A stretch of 64,000 bases of DNA. It comes from an uncultured Acidimicrobiaceae bacterium. Lineage in GTDB: Bacteria > Actinomycetota > Acidimicrobiia > Spongiisociales > UBA5794. Shown piece by piece: positions 1-64,000 of this stretch. Location: the NCBI GenBank assembly GCA_947259365.1, contig CAMYMC010000021.1, positions 135,816 through 199,815 on the forward strand. The letters are read 5' to 3'. The position numbers and the translations under genes were made by a program. Positions within the stretch are counted from its first letter, which is position 1; the number at the start of each line of letters is the position of its first letter. The notes beneath the pieces were generated by a model. That model was not told where the DNA came from and did not search any database. It was given only the letters and a program-made list of their open reading frames with translations.

Positions 1-122
1 TCCCGCCGTCACTGCTCCGACACCTGCACGACCCGGGAGAACGTCGCCGCCCACCGGAGGCGGCGGCGTTCGCTCTGACCGCGCGCCTGTGCCCGGCTGC
101 GCCCTGGTACGTTGAGTGATCG

Positions 123-1214
123 ATGTCGATCCGGTTCTCGTCGACCCGCCCCCTCCTCGTCCTGCGCGGGCTCGTCGCGGACCGGGAGCGGCCGCCGCTG
201 GCCAGGTTGAGCGCGATCTCCGACCCCGAGCGGTTCGTGTGGGCCGTGTTGCCGCACGCGGCGCGGACGTTTGCGACGAGCATCGTGGTGCTTCCCGAGC
301 CTGAAGCTCGCGCCGCCGCCGTCGCCTACCTCTACTGCCGGATGCTCGATACGTACGAGGACCTCCACCCCGACCGCGAGGCGAGACTCGAAGCCCTCCG
401 CAGCTTCTCCGCCCGCTTCGACGGTGACGCCCTCGAGACGCCGCCGCCGGTACCGGGGACGCTCGCCGCCGGCGATCGCGACCGGCTGCACCTTCTGCTC
501 GTCGCACGCTGCGGTCTCGTCGACACCGTCTACCGCGCCCTCCCCGGCTCCGTGCGCGCCTCCATTCGCCGGCTCGTCGCGTCGATGGCCGCCGGGATGG
601 CCTGGTCGGCCGAGACGTTTGCTCGTCAGGGCGGCATCCTCACCGACGCCGACCAGCTCGCCGCGTACTGTCACAACGTCATCGGGCATCCGGCGGTCTT
701 CACTCTCGAGCTCCTCGAGCACCAGGATCCCGATGCTCAGGCCCGCCGCGACGCGTTCGACGTCGGCGAGATGATCCAGCTCGCCAACGTCACGCGGGAC
801 ATCGAGCGCGACCTCGAGCGAGGGGTCGCCTACCACCCGCTCCTCGGTCCCCACCTGGGAGGAGGTGCGGACTCAGCGGCGCGGGTCGAAGCGGTGAGAG
901 CGGTGCGGCGGCTCCTCACCCATCGCGCCCTACGCCGCGCCCCCGCATACTCGAGGCTGTACGCCCGCAGCGGCGCAACGCAGCGGCCCTCGGTGCGGCT
1001 CGCTGCGGCTCTCATGCTGTTGTTCACCGACCTCCACTACCGGCGATCCCTCGAGCGCGTCGGGGAGGTGCCCTGGCCGGGCCCGGGCACGAAGCTCGGC
1101 GTCGTCGCAGCCGCACTTCCCGCTCTCGTCTCTGCCAGGCGGGCCGGAACGATGATCACGAGGGTCGAGCGCGCGTTCCTCGCCGCGGCGGCGAGGGGCG
1201 ACGCGCCGGCGTGA
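123..1214 (+). CDS. squalene/phytoene synthase family protein
   Basis: 363-aa ORF in the high-GC3 frame. It carries AVAYLYCRMLDTYED and QLANVTRDIERDLERG, which resemble the two Asp-rich motifs of head-to-head isoprenoid synthases. Confidence 0.7.
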   Translation: MSIRFSSTRPLLVLRGLVADRERPPLARLSAISDPERFVWAVLPHAARTFATSIVVLPEPEARAAAVAYLYCRMLDTYEDLHPDREARLEALRSFSARFDGDALETPPPVPGTLAAGDRDRLHLLLVARCGLVDTVYRALPGSVRASIRRLVASMAAGMAWSAETFARQGGILTDADQLAAYCHNVIGHPAVFTLELLEHQDPDAQARRDAFDVGEMIQLANVTRDIERDLERGVAYHPLLGPHLGGGADSAARVEAVRAVRRLLTHRALRRAPAYSRLYARSGATQRPSVRLAAALMLLFTDLHYRRSLERVGEVPWPGPGTKLGVVAAALPALVSARRAGTMITRVERAFLAAAARGDAPA

Positions 1215-1232
1215 CCGGCGCTCCCGGGGACG

Positions 1233-1652
1233 TCAGCCGGGGAGGTGGTAGCTGGCGGATGCGTGGGCGACGATCCGGTCCCGCTCCCCGTCCATGAAGA
1301 GGTCGACGTCGGCAAAAGCGACCCGGCGGCCGATCTTGCGCAGCCGGGCCTCAGCGAGAACGTCGCGGCCGATGGCCGGCCGGAGGAAGTTGATCTTCAG
1401 CTCGTTCGTCACGGCGAGCGGCACGATGCCCGACCGGCTGAACATGGCGATGAAGACGGCGACGTCGGCAAGGGCCATGAGCGTGCCGCCGTTGATGAAG
1501 CCACCGGGTCGGGTCCAGCGCTCGGTGTAGCTGAACCGAGCGACACCGAGGTCGAGCGCGATCGCCTCGCAGGTGATCTCGAGTTCACGGCAGAAGGGGA
1601 GCTCGGCGTCGAAGAACGCACGCACCTCATCGAGCGTCACTGCCGGCTCCAT
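1233..1652 (-). CDS. PaaI-family hotdog-fold thioesterase
   Basis: The C-terminal 139 aa of the 221-aa track ORF look protein-like (GGFINGGTLMALADVAVF, NELKINFLRP). Start set at the internal ATG (MEPAVTLDEV) because the upstream part is Arg/Pro-rich. Confidence 0.7.
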   Translation of the reverse strand: MEPAVTLDEVRAFFDAELPFCRELEITCEAIALDLGVARFSYTERWTRPGGFINGGTLMALADVAVFIAMFSRSGIVPLAVTNELKINFLRPAIGRDVLAEARLRKIGRRVAFADVDLFMDGERDRIVAHASASYHLPG

Positions 1653-1911
1653 CGGCGGCAACGCTATCAGGCCGCAGGACACGGGAGCGGATCGGCGGGA
1701 CGGAAGGCGGGAGCGGCATCGTCGTTCCATGCCAGCAAGCGCTGGGCCTGGTGGCGACGGGTCGAGCGTGGCGCCGGATCGGTCGCGACCGTTCTCGACG
1801 CCGGGCTGTGATGCGGGCCGGGTCCGCCGCTCCATCCGCCCGGGCATCCGGGCGCAACGACCCGTTATAACCGGGGCCTCGCTAGCGTCGACGCCCACCG
1901 GGAGGAGACGA

Positions 1912-2733
1912 ATGCCCGATCTCAGCCGCAGAGTGTTCCTCGGCCGGCTCGGACGCGCCTCGTTCGCCGTCGCCGTACTCGGGATCGCCGCCTGCGGGGA
2001 CGACGATGCGTCACCTGGGGACGACGGTGCGGCGTCGCCGGCGACGTCGAGCCCACCGGCAGCCGACCCACCGGCAACGCAGGTCCCGACGACGACGCTC
2101 GAACAGCCCGCCGAGCCTACGACCGCGACGACCGAGGCCGTCGCCGCCGGCGTCGAGTGGCAGCGGGTATCGCTCGGGTTCGTCTCGGCCTATGTGCTCG
2201 TTCGGGGTGGGGAGGCAGCCGTGGTCGACACGGGTGTGTCGGGGAGCGCCGACGACATCGAGGCCGGCCTCGGCGGTCTCGGGCTCGGGTGGGACGACGT
2301 CGGTCACGTCATCCTCACCCACCTCCACGGCGACCACATCGGCAGCGTCGAAGATGTCATGGACCGGGCGGCGGACGCCGCCGGGTACGCCGGCGAGGCC
2401 GACATCCCCTCGATCCCGGCGCCACGGCCTCTCGTCCCTGTTGGCGATGGCGATCGGGTCTTCGATCTGGACATCATCGCGACCCCGGGCCACACCCCCG
2501 GCCACATCAGCGTGCACGACCCCGTCGGCGGGATCCTCGTCGCCGGGGACGCTCTCATCGGCGAGGGCGGCGGTGTCGTGGGTCCCAGCGCTCAGTTCAG
2601 CGACGACATGCCGACCGCCCTCGAGTCGGCGAGAAAGCTCGGCGCGCTCGAGTTCGAGATCGCCCTCTTCGGCCACGGTGATCCAGTCCTCACCGGGGCG
2701 TCAGGCCTCGTCGCCGCCCTCTTTTCCGACTAA
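1912..2733 (+). CDS. MBL-fold metallo-hydrolase with Tat/lipoprotein-type signal
   Basis: ATG is preceded by GGAGGAGACGA. N-terminus is MPDLSRRVFLGRLG...LGIAAC (twin-Arg plus lipobox). THLHGDH metal motif and TPGHTPGH are present. Confidence 0.85.
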   Translation: MPDLSRRVFLGRLGRASFAVAVLGIAACGDDDASPGDDGAASPATSSPPAADPPATQVPTTTLEQPAEPTTATTEAVAAGVEWQRVSLGFVSAYVLVRGGEAAVVDTGVSGSADDIEAGLGGLGLGWDDVGHVILTHLHGDHIGSVEDVMDRAADAAGYAGEADIPSIPAPRPLVPVGDGDRVFDLDIIATPGHTPGHISVHDPVGGILVAGDALIGEGGGVVGPSAQFSDDMPTALESARKLGALEFEIALFGHGDPVLTGASGLVAALFSD

Positions 2734-2756
2734 GCGAACCGGGCGACTGCCATCGA

Positions 2757-2792
2757 ACACACAAAAGGCCCCCGGAGGGGCCTCTCGTGTGT
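2757..2792. terminator. bidirectional terminator-like hairpin between convergent genes
   Basis: ACACAC-AAA-AGGCCCC-CGGA-GGGGCCT-CTC-GTGTGT. A 7-bp GC stem with a tetraloop, plus a 6-bp outer stem, lies between the stops at 2733 (+) and 2810 (-). Confidence 0.5.
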
Positions 2793-2809
2793 CCGGCTCC
2801 CGGTGCGTC

Positions 2810-5800
2810 TCAGCTGCACCCCTTCGAGTCCCCGCAGTTGAGGCACCGGTAGCACGACCCGTTCCTGATCGTGATGTGGCCGCAGGTGTCGCACAGCGGC
2901 GCATCCCCCATCTTGTCGGCAAGCGCTGCCTGGACCGCCGCGGTGCGGACATCTGTCGTCGCATCGATGGTGGCGACGGGGGCGTGCCGCCCGCCGTTGC
3001 CCGCCGCTCTGGTGCCGGACGGCGTCGCGGTTGGGTTCGCCATCGCCCCCGGACCGGGCGAGAGCTCCTTGACGCTCGTCGGCTCGCCGTCTGCGAACTC
3101 CGCTGCCCTCGCTACCGCGGTGAGATCGTCCTCCATCGCCGCTTCCTCGAGACCGAGCTGGACCCCGGCTTCGACGGCGATGCCCCGCGGCGGCTCGGGG
3201 AGCTCGCTGCTGCGATCCGGCGGCACCTGGGCGAGCTCGTCGCGCTCGAGGTACTCGACGCCGAGGGCGCGGAACACATAATCGATGATCGAGTTCGCCA
3301 TCTTGATGTTCGGGTGACCCTCCACCATCCCTCGCGGCTCGAACGTCTGGAAGGTGAACGTGTCGACGAACTCCTCGAGGGGCACGCCGTACTGGAGACC
3401 CTTCGAGACCGCGATGGCGAAGCAGGACAGCACCCCGCGCAGGGTCGCTCCTTCCTTGGCGAGATCGATGAACAGCTCCCCGAGGGTTCCGTCCGAGTAC
3501 TCGCCGGTGCGGAGGAAGATCTTGTGGCCCCCCACCCTGGCCTCCTGAGTGAAACCGGATCTGCGAGCGGGGAGCAGGAACCGGGGGCGGGACAGGTCGG
3601 AGTAGGCCTGCGACGGTGAGATGCCGGGAGCGAACATCCCGGCGTGGATCATCGTCTCGGTCTGGATCGCCTCCTCGACGGCATCCGCAGTGTCGGCGTC
3701 CATGTCATCGGATGCGCCCTCCTCGGCGTTGGCCGACAGCGGCTGGGACGCCTTCGAGCCGTCTCGGTACAGCGCCATCGCCTTGAGACCGAGCTCCCAC
3801 GACATGCGGTAGGCCTCCTCGATGTCGTCCACCGTGATGTCGTTCGGCATGTTGATCGTCTTCGAGATCGCTCCCGAGATGAAGGGCTGGGCGGCGGCCA
3901 TCATCTTGATGTGCCCGACGTGGTGGATGAAGCGCTCGCCGTACTTCCCGTTGCGATTGGCGCAGTCGAAGACGCCGAGGTGCTCGTCGGCGAGGCTCGG
4001 GGCACCCTCGATGGTCTGTCGCCCGCACACGTAGTCGTTGGCGGCGCGAATCTCGTCGTTGGTGAAGCCGAGGGCATGCAGCATGTCGAACCCGGGAGCG
4101 TCGTACTCGGCGGGGGCGAAGCCGAGCCGCAGCATCGTCTCCTCTCCGAGCGTCCACCGGTTGAAGGCGAACCGGAGCTCGAAGACGCCCGGCAGCACCG
4201 CTTGGACCTTCTCGATGTCCTCGGCCCGGAAGCCCTTGGCGATGAGGGCTGATGTGTTGACGTGCGGCGCCCGGTTGAGGTCCATCGTTCCGATGACGTA
4301 CTCGACGATCTGGTCGATCTGTTGCTCGGTGTAGCCGAGCCGGCGCAGGGCCGGTGTCACGGACTGGTTGACGATCTTGAAGTACCCGCCTCCTGCCAGC
4401 TTCTTGAACTTGACGAGAGCGAAGTCGGGTTCGACGCCGGTCGTGTCGCAGTCCATGAGGAGCCCGATCGTCCCGGTCGGGGCGAGCACGGTGGCCTGGG
4501 CGTTGCGGTACCCGTACTCCTCGCCGAGCTTGACCGCGATGTTCCACGCGTTCTGCGCCTCGTGCAGCAAGTCGTTGGGGCAATGGTCGGGGTCGATGCC
4601 GACGACACGATGATCGATGTCCTCGTAGGCGTCCACCTCGGTGTTGTAGGCGGCGCGCTTGTGGTTGCGCATCACCCTGAGCATGGCGTCACGGTTCTCC
4701 TCGAACCGGGGGTACGGACCGAGCACCGACGCCATCTCGGCCGACGCCGTGTAGGCGTAGCCGGTGAGGATCGCGGTGAGCGCCCCGGCGATGGCGCGGC
4801 CCTCGTCGGAGTCGTACGCGATCCCCATCCGCATGAGCAGCGAGCCGAGGTTGGCGTAGCCGAGCCCGAGGGTCCGGTAGTCGTACGAGCCTCGGGCGAT
4901 CTCCCGCGAGGGGAATTGAGCCATCGTCACCGAGGTCTCGAGCACGATCGTCCACAGCCGGATGGCATGCCGGTAGCTCTCGAGGTCGAAGGCGCCGGTC
5001 TCGTCCGAGTAGAAGCTGCCCAGGTTCAACGAGGCGAGATTGCAGGCGGTGTTGTCGAGGAACACGTACTCGCTGCACGGGTTCGTCGCGTTGATCCGGC
5101 CGCCTGCGGGCGCGGTGTGCCACTGCTGGATGGTCGTGTCGAACTGGACCCCGGGGTCGGCGCATTGCCACGCCGCCCTCGCGATCTGGTGCCACAGGTG
5201 GCGGGCCTTGACGGTCCTCATGACGGATCCGTCGGTGCGGGCCGTGAGGTCCCAGTCGCCGTCGGCGAGGACGGCCTCGATGAACTCGTTGGAGAGCCGC
5301 ACCGAGTTGTTCGAGTTCTGCCCGGAGACGGTGGCATAGGCCTCGCCGTTGAAGTCGGCCGGATACCCGGCACCGACGAGGGCGCGAACCTTGTCCTCCT
5401 CGAGCGCCTTCCAGGTGATGAAGCTCTCGATGTCGGGGTGGTCGACGTCGAGGATGACCATCTTGGCGGCGCGGCGGGTGGTGCCGCCGGACTTGATCGC
5501 CCCGGCGGCGCGATCGCCCACCTTGAGAAAGCTCATGAGCCCCGACGACTTGCCCCCGCCCGAGAGCGGCTCGCCCTCGGCACGCAGGCGGGAGAAGTTC
5601 GTGCCGGTTCCGCTGCCGAACTTGAACAGGCGCGCCTCACGGACCCACAGATCCATGATGCCGCCCGCGTTGACGAGGTCGTCGTCGACGCTGTTGATGA
5701 AACACGCGTGGGGCGCCGGCCTGCTGTACGAATCGGGGGACGCTGTGAGCTCCTCGGTCTCGGGATCGACGTACCAGAAGCCCTGGGGCGGCCCGGCGAT

Positions 5801-6262
5801 GCCGTAGCGGTGATGGAGCCCGGTGTTGAACCATTGCGGCGAGTTGGGCGCCGCCATCTGGTGGAGGAGCATGTAGGCGAGCTCGTCCTCGAAGGCGTCG
5901 GCGTCGCTGCTCGTGGCGAAGTAGCCGTGGCGCTCACCCCACCACCGCCACGTCGAGGCGAGGCGGTCGATGACCTGGCGGGCGGAGCGCTCGGGTCCCA
6001 GCACGGGTTCCCCGTCGTCGTCGAGCAACGGATTCCCGGTCTCGTCGAGCTGGGGGACACCCGCCTTGCGGAAGTACTTCGAGACCATGATGTCCGCCGC
6101 CACCTGGGACCATTGATCCGGGATCTCGGCATCCTTCATCTCGAAGACGATGGAGCCGTCCGGGTTGGAGATGCGGGAGTCGCGACGGGTCCACTCGACG
6201 GTCCCGTAGACGTCCTGGCCCTCTGTCGTGAATCGACGTTCGACGCGGAGACCTCTCGTCAT
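2810..6262 (-). CDS. nrdJ: vitamin B12-dependent (class II) ribonucleoside-diphosphate reductase
   Basis: About 1150 aa with N-terminus MTRGLRVERRFTTEGQDVYGTVEWTRRDSRISNPDG and a C-terminal Cys-rich tail CDTCGHITIRNGSCYRCLNCG. The chosen ATG has GGGAGGG upstream. Confidence 0.93.
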   Translation of the reverse strand: MTRGLRVERRFTTEGQDVYGTVEWTRRDSRISNPDGSIVFEMKDAEIPDQWSQVAADIMVSKYFRKAGVPQLDETGNPLLDDDGEPVLGPERSARQVIDRLASTWRWWGERHGYFATSSDADAFEDELAYMLLHQMAAPNSPQWFNTGLHHRYGIAGPPQGFWYVDPETEELTASPDSYSRPAPHACFINSVDDDLVNAGGIMDLWVREARLFKFGSGTGTNFSRLRAEGEPLSGGGKSSGLMSFLKVGDRAAGAIKSGGTTRRAAKMVILDVDHPDIESFITWKALEEDKVRALVGAGYPADFNGEAYATVSGQNSNNSVRLSNEFIEAVLADGDWDLTARTDGSVMRTVKARHLWHQIARAAWQCADPGVQFDTTIQQWHTAPAGGRINATNPCSEYVFLDNTACNLASLNLGSFYSDETGAFDLESYRHAIRLWTIVLETSVTMAQFPSREIARGSYDYRTLGLGYANLGSLLMRMGIAYDSDEGRAIAGALTAILTGYAYTASAEMASVLGPYPRFEENRDAMLRVMRNHKRAAYNTEVDAYEDIDHRVVGIDPDHCPNDLLHEAQNAWNIAVKLGEEYGYRNAQATVLAPTGTIGLLMDCDTTGVEPDFALVKFKKLAGGGYFKIVNQSVTPALRRLGYTEQQIDQIVEYVIGTMDLNRAPHVNTSALIAKGFRAEDIEKVQAVLPGVFELRFAFNRWTLGEETMLRLGFAPAEYDAPGFDMLHALGFTNDEIRAANDYVCGRQTIEGAPSLADEHLGVFDCANRNGKYGERFIHHVGHIKMMAAAQPFISGAISKTINMPNDITVDDIEEAYRMSWELGLKAMALYRDGSKASQPLSANAEEGASDDMDADTADAVEEAIQTETMIHAGMFAPGISPSQAYSDLSRPRFLLPARRSGFTQEARVGGHKIFLRTGEYSDGTLGELFIDLAKEGATLRGVLSCFAIAVSKGLQYGVPLEEFVDTFTFQTFEPRGMVEGHPNIKMANSIIDYVFRALGVEYLERDELAQVPPDRSSELPEPPRGIAVEAGVQLGLEEAAMEDDLTAVARAAEFADGEPTSVKELSPGPGAMANPTATPSGTRAAGNGGRHAPVATIDATTDVRTAAVQAALADKMGDAPLCDTCGHITIRNGSCYRCLNCGDSKGCS

Positions 6263-6324
6263 CCTGCACCCTCCCAAGGCAGTCCGGCCCTCACCTGCGT
6301 GGTTGTCCACAATGTTGTCCACAC

Positions 6325-6372
6325 CCACAACATCTTGTGGTGGGGAAGCGGCTGGGGCCCAAGATGTTGCGC
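6325..6372 (-). promoter_or_regulatory. pair of NrdR-box-like palindromes upstream of nrdJ
   Basis: CCACAACATCTTGTGG (6325-6340, plus strand) and GCGCAACATCTTGGGC (6357-6372, read on the minus strand) share the 10-nt core CAACATCTTG. Their centres are 32 bp apart. A third, weaker copy CCACAATGTTGTCC lies at 6307-6320. Confidence 0.55.
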
Positions 6373-6385
6373 AGTTGGACACACG

Positions 6386-6415
6386 ACTGTAATTACGCGC
6401 GTGTCATTCTGTCAA
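6386..6415 (-). promoter_or_regulatory. candidate sigma70-type promoter of nrdJ
   Basis: On the minus strand: TTGACA (6415-6410), an 18-nt spacer, then TACAGT (6391-6386). It sits directly upstream of the NrdR-like boxes. Confidence 0.4.
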
Positions 6416-6709
6416 GCAACCCGACCCGGCGCCGGGCGTGGGGGAAGCTCCGAGGGAAGCTGGCGCCGTTTGTACCGCCGGGAGCACACCTCCGGCAACC
6501 GCCGCAGCTGGTTTTGTTTCGCGTTGCGCGCCCCGTTTTCGCGGCCGGGTGCGGCACGGCTCTCAGCTGGACGATCGGCGGCGTCGATTCGGACCGTTCC
6601 CGTTCGTCGTCCCGGCGAAGATCCCGGAACGGATGTCGCACCCGCCGAGTAGGTTCGAAGAGGCTGCTCGAAGAGGGGGCAGTCCGCCGCACACGAGGAG
6701 GAGGACTCG

Positions 6710-7495
6710 ATGCCGCATCGCTCGTCGTACGCCGAGGGAACGCCGAGCTGGGTCGACCTGTCGACCCCGGATCCCGAGGCGTCCAAAGCCTTCTACGCCG
6801 GCCTGTTCGGCTGGAGCTGGGAGGACCAGCATCAGGAGGGCCAGTACATCTATTCGATCGCGTCGCTCGACGGCGCCCAGGTCGCCGGGCTCGGCCCCCA
6901 GCCCGAGGAGATGACCCGTCAGGGTATGCCACCGTTGTGGAACACATATCTCGCCGCGGACAGCTGCGACGGCTGCACCCAGCGCGCCGTCGACGCCGGT
7001 GGGAAGACGATCGTCGAGCCCATGGACGTCATGGACGCCGGCCGTATGGCGTTCATCGCCGACACCCAGGGAGCGGTCTTCGGTCTCTGGGAGGCGGGCA
7101 CCCACCGTGGCGCCGAGAAGGTGACCGAGCCGGGCGCGTTCACCTGGGCGGAGCTCTACGTTCCCGACACCGAGGCTGCGGCACGCTTCTACGAGGCCAC
7201 CGTCGGACTCGGCGCCGAAGCGGCCGACATGGGTGAGATGCCGTACACGACGTGGAAGGTCGGCGACGCAGTCGTCGGCGGGACGATGCCGCCGCCGATG
7301 CCGGGGATTCCGAACCACTGGCACGTGTACTTCGGCGCCTCCGACACCGCTGGCCTCGTCGCCCGCGCTCGCGAGCTCGGAGCCACGGTGCTCGTCGAGC
7401 CGATGGACACACCGGTCGGCGCGATGGCAACCATCCAGGACCCCCAGGGAGGCGCGTTCTCGGTCATCCAGCTCAACGAGTGGCCCACCGGGTGA
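6710..7495 (+). CDS. VOC (glyoxalase/bleomycin-resistance fold) family protein, two-domain
   Basis: 261 aa with RBS GAGGAGGAGG upstream. The half-motifs are repeated (FYAGLFGW..., FYEATVGL..., and the P.G..A.I.DPQGA.F type). Confidence 0.8.
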   Translation: MPHRSSYAEGTPSWVDLSTPDPEASKAFYAGLFGWSWEDQHQEGQYIYSIASLDGAQVAGLGPQPEEMTRQGMPPLWNTYLAADSCDGCTQRAVDAGGKTIVEPMDVMDAGRMAFIADTQGAVFGLWEAGTHRGAEKVTEPGAFTWAELYVPDTEAAARFYEATVGLGAEAADMGEMPYTTWKVGDAVVGGTMPPPMPGIPNHWHVYFGASDTAGLVARARELGATVLVEPMDTPVGAMATIQDPQGGAFSVIQLNEWPTG

Positions 7496-7510
7496 GGTGA
7501 CCCGGCTCGA

Positions 7511-7547
7511 ACGCGGAGAGCCCCGCTACGGCGGGGCTCTCTCGCGT
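7511..7547. terminator. terminator-like hairpin between convergent genes
   Basis: GAGAGCCCCGC-TACG-GCGGGGCTCTC forms a perfect 11-bp stem, extended by ACGCG/CGCGT. Confidence 0.6.
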
Positions 7548-7569
7548 CGTGGGTGGTCGGCTGCGGGCC

Positions 7570-9624
7570 TCAGGCGCTGAAGGGGACCCACACCTGGTCG
7601 TCGAGGGAGTCGAGATCGCTCTCGAGGATCCCCTTGAGCGAGACCGTGAACAGCGAGTCGTCGACGACGACGCTGCGCTGGATCTGCGCCATCCAGTCCC
7701 ATGCGTCACCGTCCGAGGATCCGCCGGGGTGGGTGATCTTGCCCATCGGCCTCAACTCGCCTTCGGGATCGACGTCGACGCCGAAGGCTCCGAAGAACAC
7801 TTCCTCTTTGCCGGAGCGCTCGTCCCAGCTCCACGACTGGACGGGGAGCACGGTGAGACCGGTCTCGGGCCAGTGGAGGAACGCCCGGTGGTCGTACTCG
7901 ACGCTGGAGTTGCCCTCGCCGAGCGTGATCTGGTCGATGCGGCGCGGGTTCTCGAGGTCGCTGATGTCGAACAGCGAGACCTGGGTGCCGAGCGTCCGGC
8001 CCTCTTCGGTGGCGTCCTGGCCGACGCCGAGGAGCAGGCCGTCCGAGACCGGGTGCAGGTAGGCGGAGTAGCCGAGGATCTTCAGCTCACCCGTCACCTT
8101 GGGAGCGGTCGGCTCGGAGAGGTCGATCGTGTAGAGCGGGTCGGTCTGGCGGAACGTGACGACGTAGCCCACGTCGCCCATGAAGCGGACCGAGTAGATC
8201 TGCTCGCCCTTGCCCAGGCCGTCCACGACGCCGATGCGCTCGAGGATCCCGTCGACTGGCTGGAGCACACTGACGAGGGATTCCGACTCGCGACCTTCGT
8301 TCCACCACCAGTTGGGGCTCGTTGTCGAGGCGACTCGCAGATAGCCCTTGTGCTCTGACATGGCGAACTGGTTGAGGAGGAACCCGGTCACCTCACCGGA
8401 GGCGACATAGTCGGTCCGCTCTTCACGGGAGATGTCGAACTGGTGGATGGCGGTGCGGACGGTGTCGATCTCCTCTTCGATCGAGGCCTCGTCCTCGAAC
8501 ACCGCCCAGTCGATCCACCGCTGGGTGGCGACGTACAGCGAGTCCGTCGACGCGTACACCGTCTGCCCGCTCGCCAGGACGCCGGTGGCGTCGACGATGT
8601 CGAGCCCGTTGTCCAGATCCACGGTGATGACGTTGAGCATGCCGAGGCCGGAGAACTCGACTGGGTGGTTCGCCCGGTCGCACTCGATGAGGTTGCCCTC
8701 GGCCACCACGGTGCCCCGGCCGTTCGTCATCACGAAGTAGGGAACCCAGTTGTCGACCGTCGAGTTGCGGATGATCTCCTTGTTCTTCTCCAGCGCGGTG
8801 CGCTCGGCGCGGAGACCACCGCCCTCCGGGTAGGCCCACACGAGCCCGGTCGGACCGGAGTTGACGACGACCCTGACCGTGTCGTCGACCATGCGGGCGC
8901 TCAGGTAGCTGCCGTCGAGCTCGAGGATGCGGACGATCTCCATGGCGTCGGGGTCGGAGATGTCGATCTCGACGAGGTCGGCGGTCGGAGACTCGTAGTA
9001 CGGGTAGTAGTCGGGAGCGATGAGCGCCTCCGACTCGATTGCCGGGGCGGCGAGGTGGGTACGCCAGTTCGCCCCCATCAGCAGGACCGTGTCATCGGAG
9101 AGGAACATGTCCTGGACGTAGCGATCGCCGAGGGGCAGGGACCCGACGAGGCGTGGTGTCGCCGAGGCGACGTCGACGACGAACAGTGTGTTCTGGCTCA
9201 GGGCGACGATTCGGCGGCCGTCGGTCTTGACGATGTCGGGCTCGTCGACGCCGAGCTCCTGGACGTTCGTTCCCGAGTAGTCGACGCCTTCGACGCGACC
9301 TTCAGCCTGGGGGAACGACGCGGCGACCGTCGTTGCCGGAGCGGCGGCGTCCTCGGCGACTCCTCTTCCGGCGAGCGGCATCGGGAAGCCGAACCCGCCG
9401 TCGAGCCCCCACGGGGTCACGAGGTCGAGCGCATGGGTCTTCACGTACTCGAGGAACCCGTCGCACGCCTCGAATGGGACGAGCGAGAACGCGGCGGGCT
9501 CGCCGCGCTGGGTTGCCACCGTGCCGACGGTGATCCCACGCGTGGTAGGTGGCGCATCGGTCGTGTTCGTGCACGCAGCCATCACCACGGCGGTGGCGAT
9601 GAGAGTGATCGTGAGGCGTCGCAT
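7570..9624 (-). CDS. secreted beta-propeller domain-containing protein (lipoprotein-like signal)
   Basis: 684 aa. N-terminus is MRRLTITLIATAVVMAAC. The C-terminal region YSVRFMGDVGYVVTFRQTDPLYTIDLSEPTAPKVTGELKILGYSAYLHP matches my recollection of the Beta_propel family. Confidence 0.75.
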   Translation of the reverse strand: MRRLTITLIATAVVMAACTNTTDAPPTTRGITVGTVATQRGEPAAFSLVPFEACDGFLEYVKTHALDLVTPWGLDGGFGFPMPLAGRGVAEDAAAPATTVAASFPQAEGRVEGVDYSGTNVQELGVDEPDIVKTDGRRIVALSQNTLFVVDVASATPRLVGSLPLGDRYVQDMFLSDDTVLLMGANWRTHLAAPAIESEALIAPDYYPYYESPTADLVEIDISDPDAMEIVRILELDGSYLSARMVDDTVRVVVNSGPTGLVWAYPEGGGLRAERTALEKNKEIIRNSTVDNWVPYFVMTNGRGTVVAEGNLIECDRANHPVEFSGLGMLNVITVDLDNGLDIVDATGVLASGQTVYASTDSLYVATQRWIDWAVFEDEASIEEEIDTVRTAIHQFDISREERTDYVASGEVTGFLLNQFAMSEHKGYLRVASTTSPNWWWNEGRESESLVSVLQPVDGILERIGVVDGLGKGEQIYSVRFMGDVGYVVTFRQTDPLYTIDLSEPTAPKVTGELKILGYSAYLHPVSDGLLLGVGQDATEEGRTLGTQVSLFDISDLENPRRIDQITLGEGNSSVEYDHRAFLHWPETGLTVLPVQSWSWDERSGKEEVFFGAFGVDVDPEGELRPMGKITHPGGSSDGDAWDWMAQIQRSVVVDDSLFTVSLKGILESDLDSLDDQVWVPFSA

Positions 9625-9701
9625 TGCCGGCTCCCGGTCTTGTCGTCCTGGTCGCAGCTACGACGACCGGGCGGACCTGGCGGGTTCCCGGGTCGAGAGC
9701 G

Positions 9702-10247
9702 TTAGAGATTGCCGAGAACCCGTTCGGGATCGATGAACACTGCGGCACGCCGCTCTTCGGCCATGACCCGGTCGTACTCGTCCCAGTCGTCGTGGGTTCC
9801 GCCGGCTGCCGTGAACACTGCCCGCAGCAGCTCGGGGAGCCGGTGCGGATCGAAGCCGGGATAGGGGTCGTCCGGGCCGATGACGTCCGCCGGGCCCTCG
9901 ACGCCGGCCCAGCGCCATCCGGCGCGAAAGACCAGCGATGCCCGCCCGGCGCGGGTGAAGAGCGTGCGCTTCCACGCCTTGCCGCGGACGGCCAGTGCGA
10001 CGACGTCGTGCCCGTCGACCGGGTGCGCCATGACGCCGGCGTTGACGACGGTCGAGTGGACCGAGCCGTCGGGTCGGGTCGTCGAGACGACGGCGAGACC
10101 GCGGTCGGCGGCGGCGATGGCACGGACGTCGTCGAGGGTCGGCACCGGCCCAGTCTCGCACAGCCGGAGTCGCCGCCTCACGGAAGTGCGGGTGCGGGCA
10201 CGAGGTCTCGGCGCAGTCGCTCTCGCGTGATCGACGCCGGGCTTCAT
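9702..10247 (-). CDS. PPOX-class (pyridoxamine 5'-phosphate oxidase-like), probably F420-dependent, oxidoreductase
   Basis: The conserved part runs TLDDVRAIAAADRGLAVVSTTRPDGSVHSTVVNAGV...RASLVF. The start is uncertain: ATG at 10247 or an in-frame GTG at 10181. Confidence 0.6.
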   Translation of the reverse strand: MKPGVDHARATAPRPRARTRTSVRRRLRLCETGPVPTLDDVRAIAAADRGLAVVSTTRPDGSVHSTVVNAGVMAHPVDGHDVVALAVRGKAWKRTLFTRAGRASLVFRAGWRWAGVEGPADVIGPDDPYPGFDPHRLPELLRAVFTAAGGTHDDWDEYDRVMAEERRAAVFIDPERVLGNL

Positions 10248-10495
10248 GCGTCGCCTGGGGACCGTCTGGGTCGGACGCTGAAGCGGGATGGACCACGGTT
10301 GAGGCGACCGGCTTGCCGATCTCGATCGCAGGTCTCCTCTTGCGGGTAGCTTTGGGAGACGCAACGCGGTGAGGGAGCCTGGATGTCGTGTGACAGACGC
10401 CGCCCGCCGGCCTGGTTCGCTGCGGCGCGTCCCATACGCGGCCGGGACCCTGCGCATCGCGCTCGCCGGGACCCGTTCGAGAAGACCGAGCCGGG

Positions 10496-11359
10496 TTGGA
10501 CGTTGCCATGAAGCTCACATTGCTGGGCACCGGCATTCCAGCCCCGACGGCGGAACGCCAGGGGAGTGCCAACCTGGTCGAGATCGGAGAGCAGGTCCTC
10601 CTCGTCGACGCTGGCCGGGGGGCGACCACCCAGTTGGCGCGGGTCGGGTTGGCCCCCGCCGTCGTAGATCAGGTGTTCATCACTCATCACCACTTCGATC
10701 ACATGAGCTGCCTCGACGATCTGCTGCTCAGCGCATGGAACGGTGGCCGGTCCGACCCCATCGCCGTCTTCGGCCCGCCCGGAACCGCAGACATCGTCGA
10801 GACCCTTCTGTACCAGGTGTATCGCCGCGACATCGAGTACCGCTTGTTCGAGGCCGAGAGATTGGGTTTCGTGGTGCCGGACTTGCGGGCCCTCGTCGTG
10901 ACTCGTGATTTGGCGGCGGGCGAGGTGGTGGAGGGGCCTGGATGGTCGGTGCGCGCCGATCTCGTCGAACATGGGCATTCACTCGGCCTCACGCACGAAG
11001 AGTGGCCGTGTCTCGGCTACCGCGTGGAGGCAGAGGGCAGCGTTGTCGTGTTCAGCGGCGATGCGGTCGCGTGTGATGCCCTCGACCGTCTCGCCGAAGG
11101 CGCCGACGTGCTGGTGCACTGTTGCTATCTCGCCGATGTCGAGCTCGACACACACCAACGCCGGATGTTGGCCGATCATGTGCTCGCCGGATCGGTGCAA
11201 GCCGGTGGCACGGCGGCGCGAGCGCACGTCAAGAAGCTGGTGCTCACTCATCTCGCGCCGAAGAGCCCAGATGCGCTGGCGGCCATCGAGCATGACGTCC
11301 GCCGTTCGTACACCGGTGACATGGTCATCGGGGAAGATCTGCTCAGCATCGAAGTCTGA
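10496..11359 (+). CDS. MBL-fold metallo-hydrolase (RNase Z/BN-like)
   Basis: 287 aa with KLTLLGTGIPAP, the ITHHHFDH motif and a C-terminal VLTHL. The start could instead be the MKL codon 12 nt downstream. Confidence 0.8.
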   Translation: MDVAMKLTLLGTGIPAPTAERQGSANLVEIGEQVLLVDAGRGATTQLARVGLAPAVVDQVFITHHHFDHMSCLDDLLLSAWNGGRSDPIAVFGPPGTADIVETLLYQVYRRDIEYRLFEAERLGFVVPDLRALVVTRDLAAGEVVEGPGWSVRADLVEHGHSLGLTHEEWPCLGYRVEAEGSVVVFSGDAVACDALDRLAEGADVLVHCCYLADVELDTHQRRMLADHVLAGSVQAGGTAARAHVKKLVLTHLAPKSPDALAAIEHDVRRSYTGDMVIGEDLLSIEV

Positions 11360-11410
11360 GCCGAGGCCCCGTCTCCCGGCCATACCCACCGATTGGCCGC
11401 CGGCGGGGGA

Positions 11411-11761
11411 CTACCCGACGGAGCAAACGCCGACGGTCCCACTGATCGGAGTCATGGATGAACCGCCAGTCTCCGCTCCCCGGCGTGTTCCCCGGACGCT
11501 TGTCACGGAGCGTGTCCCTCCCAGGACCGCCGGCGAACGAGATTGCCGACGCGGACCGTGCCTCAAGCTGCGTACGCGCTGGCTGCGCGGACCACGTCCT
11601 CTCCGGTCCCTGCCGGCGGCTCCATGGGCCTCCTGCAACATCGCGCGCAGCTCGTGTTGCCGGTGCTTCAGCGCGAGACGCTGGTCGAAGTCGTTCGCGG
11701 AGAGCGCGGCGAGGGCGTCCATCACCGAGGCGAGCTCGGTCAGAATCTGGTGCCCGTCCAT
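11411..11761 (-). CDS. hypothetical small protein
   Basis: From the ATG (MDGHQILTELASVMDALAALSANDFDQRLALKHRQHELRAMLQEAH) the first ~50 codons have strong GC3. The Arg-rich remainder has weaker codon bias, so the 3' end is doubtful. Confidence 0.3.
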   Translation of the reverse strand: MDGHQILTELASVMDALAALSANDFDQRLALKHRQHELRAMLQEAHGAAGRDRRGRGPRSQRVRSLRHGPRRQSRSPAVLGGTRSVTSVRGTRRGAETGGSSMTPISGTVGVCSVG

Positions 11762-11898
11762 CGTCCAAACATGTCGAACTGCGCTTCGACGTGTCGGGCC
11801 ATCGTTCCCGGTGGTGTCGAGGTGCGACCTCGCCCGAGTTGGCGGCTGCCCATTGCTCACCGGGTGGCGAACCGCCGTGCGGCTACGATCCTTGCGCA

Positions 11899-12387
11899 GT
11901 GCTCACCCCCGGAACCGTGGCACCCGACTTCGACGTCGCCGACCAGTGGGGCGGCCGCGTCCGACTCCGCGACCTTCGCGGCACCTGGGTGGTGCTGTGG
12001 TGGTACCCGAAAGCCGCCACGTCGGGATGAACGGATGAAGGGCAGGGGTTCCGTGACCGAATCCCGGACTTCGACGGGCTCGGCGTGGTGATCCTCGGCA
12101 TCTCCTACGACACCCCCGATGACAACCGCGCCTGGGCTGAGAAGCACCGGTTCCCGTTCCAGCTCCTCTCCGACGAGGATCGCTCCGTGGCCGGGGCCTA
12201 CGGCGCAGTCCGCCACCCCGACGATGCCTCCCCCGGGCGCCCCCGGAGGATCACCTACGTCATCGACCCGGCGGGTGTGATCCGGCTGTCGTATCGCGTG
12301 GCCTCAGCCGACATCGCCGGCCACGCCGACCGGGTGCTCGCCGACGTGGAGGTACGCATCGACGCACCGCGCCGCGGCGGGGTCTGA
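11899..12387 (+). CDS. Bcp/PrxQ-type peroxiredoxin with in-frame TGA at the peroxidatic Cys position (probable selenoprotein)
   Basis: Track ORFs 11458..12030 and 12085..12387 are in the same frame with no other stop between them. Read-through gives VLTPGTVAPDFDVADQWGGRVRLRDLRGTWVVLWWYPKAATSG[TGA]TDEGQGFRDRIPDFDGLGVVILGISYDTPDDNRAWAEKHRFPF. That is the PxxxTxxC motif with TGA (12028-12030) in place of C. The GTG start at 11899 gives a typical ~160-aa length. Confidence 0.7.
12045..12065 (+). promoter_or_regulatory. SECIS-like hairpin downstream of the peroxiredoxin TGA
   Basis: GGGGUUC-CGUGACC-GAAUCCC has a 7-bp stem with one G-U pair. It starts 15 nt after the UGA and has GU in the apical loop. 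Confidence 0.45.
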
Positions 12388-12470
12388 GCGCTTCTTCGAG
12401 CACATTGGCGGCAACCGAGCCGTCGTTCGGGTGGCGCAGCCCGCAACGCAACGACCGGTAGCCTCGGCCA

Positions 12471-13676
12471 ATGCGCAGAGCCCTCGCAGCGCTCCTGGTC
12501 ACGATCACGGCGTGCTCGCAAGGCGCACCGGCGCCGACCACCAGTTCGGTGTCGTCGACCCTCCCGACGCCGGTGTCCACGCCGCCCGCCACCACGTCGC
12601 CGCCCGCGACGTCCACCACAACCGGGCATTCTGCTCCTCCCGTATATCTCACGTGGGTGTCGGGGCGCCTCCCCGACGGGTTCGGGGATCTCGTCGCCTC
12701 GGTTGCCGGCGTCGAGCGCGTCACCGTCGTCTCGGCCGGGATCGGCGACCTCGTCGCATCGAGGAACCCAGCCGGTATCCCGATGGACGGCCCTCCGGAC
12801 GGCTTCGCGTTCCCGCTCGAGGTCTTCGCCGTCGACGGTGACGGCTACGCCTCGTTCCTCGGTCCCGACGAGGCGGGCATCATCGCCTCGCTCGGTCCCC
12901 ATGAGGTCGTGCTCGGTGCGACCTCGGCAGCGGTCCGCGGGCTCGGCGTCGATGGGGTACTCGGCTTCCGCACCGGCGACGGCGCGACGGTCGAGGTGAG
13001 GGTGGCGGCCGTGCTCCCCGATGTGACAGTCGGTGGCGCCGAGGTCATGACGGTCGCCGGCGACGCCATCGCCCCGGGCAGGCTCACCCCACGCTACGCC
13101 CTCGTCGCCGGTGACGTCACGAAGGGGGTGTTGCGGGCAGGCCTCGCTTCCGGCCTCGGCGAGGACAGCCCGTTCCAGGTCCTCGCCGAGGGAGAGACGC
13201 CCATCTTCCGTCACGCCGACGCGGTCCGGCCGCAGAGCTGGATCAAGCTCCGGTTCGGGGAGTTCGCCTATCGCGACGGCGAGGGCCGGCGAATCGAGAT
13301 CGACCCGGCGTGGGTGGAGGACAACATCGTGGAGGTCGTCGTTCCACTGCTCGGCCGCTTCAAGTGCCACCGGGACTTCGCCGAGCTTCTCGACGGCGTC
13401 ATGCGCTCCCTCGTCGAGATCGGGGCCACCGACGTCGTCGACGGCGACGCGTTCTTCGGGTGCTGGAACCCCAGGTGGATCAGCGACAGACGCGGCCTCA
13501 GCCGCCACGCGTGGGGCGTCGCCGCCGACATCAACCTGGGGAACGCGACGGATGGCGGGCCCGGGTCCCCGGTGAATCCGCTGCTGCTCGAGGCGATGGA
13601 GGAGGCGGGAACGACCTCGGGGCACACCTGGGTGGAGCCGGACGCGGGTCACTTCGAGTGGTATCGCGACCGTTAG
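12471..13676 (+). CDS. lipoprotein with C-terminal M15-family (VanY/D-Ala-D-Ala carboxypeptidase-like) metallopeptidase domain
   Basis: Lipobox LLVTITAC is followed by a Ser/Thr/Pro linker. SRHAWGVAAD (HxxxxxxD) and DAGHFEW are the zinc-ligand motifs. Confidence 0.75.
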   Translation: MRRALAALLVTITACSQGAPAPTTSSVSSTLPTPVSTPPATTSPPATSTTTGHSAPPVYLTWVSGRLPDGFGDLVASVAGVERVTVVSAGIGDLVASRNPAGIPMDGPPDGFAFPLEVFAVDGDGYASFLGPDEAGIIASLGPHEVVLGATSAAVRGLGVDGVLGFRTGDGATVEVRVAAVLPDVTVGGAEVMTVAGDAIAPGRLTPRYALVAGDVTKGVLRAGLASGLGEDSPFQVLAEGETPIFRHADAVRPQSWIKLRFGEFAYRDGEGRRIEIDPAWVEDNIVEVVVPLLGRFKCHRDFAELLDGVMRSLVEIGATDVVDGDAFFGCWNPRWISDRRGLSRHAWGVAADINLGNATDGGPGSPVNPLLLEAMEEAGTTSGHTWVEPDAGHFEWYRDR

Positions 13677-13703
13677 GACGCCAGACGTGTCAAGGACGGC
13701 GGC

Positions 13704-14135
13704 TCAGCGCCGGGTGCGGACGAGCTGGAGCCCGCCGGCGGCCATGAGCCCGGCTCCGGCGTAGAACCCGAGCCGGAACAGCCACGTGATGTCGTTCCTG
13801 CTGTACGCCCTGAAGTCCTCGAAGAACGCCTGAAGGCCGAGGAGGCCCACAGCGATGGCGGCGACGGCGACGATCCACGGGTACAACGAGTGCCATGGGG
13901 CCTGGGCCGCCTTGAAATAGCTGTAGACCCCGACGAGCGTCCCGACGGCGAGGAGCCAACCGACCTCGGCGACCTGGTACTCGTTGAAGAGCACGTCGCC
14001 GACGAGCCAGGAGAGCCCGGCGACGAGGGCGGCGCCGACGACGACGAGCCGCTCGGCCGTGGTCAGCTGTTCGAAGACCTCTCCGACCGGATTTGGCTCC
14101 TCTTCGGGCCGCGGCTGCGGTGTCGGGTCGGTCAT
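13704..14135 (-). CDS. hypothetical membrane protein
   Basis: 143 aa with four hydrophobic segments, in a good GC3 frame. Confidence 0.65.
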   Translation of the reverse strand: MTDPTPQPRPEEEPNPVGEVFEQLTTAERLVVVGAALVAGLSWLVGDVLFNEYQVAEVGWLLAVGTLVGVYSYFKAAQAPWHSLYPWIVAVAAIAVGLLGLQAFFEDFRAYSRNDITWLFRLGFYAGAGLMAAGGLQLVRTRR

Positions 14136-14173
14136 GGCCCCTCCCTTCGTGCGTGCGCGACTCTACGGCACAG

Positions 14174-14965
14174 TCACCCCTGCCCGAACACGACGACCTC
14201 TGTGTTGGAGCAGGCCGACGATCCCAGATCGCAGACGACGTAGGTATATGTCGCATTGCCCGTCGTCCCGATCGCGTCGGTATGCGTGAAGCCGGCGGCG
14301 CTGGCGATCGACGCTCCGTCGCGCAGAATGTCGACCGCCGTGGACCCGGTCCATGTGAGATCGACCGTGTGCTTGCCCTGAACCTTGTAGCCGGTTGCGC
14401 TCAGGGTCATCGTCGGCGGCGGTGTCGTCGTGGTCGTCGTCGTGGTCGTCGTCGTGGTGGGTGGCACGGTCGTGGTCGTGGTGGGTGGCACGGTGGTGGT
14501 CGTGGTCGTGGTGGGTGGCACGGTGGTGGTCGTGGTCGTGGTGGGTGGCACGGTCGTGGTCGTGGTGGTCGTGGTGGTGGTGGTGGTCGTGGTGGTCGTG
14601 GCGATCGTTGTCGTGGTGGTCGTCGTGGCTCCGGGCACGGTTGTCGTCGGTGAGGGTGGCGCCGTCGTCGACGCAGGGAGGGTGGACGACGTCGAAGCGC
14701 CGGGCAGTGTCGTGGTTGCACCCGTTGTGGCCGGGGTCGTCGCCGGGTCGGTCGCGGCCGCCGCTTGCGTTGTCGACGCCGCAGCCGCGTCTGTGGTCGG
14801 CAACGCCTCCCCGACCGGGCCGGCCACGACGGTGCCGTCGGCGAAGTCGGTATCGGGGAGTCCGCTCGTGTCGGGCACCGCGGCGCCGCACGCCGCAGCA
14901 ACGATGGCGAGAGCGGCGAGCGTCAGCCACCCCTGCCTGTTCGCATTGCTCCATCTGCTCAGCAC
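14174..14965 (-). CDS. Thr/Pro-rich secreted lipoprotein with small C-terminal Ig-like domain
   Basis: Lipobox AIVAAAC, then a long poly-Thr tract with VPPTTTTTTT repeats. The C-terminal YKVQGKHTVDLTWTGSTAVDILRDG...YTYVVCDLGSSACSN resembles the C-terminal domains of secreted proteases. GTG start. Confidence 0.7.
   Translation of the reverse strand: MLSRWSNANRQGWLTLAALAIVAAACGAAVPDTSGLPDTDFADGTVVAGPVGEALPTTDAAAASTTQAAAATDPATTPATTGATTTLPGASTSSTLPASTTAPPSPTTTVPGATTTTTTTIATTTTTTTTTTTTTTTTVPPTTTTTTTVPPTTTTTTTVPPTTTTTVPPTTTTTTTTTTTTPPPTMTLSATGYKVQGKHTVDLTWTGSTAVDILRDGASIASAAGFTHTDAIGTTGNATYTYVVCDLGSSACSNTEVVVFGQG
14454..14567. repeat. tandem 24-30 bp repeats encoding the VPPT(n) units
   Basis: The unit GTGGTGGGTGGCACGGT(G/C)GTGGTC(GTGGTC) occurs about 4 times. 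Units 14478-14507 and 14508-14537 are identical. Confidence 0.8.
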
Positions 14966-15107
14966 CGGTCCAACTCCCCTCGCGCCCCCGGCGCGCCCCC
15001 TTCCAGTGCTCGCGGCCGCCGGCTTCGAAGAGCCGCCGGCGCAGCATCACGAAAGGGCACGTCCCCGGACGTGCCCTCCCGTCGTCAAGCCGGTTGCCAG
15101 TGTACCG

Positions 15108-15332
15108 TCACCCCTCGCCGCCGCCAGCGGCAGGTGGCTGGGCCGGCGTGAGTCGCTTCCTGCCGAACGGCGCCCACCAGGCGAGCGCGATACCGCCCAC
15201 GGCGCCGATGATGATGAGCGGGAGCAGCAGGTTGTTGTTGGACGGCACGATGCCGCCGAGCCACAGATCCAGCCACACGAACAGGCCGAGAAAGGCTCCC
15301 GCGACGAAGCCGAGTATGGGTCGTCCTCTCAC
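15108..15332 (-). CDS. small hypothetical membrane protein
   Basis: 74 aa with two hydrophobic helices. Its GTG start overlaps the upstream stop (GTGA), which suggests translational coupling. Confidence 0.5.
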   Translation of the reverse strand: MRGRPILGFVAGAFLGLFVWLDLWLGGIVPSNNNLLLPLIIIGAVGGIALAWWAPFGRKRLTPAQPPAAGGGEG

Positions 15333-15877
15333 AACTGCCTCGCTCTCATCGCCACTCCGACGCCGACGATCGACACCACGGTGAGCACGATGGTCCCGAT
15401 GAGCAGCGGACTCGTGCCTTCGAAGTGGAGCGTCACCGACCCGCTACACCACACCGAGCCGCTCTCGGAGTGGGAGCCGACGACGACGATGTCGTAGCCG
15501 GAGAGGATCGACGGCAGATCGTACGTGTAGGTGCCACGGCTGGACGTGCCGGTTGCGTCCTCGTCGAACCAGTCACCGGCGGTGATGTTCGGCACCGGGA
15601 ACGGGAAGTCGACGGCGACCGACCCGCTGATCTCGCGCCCTTCCGGGGGCGGCGTCACACCGTTGACGGCGCCCTCCCATGAGACGCTCGCCTTCAGCGG
15701 GATCTCGGGGAACGGCTGCAGCTGGGCGGCGTCGATGAACGGGCCGGGCGTGAAATCGCCCGTCCCCTCGCAGTTCCCCGGCGGGTTGATCGTCGCCGCC
15801 GCCGGCCCGGCCGTGAGCGCCGCCAGCATGAATAAGGCCCCGCCGAGGCTGGTCCACCTGGCGAATTGCCGTCGCAC
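15329..15877 (-). CDS. hypothetical secreted protein with C-terminal membrane anchor
   Basis: GTG start with GGAGGGGG 6 nt upstream. Signal-like N-terminus VRRQFARWTSLGGALFMLAALTAGPAAA and C-terminal TM LLIGTIVLTVVSIVGVGVA. Confidence 0.6.
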   Translation of the reverse strand: MRRQFARWTSLGGALFMLAALTAGPAAATINPPGNCEGTGDFTPGPFIDAAQLQPFPEIPLKASVSWEGAVNGVTPPPEGREISGSVAVDFPFPVPNITAGDWFDEDATGTSSRGTYTYDLPSILSGYDIVVVGSHSESGSVWCSGSVTLHFEGTSPLLIGTIVLTVVSIVGVGVAMRARQL

Positions 15878-15911
15878 GTTCCACCCCCTCCGGTCGCGTC
15901 GGGGCCTCACC

Positions 15912-17341
15912 CTACCGATCCGGCTCCGTGCTGCGCGGGACCGCATCCCCCACGCTGCCCCTGCGGCGGAGGATGGAGCTGACCTCGTCGATGTCTCCGG
16001 GAGCCGTTTGCGCCGCCCTGGCGTACATCCAGCCGGTCGGGAGGAAGAAGACCTGGAAGCCTGCGAGTCCGACCGCCCAGTTGAGCGGTGGCGGGAAGGC
16101 CCGCTCGATGCTGCCGGCGAGCGCACCGACGAGTCCGTTGCCCGAGGCCCTGCCGACCCCGTTGGCGAGATTGCCGAGCCCGAACACCGTTCCCCTGTGC
16201 TCGGGGAGGTTGACGTCGGAGATGAGGGCGAACCAGTTGGGTGAGTCGGCGCTCGTGAACGCCAGCGCCAGCAGCGACATGAAGAACGCCGCCGTCACCC
16301 ACCCGTTCGTGACGATGCTGCCGAGCACCTCGGGCACGAGCGTCGCCGTGCTCCCCCCGGGTGTGACCTCGAGGCCCCGCAGCGGGATGAAGAAGAACGC
16401 GAGGAAGAAGGGGATCGCGCCGAGGATGCCGACGGAGGACACGATGGCGCGGCCGGACTTCGTCCGCTGCTGCACCCTGTCCCCGATCCAGCCGGCGAGG
16501 ATCGAGAAGAGCCCGCCGAGCTGGAAGATCGCGCCGAAGAGCCCGCCGACCTTCGTCGCGGTCGCGGTGTCGTAGCCCTCGGCGACGATCTTCTCCTTGT
16601 AGATCCGTAGGCGAACTGGGCGCTGAGGCCCTGGAGGATGAGCCACATGTTCGTCCTGCGGCGAAGCAGGCCGGGGATCTGGCGGTGGTCGATGCGGTAC
16701 TCGTAATCGGCGCCCGCCGCCCGCAGCTCCTCCAGCTCGGGTTCGCGGTACCCCCGCGGCGCCTCGTAGGTGAGCAGGTAGAGGACGGCGAAGACGGCGC
16801 CGAGCGCAGCCATGACGAGGAGCGGGCGGCGGAAGTCCCCGGCCCCGAGCTGGCTGGCGATCAGACCGCCCGCGAGTCCTCCGATGCCCTGGGAGAGGCC
16901 CCAGAAGCTCATCGCGAGACCACGGCGCGCCGGCGATACGAAGTCGCTCACGACCGAGAAGCCCACCGAGGCGATGGAGCCGAGGCCGATCGCCGTCAGG
17001 CTTTGGAACATGAACAGGGCGCCGAAGCTGCCGGCGCGAGAGCTGAGGAAGACTCCGACCGCCCAGATGGCCGTACCGATGAACAGGAGACGCTTGCGGC
17101 TGGAGCGATCGCCCCAGTAGCCCCATGCCACGGCAGTCACCGCGGTGACGAGCAGCACGGTGCCGGTCATGAATCCGATCGCCTGGTCGGAGGTGCCGAG
17201 TGACTCCGCCACCGGCTTGACCATCGACGGGAACAGCGCGAGCGCGCTGTTGTCGAGCGAAGCGAGGACGATGAAGACGACGATGGTGAAGATCACGTGG
17301 CCCCGTGAGCCCCACCACGGCGGCCTCCGCTGTTGCGTCAT
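15912..17341 (-). pseudogene. MFS transporter with an apparent 1-nt frameshift
   Basis: The N-terminal half (MTQQRRPPWW...NMWLILQGLSAQFAYG) is in the 16295..17764 frame. The C-terminal half (IYKEKIVAEGYDTATATKVGGLFG...) is in the 15912..19163 frame. The junction is at about 16603-16607. This could be a sequencing error. Confidence 0.6.
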
Positions 17342-17417
17342 GGCCGTGGAGTCTCCAGACAACTTCGCCGCGCCGCAAGTAGGGGCGGTAGCCTCCGCCC
17401 CCGATGCGGGAGCCGAC

Positions 17418-19250
17418 ATGACCGAAGGCCCGTCGCCACCGGGCAAGCCGGCGTGGACGCCGGACGAGGCCGACATCGCCTCTGCGAACGTGACCGAGGT
17501 GGCCGCCCGCCTCGACCTCGCCGGGATCGAGGAGGTCCACCGATGGTCCGTCGAGCACCGCTCCGAGTTCTGGCGGCTCGTCGTGGAACGCCTCGGCGTC
17601 GTGTTCCGCCGCCCGCCGGAGCAGGTCCTCGGTGATGAGGACTCGGCGGAGCGCCCGCGATGGCTCGACGGCGCGAAGCTGAACATCGCCGAGAGCTGTT
17701 TTCGCCACGACCCGGGACGCGTCGCTGTTGTCGCTCGCCGGGGGGGCGGTGTCGAGCGGGTCACCTACGGTGACCTGGTGACGAGCGTGAGCCGGTTCGC
17801 CGCCGGCTTCCGCGAAGCAGGACTCACACCGGGCCGACCGGTGGGGATCGCGATGCCGATGACCCTCGAATCGGTCGTCGCCTACCTCGGCATCGTCGCC
17901 GCCGGGGGCGTCGTCGTCTCCATTGCCGACTCGTTCGCCCCGGACGAGATCGCCACTCGGCTCCGCATCGCCGGAGCGGACACCGTGGTGACCCAGGATC
18001 GGATGGTGCGCGGCGGCCGGGAGCTGCCGATGTACGAGAAGATCGTCGCCGCCGGCGCGACCAAGGCGATCGTCGTCGACACGGGCGCTGCCATCCCCCT
18101 GCGCCCCGGCGACGTGTCCTGGGAGCGGTTTCTCCAACCGGACCCCGGGCTCGTCCTCCACGTCGGCGACGCTCACGATCACACCAACATCCTCTTCTCG
18201 TCCGGCACGACGGGTGAGCCCAAGGCCATTCCCTGGACCCAGGTGACGCCGCTCAAGGCGGGGATGGACGCCCATTTCCACCACGACGTCCACCCCGACG
18301 ACGTGCTCGCCTGGCCCACCAACCTCGGGTGGATGATGGGGCCATGGCTCATCTACGCCGCTCTGCTCAACGGGGCGAGCCTCGCCATCCACGACGACCA
18401 ACCGACCGACGCCGCATTCGGGAGGTTCGTCGAGGAGGCCGGGGTGACGATGCTGGGCGTCGTGCCGAGCCTCGTCGCCACGTGGCGATCGACCCGGTGT
18501 CTCGACGGGATCGACTGGTCCGCGGTCAGGCGGTTCAGCTCGACCGGTGAGGCCTCGAATCCGGACGACATGCGATGGCTCATGTCCTTCTCGGGTCCGA
18601 AACCGGTCCTCGAGTACATCGGCGGCACCGAGATCGGCGGCGGCTACCTGTGCGGATCGATGGTCCAGCCGGCGATCCCGTCGATGTTCTCGATCCCGGC
18701 ACTGGGCCTGGACGTTCGTATCCTCGACGACGAGGGGAAACCGGCGACGAGCGGCGAGCTGTTCGTCGTACCGCCATCGATGGGGCTCTCCGAGGAGCTC
18801 CTCAACCGTGACCATCACCAGGTCTACTTCGACGGGACGCCGGATTCGGACGTCGTCCTCCGCCGCCACGGGGACCACATCGAACGCTTCGAGGGCGGCT
18901 ACTACCGGGCGATGGGCCGCATCGACGACACGATGAACCTCGGCGGCATCAAGGTCAGCTCCGCCGAGCTGGAGCGAAGCGTCTCCGAGGTGGCGGGCAT
19001 CGCCGAGGTCGCCGCGGTCGCAGTCCCACCTCCCGGCGGCGGCCCCAGTCTCCTCGTCGTGTACGCCGTGGCGGACGCGGGGGCGGCGCCCGAGCCGGCC
19101 GTCGTCAAGGAGGAGATGCAGCGCGCCATCCGCACCCGTCTCAACCCGCTGTTCAAGATCCACGGCGTCGTCATGGTGGACTCGCTCCCGCGCACCGCCT
19201 CACAGAAGGTGATGCGCAGGCTCCTCCGGTCGAGCTACACCGCAGGCTGA
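17418..19250 (+). CDS. AMP-binding enzyme (acyl/acetyl-CoA synthetase-like ligase)
   Basis: 610 aa from the ATG (MTEGPSPPGK). It has FSSGTTGEPK, YGGTE-like EYIGGTEIGG, GRIDDTMNLGGIKV and a C-terminal PRTASQKVMRR. Confidence 0.85.
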   Translation: MTEGPSPPGKPAWTPDEADIASANVTEVAARLDLAGIEEVHRWSVEHRSEFWRLVVERLGVVFRRPPEQVLGDEDSAERPRWLDGAKLNIAESCFRHDPGRVAVVARRGGGVERVTYGDLVTSVSRFAAGFREAGLTPGRPVGIAMPMTLESVVAYLGIVAAGGVVVSIADSFAPDEIATRLRIAGADTVVTQDRMVRGGRELPMYEKIVAAGATKAIVVDTGAAIPLRPGDVSWERFLQPDPGLVLHVGDAHDHTNILFSSGTTGEPKAIPWTQVTPLKAGMDAHFHHDVHPDDVLAWPTNLGWMMGPWLIYAALLNGASLAIHDDQPTDAAFGRFVEEAGVTMLGVVPSLVATWRSTRCLDGIDWSAVRRFSSTGEASNPDDMRWLMSFSGPKPVLEYIGGTEIGGGYLCGSMVQPAIPSMFSIPALGLDVRILDDEGKPATSGELFVVPPSMGLSEELLNRDHHQVYFDGTPDSDVVLRRHGDHIERFEGGYYRAMGRIDDTMNLGGIKVSSAELERSVSEVAGIAEVAAVAVPPPGGGPSLLVVYAVADAGAAPEPAVVKEEMQRAIRTRLNPLFKIHGVVMVDSLPRTASQKVMRRLLRSSYTAG

Positions 19251-19495
19251 GGGCCGTATCCACCGGTGATGGGCAACGTCCGCCCGAACGGGGAAGGAAC
19301 GGCAGGAACGAGCGCCGTGCCGTCGTGACGCCTCACGCTCGACCGCCGTCGGGATCGGACTCGTCGGCTGAATCGCCATCGTCGGCCGAGCCGTCCCCAC
19401 GTCGCCGCCTTCGGCGGCCGGTTGGATTCAGGAAACGCGGGCCCCCGGCCACATCGGGGGCGTGTGAGGTCGGGGGCGTGGGAGGTTGCGCCGTG

Positions 19496-20092
19496 TCAGC
19501 CCGGGTCGCGTTGTCGCCCCGCGGCATCGAGCCAGTCCTCCGGTTCGACGCCGAGCCCGTCGGCGATCCGGTTGATGTAGTTGAAGTAGGCGCAGACCTG
19601 GGTCGCGTCGTGGATGGCACGGTCGTCCCATCCCGCGGCCCGCAACGCGGCGACGTCGCCCTCAGCCATGTCTCCCGGTGCCAGCGAGAGCTTCTCTGTG
19701 TACTCGAGCAGGGCCACCGTCTTCGCATCGAGGCCGGCCGTTCTCCATCCCGTCGCGACCCGGTCGGCGAGCGCCCGGGCGTGGTCGTCGTCGAGGTCGA
19801 GGTCGGCGCCGATCTCCGACCGGAGATCGTGCAGGTGGGCCTGGACTCAGTACTCGCACTCGTTGGCGACGGAGGTGACGACGGCGATGAGCTCGCGCTG
19901 GGAGCGGCTCAACGGTGACTCGCCGAACATGAGCGAGCCGTAGAGCCGCATCGAGTCGCGCATCGCTTCGCCGTTCTGGCTCATGATCGCCACGATGTTC
20001 CAGATGCGTCCGGCGCGCCGCATCGCGGCCTCGTACTCGCGTCGCGTCGCACCGGTCGCGGCGTCCGGCGGGATCTCCTCGATGTACGGCAT
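19496..20092 (-). CDS. AhpD/carboxymuconolactone-decarboxylase-family peroxidase-related protein with CxxU (in-frame TGA; probable selenoprotein)
   Basis: Track ORFs 19847..20092 and 19496..19717 are in the same frame, with 43 open codons between them. Read-through gives ...LSRSQRELIAVVTSVANECEY[TGA]VQAHLHDLR...LLEYTEKLSLAPGDM...CAYFNYINRIADGLGV. This matches the N-x-C-x-Y-C-x-x-x-H motif with TGA (19847-19849) at the second Cys. Confidence 0.7.
19810..19829 (-). promoter_or_regulatory. SECIS-like hairpin downstream of the AhpD-like TGA
   Basis: On the minus strand: C-GAUCUCC-GGUC-GGAGAUC-G, an 8-bp perfect stem with a GGUC tetraloop. It starts 18-19 nt after the UGA. GGUC is also the apical loop I recall for the E. 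coli fdhF SECIS. Confidence 0.5.
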
Positions 20093-20132
20093 CGTCTCGG
20101 GACACTACCGCCCGGCTCTCTAGTCTTGGCCG

Positions 20133-21239
20133 ATGGCCGTCGTCTCCGTTCTCGTGTTCACCGCCGGGCTGTGGTTGGTGGGTTGGACGATCCTCTCCGC
20201 CGTCCGCACCGTCATCTTGCCCCGCAACGCTCAGTCGATCATCACCCGGGCCGTGTTCCGCAGCGTCCGGGTCCCGTTCCGGTGGCTCGCCGGTGAGCGG
20301 CGCACGTTCGAGAGCCGCGACCGGATCCTCGCCCTCTTCGCCCCCGTGGGTCTCGTGGCCCTGCCCGGGGTGTGGCTCACCATCGTCACCGCCGGGTACA
20401 CGCTGATGTTCTTCGCGCTCGGCGGCCGCAGCCTGGGAGAGGCGTTCCATCTCAGCGGCTCATCGGTCACGACGCTCGGCTTCGCCCCGGCCACGACGCT
20501 CGTCGAGAGGGCACTGGCCTTCACCGAAGCCGGCTGGGGACTCTTCCTCGTCGCCCTCATGATCACCTACCTCCCCTCCCTCTACTCGGCCTTCGCCCGG
20601 CGCGAGGCCCTCGTCGCCCTCCTCGAGGTTCGCGCCGGGAAGCCCCCCTCGGCGACCGAGTTCATCGAGCGGCACCACCGCATCGGGTGGCTCGACGAGC
20701 TGCGGGAGACGTGGCTCGCCTGGGAGCTGTGGTTCGCCGAAGTGGAGGAGTCGCACTCGAGCTTCCCCGCGCTCGTCTTCTTCCGCTCCCCAGATCCCGG
20801 CCGTCACTGGCTCACCGCCGCGGGAACGGTGCTCGACTCCGCCTCGGTGTTCATGTCGTCGGTGGAGGGCGTCGAGCGGGGTCCGCCCGGCGTCTGCGTG
20901 CGCTCCGGCTACCTCGCGCTGCGCAAGATCGCCGACTTCTTCGGCATCGCCTTCGATCCCGATCCCGCCCCGACCGATCCGATCTCGATCACCCGGGACG
21001 AGTTCGAATCTGCCCTCGATCATCTCGGCGGCGTCGGCGTGCAGCTCACCCCGGATCGGGACCAGGCGTGGCGCGACTTCGCCGGATGGCGGGTCAACTA
21101 CGACACCGTGCTCCTCCAGCTCGCCGAGGTCACACAGGCGCCCTACGCGCCGTGGACGGCCGACCGCTCAGCGGTGAGCCGGGAGCGGCCGAGGATGCGG
21201 CGTTTTGGACGCCGCGCCGGAGCCGGGCGGGAGGGATGA
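20133..21239 (+). CDS. hypothetical polytopic membrane protein with soluble C-terminal domain
   Basis: 368 aa with N-terminal TM helices and a pore-loop-like SGSSVTTLGFAP segment. No family could be assigned with confidence. Confidence 0.65.
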   Translation: MAVVSVLVFTAGLWLVGWTILSAVRTVILPRNAQSIITRAVFRSVRVPFRWLAGERRTFESRDRILALFAPVGLVALPGVWLTIVTAGYTLMFFALGGRSLGEAFHLSGSSVTTLGFAPATTLVERALAFTEAGWGLFLVALMITYLPSLYSAFARREALVALLEVRAGKPPSATEFIERHHRIGWLDELRETWLAWELWFAEVEESHSSFPALVFFRSPDPGRHWLTAAGTVLDSASVFMSSVEGVERGPPGVCVRSGYLALRKIADFFGIAFDPDPAPTDPISITRDEFESALDHLGGVGVQLTPDRDQAWRDFAGWRVNYDTVLLQLAEVTQAPYAPWTADRSAVSRERPRMRRFGRRAGAGREG

Positions 21240-21293
21240 GCGGACGCCCGGAGCGCCCGTAGACTCACGCCGAGGCAATCTGAAGGAGGTCTG

Positions 21294-22184
21294 GTGCAGT
21301 CCGATCCCGATCTGCATCGGTCGCTCCGCGAGCGGGTGGTCGGCGAGCACGGGGTGATCATGGTGGTGGGCGCCGCCAACACCGGGAAGACGACGCTGGC
21401 GCGTCTCCTGTTGACGGACGCGCTCGAGGCGGGCCGGTCGGTCGCCTTCGTCGACGCAGACGTCGGGATCTCGGCGGTCGGCCCTCCGGCATGTGTCGGC
21501 CTGCGCTGGATCGACTCGCCCGATGCCCTCTCCTCCCTCGAACACGCCGACGAGCTGCGCTTCGTCGGTTCGACGCAGCCCCAGGGCGTGGTCCTGCCCC
21601 ACGTCGTCGCAACTGCCGATCTCGTCGCGGTCGCGGCGCGCCGGGCCGACTTCGTCGTTCTCGACACGACCGGCGTCGTCTCGGGCGTCGTCGGCCAGAC
21701 GCTGAAGTACCACCTCACCGAGTTGTGCAAGCCCGCGCTCGTCATCGCCATGCAGCGGGGCGGCGAGTTGGAGCCGACGATCGGCATGCTGCGCCGGTTC
21801 CTCGGGACGCGGGTCGCCAAGGCTCAGCCCCACGACTCGCTCACTCCCTCGAGCCCGCTCGAGCAGCGAGCAGCACGGGTCAAGGGCTTCGCGGCCGCCC
21901 TCGCCTCGCCCCTGCAGCGCTGGCGGGTGCAGCTGCGGGTGTTCGCCCCCACCCTTCCGGAGGGGTTCGACCTCGACAAGCTCGAGGGCATGCTCGTCGG
22001 TGTGCAGGACGGCGAGGGGCGCTGCCTCGGGCTCGGTGCGCTCGAGTTCACCGACGGGGTGCTCCGGGTGGCAACTCGTCACGGCGATCAGATGAAGGGC
22101 TTGCGCCTCGGATCCATGCGGATCGACCTCGACACGTTCGAGACGGTCCCCATCCGGCTGCGCGAGCTCATCTTCGGGACGTAG
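21294..22184 (+). CDS. Clp1/Grc3-like P-loop polynucleotide kinase family protein
   Basis: GTG start preceded by GAAGGAGG. It has the Walker A MVVGAANTGKTTLARLL, then FVDADVGISAVGPP, VVLDTTGVVSG and LKYHLTELCKPALVIAMQRGGELEP, as in the Clp1 kinase domain. Confidence 0.65.
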   Translation: MQSDPDLHRSLRERVVGEHGVIMVVGAANTGKTTLARLLLTDALEAGRSVAFVDADVGISAVGPPACVGLRWIDSPDALSSLEHADELRFVGSTQPQGVVLPHVVATADLVAVAARRADFVVLDTTGVVSGVVGQTLKYHLTELCKPALVIAMQRGGELEPTIGMLRRFLGTRVAKAQPHDSLTPSSPLEQRAARVKGFAAALASPLQRWRVQLRVFAPTLPEGFDLDKLEGMLVGVQDGEGRCLGLGALEFTDGVLRVATRHGDQMKGLRLGSMRIDLDTFETVPIRLRELIFGT

Positions 22185-22207
22185 CCGGCGAGGCCGCCGT
22201 CAGTCCG

Positions 22208-22759
22208 TCAGTCTCCGGGCGCCGGGGCCGGGGCCTCGCGGTCGGGAGACATGACGGCGAAGCCGGCGTCGAGCGAGCGGACCGTCAGGATCCTTCGCCC
22301 CGGCTGGATGGCGGGACGGGGATCCGTCACCTCGCGTCCCAGCGCCCGCCAGCGCAGGGCGACGACCTCGAGCGGCGTGTCGGTGACGAGGGCGACGCCG
22401 TACAGGGACGGCGCTCTGACCGGTGATTCGATGACCTCGAGCAGGGGCCCCACGCGGAAGAACGCGGTGGGCCTTCCCTTCACCTCGATGCGGAGCCGGG
22501 GCGATGCCCCCGCCTCACCGATGACCTCGGTGGCCGTCTCGATGTCTGGGACGAGGAGCACGACGTGGTCGACGTCCCAACCGGGAGCCGGCTCACCGCG
22601 CGGCACGTCGCAGTCGGGAACGCCGAGGCCCGGCGGTGCCGGCTCCCATGCCCAGGCCGGGTCGCCGGTGGTGAGGACGGTCGAGGGGGTCTGGAGGGGG
22701 TTGGGAAGCTCGAACTCGTCCCAGAGAACCGGGAGGCGCAGCGCGGTGATCGCAGGCAC
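22208..22759 (-). CDS. glyoxalase/VOC-like domain protein
   Basis: The conserved part is VDHVVLLVPDIETATEVIGE...FFRVGPLLEVIESP. Start set at an in-frame GTG (VPAITALRLPVLWDEF) because codons upstream of it have poor GC3. The start is uncertain. Confidence 0.5.
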   Translation of the reverse strand: MPAITALRLPVLWDEFELPNPLQTPSTVLTTGDPAWAWEPAPPGLGVPDCDVPRGEPAPGWDVDHVVLLVPDIETATEVIGEAGASPRLRIEVKGRPTAFFRVGPLLEVIESPVRAPSLYGVALVTDTPLEVVALRWRALGREVTDPRPAIQPGRRILTVRSLDAGFAVMSPDREAPAPAPGD

Positions 22760-23099
22760 CCGGGGGAGTATCGACTGCCCGCTTCGAGGTGTCGAACCCG
22801 GCGTCGACCCCGGACGCGGCCGACGCGCCGAAGCCCGAGGAACCTTCGGCAGTTGCTCCCCGCACTTCCCCGAACGAGGTCTGGCTGCCTCAGCACCTTG
22901 GGCTTCGACGGTTCCGACCCTACGGAGCCGGCACGGAGGTTTCAACCCCGCCGCGCAAGGGTTTTCGGGCCGTCTCAGGGGTCTGCGCGGTGATGTTATC
23001 CATGTCAGTTGACCTCAACCACCCATCGGGATCGCCGGTTCTCCACATGTCCACACCAATCCACAGGGGGTTGTGCACAACGGGGTGTCGACAACTTTC

Positions 23100-23537
23100 T
23101 CAAGAGGTTTTTTCGCGGCTCGCAAACCCGGCGCGTACGAGCGGGCGGAACGCCACCTCGACGAGTTCGTAGACGGCGCCGACGATCTGATCGAGCGCGG
23201 CGGCGTCGAAGATCTCGAGCGGAATCCTGCCGATGACGTAGAGGTCACCGTTCCGGTCCATGGCGATCGAAACGGGCCACGACCTCAGGTTGCGGACCAG
23301 GCACTGCCGGTACACCTCTTCCCGGGAGTGGGTCGGCGGCGGCACGAGGTACGCCTCGACGGCGACGGTCCGCTCGCCGACGTCGAACCAGATCGTCGTG
23401 AAGTCCCTGCTGGTCTGGGCCATCCGCAGCCCTGGCCTTCCCTCGTGCTCGCCGGCCCAGACCACGGCGGAATGGGGGTCGTCGACCCAGGCCGTCGTCG
23501 TCTCGGCGATCACCCGGCGGGCCCGGTCCGGGTTCAC
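23100..23537 (-). CDS. YbjN-domain protein (the conserved gene found downstream of mshA in actinobacteria)
   Basis: 145 aa. The GTG start overlaps the mshA stop (GTGA). Sequence includes FTTIWFDVGERTVAVEAYLV...SIAMDRNGDLYVIGRIPL. Confidence 0.7.
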   Translation of the reverse strand: MNPDRARRVIAETTTAWVDDPHSAVVWAGEHEGRPGLRMAQTSRDFTTIWFDVGERTVAVEAYLVPPPTHSREEVYRQCLVRNLRSWPVSIAMDRNGDLYVIGRIPLEIFDAAALDQIVGAVYELVEVAFRPLVRAGFASREKTS

Positions 23538-24742
23538 GGGCTCGTGATCCCCTCGTAGAGCTCGATGAGACGGTCCGCCGTCGCCGGCCAGCTGAAGTCC
23601 CCCGCCTTTGTCAGCGCTCCCTGTCTCAGCCTGGAAGCGAGCGCCGGGTCGGAGATGATCCGGCCGAGCGCCTCGGCATACGCCGCCGGGTCGTGGCCCT
23701 CGACGAGGATCCCGGAGCTCCCGTTGGAGACCACGTAGGCGAGCCCGCCAACGCGTGCCGCCACGACGGGCAGCCCGCACGCCTGCGCCTCGGCGGCGAC
23801 GAGGCCGAAGCTCTCGGACCGCGACGGCATGATGAGCGCATCGGCGGCGCGATAGAAGTCGGCGAGCTGGGCGTGGGGCTGGGGGGGGAGGAAGTGGATT
23901 CGGTCCGAGGCGCCGAGGCGGGCGGCGAGGTGGTCGAGGGCCATCACCTCCGCCGGGCCCCCGCTTCCGCTCGGGCCGCCGACGATGACGAGGTGGACTC
24001 CGTCGAGGCGGGCAACCGCGTCGACGGCGACGTCGAGTCCCTTGTGCGGTTGGATCCTGCCGGCGTACAGCACGATGGGCTCGGGGCCGAGGCCCAGCCA
24101 CGTGCGCGCCTCGTCGCGGTCACCGGGGTTGAAGAGCTTGTGGTCGATGCCGGGTGGTGACGTGCACAGACGCTCCGGGCTCGCCCCGTAGTGCTCTGCG
24201 AGATCGTCGAACTCGTACGGTGTCGAGGCGACGACGCAGTCGGAGCGGGCGATCACCTCCTCCTCGGTGAGGTTGCGCATCAGGCTCGCCGACGGCTCGC
24301 CGGCTCTCCTCGCGAGATCCTTGACCCTGCCGAGGGTGTGGAAGGAGTTGGCGAGCGGGACGCCGAGGGCTTCCTTGACGATGACGCCCGACCATCCGGA
24401 GAGCCAGTAATGGCTGTGGACGACGTCGAACGTCGGCCACGACGATGTCAGCCATTCGATGACGCCATCGGTGAACGGCCCGATGTGGGCTGCCATCTCC
24501 GCGATCCGGATCCTCTCCATCGGACCGGCATCGACGTGGACAACCCGGTAGCCGGGCTCGACCTCGATCTCGTCGGGCTCGGTGGGCGATGTCCGCCGCG
24601 TGAAGACCGCGACCTCGATTCCCCGTCCGGCCATCGTGCACGAGAGTTCGTGGATGTAGACGTTCATGCCACCGGCGTCGCCCTGCCCTGGTTGGGCGAG
24701 CGGGGAGGTGTGCATGGACAGGTACGCCACCCGCGAGATCAT
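23534..24742 (-). CDS. mshA: D-inositol-3-phosphate glycosyltransferase (mycothiol biosynthesis)
   Basis: 402 aa GT4-family protein. N-terminus is RVAYLSMHTSPLAQPGQGDAGGMNVYIHEL. Also has HSHYWLSG and PSRSESFGLVAAEAQACGLPVVAA. Confidence 0.9.
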   Translation of the reverse strand: MISRVAYLSMHTSPLAQPGQGDAGGMNVYIHELSCTMAGRGIEVAVFTRRTSPTEPDEIEVEPGYRVVHVDAGPMERIRIAEMAAHIGPFTDGVIEWLTSSWPTFDVVHSHYWLSGWSGVIVKEALGVPLANSFHTLGRVKDLARRAGEPSASLMRNLTEEEVIARSDCVVASTPYEFDDLAEHYGASPERLCTSPPGIDHKLFNPGDRDEARTWLGLGPEPIVLYAGRIQPHKGLDVAVDAVARLDGVHLVIVGGPSGSGGPAEVMALDHLAARLGASDRIHFLPPQPHAQLADFYRAADALIMPSRSESFGLVAAEAQACGLPVVAARVGGLAYVVSNGSSGILVEGHDPAAYAEALGRIISDPALASRLRQGALTKAGDFSWPATADRLIELYEGITSP

Positions 24743-25680
24743 CGCCGGCCTCCTGCGACGCCCGTGACTTCGTAGAGCGGGCGCGGCTGCGCGCCGAGGC
24801 GGTACTTGTAGGCCTCGTCGCCCTTGAGCAGGTCGAAGCGAGTGCGCCCGGCGGCGACGGCGCCGCGGATGAGCATCTCGAGGAGGACGATGCCGGGGCT
24901 GTGCTCGCGGTCCTCGGGCTCGTACGTCGAGTTGTAGAGGTAGTACGCGTCCGGCTCCTCGAAACCGACCGCCATGGCGTGCACCCGCCCGTCGCCGCCG
25001 ACGAGCGCATCGACGACGGCCCCGGCGTCGCGATGAAGCACCGCGAAGAAGGACTCGTGTGCTTCGTCCATGAAGCTGCCCTTCTCTCCGGCGGAGCGCC
25101 GGTGCATCGCGGCGAAGTCCGCAATCGAGCGCCGTCCCCGTCGCCGCTCGAGGACAGGAGGTCCGAGCCCTGCCTCGAAGCGTCTCCGTTTCCTCCGCAT
25201 CTCGTGGCGGTCCTTCTTCGCCAGCGCGGCGAGGTACTCATCGAACGTTGCCGGGAGCGTGAGCACAGGAGCGACCTCGTGCTGACGGAGGGGCGCCGGA
25301 CAGCCTGCGAGCTCGACGGCTTTGGCGACGACCTCAGCGGCCTCGATCGGCATGCTGTCGAACCGGAACGGGGTCGCCTCGTCGACTCCGGCGAGGTACT
25401 CGGCGAGGAGTTCGACGATCCCGGCACCGCGCGGGGAGTGATAGTCGGTGACGTCGCCATCGCCCGCGAACTCGAGGGTTGAGGCGGTGCGCATCATCGG
25501 GACGAGGCCGTCCTCCGCCTCGACGAGGTGGATCCGAGCACCGTTGCCGAGGACGCGATGCCAGGCGGCGAGGAACTGGGCTCCGGCGAAGGGCCCGATG
25601 TGCGGCGCCGCGGGCGCAGCGTCGAACATCTCGGTCGCCCAATCGTCGTGTACCCGCATCGTATCGTGCCGCTCAATCAC
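24739..25680 (-). CDS. GNAT-family acetyltransferase (CelD/BioF2-like)
   Basis: 313 aa with a C-terminal YYLYNSTYEPEDREHSPGIVLLEMLIRGAVAAGRTRFDLLKGDEAYKYRLG. It overlaps the mshA start by 4 nt. The start could also be the ATG at 25659. Confidence 0.7.
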   Translation of the reverse strand: MIERHDTMRVHDDWATEMFDAAPAAPHIGPFAGAQFLAAWHRVLGNGARIHLVEAEDGLVPMMRTASTLEFAGDGDVTDYHSPRGAGIVELLAEYLAGVDEATPFRFDSMPIEAAEVVAKAVELAGCPAPLRQHEVAPVLTLPATFDEYLAALAKKDRHEMRRKRRRFEAGLGPPVLERRRGRRSIADFAAMHRRSAGEKGSFMDEAHESFFAVLHRDAGAVVDALVGGDGRVHAMAVGFEEPDAYYLYNSTYEPEDREHSPGIVLLEMLIRGAVAAGRTRFDLLKGDEAYKYRLGAQPRPLYEVTGVAGGRR

Positions 25681-26602
25681 TGAATTCGACGCGCCCGACC
25701 GTCCGGCCGCCGCCGAGGACGGGGGGATGGGCCACGCCCTCGAGCGCCTCGAGCGCTGCTTGTGACAACATCCCGAGGCGGCGCATTGCTTCCATCATGC
25801 CCATGGCGGCAACCCAATGTGACCCGGAGTCGGACTTGACCGCGATGCCGACGCCGCGCCGGCCGGCAGCGAGCAAGCCCTCGGCCCCACCCTTCACCGG
25901 CCCTCCGAACCAGGCGGCGATGCGACTCTCGGGTCGCTCGTTGCCGCCCACGAGGCCCGGGAATCTGCACATCGCCGTCCTTGCCGCGCCGTAGCGGGAG
26001 TCCTCGCTCAGGGCGGCGAACCCCAGGGCGAGACCGCGGATCGAGCCGCGCAGCGTCGGGGCGCCGCAGCCGTCGACGCCCACAGGGTGGGGATCGATGC
26101 CGGTGCATTCCGCGATCGCGTGTGCGATCGACCGCTGCAGGGGGTGGGCCGGATCGAGGTAGGACCCGGTCGGCCAACCAGCCGCCGCACACGCGGCAAG
26201 CCAGCCGGCGTGTTTCCCCGAGCAGTTGTGGAAGATGCCATCCGGTGTGCGGCGACCCGATTCTCGCACCCGCGCCGCGGCGAGGTCTCCGAGCGGCCAT
26301 GACGGAGGCGTCTGGAGATCGCGCTCGTCGAGCCCGGCGCCGGCGAGTATCGATCGGACGAGAGCGAGGTGGGCGGGAGCGCCGCTGTGACTCGAGCAGG
26401 CGACCGCGAGCTGCTCGACGTCGAGAGAGGCACCCGCCTCGAGTGCGATCGTCGCCTGGAAGGGTTTGACCGCGGAGCGGTAGTACAAGGGCCGGTCGGC
26501 GTCACCCCACCCTCCGAGCGCCTTCCCCGAGGCGTCGACGACGACCGCCCGGGTGTGGTGGACCGACTCGATGAGCCCGCTACGTGTCGTCTCGGCGCGC
26601 AC
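25673..26602 (-). CDS. asparaginase II family protein
   Basis: 309 aa with YYRSAVKPFQA, SSHSG, NCSGKHAG and VDGCGAP motifs. Confidence 0.85.
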   Translation of the reverse strand: MRAETTRSGLIESVHHTRAVVVDASGKALGGWGDADRPLYYRSAVKPFQATIALEAGASLDVEQLAVACSSHSGAPAHLALVRSILAGAGLDERDLQTPPSWPLGDLAAARVRESGRRTPDGIFHNCSGKHAGWLAACAAAGWPTGSYLDPAHPLQRSIAHAIAECTGIDPHPVGVDGCGAPTLRGSIRGLALGFAALSEDSRYGAARTAMCRFPGLVGGNERPESRIAAWFGGPVKGGAEGLLAAGRRGVGIAVKSDSGSHWVAAMGMMEAMRRLGMLSQAALEALEGVAHPPVLGGGRTVGRVEFSD

Positions 26603-27151
26603 CTACAGGAGGTCGTCGACGCTGGCGCCGCCCTCCCGGTAGCGGCGGCTCAACTCGTCGAGGATCAGCTCATAGGCGTCGTACACGGTTCGCCGTTGCG
26701 CCGAGACGGCTTGCTCCACGGCGGCCAGTGACGCCTGGATCTCCTCGAGTTCTGCCGTCTCGATCGTGGGGAGGTGAGTGAGGAAGTCGTCGCCGAGTGC
26801 TCGGTCGATGTCGCGTCTGCCCGTCGCCGGAGTCTCCGGCGGCTCAACGGGCAGCGCCCGTTGCGACAAGAGGTCGTCGACGGTGCCGGTCTGCGGGGTG
26901 ACGTCGCTGTCGGCGAGGATTTCCGGCAGCGCCTCCATGAGTGTTCGGAGCTCCTCACCTCTGCGGCGCCGAAGCTCGAAGGCGAGCAGGTCCATACGGC
27001 CGTGGAGGAGGCGGCGATAGTACGAGAGCTCCGTGTCGAGATCGGCACAGAGTGTGCGCCGGGACCGGAGCTCGTCGATGGAGAGCGTCTCGAGTGCAGT
27101 CGTGAAGGCCGGATCGGCAACGATGTCGATCCTGCGGCGGTTCTGTTCCAG
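26603..27151 (-). CDS. RsiG-like (anti-sigma / aerial-mycelium-formation-type) coiled-coil protein; start codon unresolved
   Basis: The track ORF starts at the ATG at 26995. High-GC3 coding sequence and a conserved-looking helix (LSIDELRSRRTLCADLDTELSYYRRLLHGRMDLLAFEL) continue upstream to a TAG at 27197-27199. That stretch has no in-frame ATG, GTG or TTG. The 5' end is drawn at a CTG preceded by AAAGGGA. Confidence 0.5.
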   Translation of the reverse strand: MEQNRRRIDIVADPAFTTALETLSIDELRSRRTLCADLDTELSYYRRLLHGRMDLLAFELRRRRGEELRTLMEALPEILADSDVTPQTGTVDDLLSQRALPVEPPETPATGRRDIDRALGDDFLTHLPTIETAELEEIQASLAAVEQAVSAQRRTVYDAYELILDELSRRYREGGASVDDLL

Positions 27152-27273
27152 GGTCGTTCCCTTTCGTTCGGGCTCTCCGTCCGGCCCGGCTTCAGGCTAG
27201 TTGGGCGCCCGGTGGGCGGCGGCGCATCTCTTTCGTGCACGTGGTGCGTCCGTCGAGGCGGCCGCCTGGGGCA

Positions 27274-28362
27274 TCAGCAGGTTCGACGCAGCGTCTGATA
27301 GGGGTTGACGGCCGCTCCGTGACCGGGGTGGAGCTGGAAATGGAGATGGGGGGATGTCCCGATGGCGTTCCCGCTGGTGCCGACGTAGCCGATCGGGTCG
27401 CCCGGCCCGACTCGCTGGCCCGACGTGACACCGGGAACGTAACCCTCGAGATGTGCGTAGTAGTAAGTCAGCCCGTGGTCGGCGCGCAAGAAGGCGACGA
27501 TGCCACCGAGGTTGTTCGACTTGAGGCTCACGACCCCGGCGGCGACGGCCACTACCGGCGTGCCGCGAGGGGCGAACAGGTCGGTTCCCTTGTGGGTCCG
27601 GCCTCCGGAGCGGGGGAAACCCCAGCTGTCGATGAACTGGGAGCCCGGCACCGGACACGTGAATCCGGGGGTGACGTCCTCACCGACCCCGGCGGCGGCA
27701 CCGCGTCGCCGGGCGGCCGCGATCGCGGCGAGGCGGGACTGCTCGGCTTCGTAGGCCTCGAGCTCGACGGCAGCGTGCGCCCGGGCGTCTGAGTAGGCGG
27801 CAGCGGCTTCGCGCTGGAGGACCTCGACCCGCTCCACAACGGCTTCGGCCTCTTCGCGGAGGTCGGCGACCCGAGCCTGGTCGAGCGCGAGCGAGCCCTT
27901 GAGGCGGTCCAGCTCGCGCCGGACCACTTCGAGCCGCCCGGCTGCGGCGAGGTCGCTGCCGGCAGCTCGGTCGAGGATCAAGCGGCCGGTCAAGATGTCC
28001 TGGATCGAGGACGCGCTCAGCGCGATGTCGAGCAGCTCCCTGCCGCCCGTCTTGTAGGCGGCGACCACCGTGCCCTCGGCCCGCCGCCGCAGATCGACGA
28101 GTTCGGCCTCCTGGTCCCGCACCCGGTCGACGAGCAGCGTGATCCGGTAGGTGAGGTCCTCGAGCTCGGCGTTGACGGTCTCGTAGTCCAAGAGCGCGTC
28201 GGCGAGCTGCGCGTCGGCCGCGCGCAGCCGGGTGAGCGCTTCGTCTCTCGCAGCGTTGGCCCGTTCCACGTCCTCTTTCGTCTGGGCCGAGGCCCCTACC
28301 GGTGAGAGCGCAAGCACGGAGAGCACGAGCACGAGCGCAAGCGAACGCCTGCTCCTCGCCAT
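27274..28362 (-). CDS. M23-family peptidoglycan metalloendopeptidase with N-terminal coiled coil
   Basis: Signal peptide LALVLVLSVLALSPVGASA, then a long coiled coil. C-terminal HKGTDLFAP and GTSPHLHFQLH motifs. Confidence 0.85.
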   Translation of the reverse strand: MARSRRSLALVLVLSVLALSPVGASAQTKEDVERANAARDEALTRLRAADAQLADALLDYETVNAELEDLTYRITLLVDRVRDQEAELVDLRRRAEGTVVAAYKTGGRELLDIALSASSIQDILTGRLILDRAAGSDLAAAGRLEVVRRELDRLKGSLALDQARVADLREEAEAVVERVEVLQREAAAAYSDARAHAAVELEAYEAEQSRLAAIAAARRRGAAAGVGEDVTPGFTCPVPGSQFIDSWGFPRSGGRTHKGTDLFAPRGTPVVAVAAGVVSLKSNNLGGIVAFLRADHGLTYYYAHLEGYVPGVTSGQRVGPGDPIGYVGTSGNAIGTSPHLHFQLHPGHGAAVNPYQTLRRTC

Positions 28363-28435
28363 GTGAGCGCGACCTTAGCGGTGATTTCGCGAGGTGAGGT
28401 TCACCACCGGATCCGGCGCGAAACGGACGCCGGCA

Positions 28436-29428
28436 TCAGGTGAGCAGCCAAATCGCCAGCCAGAACACGGCGGCGCCCATCATGGGCCCGTCGAACGCGG
28501 TGAGCAGGCCGGGCGCCCGCACCGTGTGGTAGACGCGGCCGAGGCGGATCGTCGCCCCGACCGTCCGGCCGGCGATGAGCCCGCCGCCGGTCAGCGCTCC
28601 GGCCAGGATGGCGTTCACGATGTCGATCGTGTCTGTGAGGTAGCCCGCGACGGCGCCCGCCAGGAGCGAGACCACCAGCGCCGCGACGTTCGGGTCGACG
28701 GCGCGGCGCTGGCCCTCGGGTCGCTGCGCCCACCAGGCGGCGGCGGCGCCGGAGGCCGTCACCGCGAGGAGGGTTCCCGTTTCGGCGGGGGAGCGGAGGG
28801 CGACGATGACGCCAGCCCCGACGCCGACCGCGCCGGTGAGCCCGGCGAGCAGCGACGCCGCGACCGAGTCGATCGTGCGCTGTGAGCGATCGAGCACGGC
28901 CCAGGCGAGCACGACGGCGACCCCGACGGCAATCCCGCCGGCGAGGCCCGCGATGCCCCAGCGATAGGCGCCGTTGCCGGCGGCGGCCACTGCCAGCATC
29001 GCGGGGATCATCCGCACCGTCCGGCCCCGCGCCGTGTAGACGTCGCGGAGGTCCCACAACCACGCAACGGCTGCGCCGATGATGGCGACGACGAACGCCT
29101 CGGGTGACGCGAGGTTGGCAACGACGAGCGTGCCGAACAGCCCGACGACCAACAGCGGGGCAAGCGTGTCGGTCTCGGTCCCGCTCGCCACGGCGCCTCC
29201 GGACACCGGTGGGATGACGGCGATCTCATCGGAGTCGCCCACCGGCGTCGATCGGTCGGCTTGATCCCCGTTCACCCAGACCTGGGCAGTCTCGAGTCCC
29301 GCCGCGAACGTCTCGCCGTAGGCCTCCACCGCCCGGTCGAGCACCATCCCCACGGTCGCGCCGTCGATTTCGACGACGCTGGTGCCTGCGGTCTCTCTGA
29401 GGTTGGCGAACAGACGAAGCGTTGCCAT
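28436..29428 (-). CDS. MoaD/ThiS-like beta-grasp domain fused in-frame to a polytopic membrane domain
   Basis: The N-terminal ~80 aa are MATLRLFANLRETAG...DSDEIAVIPPVSGG. They run on without a stop into ~250 aa containing about 7-8 hydrophobic helices. Confidence 0.65.
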   Translation of the reverse strand: MATLRLFANLRETAGTSVVEIDGATVGMVLDRAVEAYGETFAAGLETAQVWVNGDQADRSTPVGDSDEIAVIPPVSGGAVASGTETDTLAPLLVVGLFGTLVVANLASPEAFVVAIIGAAVAWLWDLRDVYTARGRTVRMIPAMLAVAAAGNGAYRWGIAGLAGGIAVGVAVVLAWAVLDRSQRTIDSVAASLLAGLTGAVGVGAGVIVALRSPAETGTLLAVTASGAAAAWWAQRPEGQRRAVDPNVAALVVSLLAGAVAGYLTDTIDIVNAILAGALTGGGLIAGRTVGATIRLGRVYHTVRAPGLLTAFDGPMMGAAVFWLAIWLLT

Positions 29429-29471
29429 GCGCACCCGAAGCCAGCTAGCGGTCGCGGGTCGAGGCTAGTGC

Positions 29472-29514
29472 CCCGCCTCACGACCTTCGCCGCGCCGGGG
29501 CCGGATCTCGACGC
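29472..29514. repeat. 43-bp direct repeat, copy 1
   Basis: CCCGCCTCACGACCTTCGCCGCGCCGGGGCCGGATCTCGACGC, 42/43 identical to copy 2. Confidence 0.85.
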
Positions 29515-29634
29515 CCCCGGCTGCGTCCTCCTCCTCGACGCATTGCCCGAATGCGCCCTCGTCGTGCGTCCTTGCCGGCTGACGCCGATCCCTCGGCCCC
29601 GCCATCACCGACGCCGTGCGGCGGGGCACCCGTA

Positions 29635-29677
29635 CCCGCCTCAGGACCTTCGCCGCGCCGGGGCCGGATCTCGACGC
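29635..29677. repeat. 43-bp direct repeat, copy 2
   Basis: CCCGCCTCAGGACCTTCGCCGCGCCGGGGCCGGATCTCGACGC, located 163 bp from copy 1 in the same intergenic region. Confidence 0.85.
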
Positions 29678-29687
29678 TGCGGCCGGC

Positions 29688-30407
29688 TCAGTCGGGACGC
29701 GAGCCGTTGCGAACGAGTCCGACGAGCTCCGCCTGCGAATGCACGCTCAGCTTGCGGAACATCGACTTGAGGTGGTTCCGGACCGTGTGCTCGCTGACCT
29801 CGAGCTGCTCGGCGATCGACGTCACGCGGTGACCCTCGAGCAGGCGGTCGAGGACCTCGGTCTCGCGTGGCGAGAGCCTTCCCAGCTCCGGGACCGCTGC
29901 CTTGTGACGCACAGAGGCGGCGTTCGTCGCCACCCCGATGCGCTCGAGCTCGGCGGCGATCCTGCGCATGCCCTCCTCGAGCTGGCTCTGGCGTGCCGGG
30001 TCCGCCTCTTCCTTGGCGACCGGCGCCCGGTCGGGAACGATGAGCCAGATCAGCGGCACCGCCGAGGCCTGGGTGCCGCGCATCGGGATGAGCTTGATGA
30101 GCGCGGGGATCTCCCGTCCCGTTGCGGTGAGGAGACGCCACTCGAGCGAGACGATCTCACGCCCGATCCGCCCCTCGAGGGCCTGTTGCAGGTACTGGCT
30201 GTAGCGGGTCTGCTGATCCTCCGGCAGCCACGACGGGGCCATCGGATCCTCACCCCCGTCGCAGGGGTCGACGCCGAGGATGTCCCCCAGAGCCGGGTTT
30301 GCATACGTACGGTGGCCGTATTCGTCTGTGATGAGCACGCCGTCACTCATCGCCGTCAGCAGCGATTGGAGCGGCACGACCACCTGCATGGCGGTGGTCT
30401 TGCTCAT
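29688..30407 (-). CDS. PAS-domain LuxR-family transcriptional regulator
   Basis: 239 aa with an N-terminal PAS-like segment (GVLITDEYGHRTYANPALGDILG). The C-terminal HTH is LSPRETEVLDRLLEGHRVTSIAEQLEVSEHTVRNHLKSMFRKL. Confidence 0.85.
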   Translation of the reverse strand: MSKTTAMQVVVPLQSLLTAMSDGVLITDEYGHRTYANPALGDILGVDPCDGGEDPMAPSWLPEDQQTRYSQYLQQALEGRIGREIVSLEWRLLTATGREIPALIKLIPMRGTQASAVPLIWLIVPDRAPVAKEEADPARQSQLEEGMRRIAAELERIGVATNAASVRHKAAVPELGRLSPRETEVLDRLLEGHRVTSIAEQLEVSEHTVRNHLKSMFRKLSVHSQAELVGLVRNGSRPD

Positions 30408-30610
30408 GATCCTTCCCCCAGCGGGTCCCTGGCGACCCGACCCATGGCATCCACTACGCGATACCCCCTTTTCCGTCTAAGCCCCACCAGCGCAGGAAGG
30501 GTATGTGTCCGGCGCTTCATCGCAGGTTACCCCCTAGACCATCTCCAGGGGGAGGGGTTTCGTGGGGTCGAGGAGGAACTAGTCACCGGTCGTTCCCGGC
30601 TCGCAGCGCT

Positions 30611-30646
30611 GTCCGATTATCGGTGATGATCTCTTGAATATCGGAC
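30611..30646. promoter_or_regulatory. candidate operator in the divergent LuxR/IclR promoter region
   Basis: GTCCGAT-TATCGG...(AT-rich)...ATATCGGAC. The inverted repeat GTCCGAT/ATCGGAC (30611-17 / 30640-46) and the inner palindrome CCGATTATCGG lie 23 nt upstream of the IclR-type gene. Confidence 0.3.
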
Positions 30647-30668
30647 ACCAACGTCGTAGCGTGAGACC

Positions 30669-31388
30669 ATGCCGGAGACGTCGAAGACCGTGCATCACGC
30701 CCTCGACGTCCTGGGCCACCTGCGGGCCGAGGGCCCGGCGCCTGCGGCATCGATCGCAGCCCGTCTCGGTCTCTCCCGGACCGTCGTGGCGCGCTTGCTC
30801 GCAACGTTGGCGGCACACGATCTCGTGCGTCGGACCGACGGCGGGTTCGCGGTAGGGCTCGGCATCCTCGAGCTCGCGGCCGGTGTCGAGCCCCGGCTTC
30901 GCGACGCGGCCAGGCCCGTCCTCACCGATCTCGCCGACCGCTTCCAGGAGACGGCCGTGCTCGCGGTGCGACAAGGAACGTACGCCGTCGCGGTCGACGG
31001 CGTGGTGCCGGGCGGGCGCGTCGTGAGGGTTCACTACCAGCCGGGCACCCGCCATCTGCTCACAGAGGCCGCACACGGGCGGTGCATGCTCGCATCGCTG
31101 GCTCCGGATGACCCTGCAGCGGTCGCCGCCGACGGTCTCGACGCCGTCCGCCGCGCCGGCTACGCCACGTCACACGACGAGCTCGAGCCGGGCGTCTCGG
31201 GGCTGGCGGCACCCGTGATCGACGGACGCGGCGTCGTTGCCGCCGTCGGCGTGGTGGCACCGACGGGGCGCATGCCCGGCGAGGCGGAGCTGGCAGACGC
31301 CGTGTGCGCCGCAGCCGCTCGCATCACCGCGGCGCTTCGCGGCGGGAACCGGCCGGAGACGGCAGTCGCATCGTCGTCGAGGACCTGA
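30669..31388 (+). CDS. IclR-family transcriptional regulator (HmgR-like by context)
   Basis: 239 aa with the N-terminal wHTH ALDVLGHLRAEGPAPAASIAARLGLSRTVVARLLATL and a C-terminal effector domain (HDELEPGVSGLAAPV). It sits directly upstream of hmgA. Confidence 0.8.
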   Translation: MPETSKTVHHALDVLGHLRAEGPAPAASIAARLGLSRTVVARLLATLAAHDLVRRTDGGFAVGLGILELAAGVEPRLRDAARPVLTDLADRFQETAVLAVRQGTYAVAVDGVVPGGRVVRVHYQPGTRHLLTEAAHGRCMLASLAPDDPAAVAADGLDAVRRAGYATSHDELEPGVSGLAAPVIDGRGVVAAVGVVAPTGRMPGEAELADAVCAAAARITAALRGGNRPETAVASSSRT

Positions 31389-31406
31389 GACGGAAGGAGG
31401 AGAGCC

Positions 31407-32567
31407 GTGCCGTACTACCGCAGCGTCGGGGAGATCCCGGCCAAGCGTCACACCCGCTTCTACAAGCCCGACGGTGGTCTGTTCGCCGAGGAGCTCATGG
31501 GGGAGGAAGGGTTCAGCTTCGACTCGGCGCTCCTCTACCACATCAACCCTCCAACGCGCCTCGTCTCCGTGGATCCCGTCGCCACCGAGCCCCAGGAGAC
31601 GACGCCGAACCATCCCCTTCGCCCCCGGCACTTCCGCACGCACGAGCTGAAATCGGGCGGTGATCTCGTCACCGGGCGCCATCTCCTCCTGGCCAACGAC
31701 GACGTACGGATCTCGTACGTCGCTGCCGGCCAGACGAGCGACCTGACGAAGAACGCCATGGGTGACGAGCTGGTGTTCATCGAGGAAGGATCCGGCACCC
31801 TCGACACCGTCTTCGGATCGCTCGAGTTCGCCAAGGGCGACCACGTCGTCGTCCCGGCTTCGACGATCCACAGATGGGTGACCGGGGCGGAGACGGTGCG
31901 GGCCCTCGTCGTCGAGACGCGAGCGCACATCGGCCCGCCCCGGCGGTATCTGTCCCGCAACGGCCAGTTCCTCGAGCACGCCCCCTACTGCGAGCGAGAC
32001 ATCCGCGGTCCCTCCGAGCCCCTCATCGTCGAGGGGTCGGACGTCGAGGTGTTCGTGAGGCATCGCAACGGCACGACGAGGTACACGTACGCCCGCCACC
32101 CGTTCGACGTCGTCGGCTGGGATGGCTGCCTCTACCCGTGGGCGTTCTCGATCTACGACTTCGAGCCGATCACCGGGAGGATCCATCAGCCGCCGCCGGT
32201 GCATCAGACCTTCGAGGCGCCCAACCTCGTCGTCTGTGCGTTCGTGCCCCGCAAGTTCGACTACCACCCGCAGGCGATCCCGGCCCCGTACAACCACTCG
32301 AACGTCGACAGCGACGAGGTGCTCTTCTACGTCGACGGGAACTTCATGAGCCGTAAGGGGAGCGGGATCGAAGCCGGCTCCGTCTCCCTTCATCCCGGAG
32401 GGCACACGCACGGTCCCCAGCCCGGTTCGGTCGAAGCGAGCCTCGACGTCGAAGCCACCGAAGAGTACGCGGTCATGGTCGACACGTTCCGCCCCCTCGA
32501 CCTCGGCCCCGGCGGCCGCGACAGCGAGGATGACAAGTACGCGTGGTCGTGGCTGGAAGGGCGATGA
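31407..32567 (+). CDS. hmgA: homogentisate 1,2-dioxygenase
   Basis: 386 aa. GTG start preceded by GGAAGGAGGAG. Sequence includes YYRSVGEIPAKRHT, GRIHQPPPVHQTF, NHSNVDSDEVLFY and SLHPGGHTHGP. Confidence 0.88.
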   Translation: MPYYRSVGEIPAKRHTRFYKPDGGLFAEELMGEEGFSFDSALLYHINPPTRLVSVDPVATEPQETTPNHPLRPRHFRTHELKSGGDLVTGRHLLLANDDVRISYVAAGQTSDLTKNAMGDELVFIEEGSGTLDTVFGSLEFAKGDHVVVPASTIHRWVTGAETVRALVVETRAHIGPPRRYLSRNGQFLEHAPYCERDIRGPSEPLIVEGSDVEVFVRHRNGTTRYTYARHPFDVVGWDGCLYPWAFSIYDFEPITGRIHQPPPVHQTFEAPNLVVCAFVPRKFDYHPQAIPAPYNHSNVDSDEVLFYVDGNFMSRKGSGIEAGSVSLHPGGHTHGPQPGSVEASLDVEATEEYAVMVDTFRPLDLGPGGRDSEDDKYAWSWLEGR

Positions 32568-32631
32568 CGGCGACCGGGCCGGTTTCCGGCATCCGACACC
32601 GGGCGGGCGCCCGCCGACCCCCGGTGGCGCC

Positions 32632-33876
32632 GTGACCGGGCGCACGGTCGACCCCACCCTGCGCTCGTGGGTTCCTGTCCCGGCGGGATCCGACTTCCCC
32701 ATCCAGAACCTCCCGTTCGGGGTCTTCGAAGACGAGCGCGGCCGCCGGGTCGGGGTCGCGATCGGCGAACACGTCCTCGACCTGCGCGCGGTCCACGACG
32801 CGGGCATCATCCGCCTCGAGGCCGACGAGGCCGCCGCCGTCTCGCTGAACCCGATGCTCGGGTCCCGGGCCCGACTCGGCGCGATCCGGCACCGCGCCTC
32901 GGAGCTGCTCACCGAGGGCAACGAGGAGCTCTTCGGAATCCCCGGCCGCGGAATCGTGCCCCTGGAGCAGGTGACGCTCCAATTGCCCCTCGAGGTCCCC
33001 GACTACGTGGACTTCTACTCGTCGCTGCACCACGCCACCAACCTGGGACGTATGTTCCGTCCCGACGCCGAGCCGCTGCCGCCGAACTGGAGGCACCTGC
33101 CGGTCGGCTACCACGGGCGGTCGGCCACCATCGTCCTCAGCAGCACCGACGTCCGCCGCCCGTGGGGCCAGCACACGCCGCCCGCCGGCGACCCGGTGTT
33201 CGGCCCCTCCACCCGGCTCGATTTCGAGCTCGAGGTCGGCTTCGTCACCTGCGGCGACGTCCCCGCCGGCCGGCCGATTCCCGTCGACCGGGCGGAAGAG
33301 CACATCGCCGGTCTCGTGCTGGTCAACGACTGGTCGGCTCGCGACATCCAGGCGTGGGAGTACGTCCCGCTCGGGCCGTTCCTCGGCAAGAGCTTCGCCA
33401 CGACGATCTCGCCGTGGCTCGTGACCCTCGACGCCCTCGCTCCGTACCGGGTGCCGGCACCCCCCCAGCACCCGGAGCCCCTCCCCCACCTGCGCGCCGA
33501 CCCGAACCTCGGCCTCGACCTCGAGCTCGAGGTCGACCTCAACGCGACGACGATCGCGCGCACGACCTTCCGCGACATGTACTGGACGATGTCCCAGCAG
33601 CTCGCCCATGTGTCGAGCAATGGCGCCGTGGTGCGAGCGGGCGACCTCTATGCGTCGGGCACGGTGTCGGGCCCAGACCAGGGCACGTTCGGGAGCCTCA
33701 TCGAGCTCGCCGAGGACGGTGCACGTCCTCTCCGGCTCGGGGACGGTTCGGAGCGGGCGTTTCTCGAGGACGGCGACACGGTGACGATGCGGGGGTTCTG
33801 TGACGACGGGCGGGTGAGGATCGGCTTCGGAGCGAACGTCGGGACGATCGTCCCGGCTCCCGACGAGAGAGGATGA
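32632..33876 (+). CDS. fahA: fumarylacetoacetase
   Basis: Sequence includes SWVPVPAGSDFPIQNLPFGVF, VDFYSS, GYHGRS and NDWSARDIQAWEYVPLGPF. The GTG start was chosen to give the usual short N-terminus. The track ORF starts earlier, at 32530. Confidence 0.85.
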   Translation: MTGRTVDPTLRSWVPVPAGSDFPIQNLPFGVFEDERGRRVGVAIGEHVLDLRAVHDAGIIRLEADEAAAVSLNPMLGSRARLGAIRHRASELLTEGNEELFGIPGRGIVPLEQVTLQLPLEVPDYVDFYSSLHHATNLGRMFRPDAEPLPPNWRHLPVGYHGRSATIVLSSTDVRRPWGQHTPPAGDPVFGPSTRLDFELEVGFVTCGDVPAGRPIPVDRAEEHIAGLVLVNDWSARDIQAWEYVPLGPFLGKSFATTISPWLVTLDALAPYRVPAPPQHPEPLPHLRADPNLGLDLELEVDLNATTIARTTFRDMYWTMSQQLAHVSSNGAVVRAGDLYASGTVSGPDQGTFGSLIELAEDGARPLRLGDGSERAFLEDGDTVTMRGFCDDGRVRIGFGANVGTIVPAPDERG

Positions 33877-34988
33877 CGACGGTGAGCGAGGCCTTCGAGG
33901 CACACAGGAACGACTTCCCGATCCACGGGTTCCACCACATCGAGTTCTGGGTCGGCAACGCGTACCAGACCGCCCACTATTACCGCGCCATCCACGGCTA
34001 CCGCATCGTCGGGTACCGGGGCCCCGAGACCGGCGTCCGGGACACGGCGTCCTACGCCCTCAGCCAGGGCGACGTGCGGCTCATCGTCACGGGCGCCATG
34101 GCCCCGGATCATCCTCTCACCGCGCATCTGGGAGCGCACGGTCCAGGTGTGCGCGACGTCGCGGTCCACGTCCCGGACGCAGATCAGGCCTTCGACGTGG
34201 CGCTCGAGCGCGGAGCAGAGGGCGTCGCCAAGCCGGCCGTGGTCGAGGGCGACCGCGGCATCTGGAAGACGGCGGCCATCGCCGCCTACGGCGACACGGT
34301 CCACAGCCTCGTCGAGGACGAAGCGGGAACGTGGCCGCCTCCCGATTTTCGGCCGCGCCAAGACTCGATCGCCGAGCCGATCGGGCTGGCGAACATCGAC
34401 CACGTCGTTGCCAACGTCGAGCTGGGGGCGATGGACCGCTGGGTCGAGTTCTACGAGCGGGTGTTCGGGTTCGTCCTGTTGCGCCACTTCGACGACGAGG
34501 CCATCTCCACCGAGTACTCGGCGCTCATGTCGAAGGTCGTGTGGGACGGCTCCGGGGTCATCCGCCTGCCGATCAACGAGCCGGCGACCGGCCGCCGCCG
34601 CAGCCAGATCGAGGAATACCTCGAGTTCTACCGGGGACCCGGCGTCCAGCACATCGCCATCGCCACCGACGATCTCGTCTCGACGGTCGCCCGGGCGCGA
34701 CGGCGCGGAATGGGTCTCATGCGGGTGCCCGACACCTACTACGACGATATCGCCGACAGAGTCCCCGATCTCGACGCCGACGTCGACACGTTGCGAAGGC
34801 TCAACATCCTCGTCGACCGGGACGAGGGCGGGCATCTCCTCCAGATCTTCACGAGGATGATGCAGGACCGGCCGACGTTCTTCTACGAGTTCATCGAGCG
34901 GCGCGGCGCCGTCGGCTTCGGCGAGGGCAACTTCAAGGCGCTCTTCGAGGCGATCGAGCGCGACCAGATGGAGCGGGGCAACCTCTGA
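33873..34988 (+). CDS. hppD: 4-hydroxyphenylpyruvate dioxygenase
   Basis: 371 aa with FHHIEFWVGNA, IDHVVANVELG, GVQHIAIATDD, LLQIFT and FFEFIERRG-like FYEFIERRGAVGFGEGNFKALFEAIE. ATGA overlap with fahA. Confidence 0.92.
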   Translation: MTTVSEAFEAHRNDFPIHGFHHIEFWVGNAYQTAHYYRAIHGYRIVGYRGPETGVRDTASYALSQGDVRLIVTGAMAPDHPLTAHLGAHGPGVRDVAVHVPDADQAFDVALERGAEGVAKPAVVEGDRGIWKTAAIAAYGDTVHSLVEDEAGTWPPPDFRPRQDSIAEPIGLANIDHVVANVELGAMDRWVEFYERVFGFVLLRHFDDEAISTEYSALMSKVVWDGSGVIRLPINEPATGRRRSQIEEYLEFYRGPGVQHIAIATDDLVSTVARARRRGMGLMRVPDTYYDDIADRVPDLDADVDTLRRLNILVDRDEGGHLLQIFTRMMQDRPTFFYEFIERRGAVGFGEGNFKALFEAIERDQMERGNL

Positions 34989-35095
34989 GCCGCCCGTGCC
35001 GGCTCCGCAGCGGAGGCGGCCGCGTCGAACGCAGCCCCGGCCGTCGCCGGCCACGGCTGCTGGTCGCGCCGGCCGGCCGGTGCCATCATCGGAGG

Positions 35096-36001
35096 ATGCC
35101 GCTACCGCGTCGCGTCACCATCGTCGAGGTCGGTGCCCGGGACGGCCTCCAGAACGAGGACGTCATCGTCTCCACCGACGACAAGGTGGAGCTCATCCGC
35201 CGGCTCGTCGCCGCCGGCATCACCAGGATCGAGACGGCGTCCTTCGTCCATCCCGGCAGAGTGCCGCAGATGGCCGACGCCGAGGCGGTCATGGAGGTGC
35301 TCGGCCCGAGCCCGGAGGGGGTGTCCTACACAGGGCTGGTCCTCAACCGGCGCGGCCTCGACCGGGCGCTCGCCACCCCGGTGAACGAGGTCAACCTCGT
35401 CGTCGCGGCGACCGAGGGCTTCAGCGTCGCCAACCAGGGCGCGGCGGTGTCCACCGTGATGGCATCGATCGGGGAGATGGTCGCCGCGGCACAGGCGGCC
35501 GGGCTCGCCGCCACGGTGACGATCTCGGTTGCCTTCGGGTGCCCCTACGAGGGGGAGGTCGAGCCGGGCGTCGTGGCGGACCTCGCCGCCCGCATCGGTG
35601 CCGCCGGCGCCGACGAGATCGCCCTCGGGGACACGATCGGCGTCGCCGTTCCCCCCGACGTGACGACGCGCCTGGCCCTGGTGCGTGACGCGGTCGGCGA
35701 CACCGGTCTCCGCGTTCATTTCCACGACACCCGGAACACCGGCATTGCCAACGTCCACGCCGCCCTCGCCGCCGGGGTCTCCGTCGTCGATGCTTCCGTC
35801 GGCGGTGCCGGTGGTTGTCCGTTCGCACCCAATGCGACCGGGAACGTGCCGACAGAGGACGTGCTCTACATGCTGGAGAGGTCCGGCATCGAGACCGGCG
35901 TCGACCTCGACGCCGTGACGGAGACGGGGCGCTGGCTGGCACGGCTGCTGGAGAAGGAGCTCCCTTCCGCCATCGCCCGCGCCGGTGTGTTTCCCGGATG
36001 A
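35096..36001 (+). CDS. hydroxymethylglutaryl-CoA lyase
   Basis: Sequence includes VTIVEVGARDGLQNE, HFHDTRNTGIANVHAAL, GGCPFAPNATGNVPTEDV. The ATG comes immediately after GGAGG, an atypically short spacing. Confidence 0.85.
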   Translation: MPLPRRVTIVEVGARDGLQNEDVIVSTDDKVELIRRLVAAGITRIETASFVHPGRVPQMADAEAVMEVLGPSPEGVSYTGLVLNRRGLDRALATPVNEVNLVVAATEGFSVANQGAAVSTVMASIGEMVAAAQAAGLAATVTISVAFGCPYEGEVEPGVVADLAARIGAAGADEIALGDTIGVAVPPDVTTRLALVRDAVGDTGLRVHFHDTRNTGIANVHAALAAGVSVVDASVGGAGGCPFAPNATGNVPTEDVLYMLERSGIETGVDLDAVTETGRWLARLLEKELPSAIARAGVFPG

Positions 36002-36218
36002 CCGGCCGCCGACGGGCCGACGGCACCGGGTGCGCTCACGTGGTCTCGCCGTGGAACCTGGCTTGGGGGGCCACCATCACGTAGACCATCGCCGCGGCGG
36101 CGGCCGGTTGGGACCGACGCGAGGCAGATGGCCACCGTCCCGAGACGGCATCGCGAGCGGCGCCTGCGCCGCAGCCGAGGTGTCGGACTGGCCCCGGGAT
36201 GCGTCTAACCTCGAACGG

Positions 36219-37067
36219 GTGCCGCTACCCATCTCGTTCCTCTCCGATTTCGGCAGAAGCGACGAGTTCGTGGGCGTCGTTCATGGAGTCGTTGCCCGGA
36301 TCGCGCCCGACGTCACCGTCATCGACGTCGGCCACGATTTCCCCCGCGGCGACATCAGGGCGGGCGCGCTCGCCCTCCTGCGTGCCATCCAGTACCTCCC
36401 CCAGGGCGTTGCCCTCGCGGTGGTGGATCCCGGTGTCGGCACCGGGAGGAGAGCCATCGCAGCGGCAACCGAGTGGGGGATCTTCGTCGGCCCGGACAAC
36501 GGGCTCCTCGCCCCGGCGGTTGCGATGGTCGGTGGAGCGGATGCGATCGTGTCGATCGAGAACCCCGAGCTCCGGCTGCCCGTCGAAGGCGCCACCTTCG
36601 ACGGGCGCGATCTGTTCGCTCCGGCGGCGGCCGTTCTCGCCTCCGGTCAGGCAGGCATCGAGGAGCTGGGGCCGCCGGTCGATCCCGACAACGTCACGCC
36701 GCTCGTCCTGCCGCTCGTCGAGCACGAGGGCAGCGAGGTTCAGGGCGTGGTGCTCTGGATCGACCACTTCGGCAACGCCCAGACGAACATCACACCTCAA
36801 GACCTCGAGCACGCCGGAGCCGCTCCGGGCGACGAACTCGAGCTCGGCATCGGGGCGGTGAAGCACCGGCTGCGGTGGGCGACAGCCTACGGCGAGGTCG
36901 AGGAGGGGGAGGGCCTCGTGCACGTCGACTCGTACGGGCAGGTGGCGATCGCCGTCCGCGGGGATCGGGCAGATGACATGTTTGGGCTTGCTGAAAGGCG
37001 AGGCATTAGCCTTCGCCGCGGATGGGGGACCCGGCTCGAAGTTCAGAGCACGGCGTCGGCCAAGTAG
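36219..37067 (+). CDS. SAM hydrolase / SAM-dependent halogenase family protein (DUF62)
   Basis: Sequence includes ISFLSDFGRSDEFVGVVHGV, VVDPGVGT, GPDNGLL and IDHFGNAQTNI. The GTG start was inferred. Confidence 0.78.
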   Translation: MPLPISFLSDFGRSDEFVGVVHGVVARIAPDVTVIDVGHDFPRGDIRAGALALLRAIQYLPQGVALAVVDPGVGTGRRAIAAATEWGIFVGPDNGLLAPAVAMVGGADAIVSIENPELRLPVEGATFDGRDLFAPAAAVLASGQAGIEELGPPVDPDNVTPLVLPLVEHEGSEVQGVVLWIDHFGNAQTNITPQDLEHAGAAPGDELELGIGAVKHRLRWATAYGEVEEGEGLVHVDSYGQVAIAVRGDRADDMFGLAERRGISLRRGWGTRLEVQSTASAK

Positions 37068-37171
37068 AGCTGCCAGAGGAAGGCGCCAACGATGAGGACG
37101 AGTAGGGCGAGGACGACGAGGGCTGTCACCGGGCGCATGGGGATCCCGACCATAGTGAGCGATGGGGCTTC

Positions 37172-37459
37172 GTGGTGAACGGCCCGATCCTGCGGTTCGT
37201 CACCAGGGAACGCTGCCACATCTGTGAGGAATCCGCAGCGCGGGTTCGGGCGGCGGCGAGGCGGCTCGGCGTCCACGTCCTCGAGGTCGACGTCGACGGC
37301 GACGAGCACCTCCAGGCCGCGTTCGGCGGCCGAGTGCCGGTTGTCCTCAACGCGAGGGACCGGGTGCTCGCCGAGGGCCGCATCGGCACGGGCGCGGCGT
37401 GGCGGGCGGCGTTGCGGGCCAGGGTCGGCGGACGGGGCCGCTTCATGCCCGCCAGCTGA
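37172..37459 (+). CDS. glutaredoxin-like (thioredoxin-fold, CxxC) protein
   Basis: 95 aa. Sequence is LRFVTRERCHICEESAARVRAAARRLGVHVLEVDVDGDEHLQAAFGGRVPVV. It sits just upstream of rex. Confidence 0.7.
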   Translation: MVNGPILRFVTRERCHICEESAARVRAAARRLGVHVLEVDVDGDEHLQAAFGGRVPVVLNARDRVLAEGRIGTGAAWRAALRARVGGRGRFMPAS

Positions 37460-37494
37460 AGTGCTCCGCGGGGTGTCTATCCTCCCGGCGTGAG

Positions 37495-38121
37495 ATGAAC
37501 AGGTCGATTCCAGCGGCGACAGTGAGCCGGCTGCCGATCTATCTGCGGTCCCTGAACGATCTGCCGTCGGGTCAGTCGACGTGCTCCTCAGAGGATCTCG
37601 CCGAGATCGCCGGCGTCAACTCGGCGCAGGTGCGCAAGGACCTCTCGTACCTCGGCTCCCCCGGCGTCCGCGGAGTCGGCTACCACGTCGCCGATCTCCG
37701 TGAGGTACTCCGCCAGGCCCTAGGGCTCACCCAGGGGTACGCGGTCGTCATCGTCGGTGCCGGTCACCTCGGCACGGCACTCGGCAACTACGGCGGGTTC
37801 GAGGCGTGGGGCTTCTCCGTCGTTGCGGTCCTCGACGCCGACGTGGAGAAGGTGGGGACGATGGTCGGCGGACGGGCCGTCGAGGCCATGGAGCGCCTCG
37901 AGGAGATCGTGGCGGCGAGGGAGGTCTCCATCGGGATCATCGCCACGCCGATGGAGGCGGCCCAGGAGATCGCGGAGCGGCTCACGGCAGCGGGGGTTCG
38001 GTCCATCCTCAACTTCGCCCCGACGGTTCTGCGGGTCGCCCCCGGTATCGAGGTGCGGCGCGTGGACCTGTCGACAGAGCTTCAGATCCTGACGTTCCAC
38101 CTCCAGGCGTCCGGCGCCTGA
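37495..38121 (+). CDS. rex: redox-sensing transcriptional repressor Rex
   Basis: Sequence includes ATVSRLPIYLRSL, SSEDLAEIAGVNSAQVRKDLSYLG, GVGYHV, the Rossmann motif VVIVGAGHLG and ILNFAP. Confidence 0.9.
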   Translation: MNRSIPAATVSRLPIYLRSLNDLPSGQSTCSSEDLAEIAGVNSAQVRKDLSYLGSPGVRGVGYHVADLREVLRQALGLTQGYAVVIVGAGHLGTALGNYGGFEAWGFSVVAVLDADVEKVGTMVGGRAVEAMERLEEIVAAREVSIGIIATPMEAAQEIAERLTAAGVRSILNFAPTVLRVAPGIEVRRVDLSTELQILTFHLQASGA

Positions 38122-38129
38122 CGAGGCCG

Positions 38130-38663
38130 TCAGTCCTCGCGGTCCTTCTCGTACCGGTCGAGAGCGACGACGAAGATCATGAAGAGTATGAACGACGCCA
38201 GGGTCATGGCGATGGCGGGAATCCGGATCTGGAAGGCGTTGAGGCCCTCCAGGTTGGCCGGCCGGACGCCGCGGGGCGCGTAGATGACGAAGAGGAGGCT
38301 GCCGATGACGAGCCAGCCAAACGTCGCGGCGCCGGTGATGAGGATCGCGAGCCGGGATCCGACGTTGGTAGAGAGGACGAGCCATACGGTGCCGACGAAG
38401 GCACCGACCGAGACCACGGTGATGAGGATCCCCTTCGTCGCGACCGAGAACGTCTCCGTCTCACCGGCGGCGTTCTTCCGGTTGAAGATGCCGTCGTAGG
38501 CGTCGGCGACGATGCCGCGCAGCGGCGGGATGAACGCGATGATCGACACGACGATGAGCGCAACGCCGAGCCACTCCAGTTTGCTGAGGCCGCGTTCGTC
38601 GTGTCGCAGTGGGATCGACCGGCGATCCCGCCGGCTACGCCCTCGGCGTGGTGGTGTGGTCAC
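38130..38663 (-). CDS. hypothetical membrane protein, last gene of the bc-type operon
   Basis: 177 aa with about 4 TM helices. Its start overlaps the cytochrome c stop by 4 nt. Confidence 0.65.
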   Translation of the reverse strand: MTTPPRRGRSRRDRRSIPLRHDERGLSKLEWLGVALIVVSIIAFIPPLRGIVADAYDGIFNRKNAAGETETFSVATKGILITVVSVGAFVGTVWLVLSTNVGSRLAILITGAATFGWLVIGSLLFVIYAPRGVRPANLEGLNAFQIRIPAIAMTLASFILFMIFVVALDRYEKDRED

Positions 38664-40363
38664 AGCGTCCTCTCGTAGGCGACGATCAACTCGATGTCCT
38701 CGAGGCTGAGGACCTGTCCGAACCCCGGCATCCGTCCGCTGCCGAGACCGTTCACGCCGTAGCTGGCGCCGAACTCGCTACCCCGGATGATGAACGAGAT
38801 CTGATCCTCCTCGACGGGGAATTGGACGACGGACCGTCCGTCCCGCAGCGCCGGACCCCACGCCCCCGACCCGGCGCCTTGCTCGAACGCCACCCCGGCG
38901 CTGTATCCGGCGGTGTGGCAGCGGGCGCAGTAGCCGTTGAAGAGACCGACGGCGCGCTCGGCCTGTGCGGCGTTGACGGCCATGCGGGTGGCGAGCCCGC
39001 TGTAGTCGGCCGTGGTCGCCGTCGTCCCGTCCTCGGCCTCGGCGCTGGTGACCGTCACCCCGTCGGGGATCCACCGCTGGGCAGCGGCCGCGTCCTCGAG
39101 GAAGCGAGTGCCGAGATCGACTGTCTCGAGGAACCGGTCCTGGCGCTCGGTGATCACCGTGAGGGTGAGGATGTCGCTGTCGAGGTGGCCGAGGAACGTC
39201 TCGAGTTCGTCGAGGTCGGCGATCGCGGTGCCGGTGACATCGCTGTTGGTGAACGCCGAGGATGCGTCGAACGAGATGTCGTAGAAGTCGCTCGGCGTCG
39301 CCACGGTCTCGCCTTGGGGCGACACGGTCCTCGTCGTGATCGTGGCGAAGGCCTCTGCGGCGATCCCAGTGAGGACGTCCTCGGCCTCGTCGGCGATGCC
39401 GTCGCGGTCTCGGTCGACACCCTCGATGCCGCACGTCGTCCCGGCGAGCGCCGCCGACTCGTCGGTGCATGCACCGTCGCGGGAGATGAGCAGGCGCACC
39501 GCTTCGTTGAGCTTGAGCTGGGGGTTGGCCGCCGTCTCGGTCGCGAAGGCGCCCGAGTCGGCGAGAAAGCGCGCCTGGTTCTCGAGCTTGGACGGAGCGT
39601 CGAGCACGTCGTCGGTGCGCGCCTGTTGCTCGAGGAGAAGGCGAGCGACGGCCGCGTCGCCGCCGACGATCCTTCCGAGAGCCTGGCCGACCGTGTCCTC
39701 GATCTTCGACAGCGTCTCTCCCTGGGTGATCTGGAAGTTCTCGATGAAGGCGATGACCTGGTCGATCTCCTGGCTGGTCATGGCGCCCCCGCCCTCGAGC
39801 CCGGCGGGTGCCATGGGCGTTCCGGCCCGGCCGTTGACGATGACCTGGCGGATCTCCTCCTCCGAGTACCTGAAGTAGACGTCGTTGAGGCTGGGCGCCG
39901 CCCAGGCGACGTCGATGCCCGAGCGCTTCTCGACGAACGGAGCCCCGCCGCCGGCGCCCACCGGTCCGTGGCACTCGGTGCACACGAACTTCTCCCACCA
40001 CCGCTCGCCTTCTTCGATGTCCTTCTCGTGGATCGCCTCCGCCGCCTTCGCCTGCCGGTTCGACTCGTTGACGTAGTAGACGGGCAGGACGATGGCGAGC
40101 ACGGCAGCGGCGACGACGGCAGCGCCGAGGACCCGGGTGATCCTGTTGACCTCGAGTTCGTCGTCCGAGAGGTAGGGCTGGAGGTTCTTCGGCGTCTCCT
40201 CCGGCTTGGCCCTCCTCGTCCAACTCGCGACCAGGAGGTATCCCATCCAGGCCAGGAACGCCGCCACCGCCACCGTCAGCACGACGGCACCGAGACCGAC
40301 GTTGCTCGGTCCGGCCGGCTCGCTCTCGGAGACGGCCAGGATGATGGGGAGGGCGAGCGTCAT
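38660..40363 (-). CDS. qcrC: membrane-anchored diheme cytochrome c (QcrC-like) with a large inter-domain insertion
   Basis: 567 aa with two N-terminal TM helices. Heme motifs are CTECH (aa 128) and CARCH (aa 479). C-terminal GSGRMPGFG. Confidence 0.8.
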   Translation of the reverse strand: MTLALPIILAVSESEPAGPSNVGLGAVVLTVAVAAFLAWMGYLLVASWTRRAKPEETPKNLQPYLSDDELEVNRITRVLGAAVVAAAVLAIVLPVYYVNESNRQAKAAEAIHEKDIEEGERWWEKFVCTECHGPVGAGGGAPFVEKRSGIDVAWAAPSLNDVYFRYSEEEIRQVIVNGRAGTPMAPAGLEGGGAMTSQEIDQVIAFIENFQITQGETLSKIEDTVGQALGRIVGGDAAVARLLLEQQARTDDVLDAPSKLENQARFLADSGAFATETAANPQLKLNEAVRLLISRDGACTDESAALAGTTCGIEGVDRDRDGIADEAEDVLTGIAAEAFATITTRTVSPQGETVATPSDFYDISFDASSAFTNSDVTGTAIADLDELETFLGHLDSDILTLTVITERQDRFLETVDLGTRFLEDAAAAQRWIPDGVTVTSAEAEDGTTATTADYSGLATRMAVNAAQAERAVGLFNGYCARCHTAGYSAGVAFEQGAGSGAWGPALRDGRSVVQFPVEEDQISFIIRGSEFGASYGVNGLGSGRMPGFGQVLSLEDIELIVAYERTL

Positions 40364-40367
40364 CGGA

Positions 40368-41282
40368 TCAGATGCAGGAGGGACCCTGGGGGTATGGGAT
40401 CGTCTTCTTCTTGGCGCGCGCCGTCTGGAAGATCGCTCCCGTGTTGACGATGAGATCGCCGGTCTCGCTCACGTCGACCTCGAAACGGTCGAGGTTGCGC
40501 GGCGCCGGCCCCGCCTCGTATTCGCCGTGGAAGTTGTACCGCGATCCGTGGCACGGGCACTCGAAACCCTGGCTCGGCACGCACTCGGGCACGCGGCAGC
40601 CGAGGTGGACGCATCGCTGCCACAGCGCCATGAGCCCGACCTCGCCGCCCCCGCCGCCGGCGACGACGGGGAGGCCCTCGAAGGAGCTGCCTGGCAGCTG
40701 GGTGGGGTCGAAGGGGACGATCCACGCCTGAGCGGCCGCCACGAACTTCGGCACGATGACCTCGCCGGAGATCTCACGCCGGATGTCGACGAGGGTGCCG
40801 GCGTTGATCGGCGTTCCGAACCCTCCCCGCAGCTTCGGCCACAGGAAGGCGAGATAGGCGAGGGCCTGCCCGCCGAGAAAGGCACCGCCGAAGAGGCCGA
40901 GCACGGCCCGGTTGAGGAACTTCCGGCGGGTGGCTGCGTACTCCGCGCGGCTGATCTCCTCTCGCTCGAGGAGTGGATCGGGACCTGGCGGAGGAGCCGC
41001 GTCGGCTGGCGCCGGGGCGAGGTCGTCCGGCGCAGCCACGACCTCTGCGTCGGGTGCGGTGTCCTCGTCCTCGCGCACGAGCGTTGCCACCGTCCCGGTG
41101 TCGCCGCCGCCCGCTTCGGCGGCGCGACGGGCCTCAGCTTCGCCGCGGCGCGCTGCCTCCTCGAGGTCGCCGGTGATCGGCCCCGCCGACGGCTCGCGCC
41201 GGGCGGCGACGACGAACACGCCCGCGGAGGCGAGGACCGCGGCGGCGATGATGCCGATGACGAAGATGGTGGTTGGGCTCAT
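40368..41282 (-). CDS. qcrA: Rieske [2Fe-2S] subunit of cytochrome bc-type complex
   Basis: Cluster ligand boxes CVHLGCRV and CPCHGSRY, with an N-terminal TM. The ATG shares 1 nt with the upstream stop (TGATG). Confidence 0.9.
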   Translation of the reverse strand: MSPTTIFVIGIIAAAVLASAGVFVVAARREPSAGPITGDLEEAARRGEAEARRAAEAGGGDTGTVATLVREDEDTAPDAEVVAAPDDLAPAPADAAPPPGPDPLLEREEISRAEYAATRRKFLNRAVLGLFGGAFLGGQALAYLAFLWPKLRGGFGTPINAGTLVDIRREISGEVIVPKFVAAAQAWIVPFDPTQLPGSSFEGLPVVAGGGGGEVGLMALWQRCVHLGCRVPECVPSQGFECPCHGSRYNFHGEYEAGPAPRNLDRFEVDVSETGDLIVNTGAIFQTARAKKKTIPYPQGPSCI

Positions 41283-42355
41283 CAGAAGTCGAAGAAGACG
41301 CCGTCGATCCAGGGATACGTGAAGTTGAAGCCGGGTCCCCGGAAGAACGACCCGTAGATGGTCAGGATGGCCGAGGCGAAGAGGAAGAAGCTGAAGATCA
41401 TGATGGCGAGCTTGCGATCGGACGGTCGCACGGAGGGGTTCCGGTCGATATAGGGGATGATGGCGAGCCCGGCGAGGCCGAGACCGGGGATGGTGACGCC
41501 GGCGACCTGGGGGTCGAAGTACGACAGCATCTCCTGGAGACCGAGGAAGTACCAGGGCGCCTTCGAGGGATTGGGCTGGTCGTTGAAGTTGGCGAACTCG
41601 AGGAGCGGGGCATCGACGAAAGCGGAGAAGACGACGAGCAGGGCTGTGCACGCCATGAGCGCGACGAACTCGATGGCGAGGAGATGCGGCCAGACGTTGA
41701 CCTTGTCGTGCGGCTCGGCCTTCACCTGCTGGATCGCCCCCGCCTTGACGACGGTGAGGAGCCGCTGGGTCCGGACCCCTTCTGGGATGACCGGCGCCGC
41801 CGCCGGTGCGGCCGCCGCCGGTGCTGCCCCCGGTGTCGCGGCTGCGGGTGCCGCCGCCGGCGCGCCCTCGCCGGTGAACGCGGGTGCGGCGATGCCGTCG
41901 TGGCGTGCCCTGGCAACCGCCGCCCGCCGGAGCAGATCGACCGGGACTCCGTACGTGGCCGATTCCGCCTGCAGGTCCCGCGATGGCTCGCCGGCCGGTG
42001 CCGCCGCGGCGACCGGCGCGCCGGCCTCGGCGACGGGCGCGGGCTCTGGGGCCGGTGCCGCCGGCGGCGGCGCTGCCGCCGGTGCCGGCTCGCCCTTCAT
42101 CTCGGCAAGGACCTCTTCGACGTCGCGCCCCTCGGCCTTGGCTCTCGCCTCGGCCGACCGGCGCAGGATGCTCTCGGGAAGGCCGGCCGTCTCCGCCGGT
42201 GCGGGTGGGGTTTCGGCGGCCGCTGGCTCCTCCGCGCGGGGCTCCGGTGGCGACTCTCCTTTGAGCTCGGCGAGCACCTCTTCGACATCGCGGCCTTCCG
42301 CTTTGGCTCTCGCCTCGGCCGTCCTGCGCAGGATGTGCTCCGGTATTTCCGCCAC
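41282..42355 (-). CDS. cytochrome b C-terminal / subunit IV (PetD-like) protein with repeat-containing N-terminal extension
   Basis: The C-terminal ~140 aa include WPHLLAIEFV...NPSKAPWYFLGLQEMLSYF (the PEWYF-type motif). The N-terminal ~215 aa carry three copies of an (I/L/V)P..(I/L)LRR.A.ARA module. GTG start is 4 nt after AGGAG. Confidence 0.8.
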   Translation of the reverse strand: MAEIPEHILRRTAEARAKAEGRDVEEVLAELKGESPPEPRAEEPAAAETPPAPAETAGLPESILRRSAEARAKAEGRDVEEVLAEMKGEPAPAAAPPPAAPAPEPAPVAEAGAPVAAAAPAGEPSRDLQAESATYGVPVDLLRRAAVARARHDGIAAPAFTGEGAPAAAPAAATPGAAPAAAAPAAAPVIPEGVRTQRLLTVVKAGAIQQVKAEPHDKVNVWPHLLAIEFVALMACTALLVVFSAFVDAPLLEFANFNDQPNPSKAPWYFLGLQEMLSYFDPQVAGVTIPGLGLAGLAIIPYIDRNPSVRPSDRKLAIMIFSFFLFASAILTIYGSFFRGPGFNFTYPWIDGVFFDF

Positions 42356-42363
42356 GGTGCTCC

Positions 42364-43146
42364 TCAGAGTGGTCCGGAGATGCCGCCGTCCTTGCGGACT
42401 CTCCAGAAGTGGACGGCCATGAACACGACGATGATGAACGGCAGGAAGAGGACGTGCAGGACGTACCACCTCAATAACGTGTCGGGCGTGATCTGGACGC
42501 CTCCAATGAGGGTGAAGGTCACCTGATCCCCGAACACAGGGACGTACGCGGCCATGTTCGACCCGACCGTCACCGCCCAGATGGCGAGCTGGTCCCAGGG
42601 GAGCAAGTAGCCGGTGAACGACAGCAGGAGCGTCAGCAGCAACAGGATGACCCCGACCATCCAGTTGAACTCCCGGGGAGGCTTGTAGGCCCCGTGGTAG
42701 AAGACCCGCGCCATGTGGAGGAACACCGTGAGGACCATGGCATGGGCGCCCCACCGGTGCATGTTGCGCACGATCTGGCCAAAGGCGACGTCGGTCGAGA
42801 GCGCCTGGATGTCGATGTACGCCGCCGGGGACGTCGGGCGGTAGTAGAACATCAGGAAGATGCCCGTGATCGTGAGCAGGATGAAGAGGAAGAAGCTCAG
42901 CCCACCGAGACACAGCGTGTACGAGAGGCGCACACCGTGGCGCTTCACCTTCACCGGGTGGAGGTGGTACAGCACGTTGTTCATGATGACGTAGGAGCGG
43001 TTCCTCGGGCTGTCGGAGTAACCGGCGCGGAACGGGGAGCCGGGCCGGAAGATGCTCGACCACACCTGGCTCTGGCGGACGTGGTCCGCCGCGTCGGACA
43101 GGCGGTCCCGCAACCCGGGTCTGCCGTTACCCGTGCCGTTCGCCAC
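42364..43146 (-). CDS. qcrB: cytochrome b6-type (N-terminal four-helix, diheme) subunit
   Basis: 260 aa. Sequence includes [47 protein letters not shown] and LHVLFLP. Confidence 0.9.
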
Positions 43147-43221
43147 TCGATGCTCCTCGTCCTGTCGGGCCCTCGGCCCCCGGTGCGGCGTGCAGCGTAT
43201 CCGACCGAGCGGCTTCGAGCA

Positions 43222-43668
43222 TCACCATCTCATCCCGTATGAGTATCCGTTCTTGAAATCGCGCTGGCCGGTGTTGAACTCCCACGGCGACAGGTCGTAC
43301 TCCGAGGTCTGGTCGGACACCGATCCGGCGAACTTGCCGAGGGTGATGACCCCGGTCGGGCAGCGGTCGATGCAGAGCGCGCACCTCGTGCACTCGTCCT
43401 CGTCGACGAGGAAGAAGCCCATGTTCTCCGTCTTGTCCGCCGGGTTCTCGACGTTCGCCGCCTCCGCGATCGCGTCGAGAGAGAGGTAATGGATGCACTT
43501 CCAGGGGCAGATGTCGACGCACCCCTCACAGAGGATGCACTCCGACTGGTCGATGTGGAGGAACTGCTTCGGCTTGACCGCGGCCCTGAGGTACTCGTCG
43601 TCGACCGCGGCCAGCTGGTAGTCGTCGCGGATCGGTGGCGTCTCGAACCAGACGTCGGTCTTCGCCAT
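43222..43668 (-). CDS. 2x[4Fe-4S] ferredoxin-type protein encoded within the bc-type operon
   Basis: 148 aa with two CxxCxxCxxxCP motifs: CILCEGCVDICP and CTRCALCIDRCP. Confidence 0.85.
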   Translation of the reverse strand: MAKTDVWFETPPIRDDYQLAAVDDEYLRAAVKPKQFLHIDQSECILCEGCVDICPWKCIHYLSLDAIAEAANVENPADKTENMGFFLVDEDECTRCALCIDRCPTGVITLGKFAGSVSDQTSEYDLSPWEFNTGQRDFKNGYSYGMRW

Positions 43669-43671
43669 CGC

Positions 43672-44274
43672 CTACCTCCCCACCTTCGTGAGGGGGCGTC
43701 CGTAGGGCGAGACCGGCTCCGGCTTCGGGGTCGTGACCCGCTTGCCCGCCCGGACCTGCCACTGGTACATGGCGAAGACGATGAGTCCGGTGATGACGAG
43801 GTGGTAGATGCCGGACACCGCGTCCTTGACGGCGGCGTACGAGATGGACACCTCGTTGTTGAGCATGAGCCACTTCGGGAGCGTGATCGCGATCCTCTGC
43901 GGCGTCCACTCCCACACCGATTGCGTCAGCGTGAGCCACTCGTTGGGCACGAGTCCGTAGAGGATCATCATCAGGGTGGTGAAGAGAGTGGCGCCGAGCG
44001 AGGCCCGGGCCCACGTCATCTCCCGCTGGTAGAGGAAGGCCACGGCGACGCCCGCGATGAGGACGAGACCGCCGGCGAGGGAGATGACCTGGCCGATGAC
44101 GACCCACTGCCATCCCCGGGGTATGGCCGGGTAGATCTCCGCACCGACATCGTTGAGTTCTGACAAGCCGGTGAAGTGGGCGAACAGCGCCCCGGCGATC
44201 GTCACGAAGCCACCGGCGAGGATGGCGGCGATCCCGATCCTGCGGTACTTGTTCAGCTCGCGGATGTCGGTCAT
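43672..44274 (-). CDS. hypothetical membrane protein, first gene of the bc-type operon
   Basis: About 200 aa from the ATG (MTDIRELNKYRR), with 5-6 TM helices. Its stop lies 3 nt before the ferredoxin start. Confidence 0.6.
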   Translation of the reverse strand: MTDIRELNKYRRIGIAAILAGGFVTIAGALFAHFTGLSELNDVGAEIYPAIPRGWQWVVIGQVISLAGGLVLIAGVAVAFLYQREMTWARASLGATLFTTLMMILYGLVPNEWLTLTQSVWEWTPQRIAITLPKWLMLNNEVSISYAAVKDAVSGIYHLVITGLIVFAMYQWQVRAGKRVTTPKPEPVSPYGRPLTKVGR

Positions 44275-44486
44275 TTCGGCGGCATCGCTCCGTGGCGTCG
44301 GGACCGTGTCGGGTCGGCTCGCGACCGTACCGCTCGGCATTCTACGCACGGCTCACGGCGACACGAACTCGGCCCCGGACGGCACGGAGATGGATTCACC
44401 GCGCCGGCGCGGCGAAGCTAGGCTGCCCTCCGCCGCGCCACAGGACTGTGGGACGAACCAGTGCGTACGGGGAGGAGCCACGGGCG

Positions 44487-46427
44487 GTGACGACCGATAC
44501 CTTGGCCGACTCACCGGAGACGGCCGACCCGCAGCCTGAGCCCTCGTACACACCGGAATCCGACGGAGCCAGCCGGCTCCACCTGCTCGTCTCCTTCGCG
44601 TTCCTCCTCGAGGCGCTCCTCGCCGGCCTCCTGCTCGCCGCTCGCTTCGTCGAGCCGGATCTCCTCGGTGATGTCGCGTTCTTGTCGTCCGGCCGGCTGC
44701 AGCCCGTCGCGACGCATCTGTTCGTCTACGGCTGGGTCACGATCGGGCTCCTCGGGGCCGCCTACTACGTACTGCCCCGGGTGAGCGGCGCACCGCTGCG
44801 GAGTCCTGGTCGGGCCGGGGTCGCCCTCGTCCTGCTCACCGTCGGGTACGCCGCAGGCGCCGTCGGCATCGCCCTCGGGATGAGCGAGGGCCGTCGTCTC
44901 CTCGAGGCGCCGCTGTGGGCCGACGTCATCGTCCTGGCCGGTCTCCTCGCCGCCGCCTCGATCGTGACGGCCACTGTCCGCCAGCGCACCGACCTGGGTC
45001 CGGCCCAATGGTATTTCACCGCGGCGACGTGGTGGCTCGTGCTCCTCCACGTCGTCGGGAACATTCCCGGCGTCGCCGGCGTGGGATCGGCGCTGCAGAC
45101 ATCGTTCTACCGCGCGGGCCTCATCGGGCTCTGGGTGGCCGCCGCCGGCGTCGGCGTCGTGTATTACGTCATCCCGAGGTTGACGGGCCGGACGGCCCTC
45201 GCCCCGACGCAGATGTCGGTCATCGGTCTCTGGTCGCTCGCCTTCGTGTGGGCGCTCACCGCTCCCTCCGACCTCACCTACGGACCGACGCCGGACTGGC
45301 TCGACACGGTGAGCGTCATCTTCGCCATCGGGATGGTCATCCCGGTGGCCGTGATCATCGCCGACGTCGTGACCGCGATGCGGGGCAGGTGGGTCGACGT
45401 CTCGGGGACCATCACCATCCGCTACCTCATGGCCGGTGCGGTCGCGCTCGGGCTCATCCCGGCCGTCAACCTCCTCGTCGCCCTGCGCGGCCCCTCGACC
45501 GTCGTCGGTTTCACGGACTGGGCGCCCGCCATCGATTTCCTCGCCGTGGGGCTGGCGGCCACGTTCTGGCTGCTGGCCTACGTCGCCGTCGCCGCCCCCG
45601 ACCTCAGGATCGGGGGTCCGCCTCTGACCCGGTGGCCGTATCGGGTGACCGTCCTCGGCGGCGCGCTGTTCGTCGCCGGCTTGCTTCTCGGCGGTGCGCT
45701 TGCCGGGCTCACCTGGCTCGGTGGCGCCAACTCGGGGGTGTATGCCAACACCGGCGACGGGTTCCAAGCGACGGCGAGGGCTCTCGAGGGCATCTACGTC
45801 ATGCGCCTCGTCGGCTACGCGATCTACGCCTACGGTCTGTTCTGGTTCGCTCTCAGCCTCGTCCGCAGACGTGCCCTGGACGCGTCGCGGCCGGTGACCC
45901 GCTACGGCTCCGACATCGAGCTCGACCCCGAGGTCGTTCTGCGCAAACCGCTGCGACTCGGCAGCCTGGCCGGCACCGGGCTGGCCTTGTTCGGGGCCGC
46001 GGTGCTGTTCGCCTTCGTCGTGCCGGCGCTCGAAACCGGTGGCGCCGAGCCAACTCTCCTCGCCGATGAGCACAGGCTCTACGTCGAGGGGACCGCAGCG
46101 GCCGAAGGGCGTGAGGTGTATCTCCGCGAGGGCTGCCAGGTATGCCACACGCAGGCAGTGCGCCCGATCGTGACCGACGTCGGGCTCGGCGCCGTCGGCG
46201 TGCCCGGTGACTACGCCCACGAGGTCCCGGCCGCGATCGGCTCGACGCGCGTGGGGCCAGACCTCATGCACGCCGCCGCGGGGTCCGTCGCCGCGGACGC
46301 CGCCGCGCTCGAGGCTTACCTCGTCGACCCCCGCGCCGTGCGGTCGTGGTCCATCATGCCCGCGTACGCCCACCTGTCCGACGCCGACCGCGACGCACTC
46401 GTCGCCTACATCCTGACTCTCGACTGA
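44487..46427 (+). CDS. CcoN-like (heme-copper oxidase subunit I fold) / CcoO-like (FixO monoheme c) fusion; the CcoN-like part lacks active-site histidines
   Basis: GTG start 9 nt after GGGGAGGAG. The ~470-aa polytopic region has YYVLPR, YYVIPR, PDWLDT and FTDW landmarks. It is followed by a TM and then EVYLREGCQVCHTQAVRP...STRVGPDL...DPRAVRSWSIMPAY, a typical CcoO pattern. Confidence 0.75.
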   Translation: MTTDTLADSPETADPQPEPSYTPESDGASRLHLLVSFAFLLEALLAGLLLAARFVEPDLLGDVAFLSSGRLQPVATHLFVYGWVTIGLLGAAYYVLPRVSGAPLRSPGRAGVALVLLTVGYAAGAVGIALGMSEGRRLLEAPLWADVIVLAGLLAAASIVTATVRQRTDLGPAQWYFTAATWWLVLLHVVGNIPGVAGVGSALQTSFYRAGLIGLWVAAAGVGVVYYVIPRLTGRTALAPTQMSVIGLWSLAFVWALTAPSDLTYGPTPDWLDTVSVIFAIGMVIPVAVIIADVVTAMRGRWVDVSGTITIRYLMAGAVALGLIPAVNLLVALRGPSTVVGFTDWAPAIDFLAVGLAATFWLLAYVAVAAPDLRIGGPPLTRWPYRVTVLGGALFVAGLLLGGALAGLTWLGGANSGVYANTGDGFQATARALEGIYVMRLVGYAIYAYGLFWFALSLVRRRALDASRPVTRYGSDIELDPEVVLRKPLRLGSLAGTGLALFGAAVLFAFVVPALETGGAEPTLLADEHRLYVEGTAAAEGREVYLREGCQVCHTQAVRPIVTDVGLGAVGVPGDYAHEVPAAIGSTRVGPDLMHAAAGSVAADAAALEAYLVDPRAVRSWSIMPAYAHLSDADRDALVAYILTLD

Positions 46428-46436
46428 GCCGCGACC

Positions 46437-47348
46437 ATGGACGAACTCCTCCAGCTCATCTCCAACCGACTCGGTGTGCCGACCGATCTCCTCGAGCGTG
46501 CCGCAGCCGCCCGCGCCGCGGCGAGCGGCTCGGGCGCCGAGGACATCGTCCGCTCATGGGCCGGGGACGAGGCGCCGCTTCCGGCGGCCGCGGCCCCGCC
46601 GCCGCAGCCGGCGCCGGCCGCGCCCGTCGCTGCCGAGTCCGCTCCCGCCCCGCCCCCACCGGCACCGCCGGCCGCTACGGAGGCGGAGAGCCCGGCCGTC
46701 GAGGTGCTTCTCCCCGCCGAGCCGGCAGCCGGCGACAGTGACGACGGCGGCGAGGACGAGGCCGTGCAGCCGGCAGCGGCCGGCGATCGATCCACGGTGC
46801 TCAGCGGCTTCCCGCGCTGGCTCGCCGCCTCCTTCGTCCTCCTCCCGCTCGCCGCGCTCCTCTACGCGCTCGTGACTCCGAACGCCCCCGATTGCGGCAG
46901 TGCCGGCCAGCTCGCCGTCGACCCGGTCACGGGTGTCGCGGTGAACTGCGATGGCTCGCCGTACGGTGTCGACGCCGTCGACTTCTTCGCCATCGGCGAG
47001 GAGGTCTATTCCGGGAAGTGCGCCGCCTGCCACGGCGCCGCCGGCGGAGGCGGGGTGGGACCGGCGTTCACGGGCGGCGCTGTGCTCGCGACGTTCCCCG
47101 CATGCGGCGAGCACATCACGTGGGTCGAGATCGGCTCCATCGGCTGGCCCGACCCGACGTACGGCGCCAACAACACACCGGTGCTCGGCAGCGGCGCCGT
47201 GATGCCGGGCTTTGCCGCACCGGTGCTCACCGCCGAGGAGCTGGCGTCGGTCGTTCTCTACGAGCGCGTGGCCTTCGGGGGGGAAGCGCTGCCCGAAGCC
47301 GAGGGCGGCTGCGGACTCACCGGCGGCACGGTCGTCGCGGCACCCTGA
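46437..47348 (+). CDS. membrane-anchored monoheme cytochrome c (CcoP-position gene)
   Basis: 303 aa. The N-terminal module is GVPTDLLERAAAARAAASG, followed by an Ala/Pro-rich linker and a TM (WLAASFVLLPLAALLYALV). The heme motif is CAACH, and MPGF is present. Confidence 0.8.
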   Translation: MDELLQLISNRLGVPTDLLERAAAARAAASGSGAEDIVRSWAGDEAPLPAAAAPPPQPAPAAPVAAESAPAPPPPAPPAATEAESPAVEVLLPAEPAAGDSDDGGEDEAVQPAAAGDRSTVLSGFPRWLAASFVLLPLAALLYALVTPNAPDCGSAGQLAVDPVTGVAVNCDGSPYGVDAVDFFAIGEEVYSGKCAACHGAAGGGGVGPAFTGGAVLATFPACGEHITWVEIGSIGWPDPTYGANNTPVLGSGAVMPGFAAPVLTAEELASVVLYERVAFGGEALPEAEGGCGLTGGTVVAAP

Positions 47349-47627
47349 TCGGGGCGTGTCGCCTCGTCGCCACCCGGGTGAAGAGGATCACGGTGAAGCC
47401 GTTCATGGACATCAATACGATGATCGAGGAGCGGCTCCTCAGGTGTTGTGTCCACGTCGGCACGGTCGGCGAGCGTCATCAATGCGTGCCGTTCTGCGCC
47501 GCTCAGGCCTGGCCCCGGCTCGGCGCGATGAAGCTGGCGGCGGCGGGCGCCCGCCTCTGTCCCGTGGCCTGAGGAGGCGCAGAGACCGCATTCGCACCGA
47601 CGCCCGGATGGCGATCTCCGGTGCTGG

Positions 47628-48809
47628 TTGACTGGGCGGGTGCGGACCATCACCACGGCCGAGCGGAGGGCTCGTCTCGGGACGCGCCACGGGCTCGGCG
47701 TCGCCTTCCCAGATGTCGACGACGCCGCTGCCGCCGCCGTCGGGCTCCATTCGAGTGATCCGGCGACGGTGTTCCTCTCCGCCCGGGCCCGCTGCGACGG
47801 GTTGGAGGTGGGCGACCTCGAGAACGCCCTCTACGAGCGCCGCTCCCTCGTGCGGATGCTGGGCATGCGGCGGACGCTCTTCGTTGTCTCCCTCGAGGTC
47901 GCCGCGGAGATGGATGCCGCATGCACGAGAGCACTCGCGGGGACAGAAACCGCCCGTCTCGCCCGCATGCTCGAAGAACAGGGCATCGCGACGGACGGCG
48001 CCCGCTGGGTCGAGCGTGTCGAGCGCGACACCCTCGCCGCGGTCTCCGCCCGCAAGGAGGCCACCGCCGGCAAGCTCGGCGAGGACGTTCCGGAGCTGCG
48101 GCTCAAGCTCACCTTCGGTGAGGGCAAGACGTGGGGCGGCACGGTGGGGGTCTCCACCCGGGTGCTGTTCCTGCTCGCCACCAAAGGCCTCATCGTCAGG
48201 ACCCGCCCGCTGGGGACGTGGCTGTCGAGCCAGTACCGGTGGGCGCCGACGGAGGAGTGGATCGGCGGCCGGCTCGAGTCCCTCGAGACTGCAGACGCTG
48301 CAGCGAGACTGACGCGGCGCTGGCTCCGCTCCTACGGTCCCGGCACCCTCGCCGACCTGAAGTGGTGGACGGGGTGGACCGTGGCCCTCACCCGGCGGGC
48401 GCTTGCAGACGCGGGCGCCGTCGAGGTCGAGCTCGACGAAGGACCGGGCTTCGTCCTCGCCGACGACGTCGAACCGGTCACCGCGTCCCCGGACTGGGCA
48501 GCGCTCCTGCCCGGCCTCGACCCCGCCGTCATGGGGTGGAAGGACCGGGACTGGTACCTCGGCGGCCACGGCGCGGCGCTCTTCGACCGCAACGGCAACG
48601 CCGGGCCGACCGTCTGGTGGAACGGCAGGGTCGTCGGGGGGTGGGGGCAACGAGCCGACGGTGAGATGGCCGTTCGGCTGCTCGAGGACCCCGGGGCCGA
48701 GGCTCGGTCGCTCATCGATGCCGAGGCGGAGCGGCTCGCGACGTGGCTCGGTGACGTGCGGGTCACACCCCGGTTCCGCACCCCGGTCGAGAAGGAGCTC
48801 CGCGGCTGA
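47628..48809 (+). CDS. winged-helix DNA-binding domain protein (YcaQ/AlkZ-like DNA glycosylase family)
   Basis: 393 aa. Sequence includes LHSSDPATVFLSARAR, LYERRSLVRMLGMRRTLF, YRWAP, RRWLRSYGPGTLADLKWWTG and GPTVWWNGRVVGGW. The start is TTG at 47628 or GTG at 47640. Confidence 0.78.
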   Translation: MTGRVRTITTAERRARLGTRHGLGVAFPDVDDAAAAAVGLHSSDPATVFLSARARCDGLEVGDLENALYERRSLVRMLGMRRTLFVVSLEVAAEMDAACTRALAGTETARLARMLEEQGIATDGARWVERVERDTLAAVSARKEATAGKLGEDVPELRLKLTFGEGKTWGGTVGVSTRVLFLLATKGLIVRTRPLGTWLSSQYRWAPTEEWIGGRLESLETADAAARLTRRWLRSYGPGTLADLKWWTGWTVALTRRALADAGAVEVELDEGPGFVLADDVEPVTASPDWAALLPGLDPAVMGWKDRDWYLGGHGAALFDRNGNAGPTVWWNGRVVGGWGQRADGEMAVRLLEDPGAEARSLIDAEAERLATWLGDVRVTPRFRTPVEKELRG

Positions 48810-48879
48810 GCACGCCGGCCCCGGCGCCTTGCCGGTGCCGATTCCGTCTTGGCCTGGGTGCTCCCTAACCTCCCGCGTG

Positions 48880-50145
48880 ATGAGCCAGCAGCCCGACGTC
48901 GTGGTGGTCGGTGGCGGTCCCGGGGGGGCAGCCGCGGCGTACTGGCTCGCCCGCAAGGGCGCCTCGGTGCTCGTCGTCGAGAAGAAGTCGTACCCGAGGG
49001 AGAAGACGTGCGGCGACGGCTTGACGCCGCGGGCCGTCCGCCAGCTCATCGACATGGGCTACGACTTCGACGTCCCGGAGCTGCACCGGGTGACCGGGTT
49101 GCGGGCCTACGCCGGTGAGCTGACCATCGAGCTGCCCTGGCCGAGGCACACGATCTATCCCGATTGGGGCGTCGTCATCCGCCGGGCGGACCTCGACATG
49201 CACGTGGCCCGTCTCGCCGAGAAACAGGGCGCGGTCATCCGGGAGCGCACCGAGGCGGCGCCGGTGCTCGACGCAGGTGGGCGTCTGCGCGGCGTCTCGC
49301 TGCGCAGCGCCGACGCCGACGTCGAAGAGGTCGAGGTCCTGTCCCCGAAGGTCGTCGTCATCGCCGACGGGTCTCTGTCCCGGTTCGGCCGGGCCATGGG
49401 CGCGGTGCGCCGGCGCGACTACCCCTTCGGCCTCGCCGTGCGCGGTTACCACGCCAGCCGCAACTCGACGGATCCGATGCTGGAGAGCCAGCTCAACATC
49501 TTCGACTCCGAAGGGAGAGCGCTGCCCGGGTACGGGTGGATCTTCCCCCTCGGAGACGGGACCATCAACATCGGCGCCGGGGTCATCTCGAGTTTCAAGG
49601 GGTGGAAGGACGTCAACACGTCGAAGGTCCTCGACGCCTACATCGCGGGTCTGCCGGCGTACTGGGGCGTGGACGGCTCGTCGGAGATCACGAAACCTAT
49701 CGGAGGCAAGCTCCCGATGTCGTTCTCCGTCGCGCCGAAGGTCGGCCGCAACTGGCTCGCGGTCGGCGACGCCGTCGGCGCGGTGAACCCGTTCAACGGC
49801 GAGGGCATCGACTACGCCTACGAGACAGGTCGCATGGCGGCCGACGTCATCACGGAGGCGATCGGCGCGGACGATCTCACGCGGCTGACCCGGTACCGCG
49901 ACGCGCTCGAAGACGAGTACGGCGACTACCACCGGGTGGCGCGGGCGTTCGTCATCGCCGTCGGCAACCCGCGGGTGATGCGGACCCTCACCCGGACCGG
50001 TCTCCGCTCCCGGCCGCTCATGGAGTGGGTCCTCAAGGTGATGGCCAACCTCCTCGAGCCCGAGGACTACGGCATGGCGGAGCGGGTGTTCCACGCCATC
50101 GAGAAGATCGTCAAGGTCGGACCGGAGCCGCTGCTCAGGGCGTGA
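48880..50145 (+). CDS. geranylgeranyl reductase family FAD-dependent oxidoreductase (menaquinone-reductase-like)
   Basis: Sequence includes DVVVVGGGPGGAAAAYWLARKG, KTCGDGLTPRA, GYGWIFPLGDGTINIG and AVGDAVGAVNPFNGEGIDYA. Confidence 0.85.
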   Translation: MSQQPDVVVVGGGPGGAAAAYWLARKGASVLVVEKKSYPREKTCGDGLTPRAVRQLIDMGYDFDVPELHRVTGLRAYAGELTIELPWPRHTIYPDWGVVIRRADLDMHVARLAEKQGAVIRERTEAAPVLDAGGRLRGVSLRSADADVEEVEVLSPKVVVIADGSLSRFGRAMGAVRRRDYPFGLAVRGYHASRNSTDPMLESQLNIFDSEGRALPGYGWIFPLGDGTINIGAGVISSFKGWKDVNTSKVLDAYIAGLPAYWGVDGSSEITKPIGGKLPMSFSVAPKVGRNWLAVGDAVGAVNPFNGEGIDYAYETGRMAADVITEAIGADDLTRLTRYRDALEDEYGDYHRVARAFVIAVGNPRVMRTLTRTGLRSRPLMEWVLKVMANLLEPEDYGMAERVFHAIEKIVKVGPEPLLRA

Positions 50146-50276
50146 CGGCGCCCGGGCAGCGGCCCGCTGATCCCGCAGCGGATCGGGTCTTCGCTCCCAG
50201 TTCACCATCGGCGGGAAGGATTTTGGTGGTGCCTGCCGCGTTCCTAATCTCCGCTCCGGACGAGGAGTCTCCCGCC

Positions 50277-50699
50277 ATGACGCTTGCCGACTACCTGCCG
50301 ATCGCGCTGATGTTCGTGCTCGGCGTCGGGTTCGCCTCGGTCGCGATGTACTTCTCGTGGCGCATCGCACCGAAGAAGCCCACCCCGGAGAAGCTCGCAC
50401 CGTACGAGTGCGGCATCGTCCCCCTCCAGGAGCCGGCACAGCGGTTCCCCGTCAAGTTCTACATGGTGGCGATGCTCTTCGTCATCTTCGATGTCGAGAT
50501 CATCTTCCTGTTCGCCTGGGCCGTGCGTTTCGACCAGTTCGGGTGGGCCGGGATCGCAGCAGTCGGGATCTTCGTCGCGCTCCTCATCGAGACGCTCGTG
50601 TACGTCTGGAAGCGCGGCGCCTTGGACTGGAATGTTGCCCGGCGCGCCCGGTACCGCCGCGTGGTGGCACCGGAACGGGTGCAGGAGGAAGCCGCCTGA
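50277..50699 (+). CDS. nuoA: NADH-quinone oxidoreductase subunit A
   Basis: YECG and [11 protein letters not shown] motifs. GAGGAG lies 9 nt upstream of the ATG. Confidence 0.9.
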
Positions 50700-51169
50700 T
50701 GGCAGGGAGGAGTGAGCCTCCCGGCTTTCTGCTCACGACTCTCGACAAGGGGGTCAACTGGGCCCGCACCCGCTCGATGTGGGGCGCCGTGTTCGGGCTG
50801 GCGTGCTGCGCGATCGAGATGATGGCCACCGGCGCCTCCCACAACGACCTCGGTCGCTTCGGGATGGAGGTGTTCCGGGCCTCTCCCCGCCAGGCAGATC
50901 TCATGATCGTCGCCGGGAGGGTGTCCCAGAAGATGGCGCCCGTCCTCCGCCAGGTCTACGACCAGATGTCGGAGCCGAAGTGGGTCATCTCGATGGGGGC
51001 GTGCGCCTCGACCGGCGGGATGTTCAACAACTACGCCCTCGTCCAGGGGGTGGATCAGGTCGTCCCTGTCGACATGTACGTCCCGGGGTGCCCGCCAGGT
51101 CCCCAGTCGCTCATGCACGGGATCCTGACGCTGCACGACAAGATCATGGCCGGCGACATCGACCGCTGA
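50699..51169 (+). CDS. nuoB: NADH-quinone oxidoreductase subunit B
   Basis: [20 protein letters not shown] and VPGCPP motifs. The ATG overlaps the nuoA stop. Confidence 0.92.
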
Positions 51170-51189
51170 GGACAACGGAGACCCAGGAC

Positions 51190-51741
51190 ATGACAGACGC
51201 ACCACAGACGGAGTCGCCGGCGGCGGATGAGCAGACCGCGGCGGCGGACCCGCCGGTCGACGTCGCCCTGGACGGCCTCGCTGCCGCCGTGCCGGGGGCG
51301 CGGTTCGAGCGGCTTGCAGCGCCCACCGGCCACGCTCAGGATGTCCTCGTCGTCGATCGCGACGGCTATCCGGACCTCGTCGCCGCCGTCCACGAAGCCG
51401 GCTACGACGTCTTCGTCGATCTGTGCGCCGTCGACTACCTCAGTCGCGATCCCCGCTTCGAGGTCGTCGTCGTCCTTCTCGATCACGACGCCGGCAGGCG
51501 GGTGCGGATCCGAACCGGAGTTCCCGGCGGCGACCCATCGATCGCGAGCATCACCCGGGTCTTCCCCGGCGCCAACTTCTACGAGCGGGAAGCCTTCGAC
51601 CTGTTCGGCATCGATTTCGAGGGCCACCCGGATCTGACCCGGATCCTCCTCCCCGACGACTGGGAGGGCCATCCCCTCCGCAAGGACTACCCGGTCGGCT
51701 CGGTCCCGGTGCAGTTCAAAGAGGCGCACAAGGTCACGTGA
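51190..51741 (+). CDS. nuoC: NADH-quinone oxidoreductase subunit C
   Basis: FPGANFYEREAFDLFGIDFEGHPDLTRILLPDDWEGHPLRKDYP. Confidence 0.9.
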   Translation: MTDAPQTESPAADEQTAAADPPVDVALDGLAAAVPGARFERLAAPTGHAQDVLVVDRDGYPDLVAAVHEAGYDVFVDLCAVDYLSRDPRFEVVVVLLDHDAGRRVRIRTGVPGGDPSIASITRVFPGANFYEREAFDLFGIDFEGHPDLTRILLPDDWEGHPLRKDYPVGSVPVQFKEAHKVT

Positions 51742-51748
51742 GGCAGCG

Positions 51749-53185
51749 ATGAGCGACACCCCCGACCTCGCCACCGGCAACCTCGAAGCTCCGACCACCG
51801 AGGCCCCTCCCGAGAGCGCGGCGCAGCCCTCGCCGACCGCGAGACAGCGGCGAGAGGTCCACGACGCGTGGGTGGCGGGGACGGAGGAGCCCGCCTGGGT
51901 GCGCGAAGCGACGGACGAGGGCGCCCAGGAGCTGCTTCCGGAAGCGGACGACCCGGCGGCGTCGTCGCAGCGAGGCATCGTCGTCGCCGACGACTACGTC
52001 GTCGAGGACGACGTGGACGAGGAGGAGCGCCAGATCATCAACATGGGGCCGCAGCACCCGTCGACCCACGGTGTGCTCCGTCTCCATCTCGAGCTCGAAG
52101 GCGAGAAGATCCACCGGGTGAAGCCGATCATCGGTTACCTCCACACCGGCATGGAGAAGACGGCCGAGACGCTCACGTACCTCCAGGGCGGTACGAACGT
52201 CACGCGGATGGACTACCTGTCACCGTTCCACAACGAGCTCGTCTACTCGCTCGCCGTCGAGCAGCTCCTCGGCATCGACGTTCCGCCGCGCGCGGAAGCC
52301 ATCCGCATCCTCATGACCGAGCTCAACCGGATCGCCAGCCATCTCGTCTGGATCGCCACCCAGGGCATGGATGTCGGTGCGATCTCGATGATGCTCTACG
52401 GGTGGCGCGAGCGCGAGCTGTGCCTCGATTTCTTCGAGAAGGTGACCGGCCTGCGGATGAACCACAACTACGTCCGTCCGGGCGGTGTCGCCGCAGACCT
52501 ACCCGACGGTTGGGAGGACGACGTCGAGGTGATCCTCACGAGGATCCCCGCGGCGCTCGCCGAGTACGAGGAGATCCTCAACGCCAACCCGATCTTCCTC
52601 GACCGCACCCAGGGTGTCGGCGTCATCACCCCCGAGGAGTGCCGGGCGTTCGGCGTCACGGGGGCAAACGCCAGGGCCTCCGGTGTCGACTGGGACCTGC
52701 GCAAGGCCTTCCCCTACTCGGGCATCGACCGTTACGACTTCGACGTGCCGCTGGGCACGCACGGCGACGTCTACGACCGCTGGCTCGTTCGGCTCGAGGA
52801 GATCCGCCAGAGCCTGCGAATCGTCTCCCAGGTCCTCGCCACGATGCCCGCCGGCGACTACCGCACCGACGACCGGAAGGTCACGCCGCCGCCTCGCAAG
52901 CGCATCGACGAGTCGATGGAGGCGCTCATCCACCACTTCAAGCTCTTCACCGAGGGCTTCAAGGTGCCGGAGGGTGAGGTCTACCAAGCGGTGGAGTCAC
53001 CCCGGGGCGAGCTCGGCGTCTACCTCGTCTCCAACGGAGGGGCGCGGCCGTGGCGGCTCCACATGCGGACGCCGTCGTTCGCTCACGTCCAGGCGCTGCC
53101 GGTGATGATGACCGACTCGCTCGTCGCCGACATCGTGGCGACCCTCGCCTCGGTCGACCCGGTGCTCGGAGACGTCGACCGATGA
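51749..53185 (+). CDS. nuoD: NADH-quinone oxidoreductase subunit D (long acidic N-terminal extension)
   Basis: NMGPQHPSTHGVLRL occurs at about aa 98, with HTGMEKT and a C-terminal RTPSFAHVQAL...VLGDVDR. Confidence 0.9.
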   Translation: MSDTPDLATGNLEAPTTEAPPESAAQPSPTARQRREVHDAWVAGTEEPAWVREATDEGAQELLPEADDPAASSQRGIVVADDYVVEDDVDEEERQIINMGPQHPSTHGVLRLHLELEGEKIHRVKPIIGYLHTGMEKTAETLTYLQGGTNVTRMDYLSPFHNELVYSLAVEQLLGIDVPPRAEAIRILMTELNRIASHLVWIATQGMDVGAISMMLYGWRERELCLDFFEKVTGLRMNHNYVRPGGVAADLPDGWEDDVEVILTRIPAALAEYEEILNANPIFLDRTQGVGVITPEECRAFGVTGANARASGVDWDLRKAFPYSGIDRYDFDVPLGTHGDVYDRWLVRLEEIRQSLRIVSQVLATMPAGDYRTDDRKVTPPPRKRIDESMEALIHHFKLFTEGFKVPEGEVYQAVESPRGELGVYLVSNGGARPWRLHMRTPSFAHVQALPVMMTDSLVADIVATLASVDPVLGDVDR

Positions 53186-53817
53186 CGGCGGACACCCTGG
53201 CCGGTTGGAGCGCCGCAAATCGCCGGCGGGCAGAGGCGATGCTCGCTGCCTACCCGGACCGCCGGTCGGCAGTCATGCCGCTGCTGTACCTCGCCGCGAT
53301 GGAGCACGGCCACATCACCGAGGACGCGATGCGGGAAGTGGCGGCGCTCACCGGGATGACGCCGGCCCAGGTCCAGTCGGTTGCCAGCTTCTACACGATG
53401 TACAAGCGTGACGGCGTCGGCCGCTACCTCATCTCCGTGTGCACGTCGATCTCGTGCTTCCTCCTCGGCTCCGATGCGCTGCTCGCTGCCGTCGAGGAGG
53501 AGACGGGGACCGCCGGCGGCGAGTCGAGCGACGACGGCCTCTTCTCCGTCGAGCATGTCGAATGCATCGGCGCCTGCGGCGGCGCCCCGGCGCTGCAAGT
53601 CAACTACGAGCTCGTCGAAGGCGTCGCCCCCGACAAGGGAGCGGCCCTGTGCCGGTGGCTGCGCGACGCCGGGCCGGAGATCGTGCTCTCAGACGAGATG
53701 CAGCAGCTCTTCGGCGGCCGGCGGTCCTTCGATTGGGCGATCCGGGAGCACGAAGGCGCCGTCGCCCCGGTTCCTGCGTTCGCACCGTACGGGTCGTCCG
53801 GCGAGGAGGGGGCCTGA
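53182..53817 (+). CDS. nuoE: NADH-quinone oxidoreductase subunit E
   Basis: ATGA overlap with nuoD. The [2Fe-2S] ligands are in VCTSISC...ECIGACGGAP. Confidence 0.9.
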   Translation: MTADTLAGWSAANRRRAEAMLAAYPDRRSAVMPLLYLAAMEHGHITEDAMREVAALTGMTPAQVQSVASFYTMYKRDGVGRYLISVCTSISCFLLGSDALLAAVEEETGTAGGESSDDGLFSVEHVECIGACGGAPALQVNYELVEGVAPDKGAALCRWLRDAGPEIVLSDEMQQLFGGRRSFDWAIREHEGAVAPVPAFAPYGSSGEEGA

Positions 53818-55112
53818 TGGCGTCGGGGTTCCCGCCCATCCTCACGGGGCGCATGACCGAAGCGCCCGGGGACAGCCACACCATCGCCCGGTACGAGGCG
53901 ACCGGGGGCTACACCACGCTTCGCACCGCCCTCTCCGGGATGACGCCGGAGCAGGTCACGGAGCAGGTCAAGGCGTCGAACCTCCAGGGACGCGGCGGTG
54001 CTGCGTTCCCCACCGGCGTCAAGTGGGGGTTCCTCGCCCCGGCGACCCCGCGGTTTCTCGTCGTCAACGCCGACGAGTCCGAGCCGGGCACGTTCAAGGA
54101 CCGCCAGCTCCTCGAGCGCGACCCGCATCAGCTCATCGAGGGAACCGTGCTCTCCGCATACGCGCTGGCGGTGCATCACGCCTTCGTGTACGTCCGGGGG
54201 GAGTACCCGAAGCCGGCGCGGCGGCTCCAGCGCGCCATCGACGAGGCGTACGCGGCCGGCTTCCTCGGCTCCGACATCCTCGGCAGCGGGTTCGACCTCG
54301 ACCTCATGGTCCACCTCGGCGCGGGCGCCTACATCTGCGGTGAGGAGACGGCGCTGCTCAACAGCCTCGAGGGCAAGCGCGGCGAGCCCCGGATCAAGCC
54401 GCCGTTCCCCGCGGTCGAGGGCCTCTACTCACGTCCCACGATCGTCAACAACGTCGAGACGATCTCCAACGTGCCGTGGATCGTGGCCAACGGCGGGAGG
54501 GCGTACGCCTCGATCGGGGACCCGGCGTCGGCGGGCACTCGGTTGTTCTCCTTGTCGGGTCACGTGAAGAACCCGGGCAACTACGAGATCCCGATGGACC
54601 TGACCTGGCGGGAGCTGATCTACGACATCGGCGGCGGGATCCCGGAGGGGCGTGAGCTCAAGTGCTGGATCCCCGGCGGAGCATCGGCTCCGTGGTTCGT
54701 GCCGGCCGAGCATCTCGATACGCGCGTCACGAAGGACGACGTCGCCGAGAACGGCTCGATGCTGGGGTCCGGCGCCGTCGTCGTCATGGACGACACGACG
54801 AACGTCGTGGCGGCAGCGCACCGCATCGTGAGGTTCTTCGCCCACGAATCGTGCGGGCAGTGCACCCCGTGCCGTGAAGGCACGACGTGGCTCGAGCGCA
54901 TGTTGTGGAGGATCCTCCAGGGCCACGGCAGGCCCCAGGACCTCGACATGCTCATGGACGTGTCGGACAACATCAGCCCGGGCCTCACCTGGCCACCGGC
55001 GATGACCACGATCTGTCCGCTCGGGCCGTCTGCGGTGTCGCCGATCACGTCGATCATGAAGTACTTCCGCGACGAGGTCGAGGAGATGCTCGCGGCGGGA
55101 GTGACGACGTGA
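53817..55112 (+). CDS. nuoF: NADH-quinone oxidoreductase subunit F
   Basis: GRGGAAFPTGVKW, NADESEPGTFKDR, YICGEETALLNSLEG and ESCGQCTPCREG. Confidence 0.93.
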   Translation: MASGFPPILTGRMTEAPGDSHTIARYEATGGYTTLRTALSGMTPEQVTEQVKASNLQGRGGAAFPTGVKWGFLAPATPRFLVVNADESEPGTFKDRQLLERDPHQLIEGTVLSAYALAVHHAFVYVRGEYPKPARRLQRAIDEAYAAGFLGSDILGSGFDLDLMVHLGAGAYICGEETALLNSLEGKRGEPRIKPPFPAVEGLYSRPTIVNNVETISNVPWIVANGGRAYASIGDPASAGTRLFSLSGHVKNPGNYEIPMDLTWRELIYDIGGGIPEGRELKCWIPGGASAPWFVPAEHLDTRVTKDDVAENGSMLGSGAVVVMDDTTNVVAAAHRIVRFFAHESCGQCTPCREGTTWLERMLWRILQGHGRPQDLDMLMDVSDNISPGLTWPPAMTTICPLGPSAVSPITSIMKYFRDEVEEMLAAGVTT

Positions 55113-57562
55113 CCGCGGAGACGGGGGACAGGGTCACGATCACCATCGACGGCCGAGAGCACGCCGCGGAGCCGGGAGCGCTGCTCATCAAGGCCGCGGA
55201 GGAGGCCGGCACCTACATCCCCCGGTTCTGCTGGCACCCGAGGATGAAGCCGGTCGGAATGTGCCGGATGTGCCTCGTCGAGGTCGAGACGCCGCGAGGG
55301 CGGATGCTGACGACTGCGTGCACGATGCCGGTGGCCGAGGGCCTCGTCGTCGACACGAAGTCGGCCGTCGTCGAGAAGGCACAGGAGGGCGTGCTCGAGT
55401 TCCTGCTCATCAACCACCCCCTCGATTGCCCGGTCTGCGACAAGGGCGGGGAATGCCCGCTCCAGGACCAGACGATGTCGTACGGGCCGGGGGAGAGCCG
55501 CTTCGTCGAGGAGAAGCGCCACTACGAGAAGCCCATCCCGATCTCGGACCTCGTCCTCCTCGACCGGGAGCGGTGCATCCTCTGTGCCCGCTGCACCCGC
55601 TTCTCCGACGAGATCTCCGGCGATCCGCTCATCGAGTTCAAGGACCGCGGCAACCTCACCCAGGTCATCACCTTCCCCGACGAGGCGTTCTCGTCCTACT
55701 TCTCCGGCAACACGGTCGAGATCTGCCCCGTCGGCGCGCTCACCGCCAAGCCGTACCGCTTCCGCGCCCGGCCCTGGGACCTCGAAGCCGTCGAGAGCGT
55801 CTCGATGGTCGACTCGTTCGGCTCGCGGGTGTCGGTGCAGGCGAGCCAGAACGAGGTGCTCCGCATCAACGGCGTCGACAACGATCCGACGAACCAGGGA
55901 TGGCTCTCCGACAAGGATCGGTTCGTCTTCGAGGCGATCAACTCCGAGCACCGGCTCACGACGCCGCTCGTCAAGGAGAACGGCGAGTTCCGCGAGGCGC
56001 AATGGAGCGAGGCGCTCGAGCTCATCGCCGAGCGGCTCGGGTCGGTGCGCGGCGACGAGGTCGCCGGTCTCGGCGGCGCTCGGTCCACCAACGAGGAGGC
56101 CTTCGCGTTCGGCAAGTTCCTCCGCACCGTCGTCGTCACGCCCCACCTCGACGCCCAGCTCGACGACGGACTCGACCCGCGATTCCTCGCCGGCACCGTG
56201 GCCCGGGCCACGGTCTCCGACCTGGAGGAGGCGGCGACGATCCTCGTGTGGGCCGCCGACCTGAAGGAGGAGCTCCCGGTGCTGTACCTGCGGGTGCGGC
56301 GGGCCGCCACCGAGCTCGGCGCCTCGGTCGTCGTCGTCCATCCCCGCCGGACCGGGCTCGACGACGTCGCCGCGGTCAAGCTCACGTACCGTCCCGGCGA
56401 CGGCGCCGACCTGCTCGGTTCGCTGCGCTCGAAGCGACGCGCTCGCGCCGAAGTGACGGCTGCCCGCGCCGCCCTGAAGGACGGCCCCGTCGTGGCCATC
56501 GTGGGGCGGACGTCGGCGGCGGAGCGCCCCGGGCTCGCCGAGGCCGTCGCCGCGTTCGCCCGGGATCTCCCCGGGGCGAAGATCCTCCCCGTGGCCAGGC
56601 GCGCCAACGTCTTCGGTGCGCTCGACATGGGCCTGTCGCCGGAGCTGCTGCCCGGTCGGGTCCCGGCAGCGAGCGCGCAGGGCCGGTCCGCACTCGAGGA
56701 GGCGTGGGGCCCGATCCCGGAGCCGGGCGGTCGAAGCGCGACGCCGATCCTCGAGGGTCTCCGCGACGGGGCGGTGAGCTCCCTCGTGCTCCTCGGGTGC
56801 GATCCAGCGCGCGATCACCCTCGGCCGATCCTCGCCCGCCAGGCGCTCGAGAACGCCGGCTTCGTCGTCGCCCTCGACCTGTTCCTGAGCGACACGGCGC
56901 AGCTCGCCGATGTCGTCCTTCCCCTCGAGGGATTCGCCGAGACCGAGGGGACCGTCACCAATCTCGAGGGCAGGGTCCAGAAGGTCAACCGCATCATTCC
57001 CGGACCCGGTCGCTCCCGACCCGCCTGGTCGGTCCTCGGCGACCTGTCCCGGCGCATGGGAGGCGATCTCGGTGCCCCCTCTGCCGAGGTCCTCATGGAA
57101 GAGATCGCGACCGTGGCACCGGCCTATCGCGGCTTGAGCTGGGACCGGCTCGAATGGGGGGACGGCCGGGAAGGGCTCGTCGTCCCGACGGGGGACGGTG
57201 AACAGCCGCTCCAGCACGTCCCGGACGCGGCGGCGCTCGACGGAGCCGGTGACGGCTGGGCGCTCCACGCCGGTCGGGTCCTCTACGACGACGGTGTGCT
57301 CACCAGGATGAGCCCATCCCTTGCCGCCCTCGCTCCCCGTGCCGCCGCGTACCTCGGTCCGGCCGATGCCGGAAAGGTGGGCGTCGAGGCGGGGGAGGAA
57401 GTGATCCTCCGTGGCCCCTACGGCGCGGTGGCGTTGCCGGTCGGCATCGACCCCACGCTCGCCGGGGGCACCGTGTACGTCCCCGCCAACCTCCCTGCCA
57501 CGGCGGCCCTGGGCGCCCCGTCACACGTCGAGATCGAGCGTCTGGAAGGCGGTGGGTCGTGA
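55109..57562 (+). CDS. nuoG: NADH-quinone oxidoreductase subunit G
   Basis: GTGA overlap with nuoF. Sequence includes IPRFCWHP, CRMCLVEV, HPLDCPVCDKGGECPLQ and CILCARCTRF. Confidence 0.92.
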   Translation: MTAETGDRVTITIDGREHAAEPGALLIKAAEEAGTYIPRFCWHPRMKPVGMCRMCLVEVETPRGRMLTTACTMPVAEGLVVDTKSAVVEKAQEGVLEFLLINHPLDCPVCDKGGECPLQDQTMSYGPGESRFVEEKRHYEKPIPISDLVLLDRERCILCARCTRFSDEISGDPLIEFKDRGNLTQVITFPDEAFSSYFSGNTVEICPVGALTAKPYRFRARPWDLEAVESVSMVDSFGSRVSVQASQNEVLRINGVDNDPTNQGWLSDKDRFVFEAINSEHRLTTPLVKENGEFREAQWSEALELIAERLGSVRGDEVAGLGGARSTNEEAFAFGKFLRTVVVTPHLDAQLDDGLDPRFLAGTVARATVSDLEEAATILVWAADLKEELPVLYLRVRRAATELGASVVVVHPRRTGLDDVAAVKLTYRPGDGADLLGSLRSKRRARAEVTAARAALKDGPVVAIVGRTSAAERPGLAEAVAAFARDLPGAKILPVARRANVFGALDMGLSPELLPGRVPAASAQGRSALEEAWGPIPEPGGRSATPILEGLRDGAVSSLVLLGCDPARDHPRPILARQALENAGFVVALDLFLSDTAQLADVVLPLEGFAETEGTVTNLEGRVQKVNRIIPGPGRSRPAWSVLGDLSRRMGGDLGAPSAEVLMEEIATVAPAYRGLSWDRLEWGDGREGLVVPTGDGEQPLQHVPDAAALDGAGDGWALHAGRVLYDDGVLTRMSPSLAALAPRAAAYLGPADAGKVGVEAGEEVILRGPYGAVALPVGIDPTLAGGTVYVPANLPATAALGAPSHVEIERLEGGGS

Positions 57563-58611
57563 CGGGCTGGGAGACGCTCCTCACGGCTGCGATCAAGGTC
57601 GCCGTCGCGTTTGCGCTCCTCCTCAGCCTGACGATCGTCCTCGTCTGGTTCGAGCGAAAGATCGTGGCCGACATGCAGAACCGCCTCGGCCCGACGAGGG
57701 CGGGGCCCTACGGGATGCTGCAGACGGTGGCCGACGGGGTGAAGCTGCTCTTCAAGGAGTCGGTCACGCCCCGCCGCGTCGAGTTCGCCCTCTATATCGC
57801 GGCACCCATCGCCGCGCTCGTCCCTGCATTGCTCATCTTCCTCGTCATTCCGATCGGGCGGCCCTTCACGCTGGGGGATCGGGTGATCGATCTGGCCGGC
57901 ACCGACCTCAACGTGGCCGTGCTGTACGTGCTCGCCCTCTCCTCGCTCGCGGTGTACGCCGTCGTGCTCGCCGGCTGGTCCTCCGGCTCGAAGTACCCGC
58001 TGCTGGGCGCGGTCCGGGCGTCGGCGCAGATGATCTCGTACGAGGCGGCGATGGGGCTTGCGCTCGTGCCCGTCATCCTCTTCACCGGCACGACGTCGAT
58101 CCGCGCCATCGTCGACGCCCAGGCCGGCGAGTTTCTCTCCTTCCTCGGGATCTGGAACATCGTGCTGGTCCCGTCGTTCCTGATCTTCTTCATCGCCGGG
58201 GTCGCCGAGACGAACCGGGCCCCATTCGACCTCGTCGAGGCCGAGTCCGAGATCGTCGGCGGCTACCACACCGAGTATTCGGGGTTCCGCTTCGCCCTCT
58301 TCTTCCTCGCCGAGTACATCAACATCTTCAACATCTCGGCGCTGACGACGACGCTGTTCCTCGGTGGCTGGCACGGGCCCACCTTCGGCGCCCCGGAGTG
58401 GCTGGCATGGGTGTTCCCCATCGTCTGGTTCTTCGTCAAGACCGTCGCGCTCGTCTTCGTGTTCGTGTGGATCCGGGCGTCCTTGCCGCGGATGCGGTAC
58501 GACCAGCTCATGCAGTTCGGCTGGAAGCGACTCATCCCGCTCACCCTCGTCTGGATCATCCTGTCCACGGTGGCGATCGGATTCCGCCGGTTCGGGGCGC
58601 CGTGGGGATGA
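57559..58611 (+). CDS. nuoH: NADH-quinone oxidoreductase subunit H
   Basis: ERKIVADMQNRLGP, PFDLVEAESEIVGGYHTEYSG and RASLPRMRYDQLM. Confidence 0.93.
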   Translation: MTGWETLLTAAIKVAVAFALLLSLTIVLVWFERKIVADMQNRLGPTRAGPYGMLQTVADGVKLLFKESVTPRRVEFALYIAAPIAALVPALLIFLVIPIGRPFTLGDRVIDLAGTDLNVAVLYVLALSSLAVYAVVLAGWSSGSKYPLLGAVRASAQMISYEAAMGLALVPVILFTGTTSIRAIVDAQAGEFLSFLGIWNIVLVPSFLIFFIAGVAETNRAPFDLVEAESEIVGGYHTEYSGFRFALFFLAEYINIFNISALTTTLFLGGWHGPTFGAPEWLAWVFPIVWFFVKTVALVFVFVWIRASLPRMRYDQLMQFGWKRLIPLTLVWIILSTVAIGFRRFGAPWG

Positions 58612-58621
58612 GGAGGGTGTG

Positions 58622-59332
58622 ATGGGAGCGTGGCAGGACTTCAGGAAGGCTTTCGGAGGCTTCTTCGTCACGGCCCGCCAGATGGTCCGCACCGTGCGCG
58701 GCGACGGTCTCGTCACGACGCAATATCCGCAGGAGAAACGCGTCAAGCCGCAGCGATTCCACGGCCGCCACGTCCTCAACCGCTACCCCGACGGAATGGA
58801 GAAGTGCATCGGGTGTGAGCTGTGCGCAGGCGTGTGCCCCGCCCGGTGCATCTACGTGCGCGGCGCCGACAACCCGCCCGATGAGCCGGTCAGCCCGGGG
58901 GAACGGTTCGGGTTCGTCTATGAGATCAACATGCTGCGTTGCATCTTCTGTGGGCTGTGCGTCGAGGCCTGTCCCACCGAGGCGATCACGATGACCAGCC
59001 TGTTCGAGTTCTCCGTCACCGACCGCGACGACGCCATCTACACGAAGCGGGAGCTGCTCGTCGGCGAGGACGGCACGCCAAACCACCCCCAGGACCCCAA
59101 CCGGCTCATCGACCTCGCCGAGCTCGAACTGGCCGACGGGTGGATGCGGGCGACGTCGCCATCCGGCCGCGCCGCCTACGAAGGGGTGGTGGCGTGGACC
59201 CCGTCTGCGGGTGTGGGCCTACGGCCGCCCGAAGCGGGACAGGGCGAAGCCGAGGCTGTCGGATCCGGGAGCGGCGCCGGCGCGGCGCAGCGTGAGGAGG
59301 CCGGCGACGAGTCGGGAGATGCGCCGGCATGA
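58622..59332 (+). CDS. nuoI: NADH-quinone oxidoreductase subunit I (C-terminal extension)
   Basis: CIGCELCAGVCP and CIFCGLCVEACP. AGGAGGG lies upstream of the ATG. Confidence 0.9.
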   Translation: MGAWQDFRKAFGGFFVTARQMVRTVRGDGLVTTQYPQEKRVKPQRFHGRHVLNRYPDGMEKCIGCELCAGVCPARCIYVRGADNPPDEPVSPGERFGFVYEINMLRCIFCGLCVEACPTEAITMTSLFEFSVTDRDDAIYTKRELLVGEDGTPNHPQDPNRLIDLAELELADGWMRATSPSGRAAYEGVVAWTPSAGVGLRPPEAGQGEAEAVGSGSGAGAAQREEAGDESGDAPA

Positions 59333-59907
59333 CCGCCGAGACCGTCGTCTTCGTGATCTTCGCGCTGGCGGCGCTGGCGGGCGCACTCACGATGGTGACG
59401 GCACGCAATCCCGTCTACTCGGCGATGGGACTGCTCACCACGATGTTCTCGATCGCCGTCTTCTTCGTGCTCAATGACGCCCATTTCGTCGCCGCGGTGC
59501 ACGTCCTCATCTACGCCGGGGCCGTGATGACGCTCTTCTTGTTCGTCATCATGCTCATCGGCGTCGACAAGGCGGAGGACATCCGGGAGTCGATCCCGTT
59601 CCAACGCCCGATGGCGGTCGTGCTCGGCGCCGGGCTGTTCGTGCTCGTGCTCGTCGCCGGAAGGGCTTCATGGGTGACGGGGACGCGGGCCGTGGAGGAA
59701 GGCGGTGCGCTCGGGACGATCGAGAACGTCGCCGACGAGCTCTTCGGCGTGTGGCTGCTCCCATTCGAGGCGACCGTCCTTCTCCTCACGATCGCCGCCG
59801 TCGGGACGATCGCCCTCGCCCAGTTCCTGGACAAGCCCCGGGAGCTCGCGGCCGCCCGCGAGGCGGAGATCGCTCCGGGGCACGAAGACGAGGAGCGCGC
59901 CGAATGA
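59329..59907 (+). CDS. nuoJ: NADH-quinone oxidoreductase subunit J
   Basis: 192-aa hydrophobic protein. [11 protein letters not shown] and [14 protein letters not shown]. Confidence 0.88.
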
Positions 59908-60209
59908 CGGTGACGGCCGGCTGGTACATGGCGCTGGCTGCTTCGCTGTTCACGATCGGCGCCGCCGGCCTGTTGCTGCGCCGAAACGCCCTCGTCATGT
60001 TCATGTCGATCGAGCTCATGCTCAACAGTGTGAACCTCACGTTCGTGGCCGCCGGGCGCGAGCTCGGCGTGCTCGAGGGCCAGCTCTCCGTCCTGTTCGT
60101 GATGGTGGTCGCCGCGGCCGAGGTGACCGTCGGCCTCGCCATCATCGTCGCCGTCTTCCGCAACCGGGCAACGGCCAGCGTCGACGAGCTCACCGGGTTG
60201 AGGGGATAG
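59904..60209 (+). CDS. nuoK: NADH-quinone oxidoreductase subunit K
   Basis: 101 aa. ATGA overlap with nuo[12 protein letters not shown] and [11 protein letters not shown]. Confidence 0.9.
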
Positions 60210-60213
60210 CGCC

Positions 60214-62100
60214 GTGGGTTACCTGTGGCTCGTCATCGCCCTCCCGCTCGCAGGAGCGGTGACGCTGCTCCTCTTCGGCAAGCGGATCGGGGAGCCGGGG
60301 GCGGGCACGCTCGCCAGCTCGCTCGTCGGTGCGGCGTTCCTCATCGCCCTCGTCGGCTCGTACGACTTCATCACCGGCAGCGGCCACGCCGAGGTGGTGT
60401 CCGGGTTCGCCTGGATCCCCGGGCTCGGCATCGAGCTGGCGCTGCTGTGGGATCCGCTGTCGTCGATGATGACCCTCGTCGTCACCGGCGTCGGTGCGCT
60501 CATCCACGTCTACGCCATCGGGTACATGCACGGCGACCCGAGGTACGGGCGGTTCTTCACGTACCTCAACCTCTTCATCGCCTCGATGCTCATCCTCGTC
60601 CTCGGCGAGTCGTTCGGCGTGCTCTTCATCGGCTGGGAGCTGGTCGGGCTCTCGTCATACCTGCTCATCTCCTTCTGGTTCGAGAAGCCGTCGGCGGCCG
60701 CCGCCGGCAAGAAGGCGTTCGTCGTCAACCGCATCGGCGACTTCGGGTTCCTCATCGCGCTGATGGTCATCTTCGCCGAGGTGGGGTCGCTCTCGTACGG
60801 CACCGTGTTCGAGGAGGCGGCAGAGGTCATGACGACGGGCACCGCGACCCTCGTCACGCTGCTCCTGCTCGTCGGCGCCGCCGGCAAGTCGGCCCAGCTG
60901 CCCCTCTACGTGTGGCTTCCCGACGCGATGGAGGGCCCGACGCCGGTCTCAGCCCTCATCCACGCGGCGACGATGGTCACCGCCGGCGTGTACATGGTGG
61001 CGAGGACCGGCGCCCTCTTCGAGCTTGCCCCGTTCTCCGCGGGCACCGTGGCGACGGTCGGCGCCGTCACTGCGCTCTACGCGGCCACGATCGCCATCGG
61101 CCAGCGGGACATCAAGCGGGTGCTCGCCTACTCGACGATCAGCCAGCTCGGGTACATGTTCATGGGGGTCGGTGCCGCCGCCTACGTCGCCGGCATGTTC
61201 CATCTCGTCACCCACGCGTTCTTCAAGGCGCTGCTGTTCTTGGGAGCCGGCTCCGTCATCCACGCCATGTCCGGCGAGCAGGACATGTGGAAGATGGGAG
61301 GGCTGCGCCGGCTCATGCCGACGACGTTCGCGACGATGGTCATCGCCTGGCTGGCCATCTCCGGCATCCCGCCGCTGAGCGGTTTCTTCTCCAAGGACGA
61401 GATCCTCGCCGTGACCTTCGACAAGGGCGGGTGGTTCGTCGTGCTGTGGGTCGTCGGCATCGCGACCGCGGCCCTCACCGCGTTCTACATGACCCGGCTC
61501 ATGCTGTTGACGTTCTGGGGTGAGCCGCGGTGGGACGAGGGCGTTGCCCCGCACGAGTCGCCCCGGGTCATGACGGCGCCGCTCATCGCCCTCGGTGCCC
61601 TCGCCGCCGTCGGCGGTTTCCTCAATACGCCGTTCCGGCTCGGCCGGCTCGGTGCCGGACTCGAGCACTTCCTCGAGCCCGCCTTCGAGGCGGTCGAGCA
61701 GGCGCACCTGCCCGCTGCCGGCACGCAGTGGCTCCTCGCCCTCGTCTCGGTCGCCGCCGCCGTCGCCGGGATCTGGTACGGGTGGCGACGGTACGTCGAG
61801 CGTGAGCTTCCCGCCGAAGAGGGTGGAGTCTGGGACAGCCTGCTCGCCGGGTACCGCGTCGACGATCTCTACGGGCGTGCGCTGGTGCTGCCCGGCAAGA
61901 AGCTGTCGGAGGCGGCCGCGTTCACGGCCGACATGAAGGTCGTCGACGGTGCCGTGAACGGGGTCGGTGCGCTGGTGACCCGGTTGGCGGCGTGGCTGCG
62001 CCCGATCCAGAACGGTCTCGCCCGCAGCTACGGCGTCGGCATCCTCGCCGGAGCCGTCGCGCTCGTCGTGTGGCTCCTCGCATCCGGGGGAGGCTCGTAG
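60214..62100 (+). CDS. nuoL: NADH-quinone oxidoreductase subunit L
   Basis: 628 aa. WELVGLSSYLLI, GAAGKSAQLPLYVWLPDAMEGPTPVSALIHAATMVTAG. Confidence 0.93.
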   Translation: MGYLWLVIALPLAGAVTLLLFGKRIGEPGAGTLASSLVGAAFLIALVGSYDFITGSGHAEVVSGFAWIPGLGIELALLWDPLSSMMTLVVTGVGALIHVYAIGYMHGDPRYGRFFTYLNLFIASMLILVLGESFGVLFIGWELVGLSSYLLISFWFEKPSAAAAGKKAFVVNRIGDFGFLIALMVIFAEVGSLSYGTVFEEAAEVMTTGTATLVTLLLLVGAAGKSAQLPLYVWLPDAMEGPTPVSALIHAATMVTAGVYMVARTGALFELAPFSAGTVATVGAVTALYAATIAIGQRDIKRVLAYSTISQLGYMFMGVGAAAYVAGMFHLVTHAFFKALLFLGAGSVIHAMSGEQDMWKMGGLRRLMPTTFATMVIAWLAISGIPPLSGFFSKDEILAVTFDKGGWFVVLWVVGIATAALTAFYMTRLMLLTFWGEPRWDEGVAPHESPRVMTAPLIALGALAAVGGFLNTPFRLGRLGAGLEHFLEPAFEAVEQAHLPAAGTQWLLALVSVAAAVAGIWYGWRRYVERELPAEEGGVWDSLLAGYRVDDLYGRALVLPGKKLSEAAAFTADMKVVDGAVNGVGALVTRLAAWLRPIQNGLARSYGVGILAGAVALVVWLLASGGGS

Positions 62101-63644
62101 TGGAGTTCCCCGCGCTCGCCCTGCTCGTGCTCCTCCCGGCGGGGGGCGCCGGCATCGTCGCTCTCATTCCGGAGCGCCGGCGCGATCTCATCCTCCCGGT
62201 GACGGTCGGGCTGACGATGCTGCCCCTCGCCGTCGCTCTCTGGATCCTGTGGGAGTTCGAGGTCGGCAACGGTGCATTTCAGCTCACGGAGCGGGTGCTC
62301 TGGTTCGAGCCGCTCGGAATCTCGTGGAATGTCGGCGTCGATGGGATCTCACTCCTCCTCGTCGTCCTCACCGCCGTCCTGTTCCCGATCTCGATCCTCG
62401 CGTCCACCTCGATCACGAAGAACGTCAAGATGTACATGGTCTCGATGCTCATCCTCGAGACCGGCCTCCTCGGGGTGTTCGTGGCTCTCGACCTGCTGCT
62501 CTTCTTCGTGTTCTTCGAGGTGACGCTGATCCCGATGTACCTCCTCATCGGCATCTGGGGCTCGGAGAACCGCGTGTACGCCGCGGTCAAGTTCGTCCTC
62601 TACACCGCGCTCGGGTCGGCGCTCATGTTGGCGGCGATCATCTGGCTCGCGGTCGTTGCTGGGCCCCAGCTCGGCGGCACGACGTTCGACTTCACCAGGC
62701 TGCTCGATGCCGAGCTGTCCTCCGGCGCGCAGCTGTGGCTGTTCCTCGCGTTCGGTGCGGCGTTCGCCATCAAGGTGCCCTTGTTCCCGTTCCACACCTG
62801 GCTGCCGGATGCGCACACCGAGGCGCCGACCGCGGGCTCAGTGCTGCTCGCCGGGGTCCTCCTGAAGCTGGGCACGTACGGGTTCGTGAGGTTCAACCTC
62901 ACCCTGTTCCCCGACGCCAGCGTGCGGCTCGCGCCGTGGATTGCGGCCATCGCCGTCGTCGGGATCGTCTACGGGGCGGTGGTCGCCATCGTCCAGCCGG
63001 ACGTGAAGCGGCTCGTCGCGTACTCGTCGGTGAGCCACCTCGGCTTCATCGTGCTCGGCACCTTCGCCCTCACCACCCAGGGCATCCAGGGCGGGGTCAT
63101 CCAGATGGTCAACCACGGGCTCACCACCGGCGGGCTCTTCCTCCTCGTCGGCATGATCTACGACCGCAGGCACACGAGGGAGATCGCCGACTACGGGGGC
63201 CTCGCCCGGGTCATGCCGCTGTACGCCGGGTTCTTCCTCTTCACCGCGTTCGCGTCGGCGGGCCTGCCCGGGCTCAACGGATTCATCGGAGAGTTCAAGG
63301 TGCTCCTCGGCAGCTACCTCAGTCTGCCGGTGCACGCCGTCGTCGCCGCCTTCGGCGTCGTCCTCGCCGCGGTCTACCTGCTCTGGGCCTACGAGCGGGT
63401 CTTCACCGGCCCGGTCACGAAAGAGGAGAACGAGAAGCTCGTCGACCTCAACGCACGCGAGATCTCGATCCTGGTGCCGATCGCCGCGCTCATCGTCTTC
63501 CTCGGCGTCTACCCCCGGCCGGCGCTGGACCGGATCGAGCCGTCTGTCGACGTCATCCTCGAGCGCATCGAGGCACAGACCGATTACGACGTGCCCCGGT
63601 TCGGGACCACAGCCGAGATCGACCTCGCTGCAGAGGGGGACTGA
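62100..63644 (+). CDS. nuoM: NADH-quinone oxidoreductase subunit M
   Basis: The GTG start overlaps the nuoL stop. FAIKVPLFPFHTWLPDAHTEAPTAGSVLLAGVLLKLG. Confidence 0.92.
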   Translation: MEFPALALLVLLPAGGAGIVALIPERRRDLILPVTVGLTMLPLAVALWILWEFEVGNGAFQLTERVLWFEPLGISWNVGVDGISLLLVVLTAVLFPISILASTSITKNVKMYMVSMLILETGLLGVFVALDLLLFFVFFEVTLIPMYLLIGIWGSENRVYAAVKFVLYTALGSALMLAAIIWLAVVAGPQLGGTTFDFTRLLDAELSSGAQLWLFLAFGAAFAIKVPLFPFHTWLPDAHTEAPTAGSVLLAGVLLKLGTYGFVRFNLTLFPDASVRLAPWIAAIAVVGIVYGAVVAIVQPDVKRLVAYSSVSHLGFIVLGTFALTTQGIQGGVIQMVNHGLTTGGLFLLVGMIYDRRHTREIADYGGLARVMPLYAGFFLFTAFASAGLPGLNGFIGEFKVLLGSYLSLPVHAVVAAFGVVLAAVYLLWAYERVFTGPVTKEENEKLVDLNAREISILVPIAALIVFLGVYPRPALDRIEPSVDVILERIEAQTDYDVPRFGTTAEIDLAAEGD

Positions 63645-63647
63645 CCG

Positions 63648-64000
63648 GTGCAGGACATCGCCTTCCTCCCCATCGGACCGGAGATCGTTCTCCTCGGTGC
63701 CGCCCTCGCCGTGCTCATGGTCGCCGTCACCCTCGACCTCGGCCATCGGATGTGGGCGGCGATCTCGTTCACCGCGCTCGCCCTCGCCATCTTGCTGTCG
63801 TGGGCGCAGTGGATCCGCGTCGACGACGTCGGGCCTCAGCTCAACTACGGCGGCGAGGGTGTGCGGACGGCGTCGATGGTCGTCATGGACCATTTCTCCG
63901 CGCTCGCCGGCATCGTCGTCTTCGTCGTCGCCGCGCTCGCTCTCCTCGGGGCGTGGCCGCTCGTCGAGTCGCTGGAGCGGCGCGGCGCCGAATTCGTCGC
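63648..64000 (+). CDS. nuoN: NADH-quinone oxidoreductase subunit N (5' part; truncated by the window end)
   Basis: GTG start 3 nt after the nuoM stop. The hydrophobic N-terminus is VQDIAFLPIGPEIVLLGAALAVLMVAV..., in the expected operon position. Confidence 0.8.
   Translation, partial: MQDIAFLPIGPEIVLLGAALAVLMVAVTLDLGHRMWAAISFTALALAILLSWAQWIRVDDVGPQLNYGGEGVRTASMVVMDHFSALAGIVVFVVAALALLGAWPLVESLERRGAEFV

Follow-up and report, generated by a model that had tools for sequence, protein, structure and literature searches.

A peroxiredoxin gene interrupted by an in-frame UGA very likely encodes a Bcp/PrxQ-type selenoprotein in an Acidimicrobiia-like genome

Positions 11899-12387 of the window (the whole 64-kb stretch of DNA that we analyzed) very likely hold one gene for a 162-residue peroxiredoxin of the Bcp/PrxQ type, in which selenocysteine (Sec) encoded by the UGA at 12028-12030 is the peroxidatic residue (Table 1). 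We attribute the fact that gene callers cut this gene, here called prx, in two to the replacement of its catalytic Cys by Sec, encoded as a recoded UGA. The ORF listing contains ORFs 11458..12030 (+, 190 aa) and 12085..12387 (+, 100 aa), which lie in the same frame and are separated by a single stop, the TGA at 12028-12030. The initial annotation had described one frame interrupted only by this codon, and the listing, the sequence and the translation all bear this out. Translation from GTG 11899 gives MLTPGTVAPDFDVADQWGGRVRLRDLRGTWVVLWWYPKAATSG-UGA-TDEGQGFRDRIPDFDGLGVVILGISYD and continues to the TGA at 12385-12387, and at the active site the read-through product reads WWYPKAATSG[TGA]TDEGQGFRDRIPDFDGLGVVILGISYD. 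The N-terminus, MLTPGTVAPDF, resembles the starts of the homologues (MLAPGTTAPDF, MLAEGTKAPDF and MLEPGTVAPDF). This supports GTG 11899 as the start, so that the long stretch by which ORF 11458 reaches further upstream is spurious; the protein of about 162 aa, a normal length for a Bcp, that had been proposed from this start was thus confirmed. Apart from the TGA at 12028-12030, the copy in the window has no further stop or frameshift. The GC3 value downstream of this codon is 0.87, as in other genes, which agrees with the earlier remark that the GC3 bias persists there; the GC content of the window is about 70% throughout. A scan for a promoter and a terminator around prx found nothing.

Table 1 Features of the window and of the prx family discussed in the text
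Feature	Position	Strand	Details
Predicted Sec-containing Bcp/PrxQ-type peroxiredoxin CDS (prx)	11899..12387	+	162 residues, GTG start, Sec44, TGA stop 12385-12387
Active-site motif P37-x3-T41-x2-U44 (PKAATSG-UGA)	12007..12030	+	Aligned to YPKDSTPGC of Xanthomonas Bcp
UGA probably read as Sec, peroxidatic position	12028..12030	+	Homologous codon is TGA in 75/84 related loci
Possible lower SECIS helix	12036..12073	+	UGAAG 12036-12040 with CUUCG 12069-12073, enclosing the upper hairpin; MFE fold
Putative SECIS upper hairpin	12045..12065	+	7-bp stem GGGGUUC/GAAUCCC, 7-nt apical loop CGUGACC; MFE fold
Catalytic Arg codon, R117 (in PRRITYVID)	12247..12249	+	Invariant in alignment A1; aligns with the Arg of ERSTF in Xanthomonas Bcp
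AhpD-like/CMD gene, second UGA gene	19496-20092	-	UGA 19847-19849; ANECEY-UGA-VQAH (CxxU)
UGA-terminated Asparaginase_II gene	25673-26602	-	
UGA-terminated cytochrome b gene	42364-43221	-	
UGA-terminated COX1/FixO gene	44175-46427	+	
Register A of the family hairpin (window type)			Stem offsets from the U of UGA 17-23 with 31-37; apical loop CGUGAYC, 7 nt
Register B of the family hairpin			Stem offsets from the U of UGA 12-19 with 23-30; apical loop GUU, 3 nt

When Cys was substituted for the stop, the read-through product matched Pfam AhpC-TSA (PF00578) over residues 5-129 of 162 (1.5e-35), and its best matches among solved structures were Bcp proteins (5iph, 3.9e-21, residues 13-151). In the alignment with 5iph, the Xanthomonas Bcp, the UGA falls on the Cys of YPKDSTPGCTTEG; together with the AhpC-TSA match, this substantiates the earlier placement of the stop on the Cys of the PxxxTxxC motif of the Bcp/PrxQ family. 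Alignment A1 shows no variation at P37 or at position 44. The features by which Bcp/PrxQ proteins are recognized are therefore present: the AhpC-TSA/thioredoxin-fold domain extends over the whole protein according to its sequence matches, and the PxxxTxxC motif is accompanied by the catalytic Arg, with U44 standing for C. The top NCBIfam matches were PrxQ and Bcp models, with scores below the equivalog cut-offs (NF053650, 92.6 bits, cut-off 260; NF006960, 88.9 bits, cut-off 140). Judged by these matches, prx is a member of a divergent Bcp/PrxQ subfamily with the signature VVLWWYPKA.

A resolving Cys, either five residues after the peroxidatic position or in helix 3, was sought in prx and not found; the whole protein is free of Cys, and the residue at U+5 is Gln. 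Sec44 is hence the sole redox residue of the predicted selenoprotein, which places it in a 1-Cys-like subtype. Many relatives have a Cys at U+5 (UxxxxC, as in UTAEGCGFRD), many of those with the register B hairpin described below included.

The check by protein search that had been suggested for the Cys-substituted read-through product returned full-length Cys homologues with 51-58% identity and, in addition, many C-terminal fragments of about 100 residues. These fragments suggested that genes of relatives are perhaps split in the same way, and reading the DNA confirmed it. We collected 84 copies with the motif from an 80-locus metagenome scan keyed on VVLW[WF]YPKA, the loci that had already been fetched and the window itself. 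The peroxidatic codon in these metagenome and MAG loci was TGA in 75 cases, TGC in eight and TGT in one, and the frame runs on for 99-119 codons past the TGA wherever the contig allows. The TGA is retained at the same codon in relatives with 39-56% identity. For example, it occupies the homologous codon, and the frame is open before and after it, in L001 (86% nucleotide identity), where the flanking codons differ synonymously, in an Actinomycetota MAG (L004, 54% aa identity) and in a Polyangia MAG (L006, 39% aa identity). Over the 105 codons after the UGA, the window and L001 show 21.5 synonymous and 14.5 non-synonymous differences, corresponding to a dN/dS of 0.20; the comparison indicates that the part of prx after the TGA is under purifying selection. 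By its frequency in these loci, TGA at the catalytic codon is more than chance. An in-frame UGA aligned with a redox Cys and an ORF conserved on both sides of it are the marks of a Prx (TxxU) selenoprotein, and prx has both.

These data have to be weighed against the possibility that prx is a pseudogene, i.e., that a TGC/TGT-to-TGA nonsense mutation killed an ordinary Cys-Bcp gene and left the two ORFs as remnants. One third-position transversion suffices to make TGA from a Cys codon, no Sec machinery was seen within the 64-kb window, and some related copies do decay. In L001, prx is 5'-truncated by a 4.56-kb deletion (window 7419-11979) that takes the first ~27 codons. L002 (9826-10300) and L003 (4636-5110), two ENA contigs from different samples that differ by 1 nt over 475 nt, have kept the TGA, but a 1-nt insertion lies some 10 nt ahead of it, directly in front of TSG-UGA, and the Pro of the PxxxT motif has become Ala; theirs is probably a decaying copy. 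The truncation and the frameshift imply that prx is dispensable and can decay in some lineages. A nonsense mutation, however, would not persist over the divergence across which the TGA is shared, down to 39% identity with the downstream frame intact, and neither the dN/dS and GC3 values after the TGA nor the lack of any other lesion in the window copy fits a dead gene. The initial annotation had envisaged as evidence of decay that relatives carry a Cys codon and the window copy deteriorates; instead, the relatives mostly have TGA, and their downstream frames are intact. A pseudogene is thus very unlikely, and we regard prx as a Sec peroxiredoxin rather than a dead gene, a reading to which the hairpin covariation and the second UGA gene described below also lend support.

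Two further observations concern the L001 locus (NCBI MAG GCA_012974925.1). Its positions 1-200 correspond to window 7318-11980 and join a glyoxalase gene to prx codon ~28; the junction may reflect a genuine deletion or a chimeric assembly. The same MAG is also without about 1 kb matching window 20190-21210.

Bacterial SECIS elements have been described as stem-loops after the UGA (PMC1088965). A hairpin of this kind had been pointed out at 12045-12065, and it indeed exists and is part of the MFE fold: it begins 15 nt after the UGA and presents its apical loop 21 nt after it, so that a stem-loop just after the UGA with a small, G-containing apical loop is present in prx. As evidence from a single sequence, however, it is weak. 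By itself, the window hairpin was not significant (dinucleotide-shuffle z -0.67; synonymous-codon-shuffle z -0.22), and all seven pairs were kept in 16% of the synonymous recodings of QGFRDRIP with the codon usage of the window. No Rfam family matched the prx hairpin or the 64-kb window, the hits being chance miRNA-like ones only. We therefore turned to comparisons among relatives.

The 72 distinct Sec sequences split into two registers of the hairpin, A and B, with 27 sequences assigned to A, 39 to B and six to neither as defined; most of these six are shifted variants such as GGGCCUG-CGUGA-CAGGUCC. For the alignments (A2 and A3; loci L009-L088, 51 nt after the UGA), L052, L083 and L084 from set B, which also fit A at six of seven pairs, were moved to A, giving 30 and 36 sequences. 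Since both alignments were chosen for pairing, their percentages of paired cells are inflated; this choice bears less on the slid controls and on how varied the pair types are. In the 30 orthologues of register A, 96% of the cells of the upper helix are paired, against 15-52% in the slid controls, and three pairs change on both sides (GC/CG/UA/AU, GU/AU/GC/CG and UA/CG). The possible lower helix, with 80% of cells paired across orthologues and two pairs changed on both sides, is less well supported than the upper one. In the 36 sequences of register B, 98% of the cells are paired, and one pair is GC in 22 sequences, CG in 11 and UA in two.

One of the two registers was fitted by 66 of the 72 Sec sequences and by two of the nine Cys sequences (Fisher p = 1.5e-5), the hairpin being missing in the other seven Cys-form relatives. 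When the 45 nt after the UGA were compared with synonymous recodings, the mean z for 70 Sec genes was -1.2, with 24 of them at ≤5%, whereas the same stretch after the peroxidatic codon of the nine Cys genes gave a z of +0.07 and 0/9 at ≤5%. The covariation of the hairpin among Sec forms, together with its loss from Cys forms, is a further argument against a nonsense mutation in an ordinary Cys gene. A close pair of a Sec and a Cys gene, L079 565-630 (TGA) and L082 2024-2089 (TGC), differs in that the hairpin-forming FRD of the former is FHA in the Cys form, as expected if the RNA constraint vanishes with the UGA.

The registers are mutually exclusive and are both built around a GGGUUCCG (Gly-Phe-Arg) core, the triloop of B lying 4-5 nt nearer to the UGA. 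In both of them, pairing is tied to the encoded peptide. Through the GC/CG/UA pair of register B, the second base at codon U+5 (Cys/Ser/Leu) is linked to the synonymous third base of an Arg codon; in register A, it is the Gly and Phe/Leu codons that vary together with the residue at U+11 (Ile, Ser, Ala or Val). We tentatively propose, with somewhat more doubt than confidence, a Cys-free 1-Sec PrxQ that needs an external recycling partner and belongs to a family whose SECIS has been rebuilt in two registers, with the RNA dictating residues. If the two-register SECIS is true and undescribed, it would be a clean natural case of SECIS turnover and of an RNA constraint on a peptide close to the active site.

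The window contains a second gene with an internal UGA, 7.5 kb from prx. This AhpD-like gene is at present split into two ORFs, 19496-19846 and 19850-20104, and reads VTSVANECEY-UGA-VQAHLHDL around the UGA. Its read-through product matched Pfam CMD with 1.3e-10, and an 8-bp stem (CGAUCUCC-GGUC-GGAGAUCG, ~19810-19829) begins 17 nt downstream of the UGA codon. The UGA is kept as TGA in L001 (7335-7931). AhpD-like CxxU proteins are another established selenoprotein family (PMC1088965). When the window was scanned for in-frame TGA codons flanked on either side by coding signal, just two of them stood in redox motifs, those of prx and of the AhpD-like gene; otherwise, TGA is an ordinary stop in the window. 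We considered whether prx and the AhpD-like gene form a conserved pair and rejected this idea, as, outside the window, they lie near each other in its close relative L001 only. The AhpD-like selenoprotein is conceivable as the reductant of prx; we do not propose it, because other loci do not preserve the pairing. More generally, no neighbor of prx was common to more than about 12 loci in a crude all-against-all ORF clustering that was swamped by overlapping alternative-frame ORFs.

The presence of two independent selenoprotein-type genes in 64 kb makes Sec decoding by the host very likely. The search for the machinery itself covered the window and the related loci. SelA, SelB and SelD/AIRS domains were not detected by Pfam among about 50 window ORFs, and ARAGORN found no tRNA in the 64-kb window. 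In 46 related loci, ARAGORN detected a single tRNA-Arg and no tRNA-Sec, and motif scans for Sec machinery in 807 kb of related-locus DNA gave only an IF2-like GTPase. The best named relatives of NuoD from the window, with 80-84% identity, are from Acidimicrobiia/Actinobacteria MAGs, and complete Sec machinery has been documented in another order of the Acidimicrobiia (bioRxiv 10.64898/2026.04.03.716425, 2026 preprint). An aerobic lifestyle is indicated by the nuo genes, the haem-copper oxidase and other respiratory genes in the window. Taken together, the genes point to a high-GC, aerobic, Acidimicrobiia-like host for which Sec decoding of UGA and the use of selenium against peroxides are very probable.

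The internal UGA could also be translated as Trp, Gly or Cys rather than Sec, as some bacterial lineages reassign UGA and low-level read-through of UGA by tRNA-Trp or tRNA-Cys is known. The lack of Sec machinery in the 64-kb window would fit such a reading, but UGA terminates many well-supported genes of the window, prx and the AhpD-like gene themselves as well as the three listed in Table 1. Besides, each of the two internal UGAs stands where a known selenoprotein family has its redox Cys and has a hairpin after it, and a GC content of 70% is unlike that of the known lineages with reassigned UGA. Code reassignment or near-cognate read-through is therefore very unlikely as well. A sequencing or assembly error that turned TGC or TGT into TGA would be conceivable in a metagenome-type contig, but its probability is negligible given that TGA stands at this codon in independent assemblies from many projects, including the 86%-identical L001.

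If prx is indeed a Sec peroxiredoxin, its synthesis and catalysis can be outlined from the established bacterial Sec pathway and from peroxiredoxin chemistry. SelB-GTP-Sec-tRNASec would bind the hairpin 12045-12065 within the coding sequence, and the complex would bring Sec to the ribosome, competing there with release factor 2. The selenolate of U44, placed by P37, T41 and R117, would then attack H2O2 or an organic hydroperoxide at the O-O bond, yielding a selenenic acid on U44. As a protein without Cys has no intramolecular resolving step, prx is expected to follow a 1-Sec mechanism analogous to that of the 1-Cys peroxiredoxins: the selenenic acid would be reduced directly by an external thiol partner, e.g., thioredoxin, mycoredoxin or a low-molecular-weight thiol. 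Relatives of register B with a Cys at U+5 could form a selenenylsulfide.

The closest known system is the Prx TxxU family of Zhang and Gladyshev and their successors. As in prx, its members combine an AhpC-TSA domain and best matches to Bcp/PrxQ with Sec at the peroxidatic position of PxxxTxxC and a 3' hairpin with a G-containing apical loop. In the Sargasso Sea selenoproteome, peroxiredoxin (Prx, COG1225, TxxU) was the second most abundant family with 43 sequences, and the family is abundant in environmental metagenomes (PMC1088965). A 2016 survey counted 91 such Prx proteins in 78 organisms (PMC5029168), and Prx/COG1225 (Bcp)/TxxU is listed among the established families, with the motif PxxxTxxU being cited (PMC9312934, PMC13188914). 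Nothing essential separates prx from this family; the window member is Cys-free and comes from a high-GC, apparently aerobic, Acidimicrobiia-like genome. On the basis of its sequence, it is an additional, mis-annotated member of the Prx TxxU selenoprotein family in such a genome.

The Cys-containing Bcp/PrxQ proteins (Xanthomonas campestris Bcp, 5iph/3gkk, and E. coli Bcp) belong to the same fold family by sequence and share with prx the catalytic P, T and R residues and the length. The Bcp proteins of Xanthomonas and E. coli are atypical 2-Cys enzymes, whereas in prx Sec replaces the peroxidatic Cys and there is no resolving Cys. AhpE of Mycobacterium tuberculosis (Rv2238c) resembles prx in its single redox-active residue, in its need for an external reductant and in its actinobacterial host, but uses Cys where prx would use Sec; the sequence match between the two was 1.5e-15, and prx is closer to Bcp than to AhpE. 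The SECIS of E. coli fdhF is an in-ORF stem-loop directly after the UGA with GU in its apical loop. The prx hairpin likewise is a stem-loop in the ORF after the UGA, although its sequence and stem differ and the prx family uses two different registers. PrxU of Eubacterium acidaminophilum (NF040737), cited as the experimental precedent for a Sec-containing peroxiredoxin (PMC13188914, PMC9312934), also has a peroxidatic Sec. However, it represents a different Prx subfamily, and we rejected the identification of prx as PrxU, since its score was 51.1 bits against a cut-off of 270 and its 162 residues compare with a model of 233 positions.

For annotation, it follows from our reading that prx is intact and should be entered as a single selenoprotein CDS in which a translation exception marks 12028-12030, rather than as a pseudogene or as fragments; the AhpD-like gene at 19496-20092 (-) should likewise be one selenoprotein CDS instead of two pieces. 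About nine in ten of the sampled members of the subfamily are Sec forms, and since standard gene callers split these, the subfamily is systematically under-annotated. The understanding of selenoproteins as such is unchanged, as Bcp-type Sec peroxiredoxins have been known since 2005; the residual interest lies in the Cys-free 1-Sec chemistry and in the alternative SECIS registers with their RNA-driven covariation of codons and residues.

Among the other genes of the window, a glutaredoxin-like DUF836 ORF (37106-37459, +) partly overlaps, in another frame, an ORF for a Rex-type redox-sensing repressor (37228-38118, +; Put_DNA-bind_N and CoA_binding). Beyond the latter lie respiratory genes for cytochrome c, cytochrome b/Fe-S and the COX1/FixO haem-copper oxidase, followed by the nuo operon from about 51.6 kb. 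At the other end of the window, the gene at 2810-6403 (-), about 1,197 codons long, encodes a B12-dependent (class II) ribonucleotide reductase that has an additional TSCPD domain at its C-terminus and whose match to the barrel domain is interrupted by a gap.

Follow-up and report, generated by a model that had tools for sequence, protein, structure and literature searches.

Two genes in the genome of an uncultured actinobacterium, each interrupted by one in-frame UGA codon, are very probably intact selenoprotein genes in which selenocysteine (Sec) is inserted at the UGA. This reading is drawn from comparative sequence analysis of a stretch of 64 kb, here called the window, in which one gene would encode a peroxiredoxin (Prx) of the BCP/PrxQ type and the other an AhpD-like "peroxidase-related enzyme". 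An earlier examination of the bare sequence (the sequence-only reading) had proposed that both TGAs are Sec codons, and this proposal is now strongly supported by comparative evidence. The coordinates of the genes, codons and hairpins are compiled in Table 1.

Table 1. Features of the two putative selenoprotein genes (positions within the window)
Feature	Position	Strand	Basis or description
BCP/PrxQ-type selenoprotein peroxiredoxin gene	11899..12387	+	AhpC-TSA domain across the TGA, PrxQ/BCP models
UGA Sec codon, peroxiredoxin	12028..12030	+	peroxidatic position, P-K-A-A-T-S-G-U = PxxxTxxU
Candidate bacterial SECIS-type hairpin, peroxiredoxin	12036..12073	+	fold and covariation
AhpD-like selenoprotein gene, "peroxidase-related enzyme"	19496..20092	-	TIGR01926, Pfam CMD
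UGA Sec codon, AhpD-like gene	19847..19849	-	second Cys of AhpD CxxC -> CxxU
Candidate bacterial SECIS-type hairpin, AhpD-like gene	19810..19829	-	CGAUCUCC, loop GGUC, GGAGAUCG

According to the established bacterial pathway, the hairpin just past each UGA would act as a SECIS element and recruit SelB-GTP together with Sec-tRNA(Sec), whereby selenocysteine would be incorporated at the UGA and termination would not take place. We infer both the insertion of Sec itself and the catalytic chemistry of the products. Peroxide would convert the peroxidatic Sec44 of the peroxiredoxin into a selenenic acid, and an external thiol reductant would then regenerate it. As this protein is devoid of Cys residues, it would have to work as a "1-Sec" enzyme dependent on such a reductant. 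The second product would be an AhpD-like oxidoreductase with the redox centre C79-x-x-U82.

Both UGA codons fall on redox positions

Translated through the UGA, the peroxiredoxin gene yields a protein of 162 aa with Sec as residue 44 and no Cys at all (...WWYPKAATSG*TDEGQGFRDR... in the one-frame translation). The Pfam domain AhpC-TSA (PF00578) covers residues 5-129 with an E-value of 1.5e-35, and the UGA lies inside this match. The top NCBIfam matches are PrxQ/BCP models and the nearest solved structures are BCP proteins; in the alignment with Xanthomonas BCP (YPKDSTPGC), the TGA takes the place of the peroxidatic Cys. Homologues which begin with M-L-x-P-G just before APDF point to the GTG at 11899 as the start codon. 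Of 74 metagenomic relatives, 45 have TGA at the peroxidatic position and 28 have TGC or TGT, and among the closest of these relatives the TGA forms dominate.

The AhpD-like gene, read in the same manner, encodes 198 aa with Sec as residue 82 in the motif C79-E-Y-U82 (...VANECEY*VQAHLHDLR...). TIGR01926 matches residues 10-186 with 132.3 bits, well above the curated cut-off of 81.8, and Pfam CMD matches with 7.1e-12. Among solved structures, AhpD 6K40 and several peroxidase-related proteins come closest, and alignment of N-E-C-E-Y-U with N-R-C-V-Y-C of 6K40 places the TGA on the second cysteine of CxxC. The closest GTDB species genome has an AhpD-like identity of 76%. TGA occupies the codon in each of the 80 best GTDB genome loci, and the frame remains open and conserved beyond it. 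These loci belong to Acidimicrobiia, Chloroflexota, Acidobacteriota, Gemmatimonadota, Latescibacterota and Ca. Actinomarina (at least six phyla), the gene being carried by two Ca. Actinomarina genomes (L078, L083). TGA is also present in two further relatives, L001 and L002, and the Cys-form homologues P0016 and P0064 have Cys at the position of the UGA.

The closest comparison was provided by L001, a syntenic relative with about 88% nucleotide identity which retains both TGAs. Past the stops, dN/dS between the two sequences is 0.24 for the AhpD-like gene and 0.21 for the peroxiredoxin gene, with no frameshifts, further stops or indels in either, which indicates that purifying selection acts on the sequence downstream of both stops. 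The comparison with related genomes that the sequence-only reading had suggested has come out in its favour, with TGAs kept in the AhpD-like loci, in most of the peroxiredoxin relatives and in L001. Its view of two independent events did not hold; the genes are instead members of two old and widespread Sec-containing subfamilies.

Candidate SECIS-type hairpins

The hairpin of the peroxiredoxin gene has a core formed by GGGGUUC (12045-12051) and GAAUCCC (12059-12065) around the loop CGUGACC (12052-12058), and an outer helix in which 12036-12040 pair with 12069-12073. [quoted passage not shown] The columns of the helix are paired in 77% of cells in the Sec forms in contrast to 31% in the Cys forms, and two-sided changes were counted in 33 cells versus 9.9 +/- 3.6 in shuffled data, where none of 500 shuffles reached 33. 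Judging from these alignments, Cys-form Prx genes lack the hairpin, whereas the Sec forms possess a covarying helix with the family consensus GGRUUC-CGKGAY(C)-GAAYCC.

In the AhpD-like gene, the helix begins 17 nt past the UGA. Its 7 bp are kept among 81 sequences with 88% of cells paired, and the pair 36-49 is CG in 70 of them, UA in 7, UG in 4 and unpaired in none. A Leu codon in this alignment has C in third position in 79 of the 81 sequences despite widely differing genome G+C. The alignment indicates that this hairpin is conserved, with compensatory exchanges and one synonymous position that hardly varies; the family consensus is GACCUCC-N4-6-GGAGGUC. That a TGA on the redox Cys is followed by a hairpin in both genes had been stated in the sequence-only reading, and the folds agree with it, as do the alignments to Xanthomonas BCP and 6K40.

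Folding energies of the single sequences were considered as evidence and set aside as not significant, since z-scores of +1.2 and -1.2 for the two hairpins are not unusual for sequence with 70% GC. Covariation tests were used in their place, and the significance of the hairpins stems from these comparative data and not from fold energy. Since the hairpins coincide in part with peptide motifs that are themselves conserved (HDLRxEV and GFRDR), their conservation is in part driven by the protein. Rfam covers the SECIS elements of bacteria poorly, and searches of this database at gathering and permissive thresholds gave no SECIS match but merely chance miRNA-like matches. The two family-specific consensus hairpins could seed covariance models which are absent from Rfam.

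Alternative explanations for the interrupted frames

Nonsense mutations might have turned the two frames into pseudogenes, or the frames might be relics of a Sec trait that was lost recently; at most, truncated peptides would then be made from them. The absence of visible Sec machinery in the window fits such a view, as does the neighbouring MFS transporter gene, which is truly disrupted. However, the lesion of the latter is a defect of another kind, namely a deletion of 22 bp near 16603 relative to the intact L001 orthologue, and the sequence-only reading had correctly described it as a frameshift. Decay of the two redox genes is very unlikely given that, across several phyla, all 80 AhpD-like loci and 45 of the 74 Prx relatives have the stop at the same codon, that dN/dS past the stops is as low as 0.21-0.24 without indels or extra stops, and that the downstream hairpins covary. 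Nor are random in-frame TGAs found in other genes across the 64 kb: as had been claimed, only the two redox genes are split by a single in-frame stop, and our window-wide scans detected no further coding frame of this kind. The remaining pairs of ORFs that share a frame consist of neighbouring genes or of antisense frames. A scan for near-terminus Sec candidates gave one match in the window, on the strand opposite a squalene/phytoene synthase gene, which was read as an antisense frame and discarded.

A decoding of UGA without selenium, as Trp or Cys by near-cognate tRNAs or in a code with UGA as a sense codon, could be thought of because the database entries P0001, P0002 and P0030 show Trp at the Sec position and the homologue L169 has a genuine TGG codon there. 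In the case of P0001, however, the "W" is a TGA translated with another code by the source pipeline; with one such artefact and one real TGG, these residues were not accepted as evidence that UGA is decoded as Trp. Moreover, 35 of the 41 window genes end with TGA, which occurs internally only in the two redox genes, hence UGA is not globally reassigned and the recoding is site-specific. In-frame UGAs which occur solely at redox Cys positions, each followed by a SECIS-type hairpin of which the Cys forms are devoid, are the signature of Sec and not of leaky readthrough, so that non-selenium decoding is highly improbable as well. Even less credible are sequencing or assembly errors that changed TGC or TGT to TGA. 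The assembly is of the metagenome type and one gene, the MFS transporter, has a possible assembly defect, but the TGAs recur in L001 and L002, two contigs that were assembled independently and come from samples other than that of the window, and more than 120 additional loci have them as well.

Host, Sec trait and known relatives

The host is an uncultured member of the Acidimicrobiia (Actinomycetota), in line with the actinobacterial origin assumed in the sequence-only reading. The named NuoD matches, with 73-79% identity, are all Acidimicrobiia or Actinomycetota MAGs, and the nearest AhpD-like loci are Acidimicrobiia MAGs. It had also been noted that selA, selB, selC and selD are absent from the window, and this was confirmed: no tRNA gene was found across the window, no SelA, SelB or SelD domain in the ORFs scanned across its 64 kb, and no window match by tblastn with E. 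coli SelA and SelD. The same queries against 1.4 Mb of fetched loci gave nothing in the Acidimicrobiia loci and detected selD solely in an Anaerolinea MAG (L080), and ARAGORN found no tRNA-Sec in any of the fetched homologue loci. The window is part of a contig of 205,640 nt, and the four sel genes are presumably present elsewhere in this genome, outside the window. The mycothiol type ascribed to the host in the sequence-only reading finds no support in the window, where general Pfam scans of the ORFs showed no mshA-D, mca or mycoredoxin gene.

In the class Acidimicrobiia, the Sec trait is already documented, so the novelty implied by its occurrence here is absent. SelD, SelA and SelB have been reported in Ilumatobacter and Ca. 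Microthrix (PMC5029168, Tables S1/S2), with 15 selenoproteins in Ilumatobacter coccineus, 10 in I. nonamiensis and 7 in Ca. Microthrix parvicella (PMC5029168, supplementary tables). In Actinomarina, selA, selB, selC and selD are reported for 84 of 84 complete genomes, with about 5 selenoproteins per genome (bioRxiv 10.64898/2026.04.03.716425). These published selenoproteomes belong to the same class and likewise include several redox selenoproteins, whereas the present host is a different uncultured lineage whose sel genes are only presumed.

Both genes are further members of families known as selenoproteins since 2001-2005, and their novelty is low. A Sec-containing Prx was first shown in Eubacterium acidaminophilum, as PMC13188914 states with reference to Sohling et al. 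2001, and in 2005 a description of the AhpD-like selenoprotein (COG2128 / TIGR01926) from the Sargasso Sea followed (PMC1088965). Lists of selenoprotein families include both AhpD-like (TIGR01926, CxxU) and Prx (PF00578, TxxU) (PMC13188914; PMC1088965; PMC2398784), and Sec-Prx is abundant in marine metagenomes with 253 sequences in GOS, where "AhpD-like 1" counts 299 (PMC2398784). With known Sec-Prx, the gene presented here shares the AhpC/TSA fold, Sec at the position of the peroxidatic Cys (PxxxTxxU), a hairpin directly past the UGA and the existence of widespread Cys-form paralogues. It differs in belonging to the BCP/PrxQ branch, as the PrxU equivalog model NF040737 gives only 50.9 bits compared to a cut-off of 270, and in a product predicted from sequence to lack any Cys. 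The AhpD-like gene shows no essential difference from the known AhpD-like selenoprotein, with which it shares a TIGR01926 score above the cut-off, the CxxU motif and the placement of the hairpin. It is distinct from true AhpD, for which TIGR00777 gives 19.3 bits versus a cut-off of 192.

In Mycobacterium tuberculosis, the AhpD protein with its CxxC motif reduces a peroxiredoxin, AhpC. By analogy, the BCP peroxiredoxin, as a Cys-free "1-Sec" enzyme, and the AhpD-like protein with its CxxU motif might constitute a dedicated relay for selenium-based peroxide reduction in this Acidimicrobiia lineage, in which the latter would regenerate the Prx from its selenenic acid via a selenenyl-sulfide or diselenide intermediate. 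Such a relay, if it existed, would correspond to the mycobacterial pair in an all-selenium version, and in both cases a peroxiredoxin and an AhpD-fold protein of the CxxC type are encoded in one neighbourhood. We consider it improbable. Unlike in the mycobacterial system, the two genes are 7.5 kb apart on opposite strands with at least six unrelated genes between them and form no operon. This peroxiredoxin is found within 10 kb of the AhpD-like gene in none of the 80 other AhpD-like loci, and a conserved functional linkage was rejected since the neighbourhood is common to L001 only.

The genes leave selenocysteine biology as known unchanged, and the main value of their description lies in the correction of annotations. 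The expectation that standard annotation under-calls selenoproteins was borne out, as homologues are deposited in databases as fragments or stubs, and hundreds of homologues in public collections of proteins suffer from the splitting error. As a consequence of such mis-split genes, too little is reported of the selenium dependence of uncultured Acidimicrobiia and of their repertoire of peroxide defences. Gene callers split the AhpD-like gene into stubs of 81 aa and 112 aa, and dozens of its homologues in the protein database are C-terminal stubs which start one codon past the TGA. The peroxiredoxin of the window itself is found there as two fragments (P0158 and P0140).

Two redox genes with an in-frame UGA

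With Cys put in place of each stop, both products were assigned by family searches. Pfam AhpC-TSA spans the stop of the peroxiredoxin (residues 5-129, E = 1.5e-35), whose top NCBIfam matches are PrxQ/BCP models, and the AhpD-like product matches TIGR01926 'peroxidase-related enzyme' (132 bits vs a cut-off of 81.8) as well as Pfam CMD. In alignments with solved structures, the peroxiredoxin TGA lines up with the peroxidatic Cys of Xanthomonas BCP (YPKDSTPG-C-TTEG) and the AhpD-like TGA with the second CxxC cysteine of AhpD 6K40 (N-R-C-V-Y-C), and the motifs are therefore read as PxxxTxxU and CxxU, respectively. Together with the hairpin coordinates, this agrees with the sequence-only reading, which had placed both stops as TGA on the catalytic or redox Cys, followed by a hairpin.

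Features of the two UGA-containing genes and of the damaged transporter gene
Feature	Position	Strand	Remark
Peroxiredoxin gene	11899-12387	+	one frame, VLTPGTVAPDFDV...WWYPKAATSG*TDEGQGFRDRIPDF...RRGGV
In-frame TGA, peroxiredoxin	12028-12030	+	sole stop inside frame
SECIS-type hairpin, peroxiredoxin	12045-12065	+	GGGGUUC-CGUGACC-GAAUCCC
MFS transporter gene	15912-17600	-	frameshift, 22-bp deletion near 16603
AhpD-like gene	20092-19496	-	one frame, MPYIEEIP...VTSVANECEY*VQAHLHDLRSEIG...QRDPG
In-frame TGA, AhpD-like	19849-19847	-	sole stop inside frame
SECIS-type hairpin, AhpD-like	19829-19810	-	CGAUCUCC-GGUC-GGAGAUCG

Since the predicted peroxiredoxin is devoid of Cys, Sec44 would be its sole redox-active residue; this '1-Sec' BCP would act through a Sec44 selenenic acid and, having no resolving Cys, would require an external reductant. 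The AhpD-like protein contains Cys79 (within CxxU) and Cys167, and by the chemistry of its family a Cys79/Sec82 selenenyl-sulfide couple may be formed.

Conservation of the UGA codons and hairpins

Comparison with related genomes supports the earlier proposal that the TGAs are Sec codons and unlikely to be chance nonsense mutations. The close relative L001 (GCA_012974925.1), syntenic with 11980-22803 at about 88% nucleotide identity, keeps both TGAs and both hairpins. Between the two sequences, dN/dS past the TGA is 0.21 for the peroxiredoxin and 0.24 for the AhpD-like gene, where 22 differences are synonymous and 18 non-synonymous, and neither gene has indels or extra stops past the TGA. Given these low ratios and intact frames, the regions past both TGAs are under selection and, by implication, translated. 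Upstream of the peroxiredoxin, L001 (9585-9697, compared with about 11900 in the window) ceases to align; the L001 contig end carries, on the peroxiredoxin's strand, an open frame (WHIYFGPADTT...VEPMDTPV, translated by eye) that we presume to be glyoxalase-like. This break may mean that the relative was rearranged or lost DNA here, or that its contig end is chimeric.

Among 74 peroxiredoxin relatives with a recognisable motif in a metagenome scan, the codon is TGA in 45 and TGC or TGT in 28, the nearest relatives having mostly TGA; database fragments led to contigs L084-L088, where TGA likewise stands at the equivalent codon. For the AhpD-like gene, one genome per GTDB species was scanned, and the best 80 loci (47-76% identity; Acidimicrobiia, Anaerolineae and other Chloroflexota, Acidobacteriota, Gemmatimonadota, Latescibacterota, Ca. 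Actinomarina and others, with Ca. Actinomarina contributing two genomes, L078 and L083) have TGA at the Sec codon without exception (80/80), the frame being open on either side. Cys forms are known too (P0016, P0064). Many of the homologues found by protein search are about 110-125 aa long and match the C-terminal half alone, starting in the alignment one codon past the TGA position; such stubs are the usual footprint of selenoprotein genes left unannotated.

Trp occurs at this position in some AhpD-like database homologues. P0030 (L169:10001-10582, also L170 and L171), which recurs in several samples and on 10 or more contigs, has a genuine TGG and keeps the GACCUCC...GAGGUC hairpin, which suggests a recent Sec-to-Trp replacement (TGA to TGG), unlike the usual Sec/Cys exchange. 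In P0001 (L172:86-652) the DNA reads TGA, and the Trp comes from the source pipeline, which translated this short contig under a code that assigns an amino acid to UGA; database proteins of full length with 'W' at the Sec position can thus be hidden selenoproteins.

At the RNA level, the peroxiredoxin hairpin columns are paired in 77% of cells in Sec forms vs 31% in Cys forms. Compensatory stem variants include CGGAUUC/GAAUCCG, AGCCUG/CAGGCU, AAACUC/GAGUUU and GUAUUC/GAAUAC, and 33 cells are altered on both sides vs 9.9 +/- 3.6 in shuffles (0/500 as high). The slide -1 control of this test also scored high because a subset of the sequences pairs in a one-base-shifted register. The 7-bp AhpD-like helix (consensus GACCUCC...GGAGGUC) is present in 81/81 aligned sequences, and its pair 36-49 is C-G in 70, U-A in 7, U-G in 4 and unpaired in none. 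An in-stem Leu codon has C at its third position in 79 of the 81, low-GC Actinomarina included; this frozen synonymous site indicates an RNA-level constraint in addition to that on the protein.

Chance, pseudogenes and recoding

The G+C content of the window is about 70% throughout. A window-wide scan for same-frame coding segments split by one stop found the peroxiredoxin and AhpD-like genes, as had been claimed, and the remaining pairs were rejected as adjacent genes sharing a frame or as antisense frames; random in-frame TGAs in many other genes, the pattern expected of a poor assembly or general pseudogenisation, were not seen. A scan for Sec near a protein terminus gave a single match, opposite a squalene/phytoene synthase gene, and this was read as an antisense frame. 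Damage is otherwise confined to the MFS transporter gene, which lacks 22 bp (TCGCTCATCTGGGTGCCGCTCC) that its intact L001 orthologue of 469 aa retains; as noted earlier, this lesion is a frameshift and differs in type from an in-frame TGA, and it marks either a true pseudogene or a fault of the assembly. TGA terminates 35 of the 41 window genes; being the normal terminator, it has not been reassigned in the genetic code. The Sec reading of both TGAs is supported: in each gene the UGA occupies the redox position, a hairpin that begins 14-17 nt further on covaries, and the downstream ORF is under selection. By the established bacterial pathway, SelB-GTP with Sec-tRNA(Sec) would bind the hairpin and deliver Sec to the UGA. 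Both apical loops, CGUGACC and GGUC, are small and contain G, as described for bacterial SECIS elements (PMC1088965).

Sec machinery, known families and neighbouring genes

The window itself carries no selA, selB, selC or selD, as stated before: SelA, SelB and SelD domains were absent from the ORFs scanned across it, no tRNA gene was found in the 64 kb, and tblastn with approximate E. coli SelA and SelD sequences gave no match. The proteins of the window belong to a contig of 205,640 nt. For its NuoD, every one of the best named matches (73-79% identity) is a MAG of the Acidimicrobiia or Actinomycetota, and this also holds for the closest AhpD-like loci. Ilumatobacter coccineus, I. nonamiensis and Ca. 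Microthrix parvicella belong to the Acidimicrobiia. SelD, SelA and SelB are listed for these three, with 15, 10 and 7 selenoproteins, respectively, and Acidimicrobium ferrooxidans is listed without them (Peng et al. 2016, PMC5029168 Tables S1/S2); the same study documents the Sec trait in Actinobacteria, in line with the earlier reading. All four sel genes occur in 84/84 complete Actinomarina genomes (2026 preprint, bioRxiv 10.64898/2026.04.03.716425). Because Acidimicrobiia relatives and Actinomarina possess this published machinery, it can safely be inferred for the window's genome. In 1.4 Mb of homologue flanks searched by tblastn with SelA and SelD, the only sel gene was an ORF of an Anaerolinea MAG (L080:60-950), 39% identical to the approximate E. 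coli SelD sequence and about 6 kb upstream of the AhpD-like Sec gene.

Both families are tabulated among current prokaryotic selenoproteins (PMC13188914), Prx as PF00578 with TxxU and AhpD-like as TIGR01926 with CxxU, motifs that the window genes share. The AhpD-like family was introduced in 2005 from Sargasso Sea data (PMC1088965), and the GOS survey counted both among the most abundant families ('AhpD-like 1' 299 sequences, Prx 253; PMC2398784). As families and lineage trait are already published, novelty is low, and both genes are additional members of known selenoprotein families in a lineage known for the trait. The practical value lies in annotation correction, and two well-supported, family-specific SECIS consensus structures are gained. 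A conserved functional pairing of the AhpC/AhpD style was not supported, this peroxiredoxin lying within 10 kb of the AhpD-like gene in 0/80 other best loci.

Between the two genes, the 263-aa product of an ORF at 14174-14965 (- strand) contains long runs of Thr and Pro, with TTTTTTTTTTVPPTTTTT repeated, and resembles a low-complexity protein that is secreted or sits on the cell surface; long spurious Val/Trp-rich ORFs lie on the opposite strand. A tyrosine/homogentisate catabolism cluster (30660-34985) comprises an IclR regulator, fumarylacetoacetase and an HPPD-like dioxygenase; its 392-aa ORF (31389-32564), without a Pfam match at 1e-5, occupies the place expected of homogentisate dioxygenase. 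Finally, one 750-aa ORF (44175-46424, + strand) fuses haem-copper oxidase subunit I (COX1) to a C-terminal FixO / cytochrome c domain and adjoins cytochrome b and cytochrome c genes.

Follow-up and report, generated by a model that had tools for sequence, protein, structure and literature searches.

AhpD-like proteins with a CxxU motif were first described as a new selenoprotein family from Sargasso Sea sequences, where they accounted for 27 entries (Zhang, Fomenko and Gladyshev, 2005). In the GOS data, "AhpD-like 1" (COG2128) was among the most abundant selenoprotein families, with 299 sequences (Zhang and Gladyshev, 2008), and the family is entered as "AhpD-like protein, TIGR01926, CxxU" in a review of 2026 (PMC13188914). 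The Sargasso Sea study also contains "hypothetical protein 1" (NF041238), a 357-residue architecture whose related C-terminal domain carries the same type of C-x-Y-U motif. On the cysteine side, the AhpD of M. tuberculosis (TIGR00777) is reduced by a protein of the lipoyl-E2 kind, in an electron path that runs from NADH through Lpd, DlaT (E2) and AhpD to AhpC. An E..C..Y..C..H proton relay has been described for this protein and for PA0269. The solved structures 6K40, 3C1L, 2PFX, 2OYO and 2PRR, labelled "uncharacterized peroxidase-related proteins", and that of PA0269 (2O4D) are in the same length class as the protein described here, about 190 aa, and all have Cys, not Sec. At the RNA level, the bacterial SECIS (bSECIS) model in PMC13188914 consists of a loop of 3-9 nt, an upper stem of 4-16 bp, a UGA-to-loop distance of 16-37 nt, and a minimum free energy (MFE) of -7.5 kcal/mol or lower. 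A G lies within loop positions 1-2, and it is usually followed by G or U. In E. coli fdhF, the SECIS is a hairpin inside the coding sequence after the UGA. Its apical loop is GGUC, as stated in a preliminary description of the present locus and confirmed on the E. coli K-12 sequence.

Here we describe a gene of this kind in 64 kb of DNA from an uncultured, high-GC, Acidimicrobiia-like organism; the whole of this stretch is called the window. On the minus strand, positions 20092..19496 form one frame of 199 codons, in which translation finds a single internal stop, the TGA at 19849-19847. The predicted AhpD-like (TIGR01926) selenoprotein CDS (19496..20092, minus strand) opens with the ATG at 20092-20090; 81 codons precede the UGA(Sec), 116 follow it, and the TGA at 19498-19496 closes the frame, for a read-through product of 198 aa. 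The preliminary description, made from the sequence alone, had noticed two minus-strand ORFs (19847..20092 and 19496..19717) in the same frame with no stop between them other than this TGA. The gap is indeed 129 nt, or 43 open codons, and the peptide proposed for the junction, ...VVTSVANECEY-[TGA]-VQAHLHDL..., is reproduced on translation. [quoted passage not shown] The gene is flanked by a divergent 368-aa membrane protein on one side and by a convergent AMP-binding ligase on the other. Elsewhere in the window, an MFS transporter gene is broken by a 22-nt deletion and frameshifted, and the assembly holds at least one pseudogene. A reassigned genetic code, with TGA read as Trp or Gly, is ruled out, as TGA ends 37 of the 49 high-GC3 ORFs in the window.

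Family searches were run with Cys substituted at the TGA. The product matches the NCBIfam model TIGR01926 ("peroxidase-related enzyme") at 132.3 bits against a cutoff of 81.8, with residues 10-186 covering positions 9-177 of the 178 in the model. The AhpD core domain TIGR00778 (40.6 bits, cutoff 27.8) and Pfam CMD (45.6 bits, cutoff 23) are also matched. The protein is not a member of the mycobacterial AhpD family TIGR00777 (19.3 bits, cutoff 191.95), nor of NF041238 (AhpD_rel_CFYUT), which it matches at 55.1 bits against a cutoff of 175 and over model positions 215-341 only. Five of the solved structures (6K40, 3C1L, 2PFX, 2OYO and 2PRR) match residues 10-193, with E values from 5.5e-26 to 6e-18. 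In the two structure alignments shown, 6K40 (NRCVYC) and 3C1L (NHCYYC) show no gap at the TGA, place a Cys in its column, and carry CxYC...H at the same position as the window's protein. The alignment of the read-through product with Cys-containing homologues likewise has no gap at the TGA, and it upholds the earlier proposal that the TGA stands for the second Cys of CxxC.

The in-frame UGA (19847..19849, minus strand) would be read as U82, within the motif C79-E-Y-U82. Its partner Cys79, with which it would form a selenenylsulfide, is read from the sequence at 19856..19858 on the same strand. Two further residues of the predicted proton relay are also encoded on this strand, Glu67 (19892..19894), 11 residues ahead of Cys79, and His86 (19835..19837), 3 residues past U82. 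The complete relay signature E67-x11-C79-x-Y81-U82-x3-H86 is present. It follows the pattern E-x11-C-x-[H/Y]-C-x3-H of the AhpD-like fold, with U82 for the second Cys, and has the same spacing as E36/C48/Y50/C51/H55 in PA0269 and as the relay of M. tuberculosis AhpD. Glu67, Tyr81 and His86 are invariant in the alignment of homologues (A1), and the His86 codon is CAY in 82 of 82 homologues. The Cys79 column holds Cys in every sequence of A1 except P0011 and P0016, and it holds Thr at L079, a locus with TGC in place of the TGA.

By every sequence test available, the product of 19496..20092 is a member of the AhpD-like (TIGR01926, CxxU) family. It shares with the described selenoproteins the same HMM, the CxxU motif with Sec as the second Cys, a bSECIS right after the UGA, and the existence of Cys homologues. 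The literature bears out the earlier statement that such proteins are an established selenoprotein family. This copy has its own host organism and a GGUC tetraloop that most relatives lack, but we see no substantive difference from the family. The comparison with M. tuberculosis AhpD is looser. The two-helix core motif and the E..C-x-x-C..H relay are shared, but the proteins are not orthologous, and the one in the window has Sec for Cys, its motif in the N-terminal half, and no adjacent ahpC.

The predicted upper stem-loop of the bacterial SECIS lies at 19810..19829 on the minus strand, within the codons for H-D-L-R-S-E-I-G. Its 8-bp stem pairs 19829-19822 with 19817-19810 around a GGUC loop (19821-19818). 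This element, C-GAUCUCC-GGUC-GGAGAUC-G, is the sole structure in the region's centroid fold, and the 20-nt hairpin folds at -12.0 kcal/mol. The preliminary description had the stem, loop and coordinates right, but placed the hairpin 18-19 nt after the UGA; the distance from the UGA to the base of the stem is 17 nt, and that to the first loop base is 25 nt (19846..19822). It had also proposed scanning the 60 nt downstream of the UGA with a bSECIS model. With a loop of 4 nt on a stem of 8 bp, GG at the first two loop positions, a spacing of 25 nt and an energy of -12.0 kcal/mol, the element lies within all four limits of the model in PMC13188914, and its conservation at the RNA level can be followed in 82 homologues. 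The element of E. coli fdhF also closes with a GGUC tetraloop, but differs in its spacing of 18 nt rather than 25 nt, in a bulged U that is missing from the upper stem here, and in its unrelated stem sequence. Perfect 8-bp hairpins with a loop of 3-9 nt and a G in loop positions 1-2 occur 37 times on the two strands of the window; from this count, chance alone would put about 0.006 of them at SECIS spacing downstream of a given UGA. Taken as a whole, the 76-nt stretch has a folding energy that is unremarkable against the GC-rich background (z = -0.39), and the case for the hairpin therefore rests on its position and conservation. Rfam yields no SECIS family at the gathering score over the whole window, or at E <= 10 over 19400-20200; its SECIS models are eukaryotic or represent a few lineage-specific bacterial elements, and its coverage of bacterial SECIS is poor. 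An extended lower stem appears in the 57-nt MFE fold of the window but is missing from the consensus fold of 82 sequences, and is not claimed.

In the relatives, the hairpins have stems of 6-8 bp and loops of 4-8 nt, mostly a 6-nt CG[G/U]NNN loop rather than the GGUC tetraloop of the window. Loop positions 1-2 are CG in 70 of the 82 homologues, GG in 11 and GC in one, so that a G is present in all 82, and 69 of them fold at -7.5 kcal/mol or lower. Over 80 distinct sequences, 86.6% of the cells in the stem alignment are paired, compared with 28-50% after the 3' partners have been shifted by 1-3 columns. Columns 24 and 37, which correspond to the synonymous third position of an Asp codon and the first position of a Val or Ile codon (Thr in Actinomarina), pair in every one of these sequences, as C-G in 66, U-A in 11 and U-G in 3. 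Synonymous sites tell the same story. In the stem, 80 of 82 homologues use CUC for Leu, compared with 30% CUC elsewhere in the same genes, and all 82 use GAG for Glu, compared with 60% GAG elsewhere. In the loop, Arg is encoded by CGG (52) or CGU (30) and never by CGC, which is the commonest Arg codon in the rest of these genes (39%). This restriction to CGG and CGU yields the G[G/U] loop signature of the bSECIS model. Directly 5' of the hairpin, two His codons vary freely between CAC and CAU. Part of the conservation is at the protein level, because the stem is encoded within the conserved peptide DLRxE[VI]. The compensatory pairs and frozen synonymous sites nevertheless show selection on the RNA itself, beyond the encoded peptide.

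Evidence that the organism decodes Sec is indirect. The 64-kb window, part of a contig of about 205 kb, has no tRNA genes, and ARAGORN detects no tRNA-Sec in the window or in 60 related loci. A tblastn search with E. coli SelA, SelB and SelD finds no match in the window or in about 90 related loci with 10-kb flanks, although copies that have diverged might escape queries as distant as these, and a Pfam scan of the otherwise unnamed ORFs of the window reveals no Sec-related domain. The window does contain a second gene with a TGA at a catalytic Cys, a PrxQ/BCP-type peroxiredoxin (11899-12390, plus strand) in which the TGA at 12028-12030 occupies the position of the peroxidatic Cys (YPKAATSG-U-TDEG). 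Read through, this ORF gives a full-length match to AhpC-TSA (122 bits), and its Cys homologues have ...TSGCT... at the TGA site. It is followed by the hairpin GGGGUUC-CGUGACC-GAAUCCC, with the loop 21 nt past the UGA, and both the TGA and the hairpin loop are kept in two relatives. Single-cell and metagenome-assembled genomes of Actinomarina carry the same TGA-form AhpD-like gene, and according to a 2026 preprint each of the 84 complete Actinomarina genomes has selA, selC and selD together with a divergent selB.

The UGA might instead be read through with another residue, either Trp delivered by a near-cognate tRNA or Cys delivered by a SelB-dependent Sec-like tRNA, in which case the hairpin would be a general aid to read-through. 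Sec codons are recoded to Cys in some bacteria, and the lack of Sec machinery in the window would fit such a reading. It is also favored by a genuine TGG (Trp) form in L003-L005 that retains the hairpin and suggests that position 82 can hold a residue without redox activity. Against it, most database "W" forms at the Sec position are TGA translated under another code. A Trp subfamily, suggested by the W in many of these proteins, was rejected, as P0001 and P0003 proved to be TGA of this kind and P0030 is the only real TGG among those examined. The hairpin also bears a SelB-type signature, with its G[G/U] loop and a spacing inside 16-37 nt, catalogues count the family among the selenoproteins, and the Sec genes are reported in Actinomarina, a group with the same TGA-form gene. 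Insertion of a residue other than Sec is thus improbable. In the Cys forms (L079, P0005, P0011 and P0016), D-L-R is replaced by D-[F/Y]-R and the hairpin is absent.

The TGA could also be a true stop, either a nonsense mutation in a pseudogene or a miscalled TGC or TGT, and would then leave an 81-residue fragment or nothing useful. The frameshifted MFS gene in the same window lends this some color, as do the gene callers, which report the locus of relatives as two pieces: the public calls at the nearest relative are split into 81 aa and 112 aa, and the call at L006, with its TGA in the same column, is split in the same way. The distribution of the codon argues strongly against it. The nearest relative (L001, contig JABAOE010013224.1) is syntenic, 91% identical in nucleotides over the locus, and has the same TGA, which is found again in L002, an independent Logan assembly from a second sample of this relative. 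A scan of species-representative genomes (one genome per species) gave 595 relatives; among the best 80 of these, which were examined for the codon, the U82 column holds TGA in 79 and TGC in one (L079, with the peptide HDYRDEV and no hairpin). Genomes with the TGA form belong to Acidimicrobiia (including Actinomarina), Chloroflexota, Acidobacteriota, Gemmatimonadota, Latescibacterota, Planctomycetota and others, at least six phyla, and a neighbor-joining tree places the window's protein within an Acidimicrobiia clade. The codon is clearly no local accident. The frame past the TGA is also maintained, with a dN/dS against L001 of 0.06 for the N-terminal half and 0.24 for the C-terminal half, and a median identity over 78 relatives of 59% and 53%, respectively. 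Both halves of the gene are under purifying selection. Together with the position-specific hairpin and its frozen synonymous sites, this makes a true stop very improbable. Still less credible is a pair of small proteins, in which an 81-aa CMD fragment from the N-terminal side would stand beside a C-terminal protein with a start of its own: a GTG at 19717 does open a 73-aa ORF, but this start lies 43 codons past the TGA and would discard His86 and a conserved helix, there is no conserved start past the TGA (the next codon in the window is GTC), and the homologous structures are single domains whose match, over residues 10-193, spans both sides of the TGA.

The internal TGA very probably encodes Sec in an AhpD-like protein, a predicted thiol/selenol oxidoreductase of the carboxymuconolactone-decarboxylase fold, the reading of the codon already offered in the preliminary description and now supported by the full-length family match, the TGA in 79 of the 80 relatives, and the RNA-level conservation of the hairpin. 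SelB carrying Sec-tRNA(Sec) would bind the hairpin 25 nt past the UGA, and Sec would be inserted with no termination. The U82 selenolate, activated by the E67/Y81/H86 relay, would then attack an oxidized partner, probably a disulfide or sulfenate of a peroxiredoxin. Cys79 would resolve the intermediate to a selenenylsulfide, and an upstream reductant would recycle the pair.

A lead to this reductant comes from a sister clade, in which, at 13 loci, the gene lies 3' of a same-strand operon for the E1alpha, E1beta and E2 subunits of a 2-oxoacid dehydrogenase. Pfam identifies the operon by E1_dh, by Transket_pyr plus Transketolase_C, and by Biotin_lipoyl plus E3_binding plus 2-oxoacid_dh. In 10 of the 13 loci, the distance from the E2 stop to the AhpD-like start is only -1 to +3 nt. 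The gene of this clade is translationally coupled to an E2 of the kind that reduces M. tuberculosis AhpD, and dihydrolipoyl-E2 is a candidate reductant, as in the path from Lpd to DlaT, AhpD and AhpC. For the window's own gene we can only infer this donor, because the E2 neighbor is absent from its locus. One can tentatively imagine a selenium version of the DlaT-AhpD-AhpC relay, in which electrons would pass from the dihydrolipoyl arm of E2 to the AhpD-like selenoprotein and on to a peroxiredoxin, which here could be the Sec-containing PrxQ 7.5 kb away; we regard this full chain as unlikely. In the literature searched, no link between AhpD-like selenoproteins and 2-oxoacid dehydrogenases was found, and the operon link in the relatives may be the only new part of this work.

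These observations have several consequences for the family and for the organism. Public annotation is misleading at this gene, which gene callers split into 81 aa and about 112 aa or, on short contigs, give with Trp or Gly for the TGA. About half of the best 120 matches in the protein collection are fragments of 108-125 aa starting just past the TGA column, and about half of the family's closest public entries are either such fragments or have the wrong residue at the catalytic site. The comparative set is also a clear case of an RNA signal that shapes a protein, as the hairpin holds D-L-R-x-E-[V/I] in place after Sec and the peptide relaxes to D-[F/Y]-R in Cys forms. With two TGA-at-Cys genes within 8 kb, this uncultured Acidimicrobiia-like organism is a probable selenium user. 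The E2 operon link in its relatives offers the family a candidate electron donor that experiments can address. If the proposed relay is true, it would form a two-selenoprotein chain for peroxide reduction that is tied to central carbon metabolism.

In the alignment column of the TGA codon of the AhpD-like gene (the second Cys of CxxC), some relatives carry a true TGG (Trp) codon. This is the case at L003 (3001-3582), L004 and L005, which encode protein P0030, a relative present on 11 contigs. The hairpin 3' of the codon (GACCUC-CGUGAA-GAGGUC) is still intact in this TGG form, which has the appearance of a recent replacement of Sec by Trp at the catalytic position. Public protein entries also show W, and in one case G, at the Sec position (P0001, P0003, P0027, and many marine entries). 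The DNA-level check covered P0001 and P0003, and a TGA is present in the DNA behind both (L089:86-652 and L090:421-996, respectively). In these two the residue shown is thus a TGA translated with another genetic code on a short contig, and the same probably holds for the W or G of the other entries.

A second candidate selenoprotein of the window, proposed from sequence, is a PrxQ/BCP peroxiredoxin (11899-12390, plus strand), with a TGA (12028-12030) at the peroxidatic Cys (T-S-G-U). Its read-through product matches AhpC-TSA from end to end, and 21 nt past the UGA there is a hairpin with a 7-bp stem and a CGUGACC loop (about 12045-12065, plus strand). Both relatives compared, L092 and L093, keep the TGA and the hairpin loop.

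Elsewhere in the window, an MFS transporter gene (15915-17341, minus strand) lacks 22 nt that are present in the syntenic relative L001, where the gene is intact and encodes 469 aa. This deletion causes a frameshift near 16603, so that the gene is a pseudogene or has been misassembled. A Thr/Pro-rich protein with TTTTTTTVPP repeats is encoded at 14174-14965 (minus strand). When read on the plus strand, a tandem repeat with a 24-30 nt unit within its gene (14427-14628) gives a spurious ORF for poly-Val.

The AhpD-like gene (minus strand) and that of a 368-aa membrane protein (plus strand) have divergent starts separated by 40 nt (20093-20132), in which a consensus scan found no sigma-70-type promoter. 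The hexamer TAGTGT lies 9 nt 5' of the AhpD-like ATG, a position that would fit a leaderless transcript or one with a very short leader.

Thirteen loci of Chloroflexota (L021, L023, L024, L032, L039, L042, L049, L051, L058, L060-L062, L066) and one of Planctomycetota (L074) have an Ada-type regulator/O6-methylguanine methyltransferase gene (AraC HTH and MGMT domains) a short way downstream of the AhpD-like gene, at 0.9-1.6 kb and on the same strand. On the 5' side, an E1alpha-E1beta-E2 2-oxoacid dehydrogenase operon precedes the Sec-form AhpD-like gene in 13 related genomes (L011, L013-L016, L020, L022, L025-L028, L034, L036). Our literature search found no paper connecting AhpD-like selenoproteins with 2-oxoacid dehydrogenases. 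Since the AhpD-like gene follows this operon, with only -1 to +3 nt between the E2 stop and its start in 10 of the 13 loci, the arrangement suggests that lipoyl-E2 is the reductant of the AhpD-like protein.

Follow-up and report, generated by a model that had tools for sequence, protein, structure and literature searches.

A ferredoxin encoded within the complex III operon of Acidimicrobiia probably provides an electron port to the cell interior

The respiratory complex III of Acidimicrobiia appears to be encoded by an operon that contains, besides the genes for a split cytochrome b, a Rieske protein, and a dihaem cytochrome c, those for a ferredoxin and two further membrane proteins, through which the complex is probably able to exchange electrons with the cytoplasm. 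Related b6-type, APWY, and anammox complexes are already known; a paper describing a ferredoxin-bearing complex III was not found in the literature. The operon is located in a stretch of 64,000 nucleotides (the window) from an uncultured Acidimicrobiaceae bacterium.

Results

Seven genes are tightly packed on the minus strand between positions 38130 and 44274, as was checked from the open reading frames (ORFs) at these coordinates. In order, they encode a 200-aa membrane protein with four predicted TM helices (MemA; 43672..44274), a 148-aa 2x[4Fe-4S] ferredoxin (Fdx; 43222..43668), a cytochrome b6 of the four-helix type (42364..43146), a petD-type subunit IV (41282..42355), a Rieske [2Fe-2S] protein (40368..41282), a dihaem cytochrome c (38660..40363), and a 177-aa membrane protein with four TM helices (MemB; 38130..38663). 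Successive genes are separated by 3, 75, 8, −1, 4, and −4 nt, that is, two junctions overlap and 75 nt is the sole gap longer than 8 nt; GC3 of the ORFs that were scored was of the coding type (0.89–0.94). The packing and the gene identities, as proposed in a preliminary description of the window, were borne out by the ORFs, domain matches, and motifs. The same applies to its placement of rex immediately downstream on the opposite strand: this gene for a redox-sensing repressor (37399..38121, plus strand; NCBIfam Rex, 297 bits, cut-off 226) converges on memB at a distance of 8 nt.

For comparison, 82 loci from different species of Acidimicrobiia were used, two obtained via protein look-up and 80 from contigs of a one-genome-per-species collection. 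The full order memA-fdx-b6-subunit IV-Rieske-cytochrome c-memB was present in every sufficiently long locus, a recurrence far beyond chance; conservation of the gene order in relatives, on which the preliminary description had staked its reading beforehand, was thus found throughout. Among the first 600 matches to a sequence pattern listed from this collection, 598 encode a relative, so that Fdx is present in at least 598 genome stretches. Median identities across the loci were 80% for b6, 72% for Fdx, 68% for subunit IV, 54% for MemB, 51% for the Rieske protein, 39% for MemA, and 37% for cytochrome c. Fdx is therefore the second most conserved product of the operon and, by this measure, conserved in the manner of a core subunit. 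Homologues from other Actinomycetota, 35–45% identical, are still encoded between a small membrane gene and b6, and two long contigs from distant members of the phylum (L083 and L091) keep the whole gene order. One exception is an Fdx homologue (P0176, locus L093) whose gene does not adjoin cytochrome b genes.

The cytochrome core has the features of b6f/b6c-type complexes, namely, a four-helix b6 with two bis-His sites and a CxGG motif, a separate subunit IV, and the Rieske boxes. Cytochrome b6 (Pfam Cytochrome_B, E 7.6e-48) finds its top PDB matches in cyanobacterial and chloroplast b6 (E 2e-47). Its haem ligand pairs are H130-x13-H144 in helix B and H231-x14-H246 in helix D, and the CLGG of cyanobacterial b6, with its haem-cn cysteine, has its aligned counterpart in C79-LGG. 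This haem-ci (cn) motif, LCLGG, was found in 77 of 78 loci, and b6 is accordingly predicted, as part of the explanation favored below, to carry covalently bound haem ci. A basic N-terminal extension of ∼55 aa, which includes the sequence YHLHP, is conserved as well. Subunit IV (Pfam Cytochrom_B_C), which was aligned with that of Chlamydomonas, has three C-terminal TM segments, the Qo motif APWY (68 of 69 loci), and a WPHxxxxEF motif, the invariant Glu of which adjoins the Phe40 position. It is preceded by an Ala/Pro-rich N-terminal region of ∼215 aa with three copies of a motif of the AEARAKAEGR type.

In the Rieske protein, an extra N-terminal TM helix and an acidic linker are followed by a twin-arginine-like motif (RRKF) and the anchor helix. 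Its boxes, CVHLGC and CPCHGSRY, provide Ser as well as Tyr as hydrogen-bond donors, and CPCHGS[KR]Y is present in 65 of 68 loci. The same Ser/Tyr pattern occurs in the high-potential Rieske protein Kuste4569 (+303 mV; PMC12954380), so that the operon Rieske protein is, on account of these two residues, predicted to be of the high-potential type. The cytochrome c is membrane-anchored by two N-terminal TM helices and of class-I type (PF13442, PF00034); an insert of ∼270 aa separates its two CxxCH domains. Versions of ∼300 aa without the insert are encoded in distant loci; the position of the gene is kept in all long loci.

The preliminary description had set the operon apart from actinobacterial qcrCAB, and rightly so: scores against the NCBIfam models for QcrB (NF050120, 109.6 bits, cut-off 500), QcrA (NF050121, 20.0 bits, cut-off 275), and QcrC (NF050122, 21.6 bits, cut-off 200) were far below the cut-offs, which rules out this identity. 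In contrast to these, the ExtP model was matched by b6 above its cut-off (306.5 bits versus 290); it starts at b6 residue 54, which leaves the N-terminal extension outside the model. The score of subunit IV against ExtQ was 56.1 bits, below the cut-off of 150, and no ext context (the porin ExtI, the rhodanese ExtH, or the multihaem ExtKLMNS) is present at the operon in the window. Relatives of b6 of the ExtP type function in Geobacter without a ferredoxin. By its motifs (APWY together with CxGG in a short cytochrome b), the operon falls into the "APWY clade" or Dibrova "subfamily G"; the former was reported to include the split cytochrome b of Ilumatobacter (Kao and Hunte; PMC4122944).

Fdx, which matches the Fer4 families, contains two exact CxxCxxCxxxCP motifs separated by an insert of 38 aa. 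Both cluster motifs and nine Cys residues in total are invariant across hundreds of species. The protein carries a net charge of −13 and has conserved extensions at both termini, the C-terminal one ending in GYxYGxRW; this extreme acidity and the invariance of the extensions suggest a fixed docking partner. As predicted from its sequence, Fdx is a cytoplasmic protein; neither a signal peptide nor a Tat motif was found in it. Homologues numbered 1995, and the best 120 of the 1995 are 74–86% identical. MemA-Fdx and Fdx-b6 fusion proteins present in databases look like frameshift artefacts and not like natural fusions.

Outside its own family, Fdx is most closely related to the dicluster domains found at the C-termini of GltD-like NAD(P) oxidoreductases, proteins of 550–685 aa with Fer4_20 and Pyr_redox_2 domains. 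The similarity covers a single stretch (55–68 bits, 38–44% identity) and includes an insert of similar length and the same extra Cys after CP; in a PDB search with Fdx, the best single domain scored 31 bits. Three of four GltD-like proteins checked are encoded directly upstream of a Rieske gene, with stop and start codons overlapping, and, where the contig continues, genes for cytochrome b and then multihaem cytochrome c follow. The fourth (P0219, locus L094) does not adjoin cytochrome b genes. The cytochrome b of the GltD-type loci examined is long and unsplit and lacks the haem-ci Cys. No FAD, NAD, or Pyr_redox domain was found in the seven products of the operon in the window or in the conserved flanks.

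MemA and MemB matched neither a Pfam family (E ≤ 0.01) nor an NCBIfam model, and their predicted folds (AF2 pLDDT 81.5 and 70.4, respectively) had no match in the PDB. The longest ORF of memA begins at 44349 (GTG), but it is the ATG at 44274 that results in the length of 200 aa, which matches the homologues. All 444 homologues of MemA are annotated as "hypothetical"; its gene lies directly upstream of fdx in 82 of 82 loci. Its cytoplasmic C-tail is basic (charge +6) and Pro-rich and ends in YGRPL, which makes MemA a candidate anchor for the ferredoxin. The N-terminus of MemB is basic, too, and its start overlaps the stop of the cytochrome c gene by 4 nt. The 411 homologues of MemB are likewise all hypothetical, and its position is conserved; in L083, a downstream protein of 341 aa shares a homologous N-terminal TM pair with MemB.

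In nearly all loci, memA is preceded by divergently oriented genes for a CcoNO-like oxidase and a CcoP-like protein. In the window, the fused CcoN-CcoO-like haem-copper oxidase and the CcoP-like gene occupy 44292..47348 on the plus strand (Pfam COX1 and FixO; PRK14485, 171 bits), with the CcoP-like cytochrome c at 46437-47348 on the same strand. The CcoNO-like ORF extends from 44292, but its likely start is near 44487, which leaves an intergenic region of 44275..44486. A palindrome, TTCACCGCGCC|GGCGCGGCGAA, is located there (44395-44416); a sigma-70 consensus was not found in this region, and neither was a Rex operator of the Streptomyces type. At the other end, rex lies downstream of the operon in most long loci and, in addition, in the distant locus L083. 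The neighboring CcoNO-type oxidase is probably the electron acceptor of the complex.

Discussion

The operon probably encodes a "b6c"-type menaquinol:cytochrome c oxidoreductase with a ferredoxin wire on the n face, near haem bH/ci; it would then be the standard complex III of Acidimicrobiia, with MemA, Fdx, and MemB as its lineage-specific obligate partners, an explanation that we favor as a whole without regarding it as secure. The acidic Fdx would be held at the n face by MemA, MemB, and the N-terminal extension of b6, each of which has a basic segment in the cytoplasm, and its two [4Fe-4S] clusters would connect the haem bH/ci region with the cytoplasm as a short wire. Fdx may be an independently encoded counterpart of the dicluster domain that, in the anammox oxidoreductase, lies close to cytochrome b. 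According to AF3 models, the anammox oxidoreductase is located on the n side, its Fe-S chain begins near haem cN, and its C-terminal arginines contact a predicted inter-monomer haem (PMC12954380). The gene content, motifs, conservation, and synteny of the operon and the homology of Fdx to the GltD-like dicluster domain are evident from the sequence comparison, whereas we infer that Fdx is physically bound, that it is located on the n side, and that it exchanges electrons with haem ci. The suggestion, made in the preliminary description, that the complex may gain a low-potential electron entry or exit from the ferredoxin and the two membrane proteins as additional subunits is supported by the synteny, the core-like conservation, and the kinship to the GltD domain. 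We conclude that Fdx is a stand-alone, cytochrome-b-proximal Fe-S module of the cytoplasmic face; its association with the complex and the direction of electron flow are again what we infer.

As to this direction, low-potential electrons released by quinol bifurcation at Qo might branch off from the Q cycle and reach the ferredoxin via bL, bH, and ci. The host lineage uses menaquinone, and a Rieske protein of the Ser/Tyr high-potential type in a menaquinone lineage points to a very low-potential b chain. Outward flow is slightly preferred; reverse flow, with menaquinone reduction at Qi, appears nearly as likely. Several observations speak against the favored explanation. The Qi site seems to have retained its features in what is apparently the main complex III of the organism, and an electron leak to the ferredoxin would compete with the Q cycle. 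The ExtP-type relatives in Geobacter do without a ferredoxin, the fusion proteins in databases look artefactual, and the genes of one Fdx homologue and one GltD-like protein do not adjoin cytochrome b genes.

It is possible, if doubtful, that the port is mainly an inlet through which electrons pass from the clusters to haem ci and Qi, so that the complex would act as a ferredoxin:menaquinone reductase as well. The clusters would be charged in the cytoplasm, by 2-oxoacid:ferredoxin oxidoreductases or enzymes of a similar kind, in a hard-wired form of the cyclic-flow route of b6f, for which ferredoxin donation to haem cn has long been proposed (PMC5600118). Invariance of the haem ci Cys (LCLGG) and of the subunit IV Glu indicates a working Qi site, and feeding of the quinone pool would be physiologically sensible in hosts that also encode complex I and have the oxidase adjoining. 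However, the conserved neighborhood of the operon is devoid of genes for ferredoxin-reducing enzymes, the low-potential b chain suggested above argues for the opposite direction, and so does the homologous anammox module, from which electrons were argued to leave for NAD(P)+ (PMC12954380).

Improbable, by comparison, is a role of Fdx, MemA, and MemB as co-transcribed helpers and not stable subunits, for example in haem ci attachment or cofactor insertion, or of Fdx as a soluble carrier. Attachment of haem ci in chloroplasts needs dedicated n-side factors (the CCB system), none of which was recognizable in the loci examined, and MemA and MemB lack a recognizable fold or family. Yet the Pfam families against which both proteins remained without a match presumably include the CCB-related ones, it is rare for an assembly factor to rank second in conservation within its operon, the closest relatives of Fdx are domains of a structural n-side subunit from related operons, and its terminal extensions and acidity suggest, as stated, a fixed docking partner. 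That Fdx is left over from a formerly larger oxidoreductase module and stays bound without conducting electrons, serving stability or redox/oxygen sensing without net flux, is highly improbable despite its resemblance to a truncated GltD-like subunit without FAD or NAD(P) domain and the conserved proximity of the redox sensor gene rex, since cluster ligands usually decay in a purely structural relic but all nine Cys and both cluster motifs of Fdx are invariant.

If electrons do flow outward, the complex could be a quinol-based electron-bifurcating ferredoxin reductase within an aerobic respiratory chain, a rather unlikely but consequential reading. The high-potential Rieske protein and menaquinol would push the second electron through bL, bH, and ci to the ferredoxin, possibly via a further haem between the monomers, which the invariant YHLHP motif of b6 would hold. 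With an electron reaching the bound ferredoxin, respiration itself would yield reductant near −400 mV. Cultivable aerobic Acidimicrobiia would then be the first tractable system in which to study how ferredoxin and haem cn exchange electrons in b6f-type complexes, and also the bifurcation that has been postulated for anammox, with acceptors of low potential.

The anammox complexes of Dibrova "subfamily G" (Kuenenia Kuste4569-4574 and Kustd1480-1485) share with the operon a Rieske/cytochrome b core combined with an operon-encoded Fe-S module, the C-terminal dicluster domain of which is homologous to Fdx, the high-potential Ser/Tyr pattern of the Rieske protein, and, in published models (PMC12954380), a separate subunit-IV-like protein and haem cN. 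Unlike them, the operon encodes only the two-cluster protein, without the FAD/NAD(P) and N-terminal Fer4_20 domains, and a dihaem cytochrome c in place of multihaem or HAO-like cytochromes; memA and memB are extra, fdx precedes b6, and the Rieske gene follows that of subunit IV. Furthermore, the hosts possess complex I, and genes for a haem-copper oxidase adjoin the operon.

With b6f and the b6c complexes of Firmicutes (Bacillus, Heliobacteria), the operon has in common the split b6/subunit IV, the Hx14H of helix D, and the CxGG cysteine, and with the latter also a Glu near the haem-ci ligand position and a c-type cytochrome instead of cytochrome f. As neither cytochrome f nor PetG, PetL, PetM, or PetN is encoded in the operon, it is not a b6f complex sensu stricto. 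It further differs from both in the Qo motif (APWY versus PEWY or PDWY), the N-terminal extension of b6, the long N-terminal repeat region of subunit IV, and the presence of MemA, MemB, and a dedicated ferredoxin, whereas n-side ferredoxin binding to b6f is a transient and debated interaction. QcrCAB of Mycobacterium and Corynebacterium belongs to the same phylum and resembles the complex in its respiratory role, the presence of at least two TM helices in the Rieske protein, and a dihaem cytochrome c subunit, which suggests direct wiring to an oxidase. However, QcrB is unsplit (∼540 aa), the haem-ci motif, ferredoxin, MemA, and MemB are peculiar to the operon in this comparison, and the neighboring oxidase is of the CcoNO type and not aa3. 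As regards Geobacter ExtOPQ, finally, which comprises a Rieske protein, a cytochrome b, and a membrane protein from the extHIJKLMNOPQS cluster, the similarity lies in the match of b6 to ExtP and in the APWY Qo motif shared with the clade, but the ext cluster, unlike the operon of Acidimicrobiia, is without a ferredoxin.

Gene content of the operon and its surroundings

ORF calling, domain searches, and motif inspection placed the seven minus-strand genes of the cytochrome bc-type operon exactly where the preliminary description had located them. The first gene, memA (43672-44274), encodes a protein of 200 aa with four hydrophobic helices that matches no family. It is followed by the gene for a ferredoxin of 148 aa (43222-43668) with two CxxCxxCxxxCP motifs and no signal peptide, by that for cytochrome b6 (42364-43146; Pfam Cytochrome_B, E 7.6e-48), which contains Hx13H and Hx14H ligand pairs and CLGG, and by that for subunit IV (41282-42355; Cytochrom_B_C), the Qo motif of which is APWY. 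The genes for a Rieske protein (40368-41282; CVHLGC and CPCHGSRY) and a dihaem cytochrome c (38660-40363; two TM helices, two CxxCH motifs) come next, and memB (38130-38663; 177 aa, four helices, again matching no family) completes the operon. Successive intergenic gaps are 3, 75, 8, -1, 4, and -4 nt; the GC content of the window is high (0.66-0.73). The Rieske protein has an additional N-terminal TM helix followed by ~100 acidic, Pro-rich residues, both preceding an RRKF twin-arginine-like motif and the standard anchor helix, so that the chain would cross the membrane twice and form a loop in the cytoplasm. The two haem domains of the cytochrome c are separated by an insert of ~270 aa; its counterparts on two long contigs of distant Actinomycetota (L083 and L091) lack the insert and comprise only ~300-330 aa.

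The position of rex, described as immediately downstream on the opposite strand, was confirmed: it adjoins memB convergently, and it is retained downstream of the operon in most of the loci compared. On the other flank, a fused CcoN-CcoO-like haem-copper oxidase gene (44292-46427, plus strand, likely start near 44487) and a CcoP-like cytochrome c gene are divergently oriented. The oxidase is highly divergent (TIGR ccoN, 95 bits versus a cut-off of 583; PRK14485, 171 versus 1080), and its gene adjoins the bc operon in this orientation in nearly all 80 loci. Beyond it, an AlkZ-like DNA glycosylase gene (47628-48809, plus) interrupts the respiratory genes before the nuo (complex I) operon, which occupies the 3′ part of the window (about 50000-64000, plus) and includes genes for NuoD-like (51749-53185), NuoG (54887-57562), NuoH (57559-58611), NuoJ (59329-59907), and NuoL/M (60214-63644) proteins, all on the plus strand. 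As the nuo operon lies beside the complex III and oxidase genes, complexes I and III and the oxidase constitute one respiratory island.

The divergent intergenic region between memA and the oxidase gene contains a GC-rich palindrome (TTCACCGCGCC/GGCGCGGCGAA; 44395-44416). It does not resemble the Streptomyces-type Rex operator TGTGAA-N4-TTCACA and was rejected as such; although rex is a conserved neighbor, this operator was not found anywhere in the window with up to two mismatches. A promoter and terminator scan of 37-45 kb yielded nothing exceeding the shuffled expectation and was uninformative regarding transcription units.

Conservation of the ferredoxin and of gene order

A one-genome-per-species scan returned at least 598 stretches encoding a relative of the ferredoxin, the best 80 of which, nearly all labeled Acidimicrobiia, Acidimicrobiaceae, or Actinomycetota, were taken for locus comparison. 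Had the ferredoxin and the flanking membrane genes merely happened to lie next to the bc genes, synteny should be lost in relatives; instead, tblastn with the window proteins found the order memA-ferredoxin-b6-subunit IV-Rieske-cytochrome c-memB complete in every sufficiently long locus, with the oxidase gene divergently upstream in nearly all. Median identity to the window proteins was 80% for b6, 72% for the ferredoxin, and 68% for subunit IV, followed by memB (54%), the Rieske protein (51%), memA (39%), and cytochrome c (37%). By this measure, the ferredoxin shows the degree of conservation of a core subunit.

Of 1995 ferredoxin homologues, the top 120 listed share 74-86% identity and hardly vary in length, and the organisms named among these 120 are Acidimicrobiia. 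The family is narrow: at E ≤ 1e-30, an exhaustive search of 50%-identity representatives returned only 21 clusters. The full-length members furthest from the window protein (35-45% identity), named, if at all, only as “Actinomycetota bacterium”, still keep their position between a small membrane ORF and b6. On both long contigs of distant members, L083 and L091, the entire gene order is kept as far as a memB-like gene; L083 carries rex as well. One family member (P0176; 40% identity by tblastn), encoded at 672-1085 of contig L093, is an exception in that it does not adjoin cytochrome b or Rieske genes. Apparent natural fusions of memA with the ferredoxin or of the ferredoxin with b6 (P0153, P0159, P0165, P0186, P0191, P0195, and P0209) were dismissed as frameshift artefacts, given their long Arg/Pro-rich out-of-frame stretches.

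The membrane proteins memA and memB each have more than 400 homologues, every one of them annotated “hypothetical”. Their AF2 models are helical bundles (pLDDT 81.5 for memA and 70.4 for memB). Neither protein had a significant sequence match in the PDB, and Foldseek comparison of the models with the PDB returned nothing better than E 0.37 and TM 0.36. As no Pfam or NCBIfam family is matched either, no link to the CCB proteins of haem ci maturation emerged. Distant loci encode divergent counterparts of both proteins at the same operon positions, and one of the upstream counterparts (locus L092) has a YGRPL tail, as does memA.

A b6-type core with haem ci features

Among solved structures, cyanobacterial and chloroplast b6 match the window cytochrome b best (E 2e-47), and its Cys79 aligned to the haem cn-binding cysteine. 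Across the Acidimicrobiia loci, several features are near-invariant: in b6, LCLGG, YHLHP 16-18 residues upstream of it, and the N-terminal extension; in subunit IV, WPHxxxxEF and APWY; in the Rieske protein, CVHLGC and CPCHGS[KR]Y; and in the ferredoxin, all nine cysteines and a C-terminal GYxYGxRW. YHLHP (b6 residues about 59-63; 16-18 residues ahead of the haem ci cysteine) is unchanged at 77 of 78 loci, and its histidines may correspond to the N-terminal histidine with which, in the AF3 models published for the anammox complexes, each cytochrome b monomer binds a predicted inter-monomer haem adjoining the Fe-S subunit. In a HMMER alignment, the invariant glutamate of subunit IV falls one position before Phe40 of Chlamydomonas subunit IV. 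At the Phe40 position, a Glu ligand of a low-potential haem ci has been reported (PMC12954380), which makes the invariant residue a candidate, though not an established, haem ci ligand.

The N-terminal region of subunit IV contains three copies (42305-42334, 42140-42169, and 41906-41935, minus strand) of a ~30-aa motif, P..(I/L)LRR(S/T/A)AEARAKAEGR..EEVLAE, separated by Ala/Pro-rich linkers. The CcoP-like cytochrome c carries a further copy (46488-46517, plus) N-terminally, before its TM helix; besides one match in an apparently non-coding frame, this is the only other one in the window. The motif occurs at least once in 64 of 69 orthologues of subunit IV, and no Pfam match was obtained for it at E ≤ 0.01. 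It may be a docking element common to complex III and the oxidase.

Relationship of the ferredoxin to GltD-like proteins

Searched against the PDB, the ferredoxin gave 31 bits for the best single domain, from a polyferredoxin, and about 23-26 bits for NuoI-type subunits. Its best single-stretch matches outside its own family are the C-terminal dicluster domains of GltD-like proteins of 550-685 aa (55-68 bits, 38-44% identity, inter-cluster insert of similar length), which consist of Fer4_20, an FAD/NAD(P)-binding Pyr_redox_2 domain, and the C-terminal Fer4 dicluster. The ferredoxin and these domains share the signature C(I/V)LCxxCxDxCPxxC(I/L)...DExxC(I/T)RCxLCxxxCP and, with it, the additional cysteine that follows CP. 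On three of the four contigs examined, the GltD-like gene immediately precedes a Rieske gene, with an overlap of stop and start codons; two of these three continue with genes for a long cytochrome b and a multihaem cytochrome c, and the third contig ends after the Rieske gene. This is the arrangement described for anammox and other subfamily-G complexes. The fourth GltD-like protein (P0219; 7001-8764 of contig L094), with a related C-terminal domain, is not encoded beside cytochrome b or Rieske genes.

On contig L096, two tandem GltD-like genes with a related C-terminal dicluster domain (2-2444) precede a Rieske gene; the cytochrome b encoded there (529 aa) contains WGLGG and lacks the haem ci cysteine. 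As a supporting detail, it shares the N-terminal motif SQVWRSIFR with the ferredoxin-type b6 proteins.

Given the AlphaFold3 models published for the anammox complexes and the homology to the GltD-like C-terminal domains, the window ferredoxin is best read as the stand-alone, cytochrome b-proximal part of such an n-side (cytoplasmic) oxidoreductase module.

Possible function of the ferredoxin

The operon combines a haem ci-type b6 core and a dihaem cytochrome c with an invariably co-encoded, strongly conserved ferredoxin. The latter is signal-less and strongly acidic (net charge -13), and the segments predicted to face the cytoplasm are basic: the memA C-tail (+6), the memB N-terminus (+6), and b6 residues 1-70 (+7). 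The ferredoxin would dock on the n face and connect the haem bH/ci region to the cytoplasm. We consider this model of a bound n-side Fe-S port, as a whole, to be probably correct.

Cultivated Acidimicrobiia contain menaquinone as their quinone. The Rieske protein has both Ser and Tyr hydrogen-bond donors, as does the Kuste4569 Rieske protein with its potential of +303 mV (PMC12954380). Together with menaquinone and a published symmetry argument (PMC12954380), such a Rieske protein points to a b chain of very low potential that could reduce Fe-S clusters, and an outlet for electrons is slightly preferred within the port model. The port might instead serve as an inlet via a ferredoxin-to-quinone side reaction, a route proposed for b6f in cyclic flow (PMC5600118): the Qi site appears intact, the enzyme, encoded beside its oxidase, looks like the main complex III of the cell, and this side reaction would waste less.

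There are two rival explanations. A helper or maturation role of the three extra genes (memA, ferredoxin, and memB) is unlikely in view of both the degree of conservation and the homology to a structural subunit. The same two observations speak against a non-conducting structural or sensory relic, which is considered slightly less likely still.

Should the ferredoxin prove to be a genuine n-side subunit, the Acidimicrobiia would possess a natural b6-type complex with a permanent Fe-S partner at the haem ci side. This would bear on ferredoxin-haem cn electron exchange, a proposed route of photosynthetic cyclic electron flow, and on whether Qo-site bifurcation in Rieske/cytochrome b complexes reduces low-potential acceptors, as proposed for anammox bacteria. 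Anammox bacteria are hard to grow. Soil, freshwater, the ocean (Actinomarina), sponges, and activated sludge all harbor abundant Acidimicrobiia, whose aerobic, cultivable members would open both questions to biochemistry and cryo-EM.

Comparison with known complexes

The complex differs from the textbook actinobacterial enzyme QcrCAB, a contrast already drawn in the preliminary description and upheld here by the QcrB, QcrA, and QcrC models, which score far under their cut-offs. The window b6 does pass the NCBIfam model for ExtP of the Geobacter ext cluster (“selenite/tellurite reduction operon b-type cytochrome”; 306.5 versus a cut-off of 290), in an alignment starting only at residue 54. Assignment to the ExtP type was rejected, as the model for the partner ExtQ fails and ext context genes are absent. 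Since this equivalog cut-off is passed without ext context, automatic pipelines may misname b6 proteins of Acidimicrobiia; the name “ExtP (selenite/tellurite reduction)” is misleading, as are the current labels of the ferredoxin (“NuoI”, “PreA” or “PreA subunit”, and “4Fe-4S binding protein”).

The APWY motif assigns the window cytochrome b to the APWY clade defined by Kao and Hunte, whose study already noted the split cytochrome b of Ilumatobacter and stressed that the clade has no characterized member (PMC4122944). Beyond that remark, complex III of Acidimicrobiia appears to be described nowhere. Full-text searches of the literature, with the two key phylogeny papers covered by their main text, returned no account of an actinobacterial b6-type operon that includes a ferredoxin gene.

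The equivalent of the APWY clade in the classification of Dibrova et al. is subfamily G, a heterogeneous group (PMC5600118). In the complexes described for this subfamily, those of anammox bacteria included, the Rieske/cytochrome b core bears an attached cytoplasmic NAD(P) oxidoreductase (PMC5600118; PMC12954380). In the AlphaFold3 models published for the Kuenenia complexes, the oxidoreductase subunit lies on the negative side, and [4Fe-4S] clusters form a chain between the haem cN region and FAD; the C-terminal Arg511 and Arg550 of this subunit contact a predicted extra haem between the cytochrome b monomers, to which each monomer contributes an N-terminal histidine as ligand (PMC12954380). 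From anammox bacteria, the idea of a Rieske/cytochrome b complex bearing an Fe-S or NAD(P) module on its n side is already familiar; new here would be the probable occurrence of such a module as a stand-alone ferredoxin in Acidimicrobiia.
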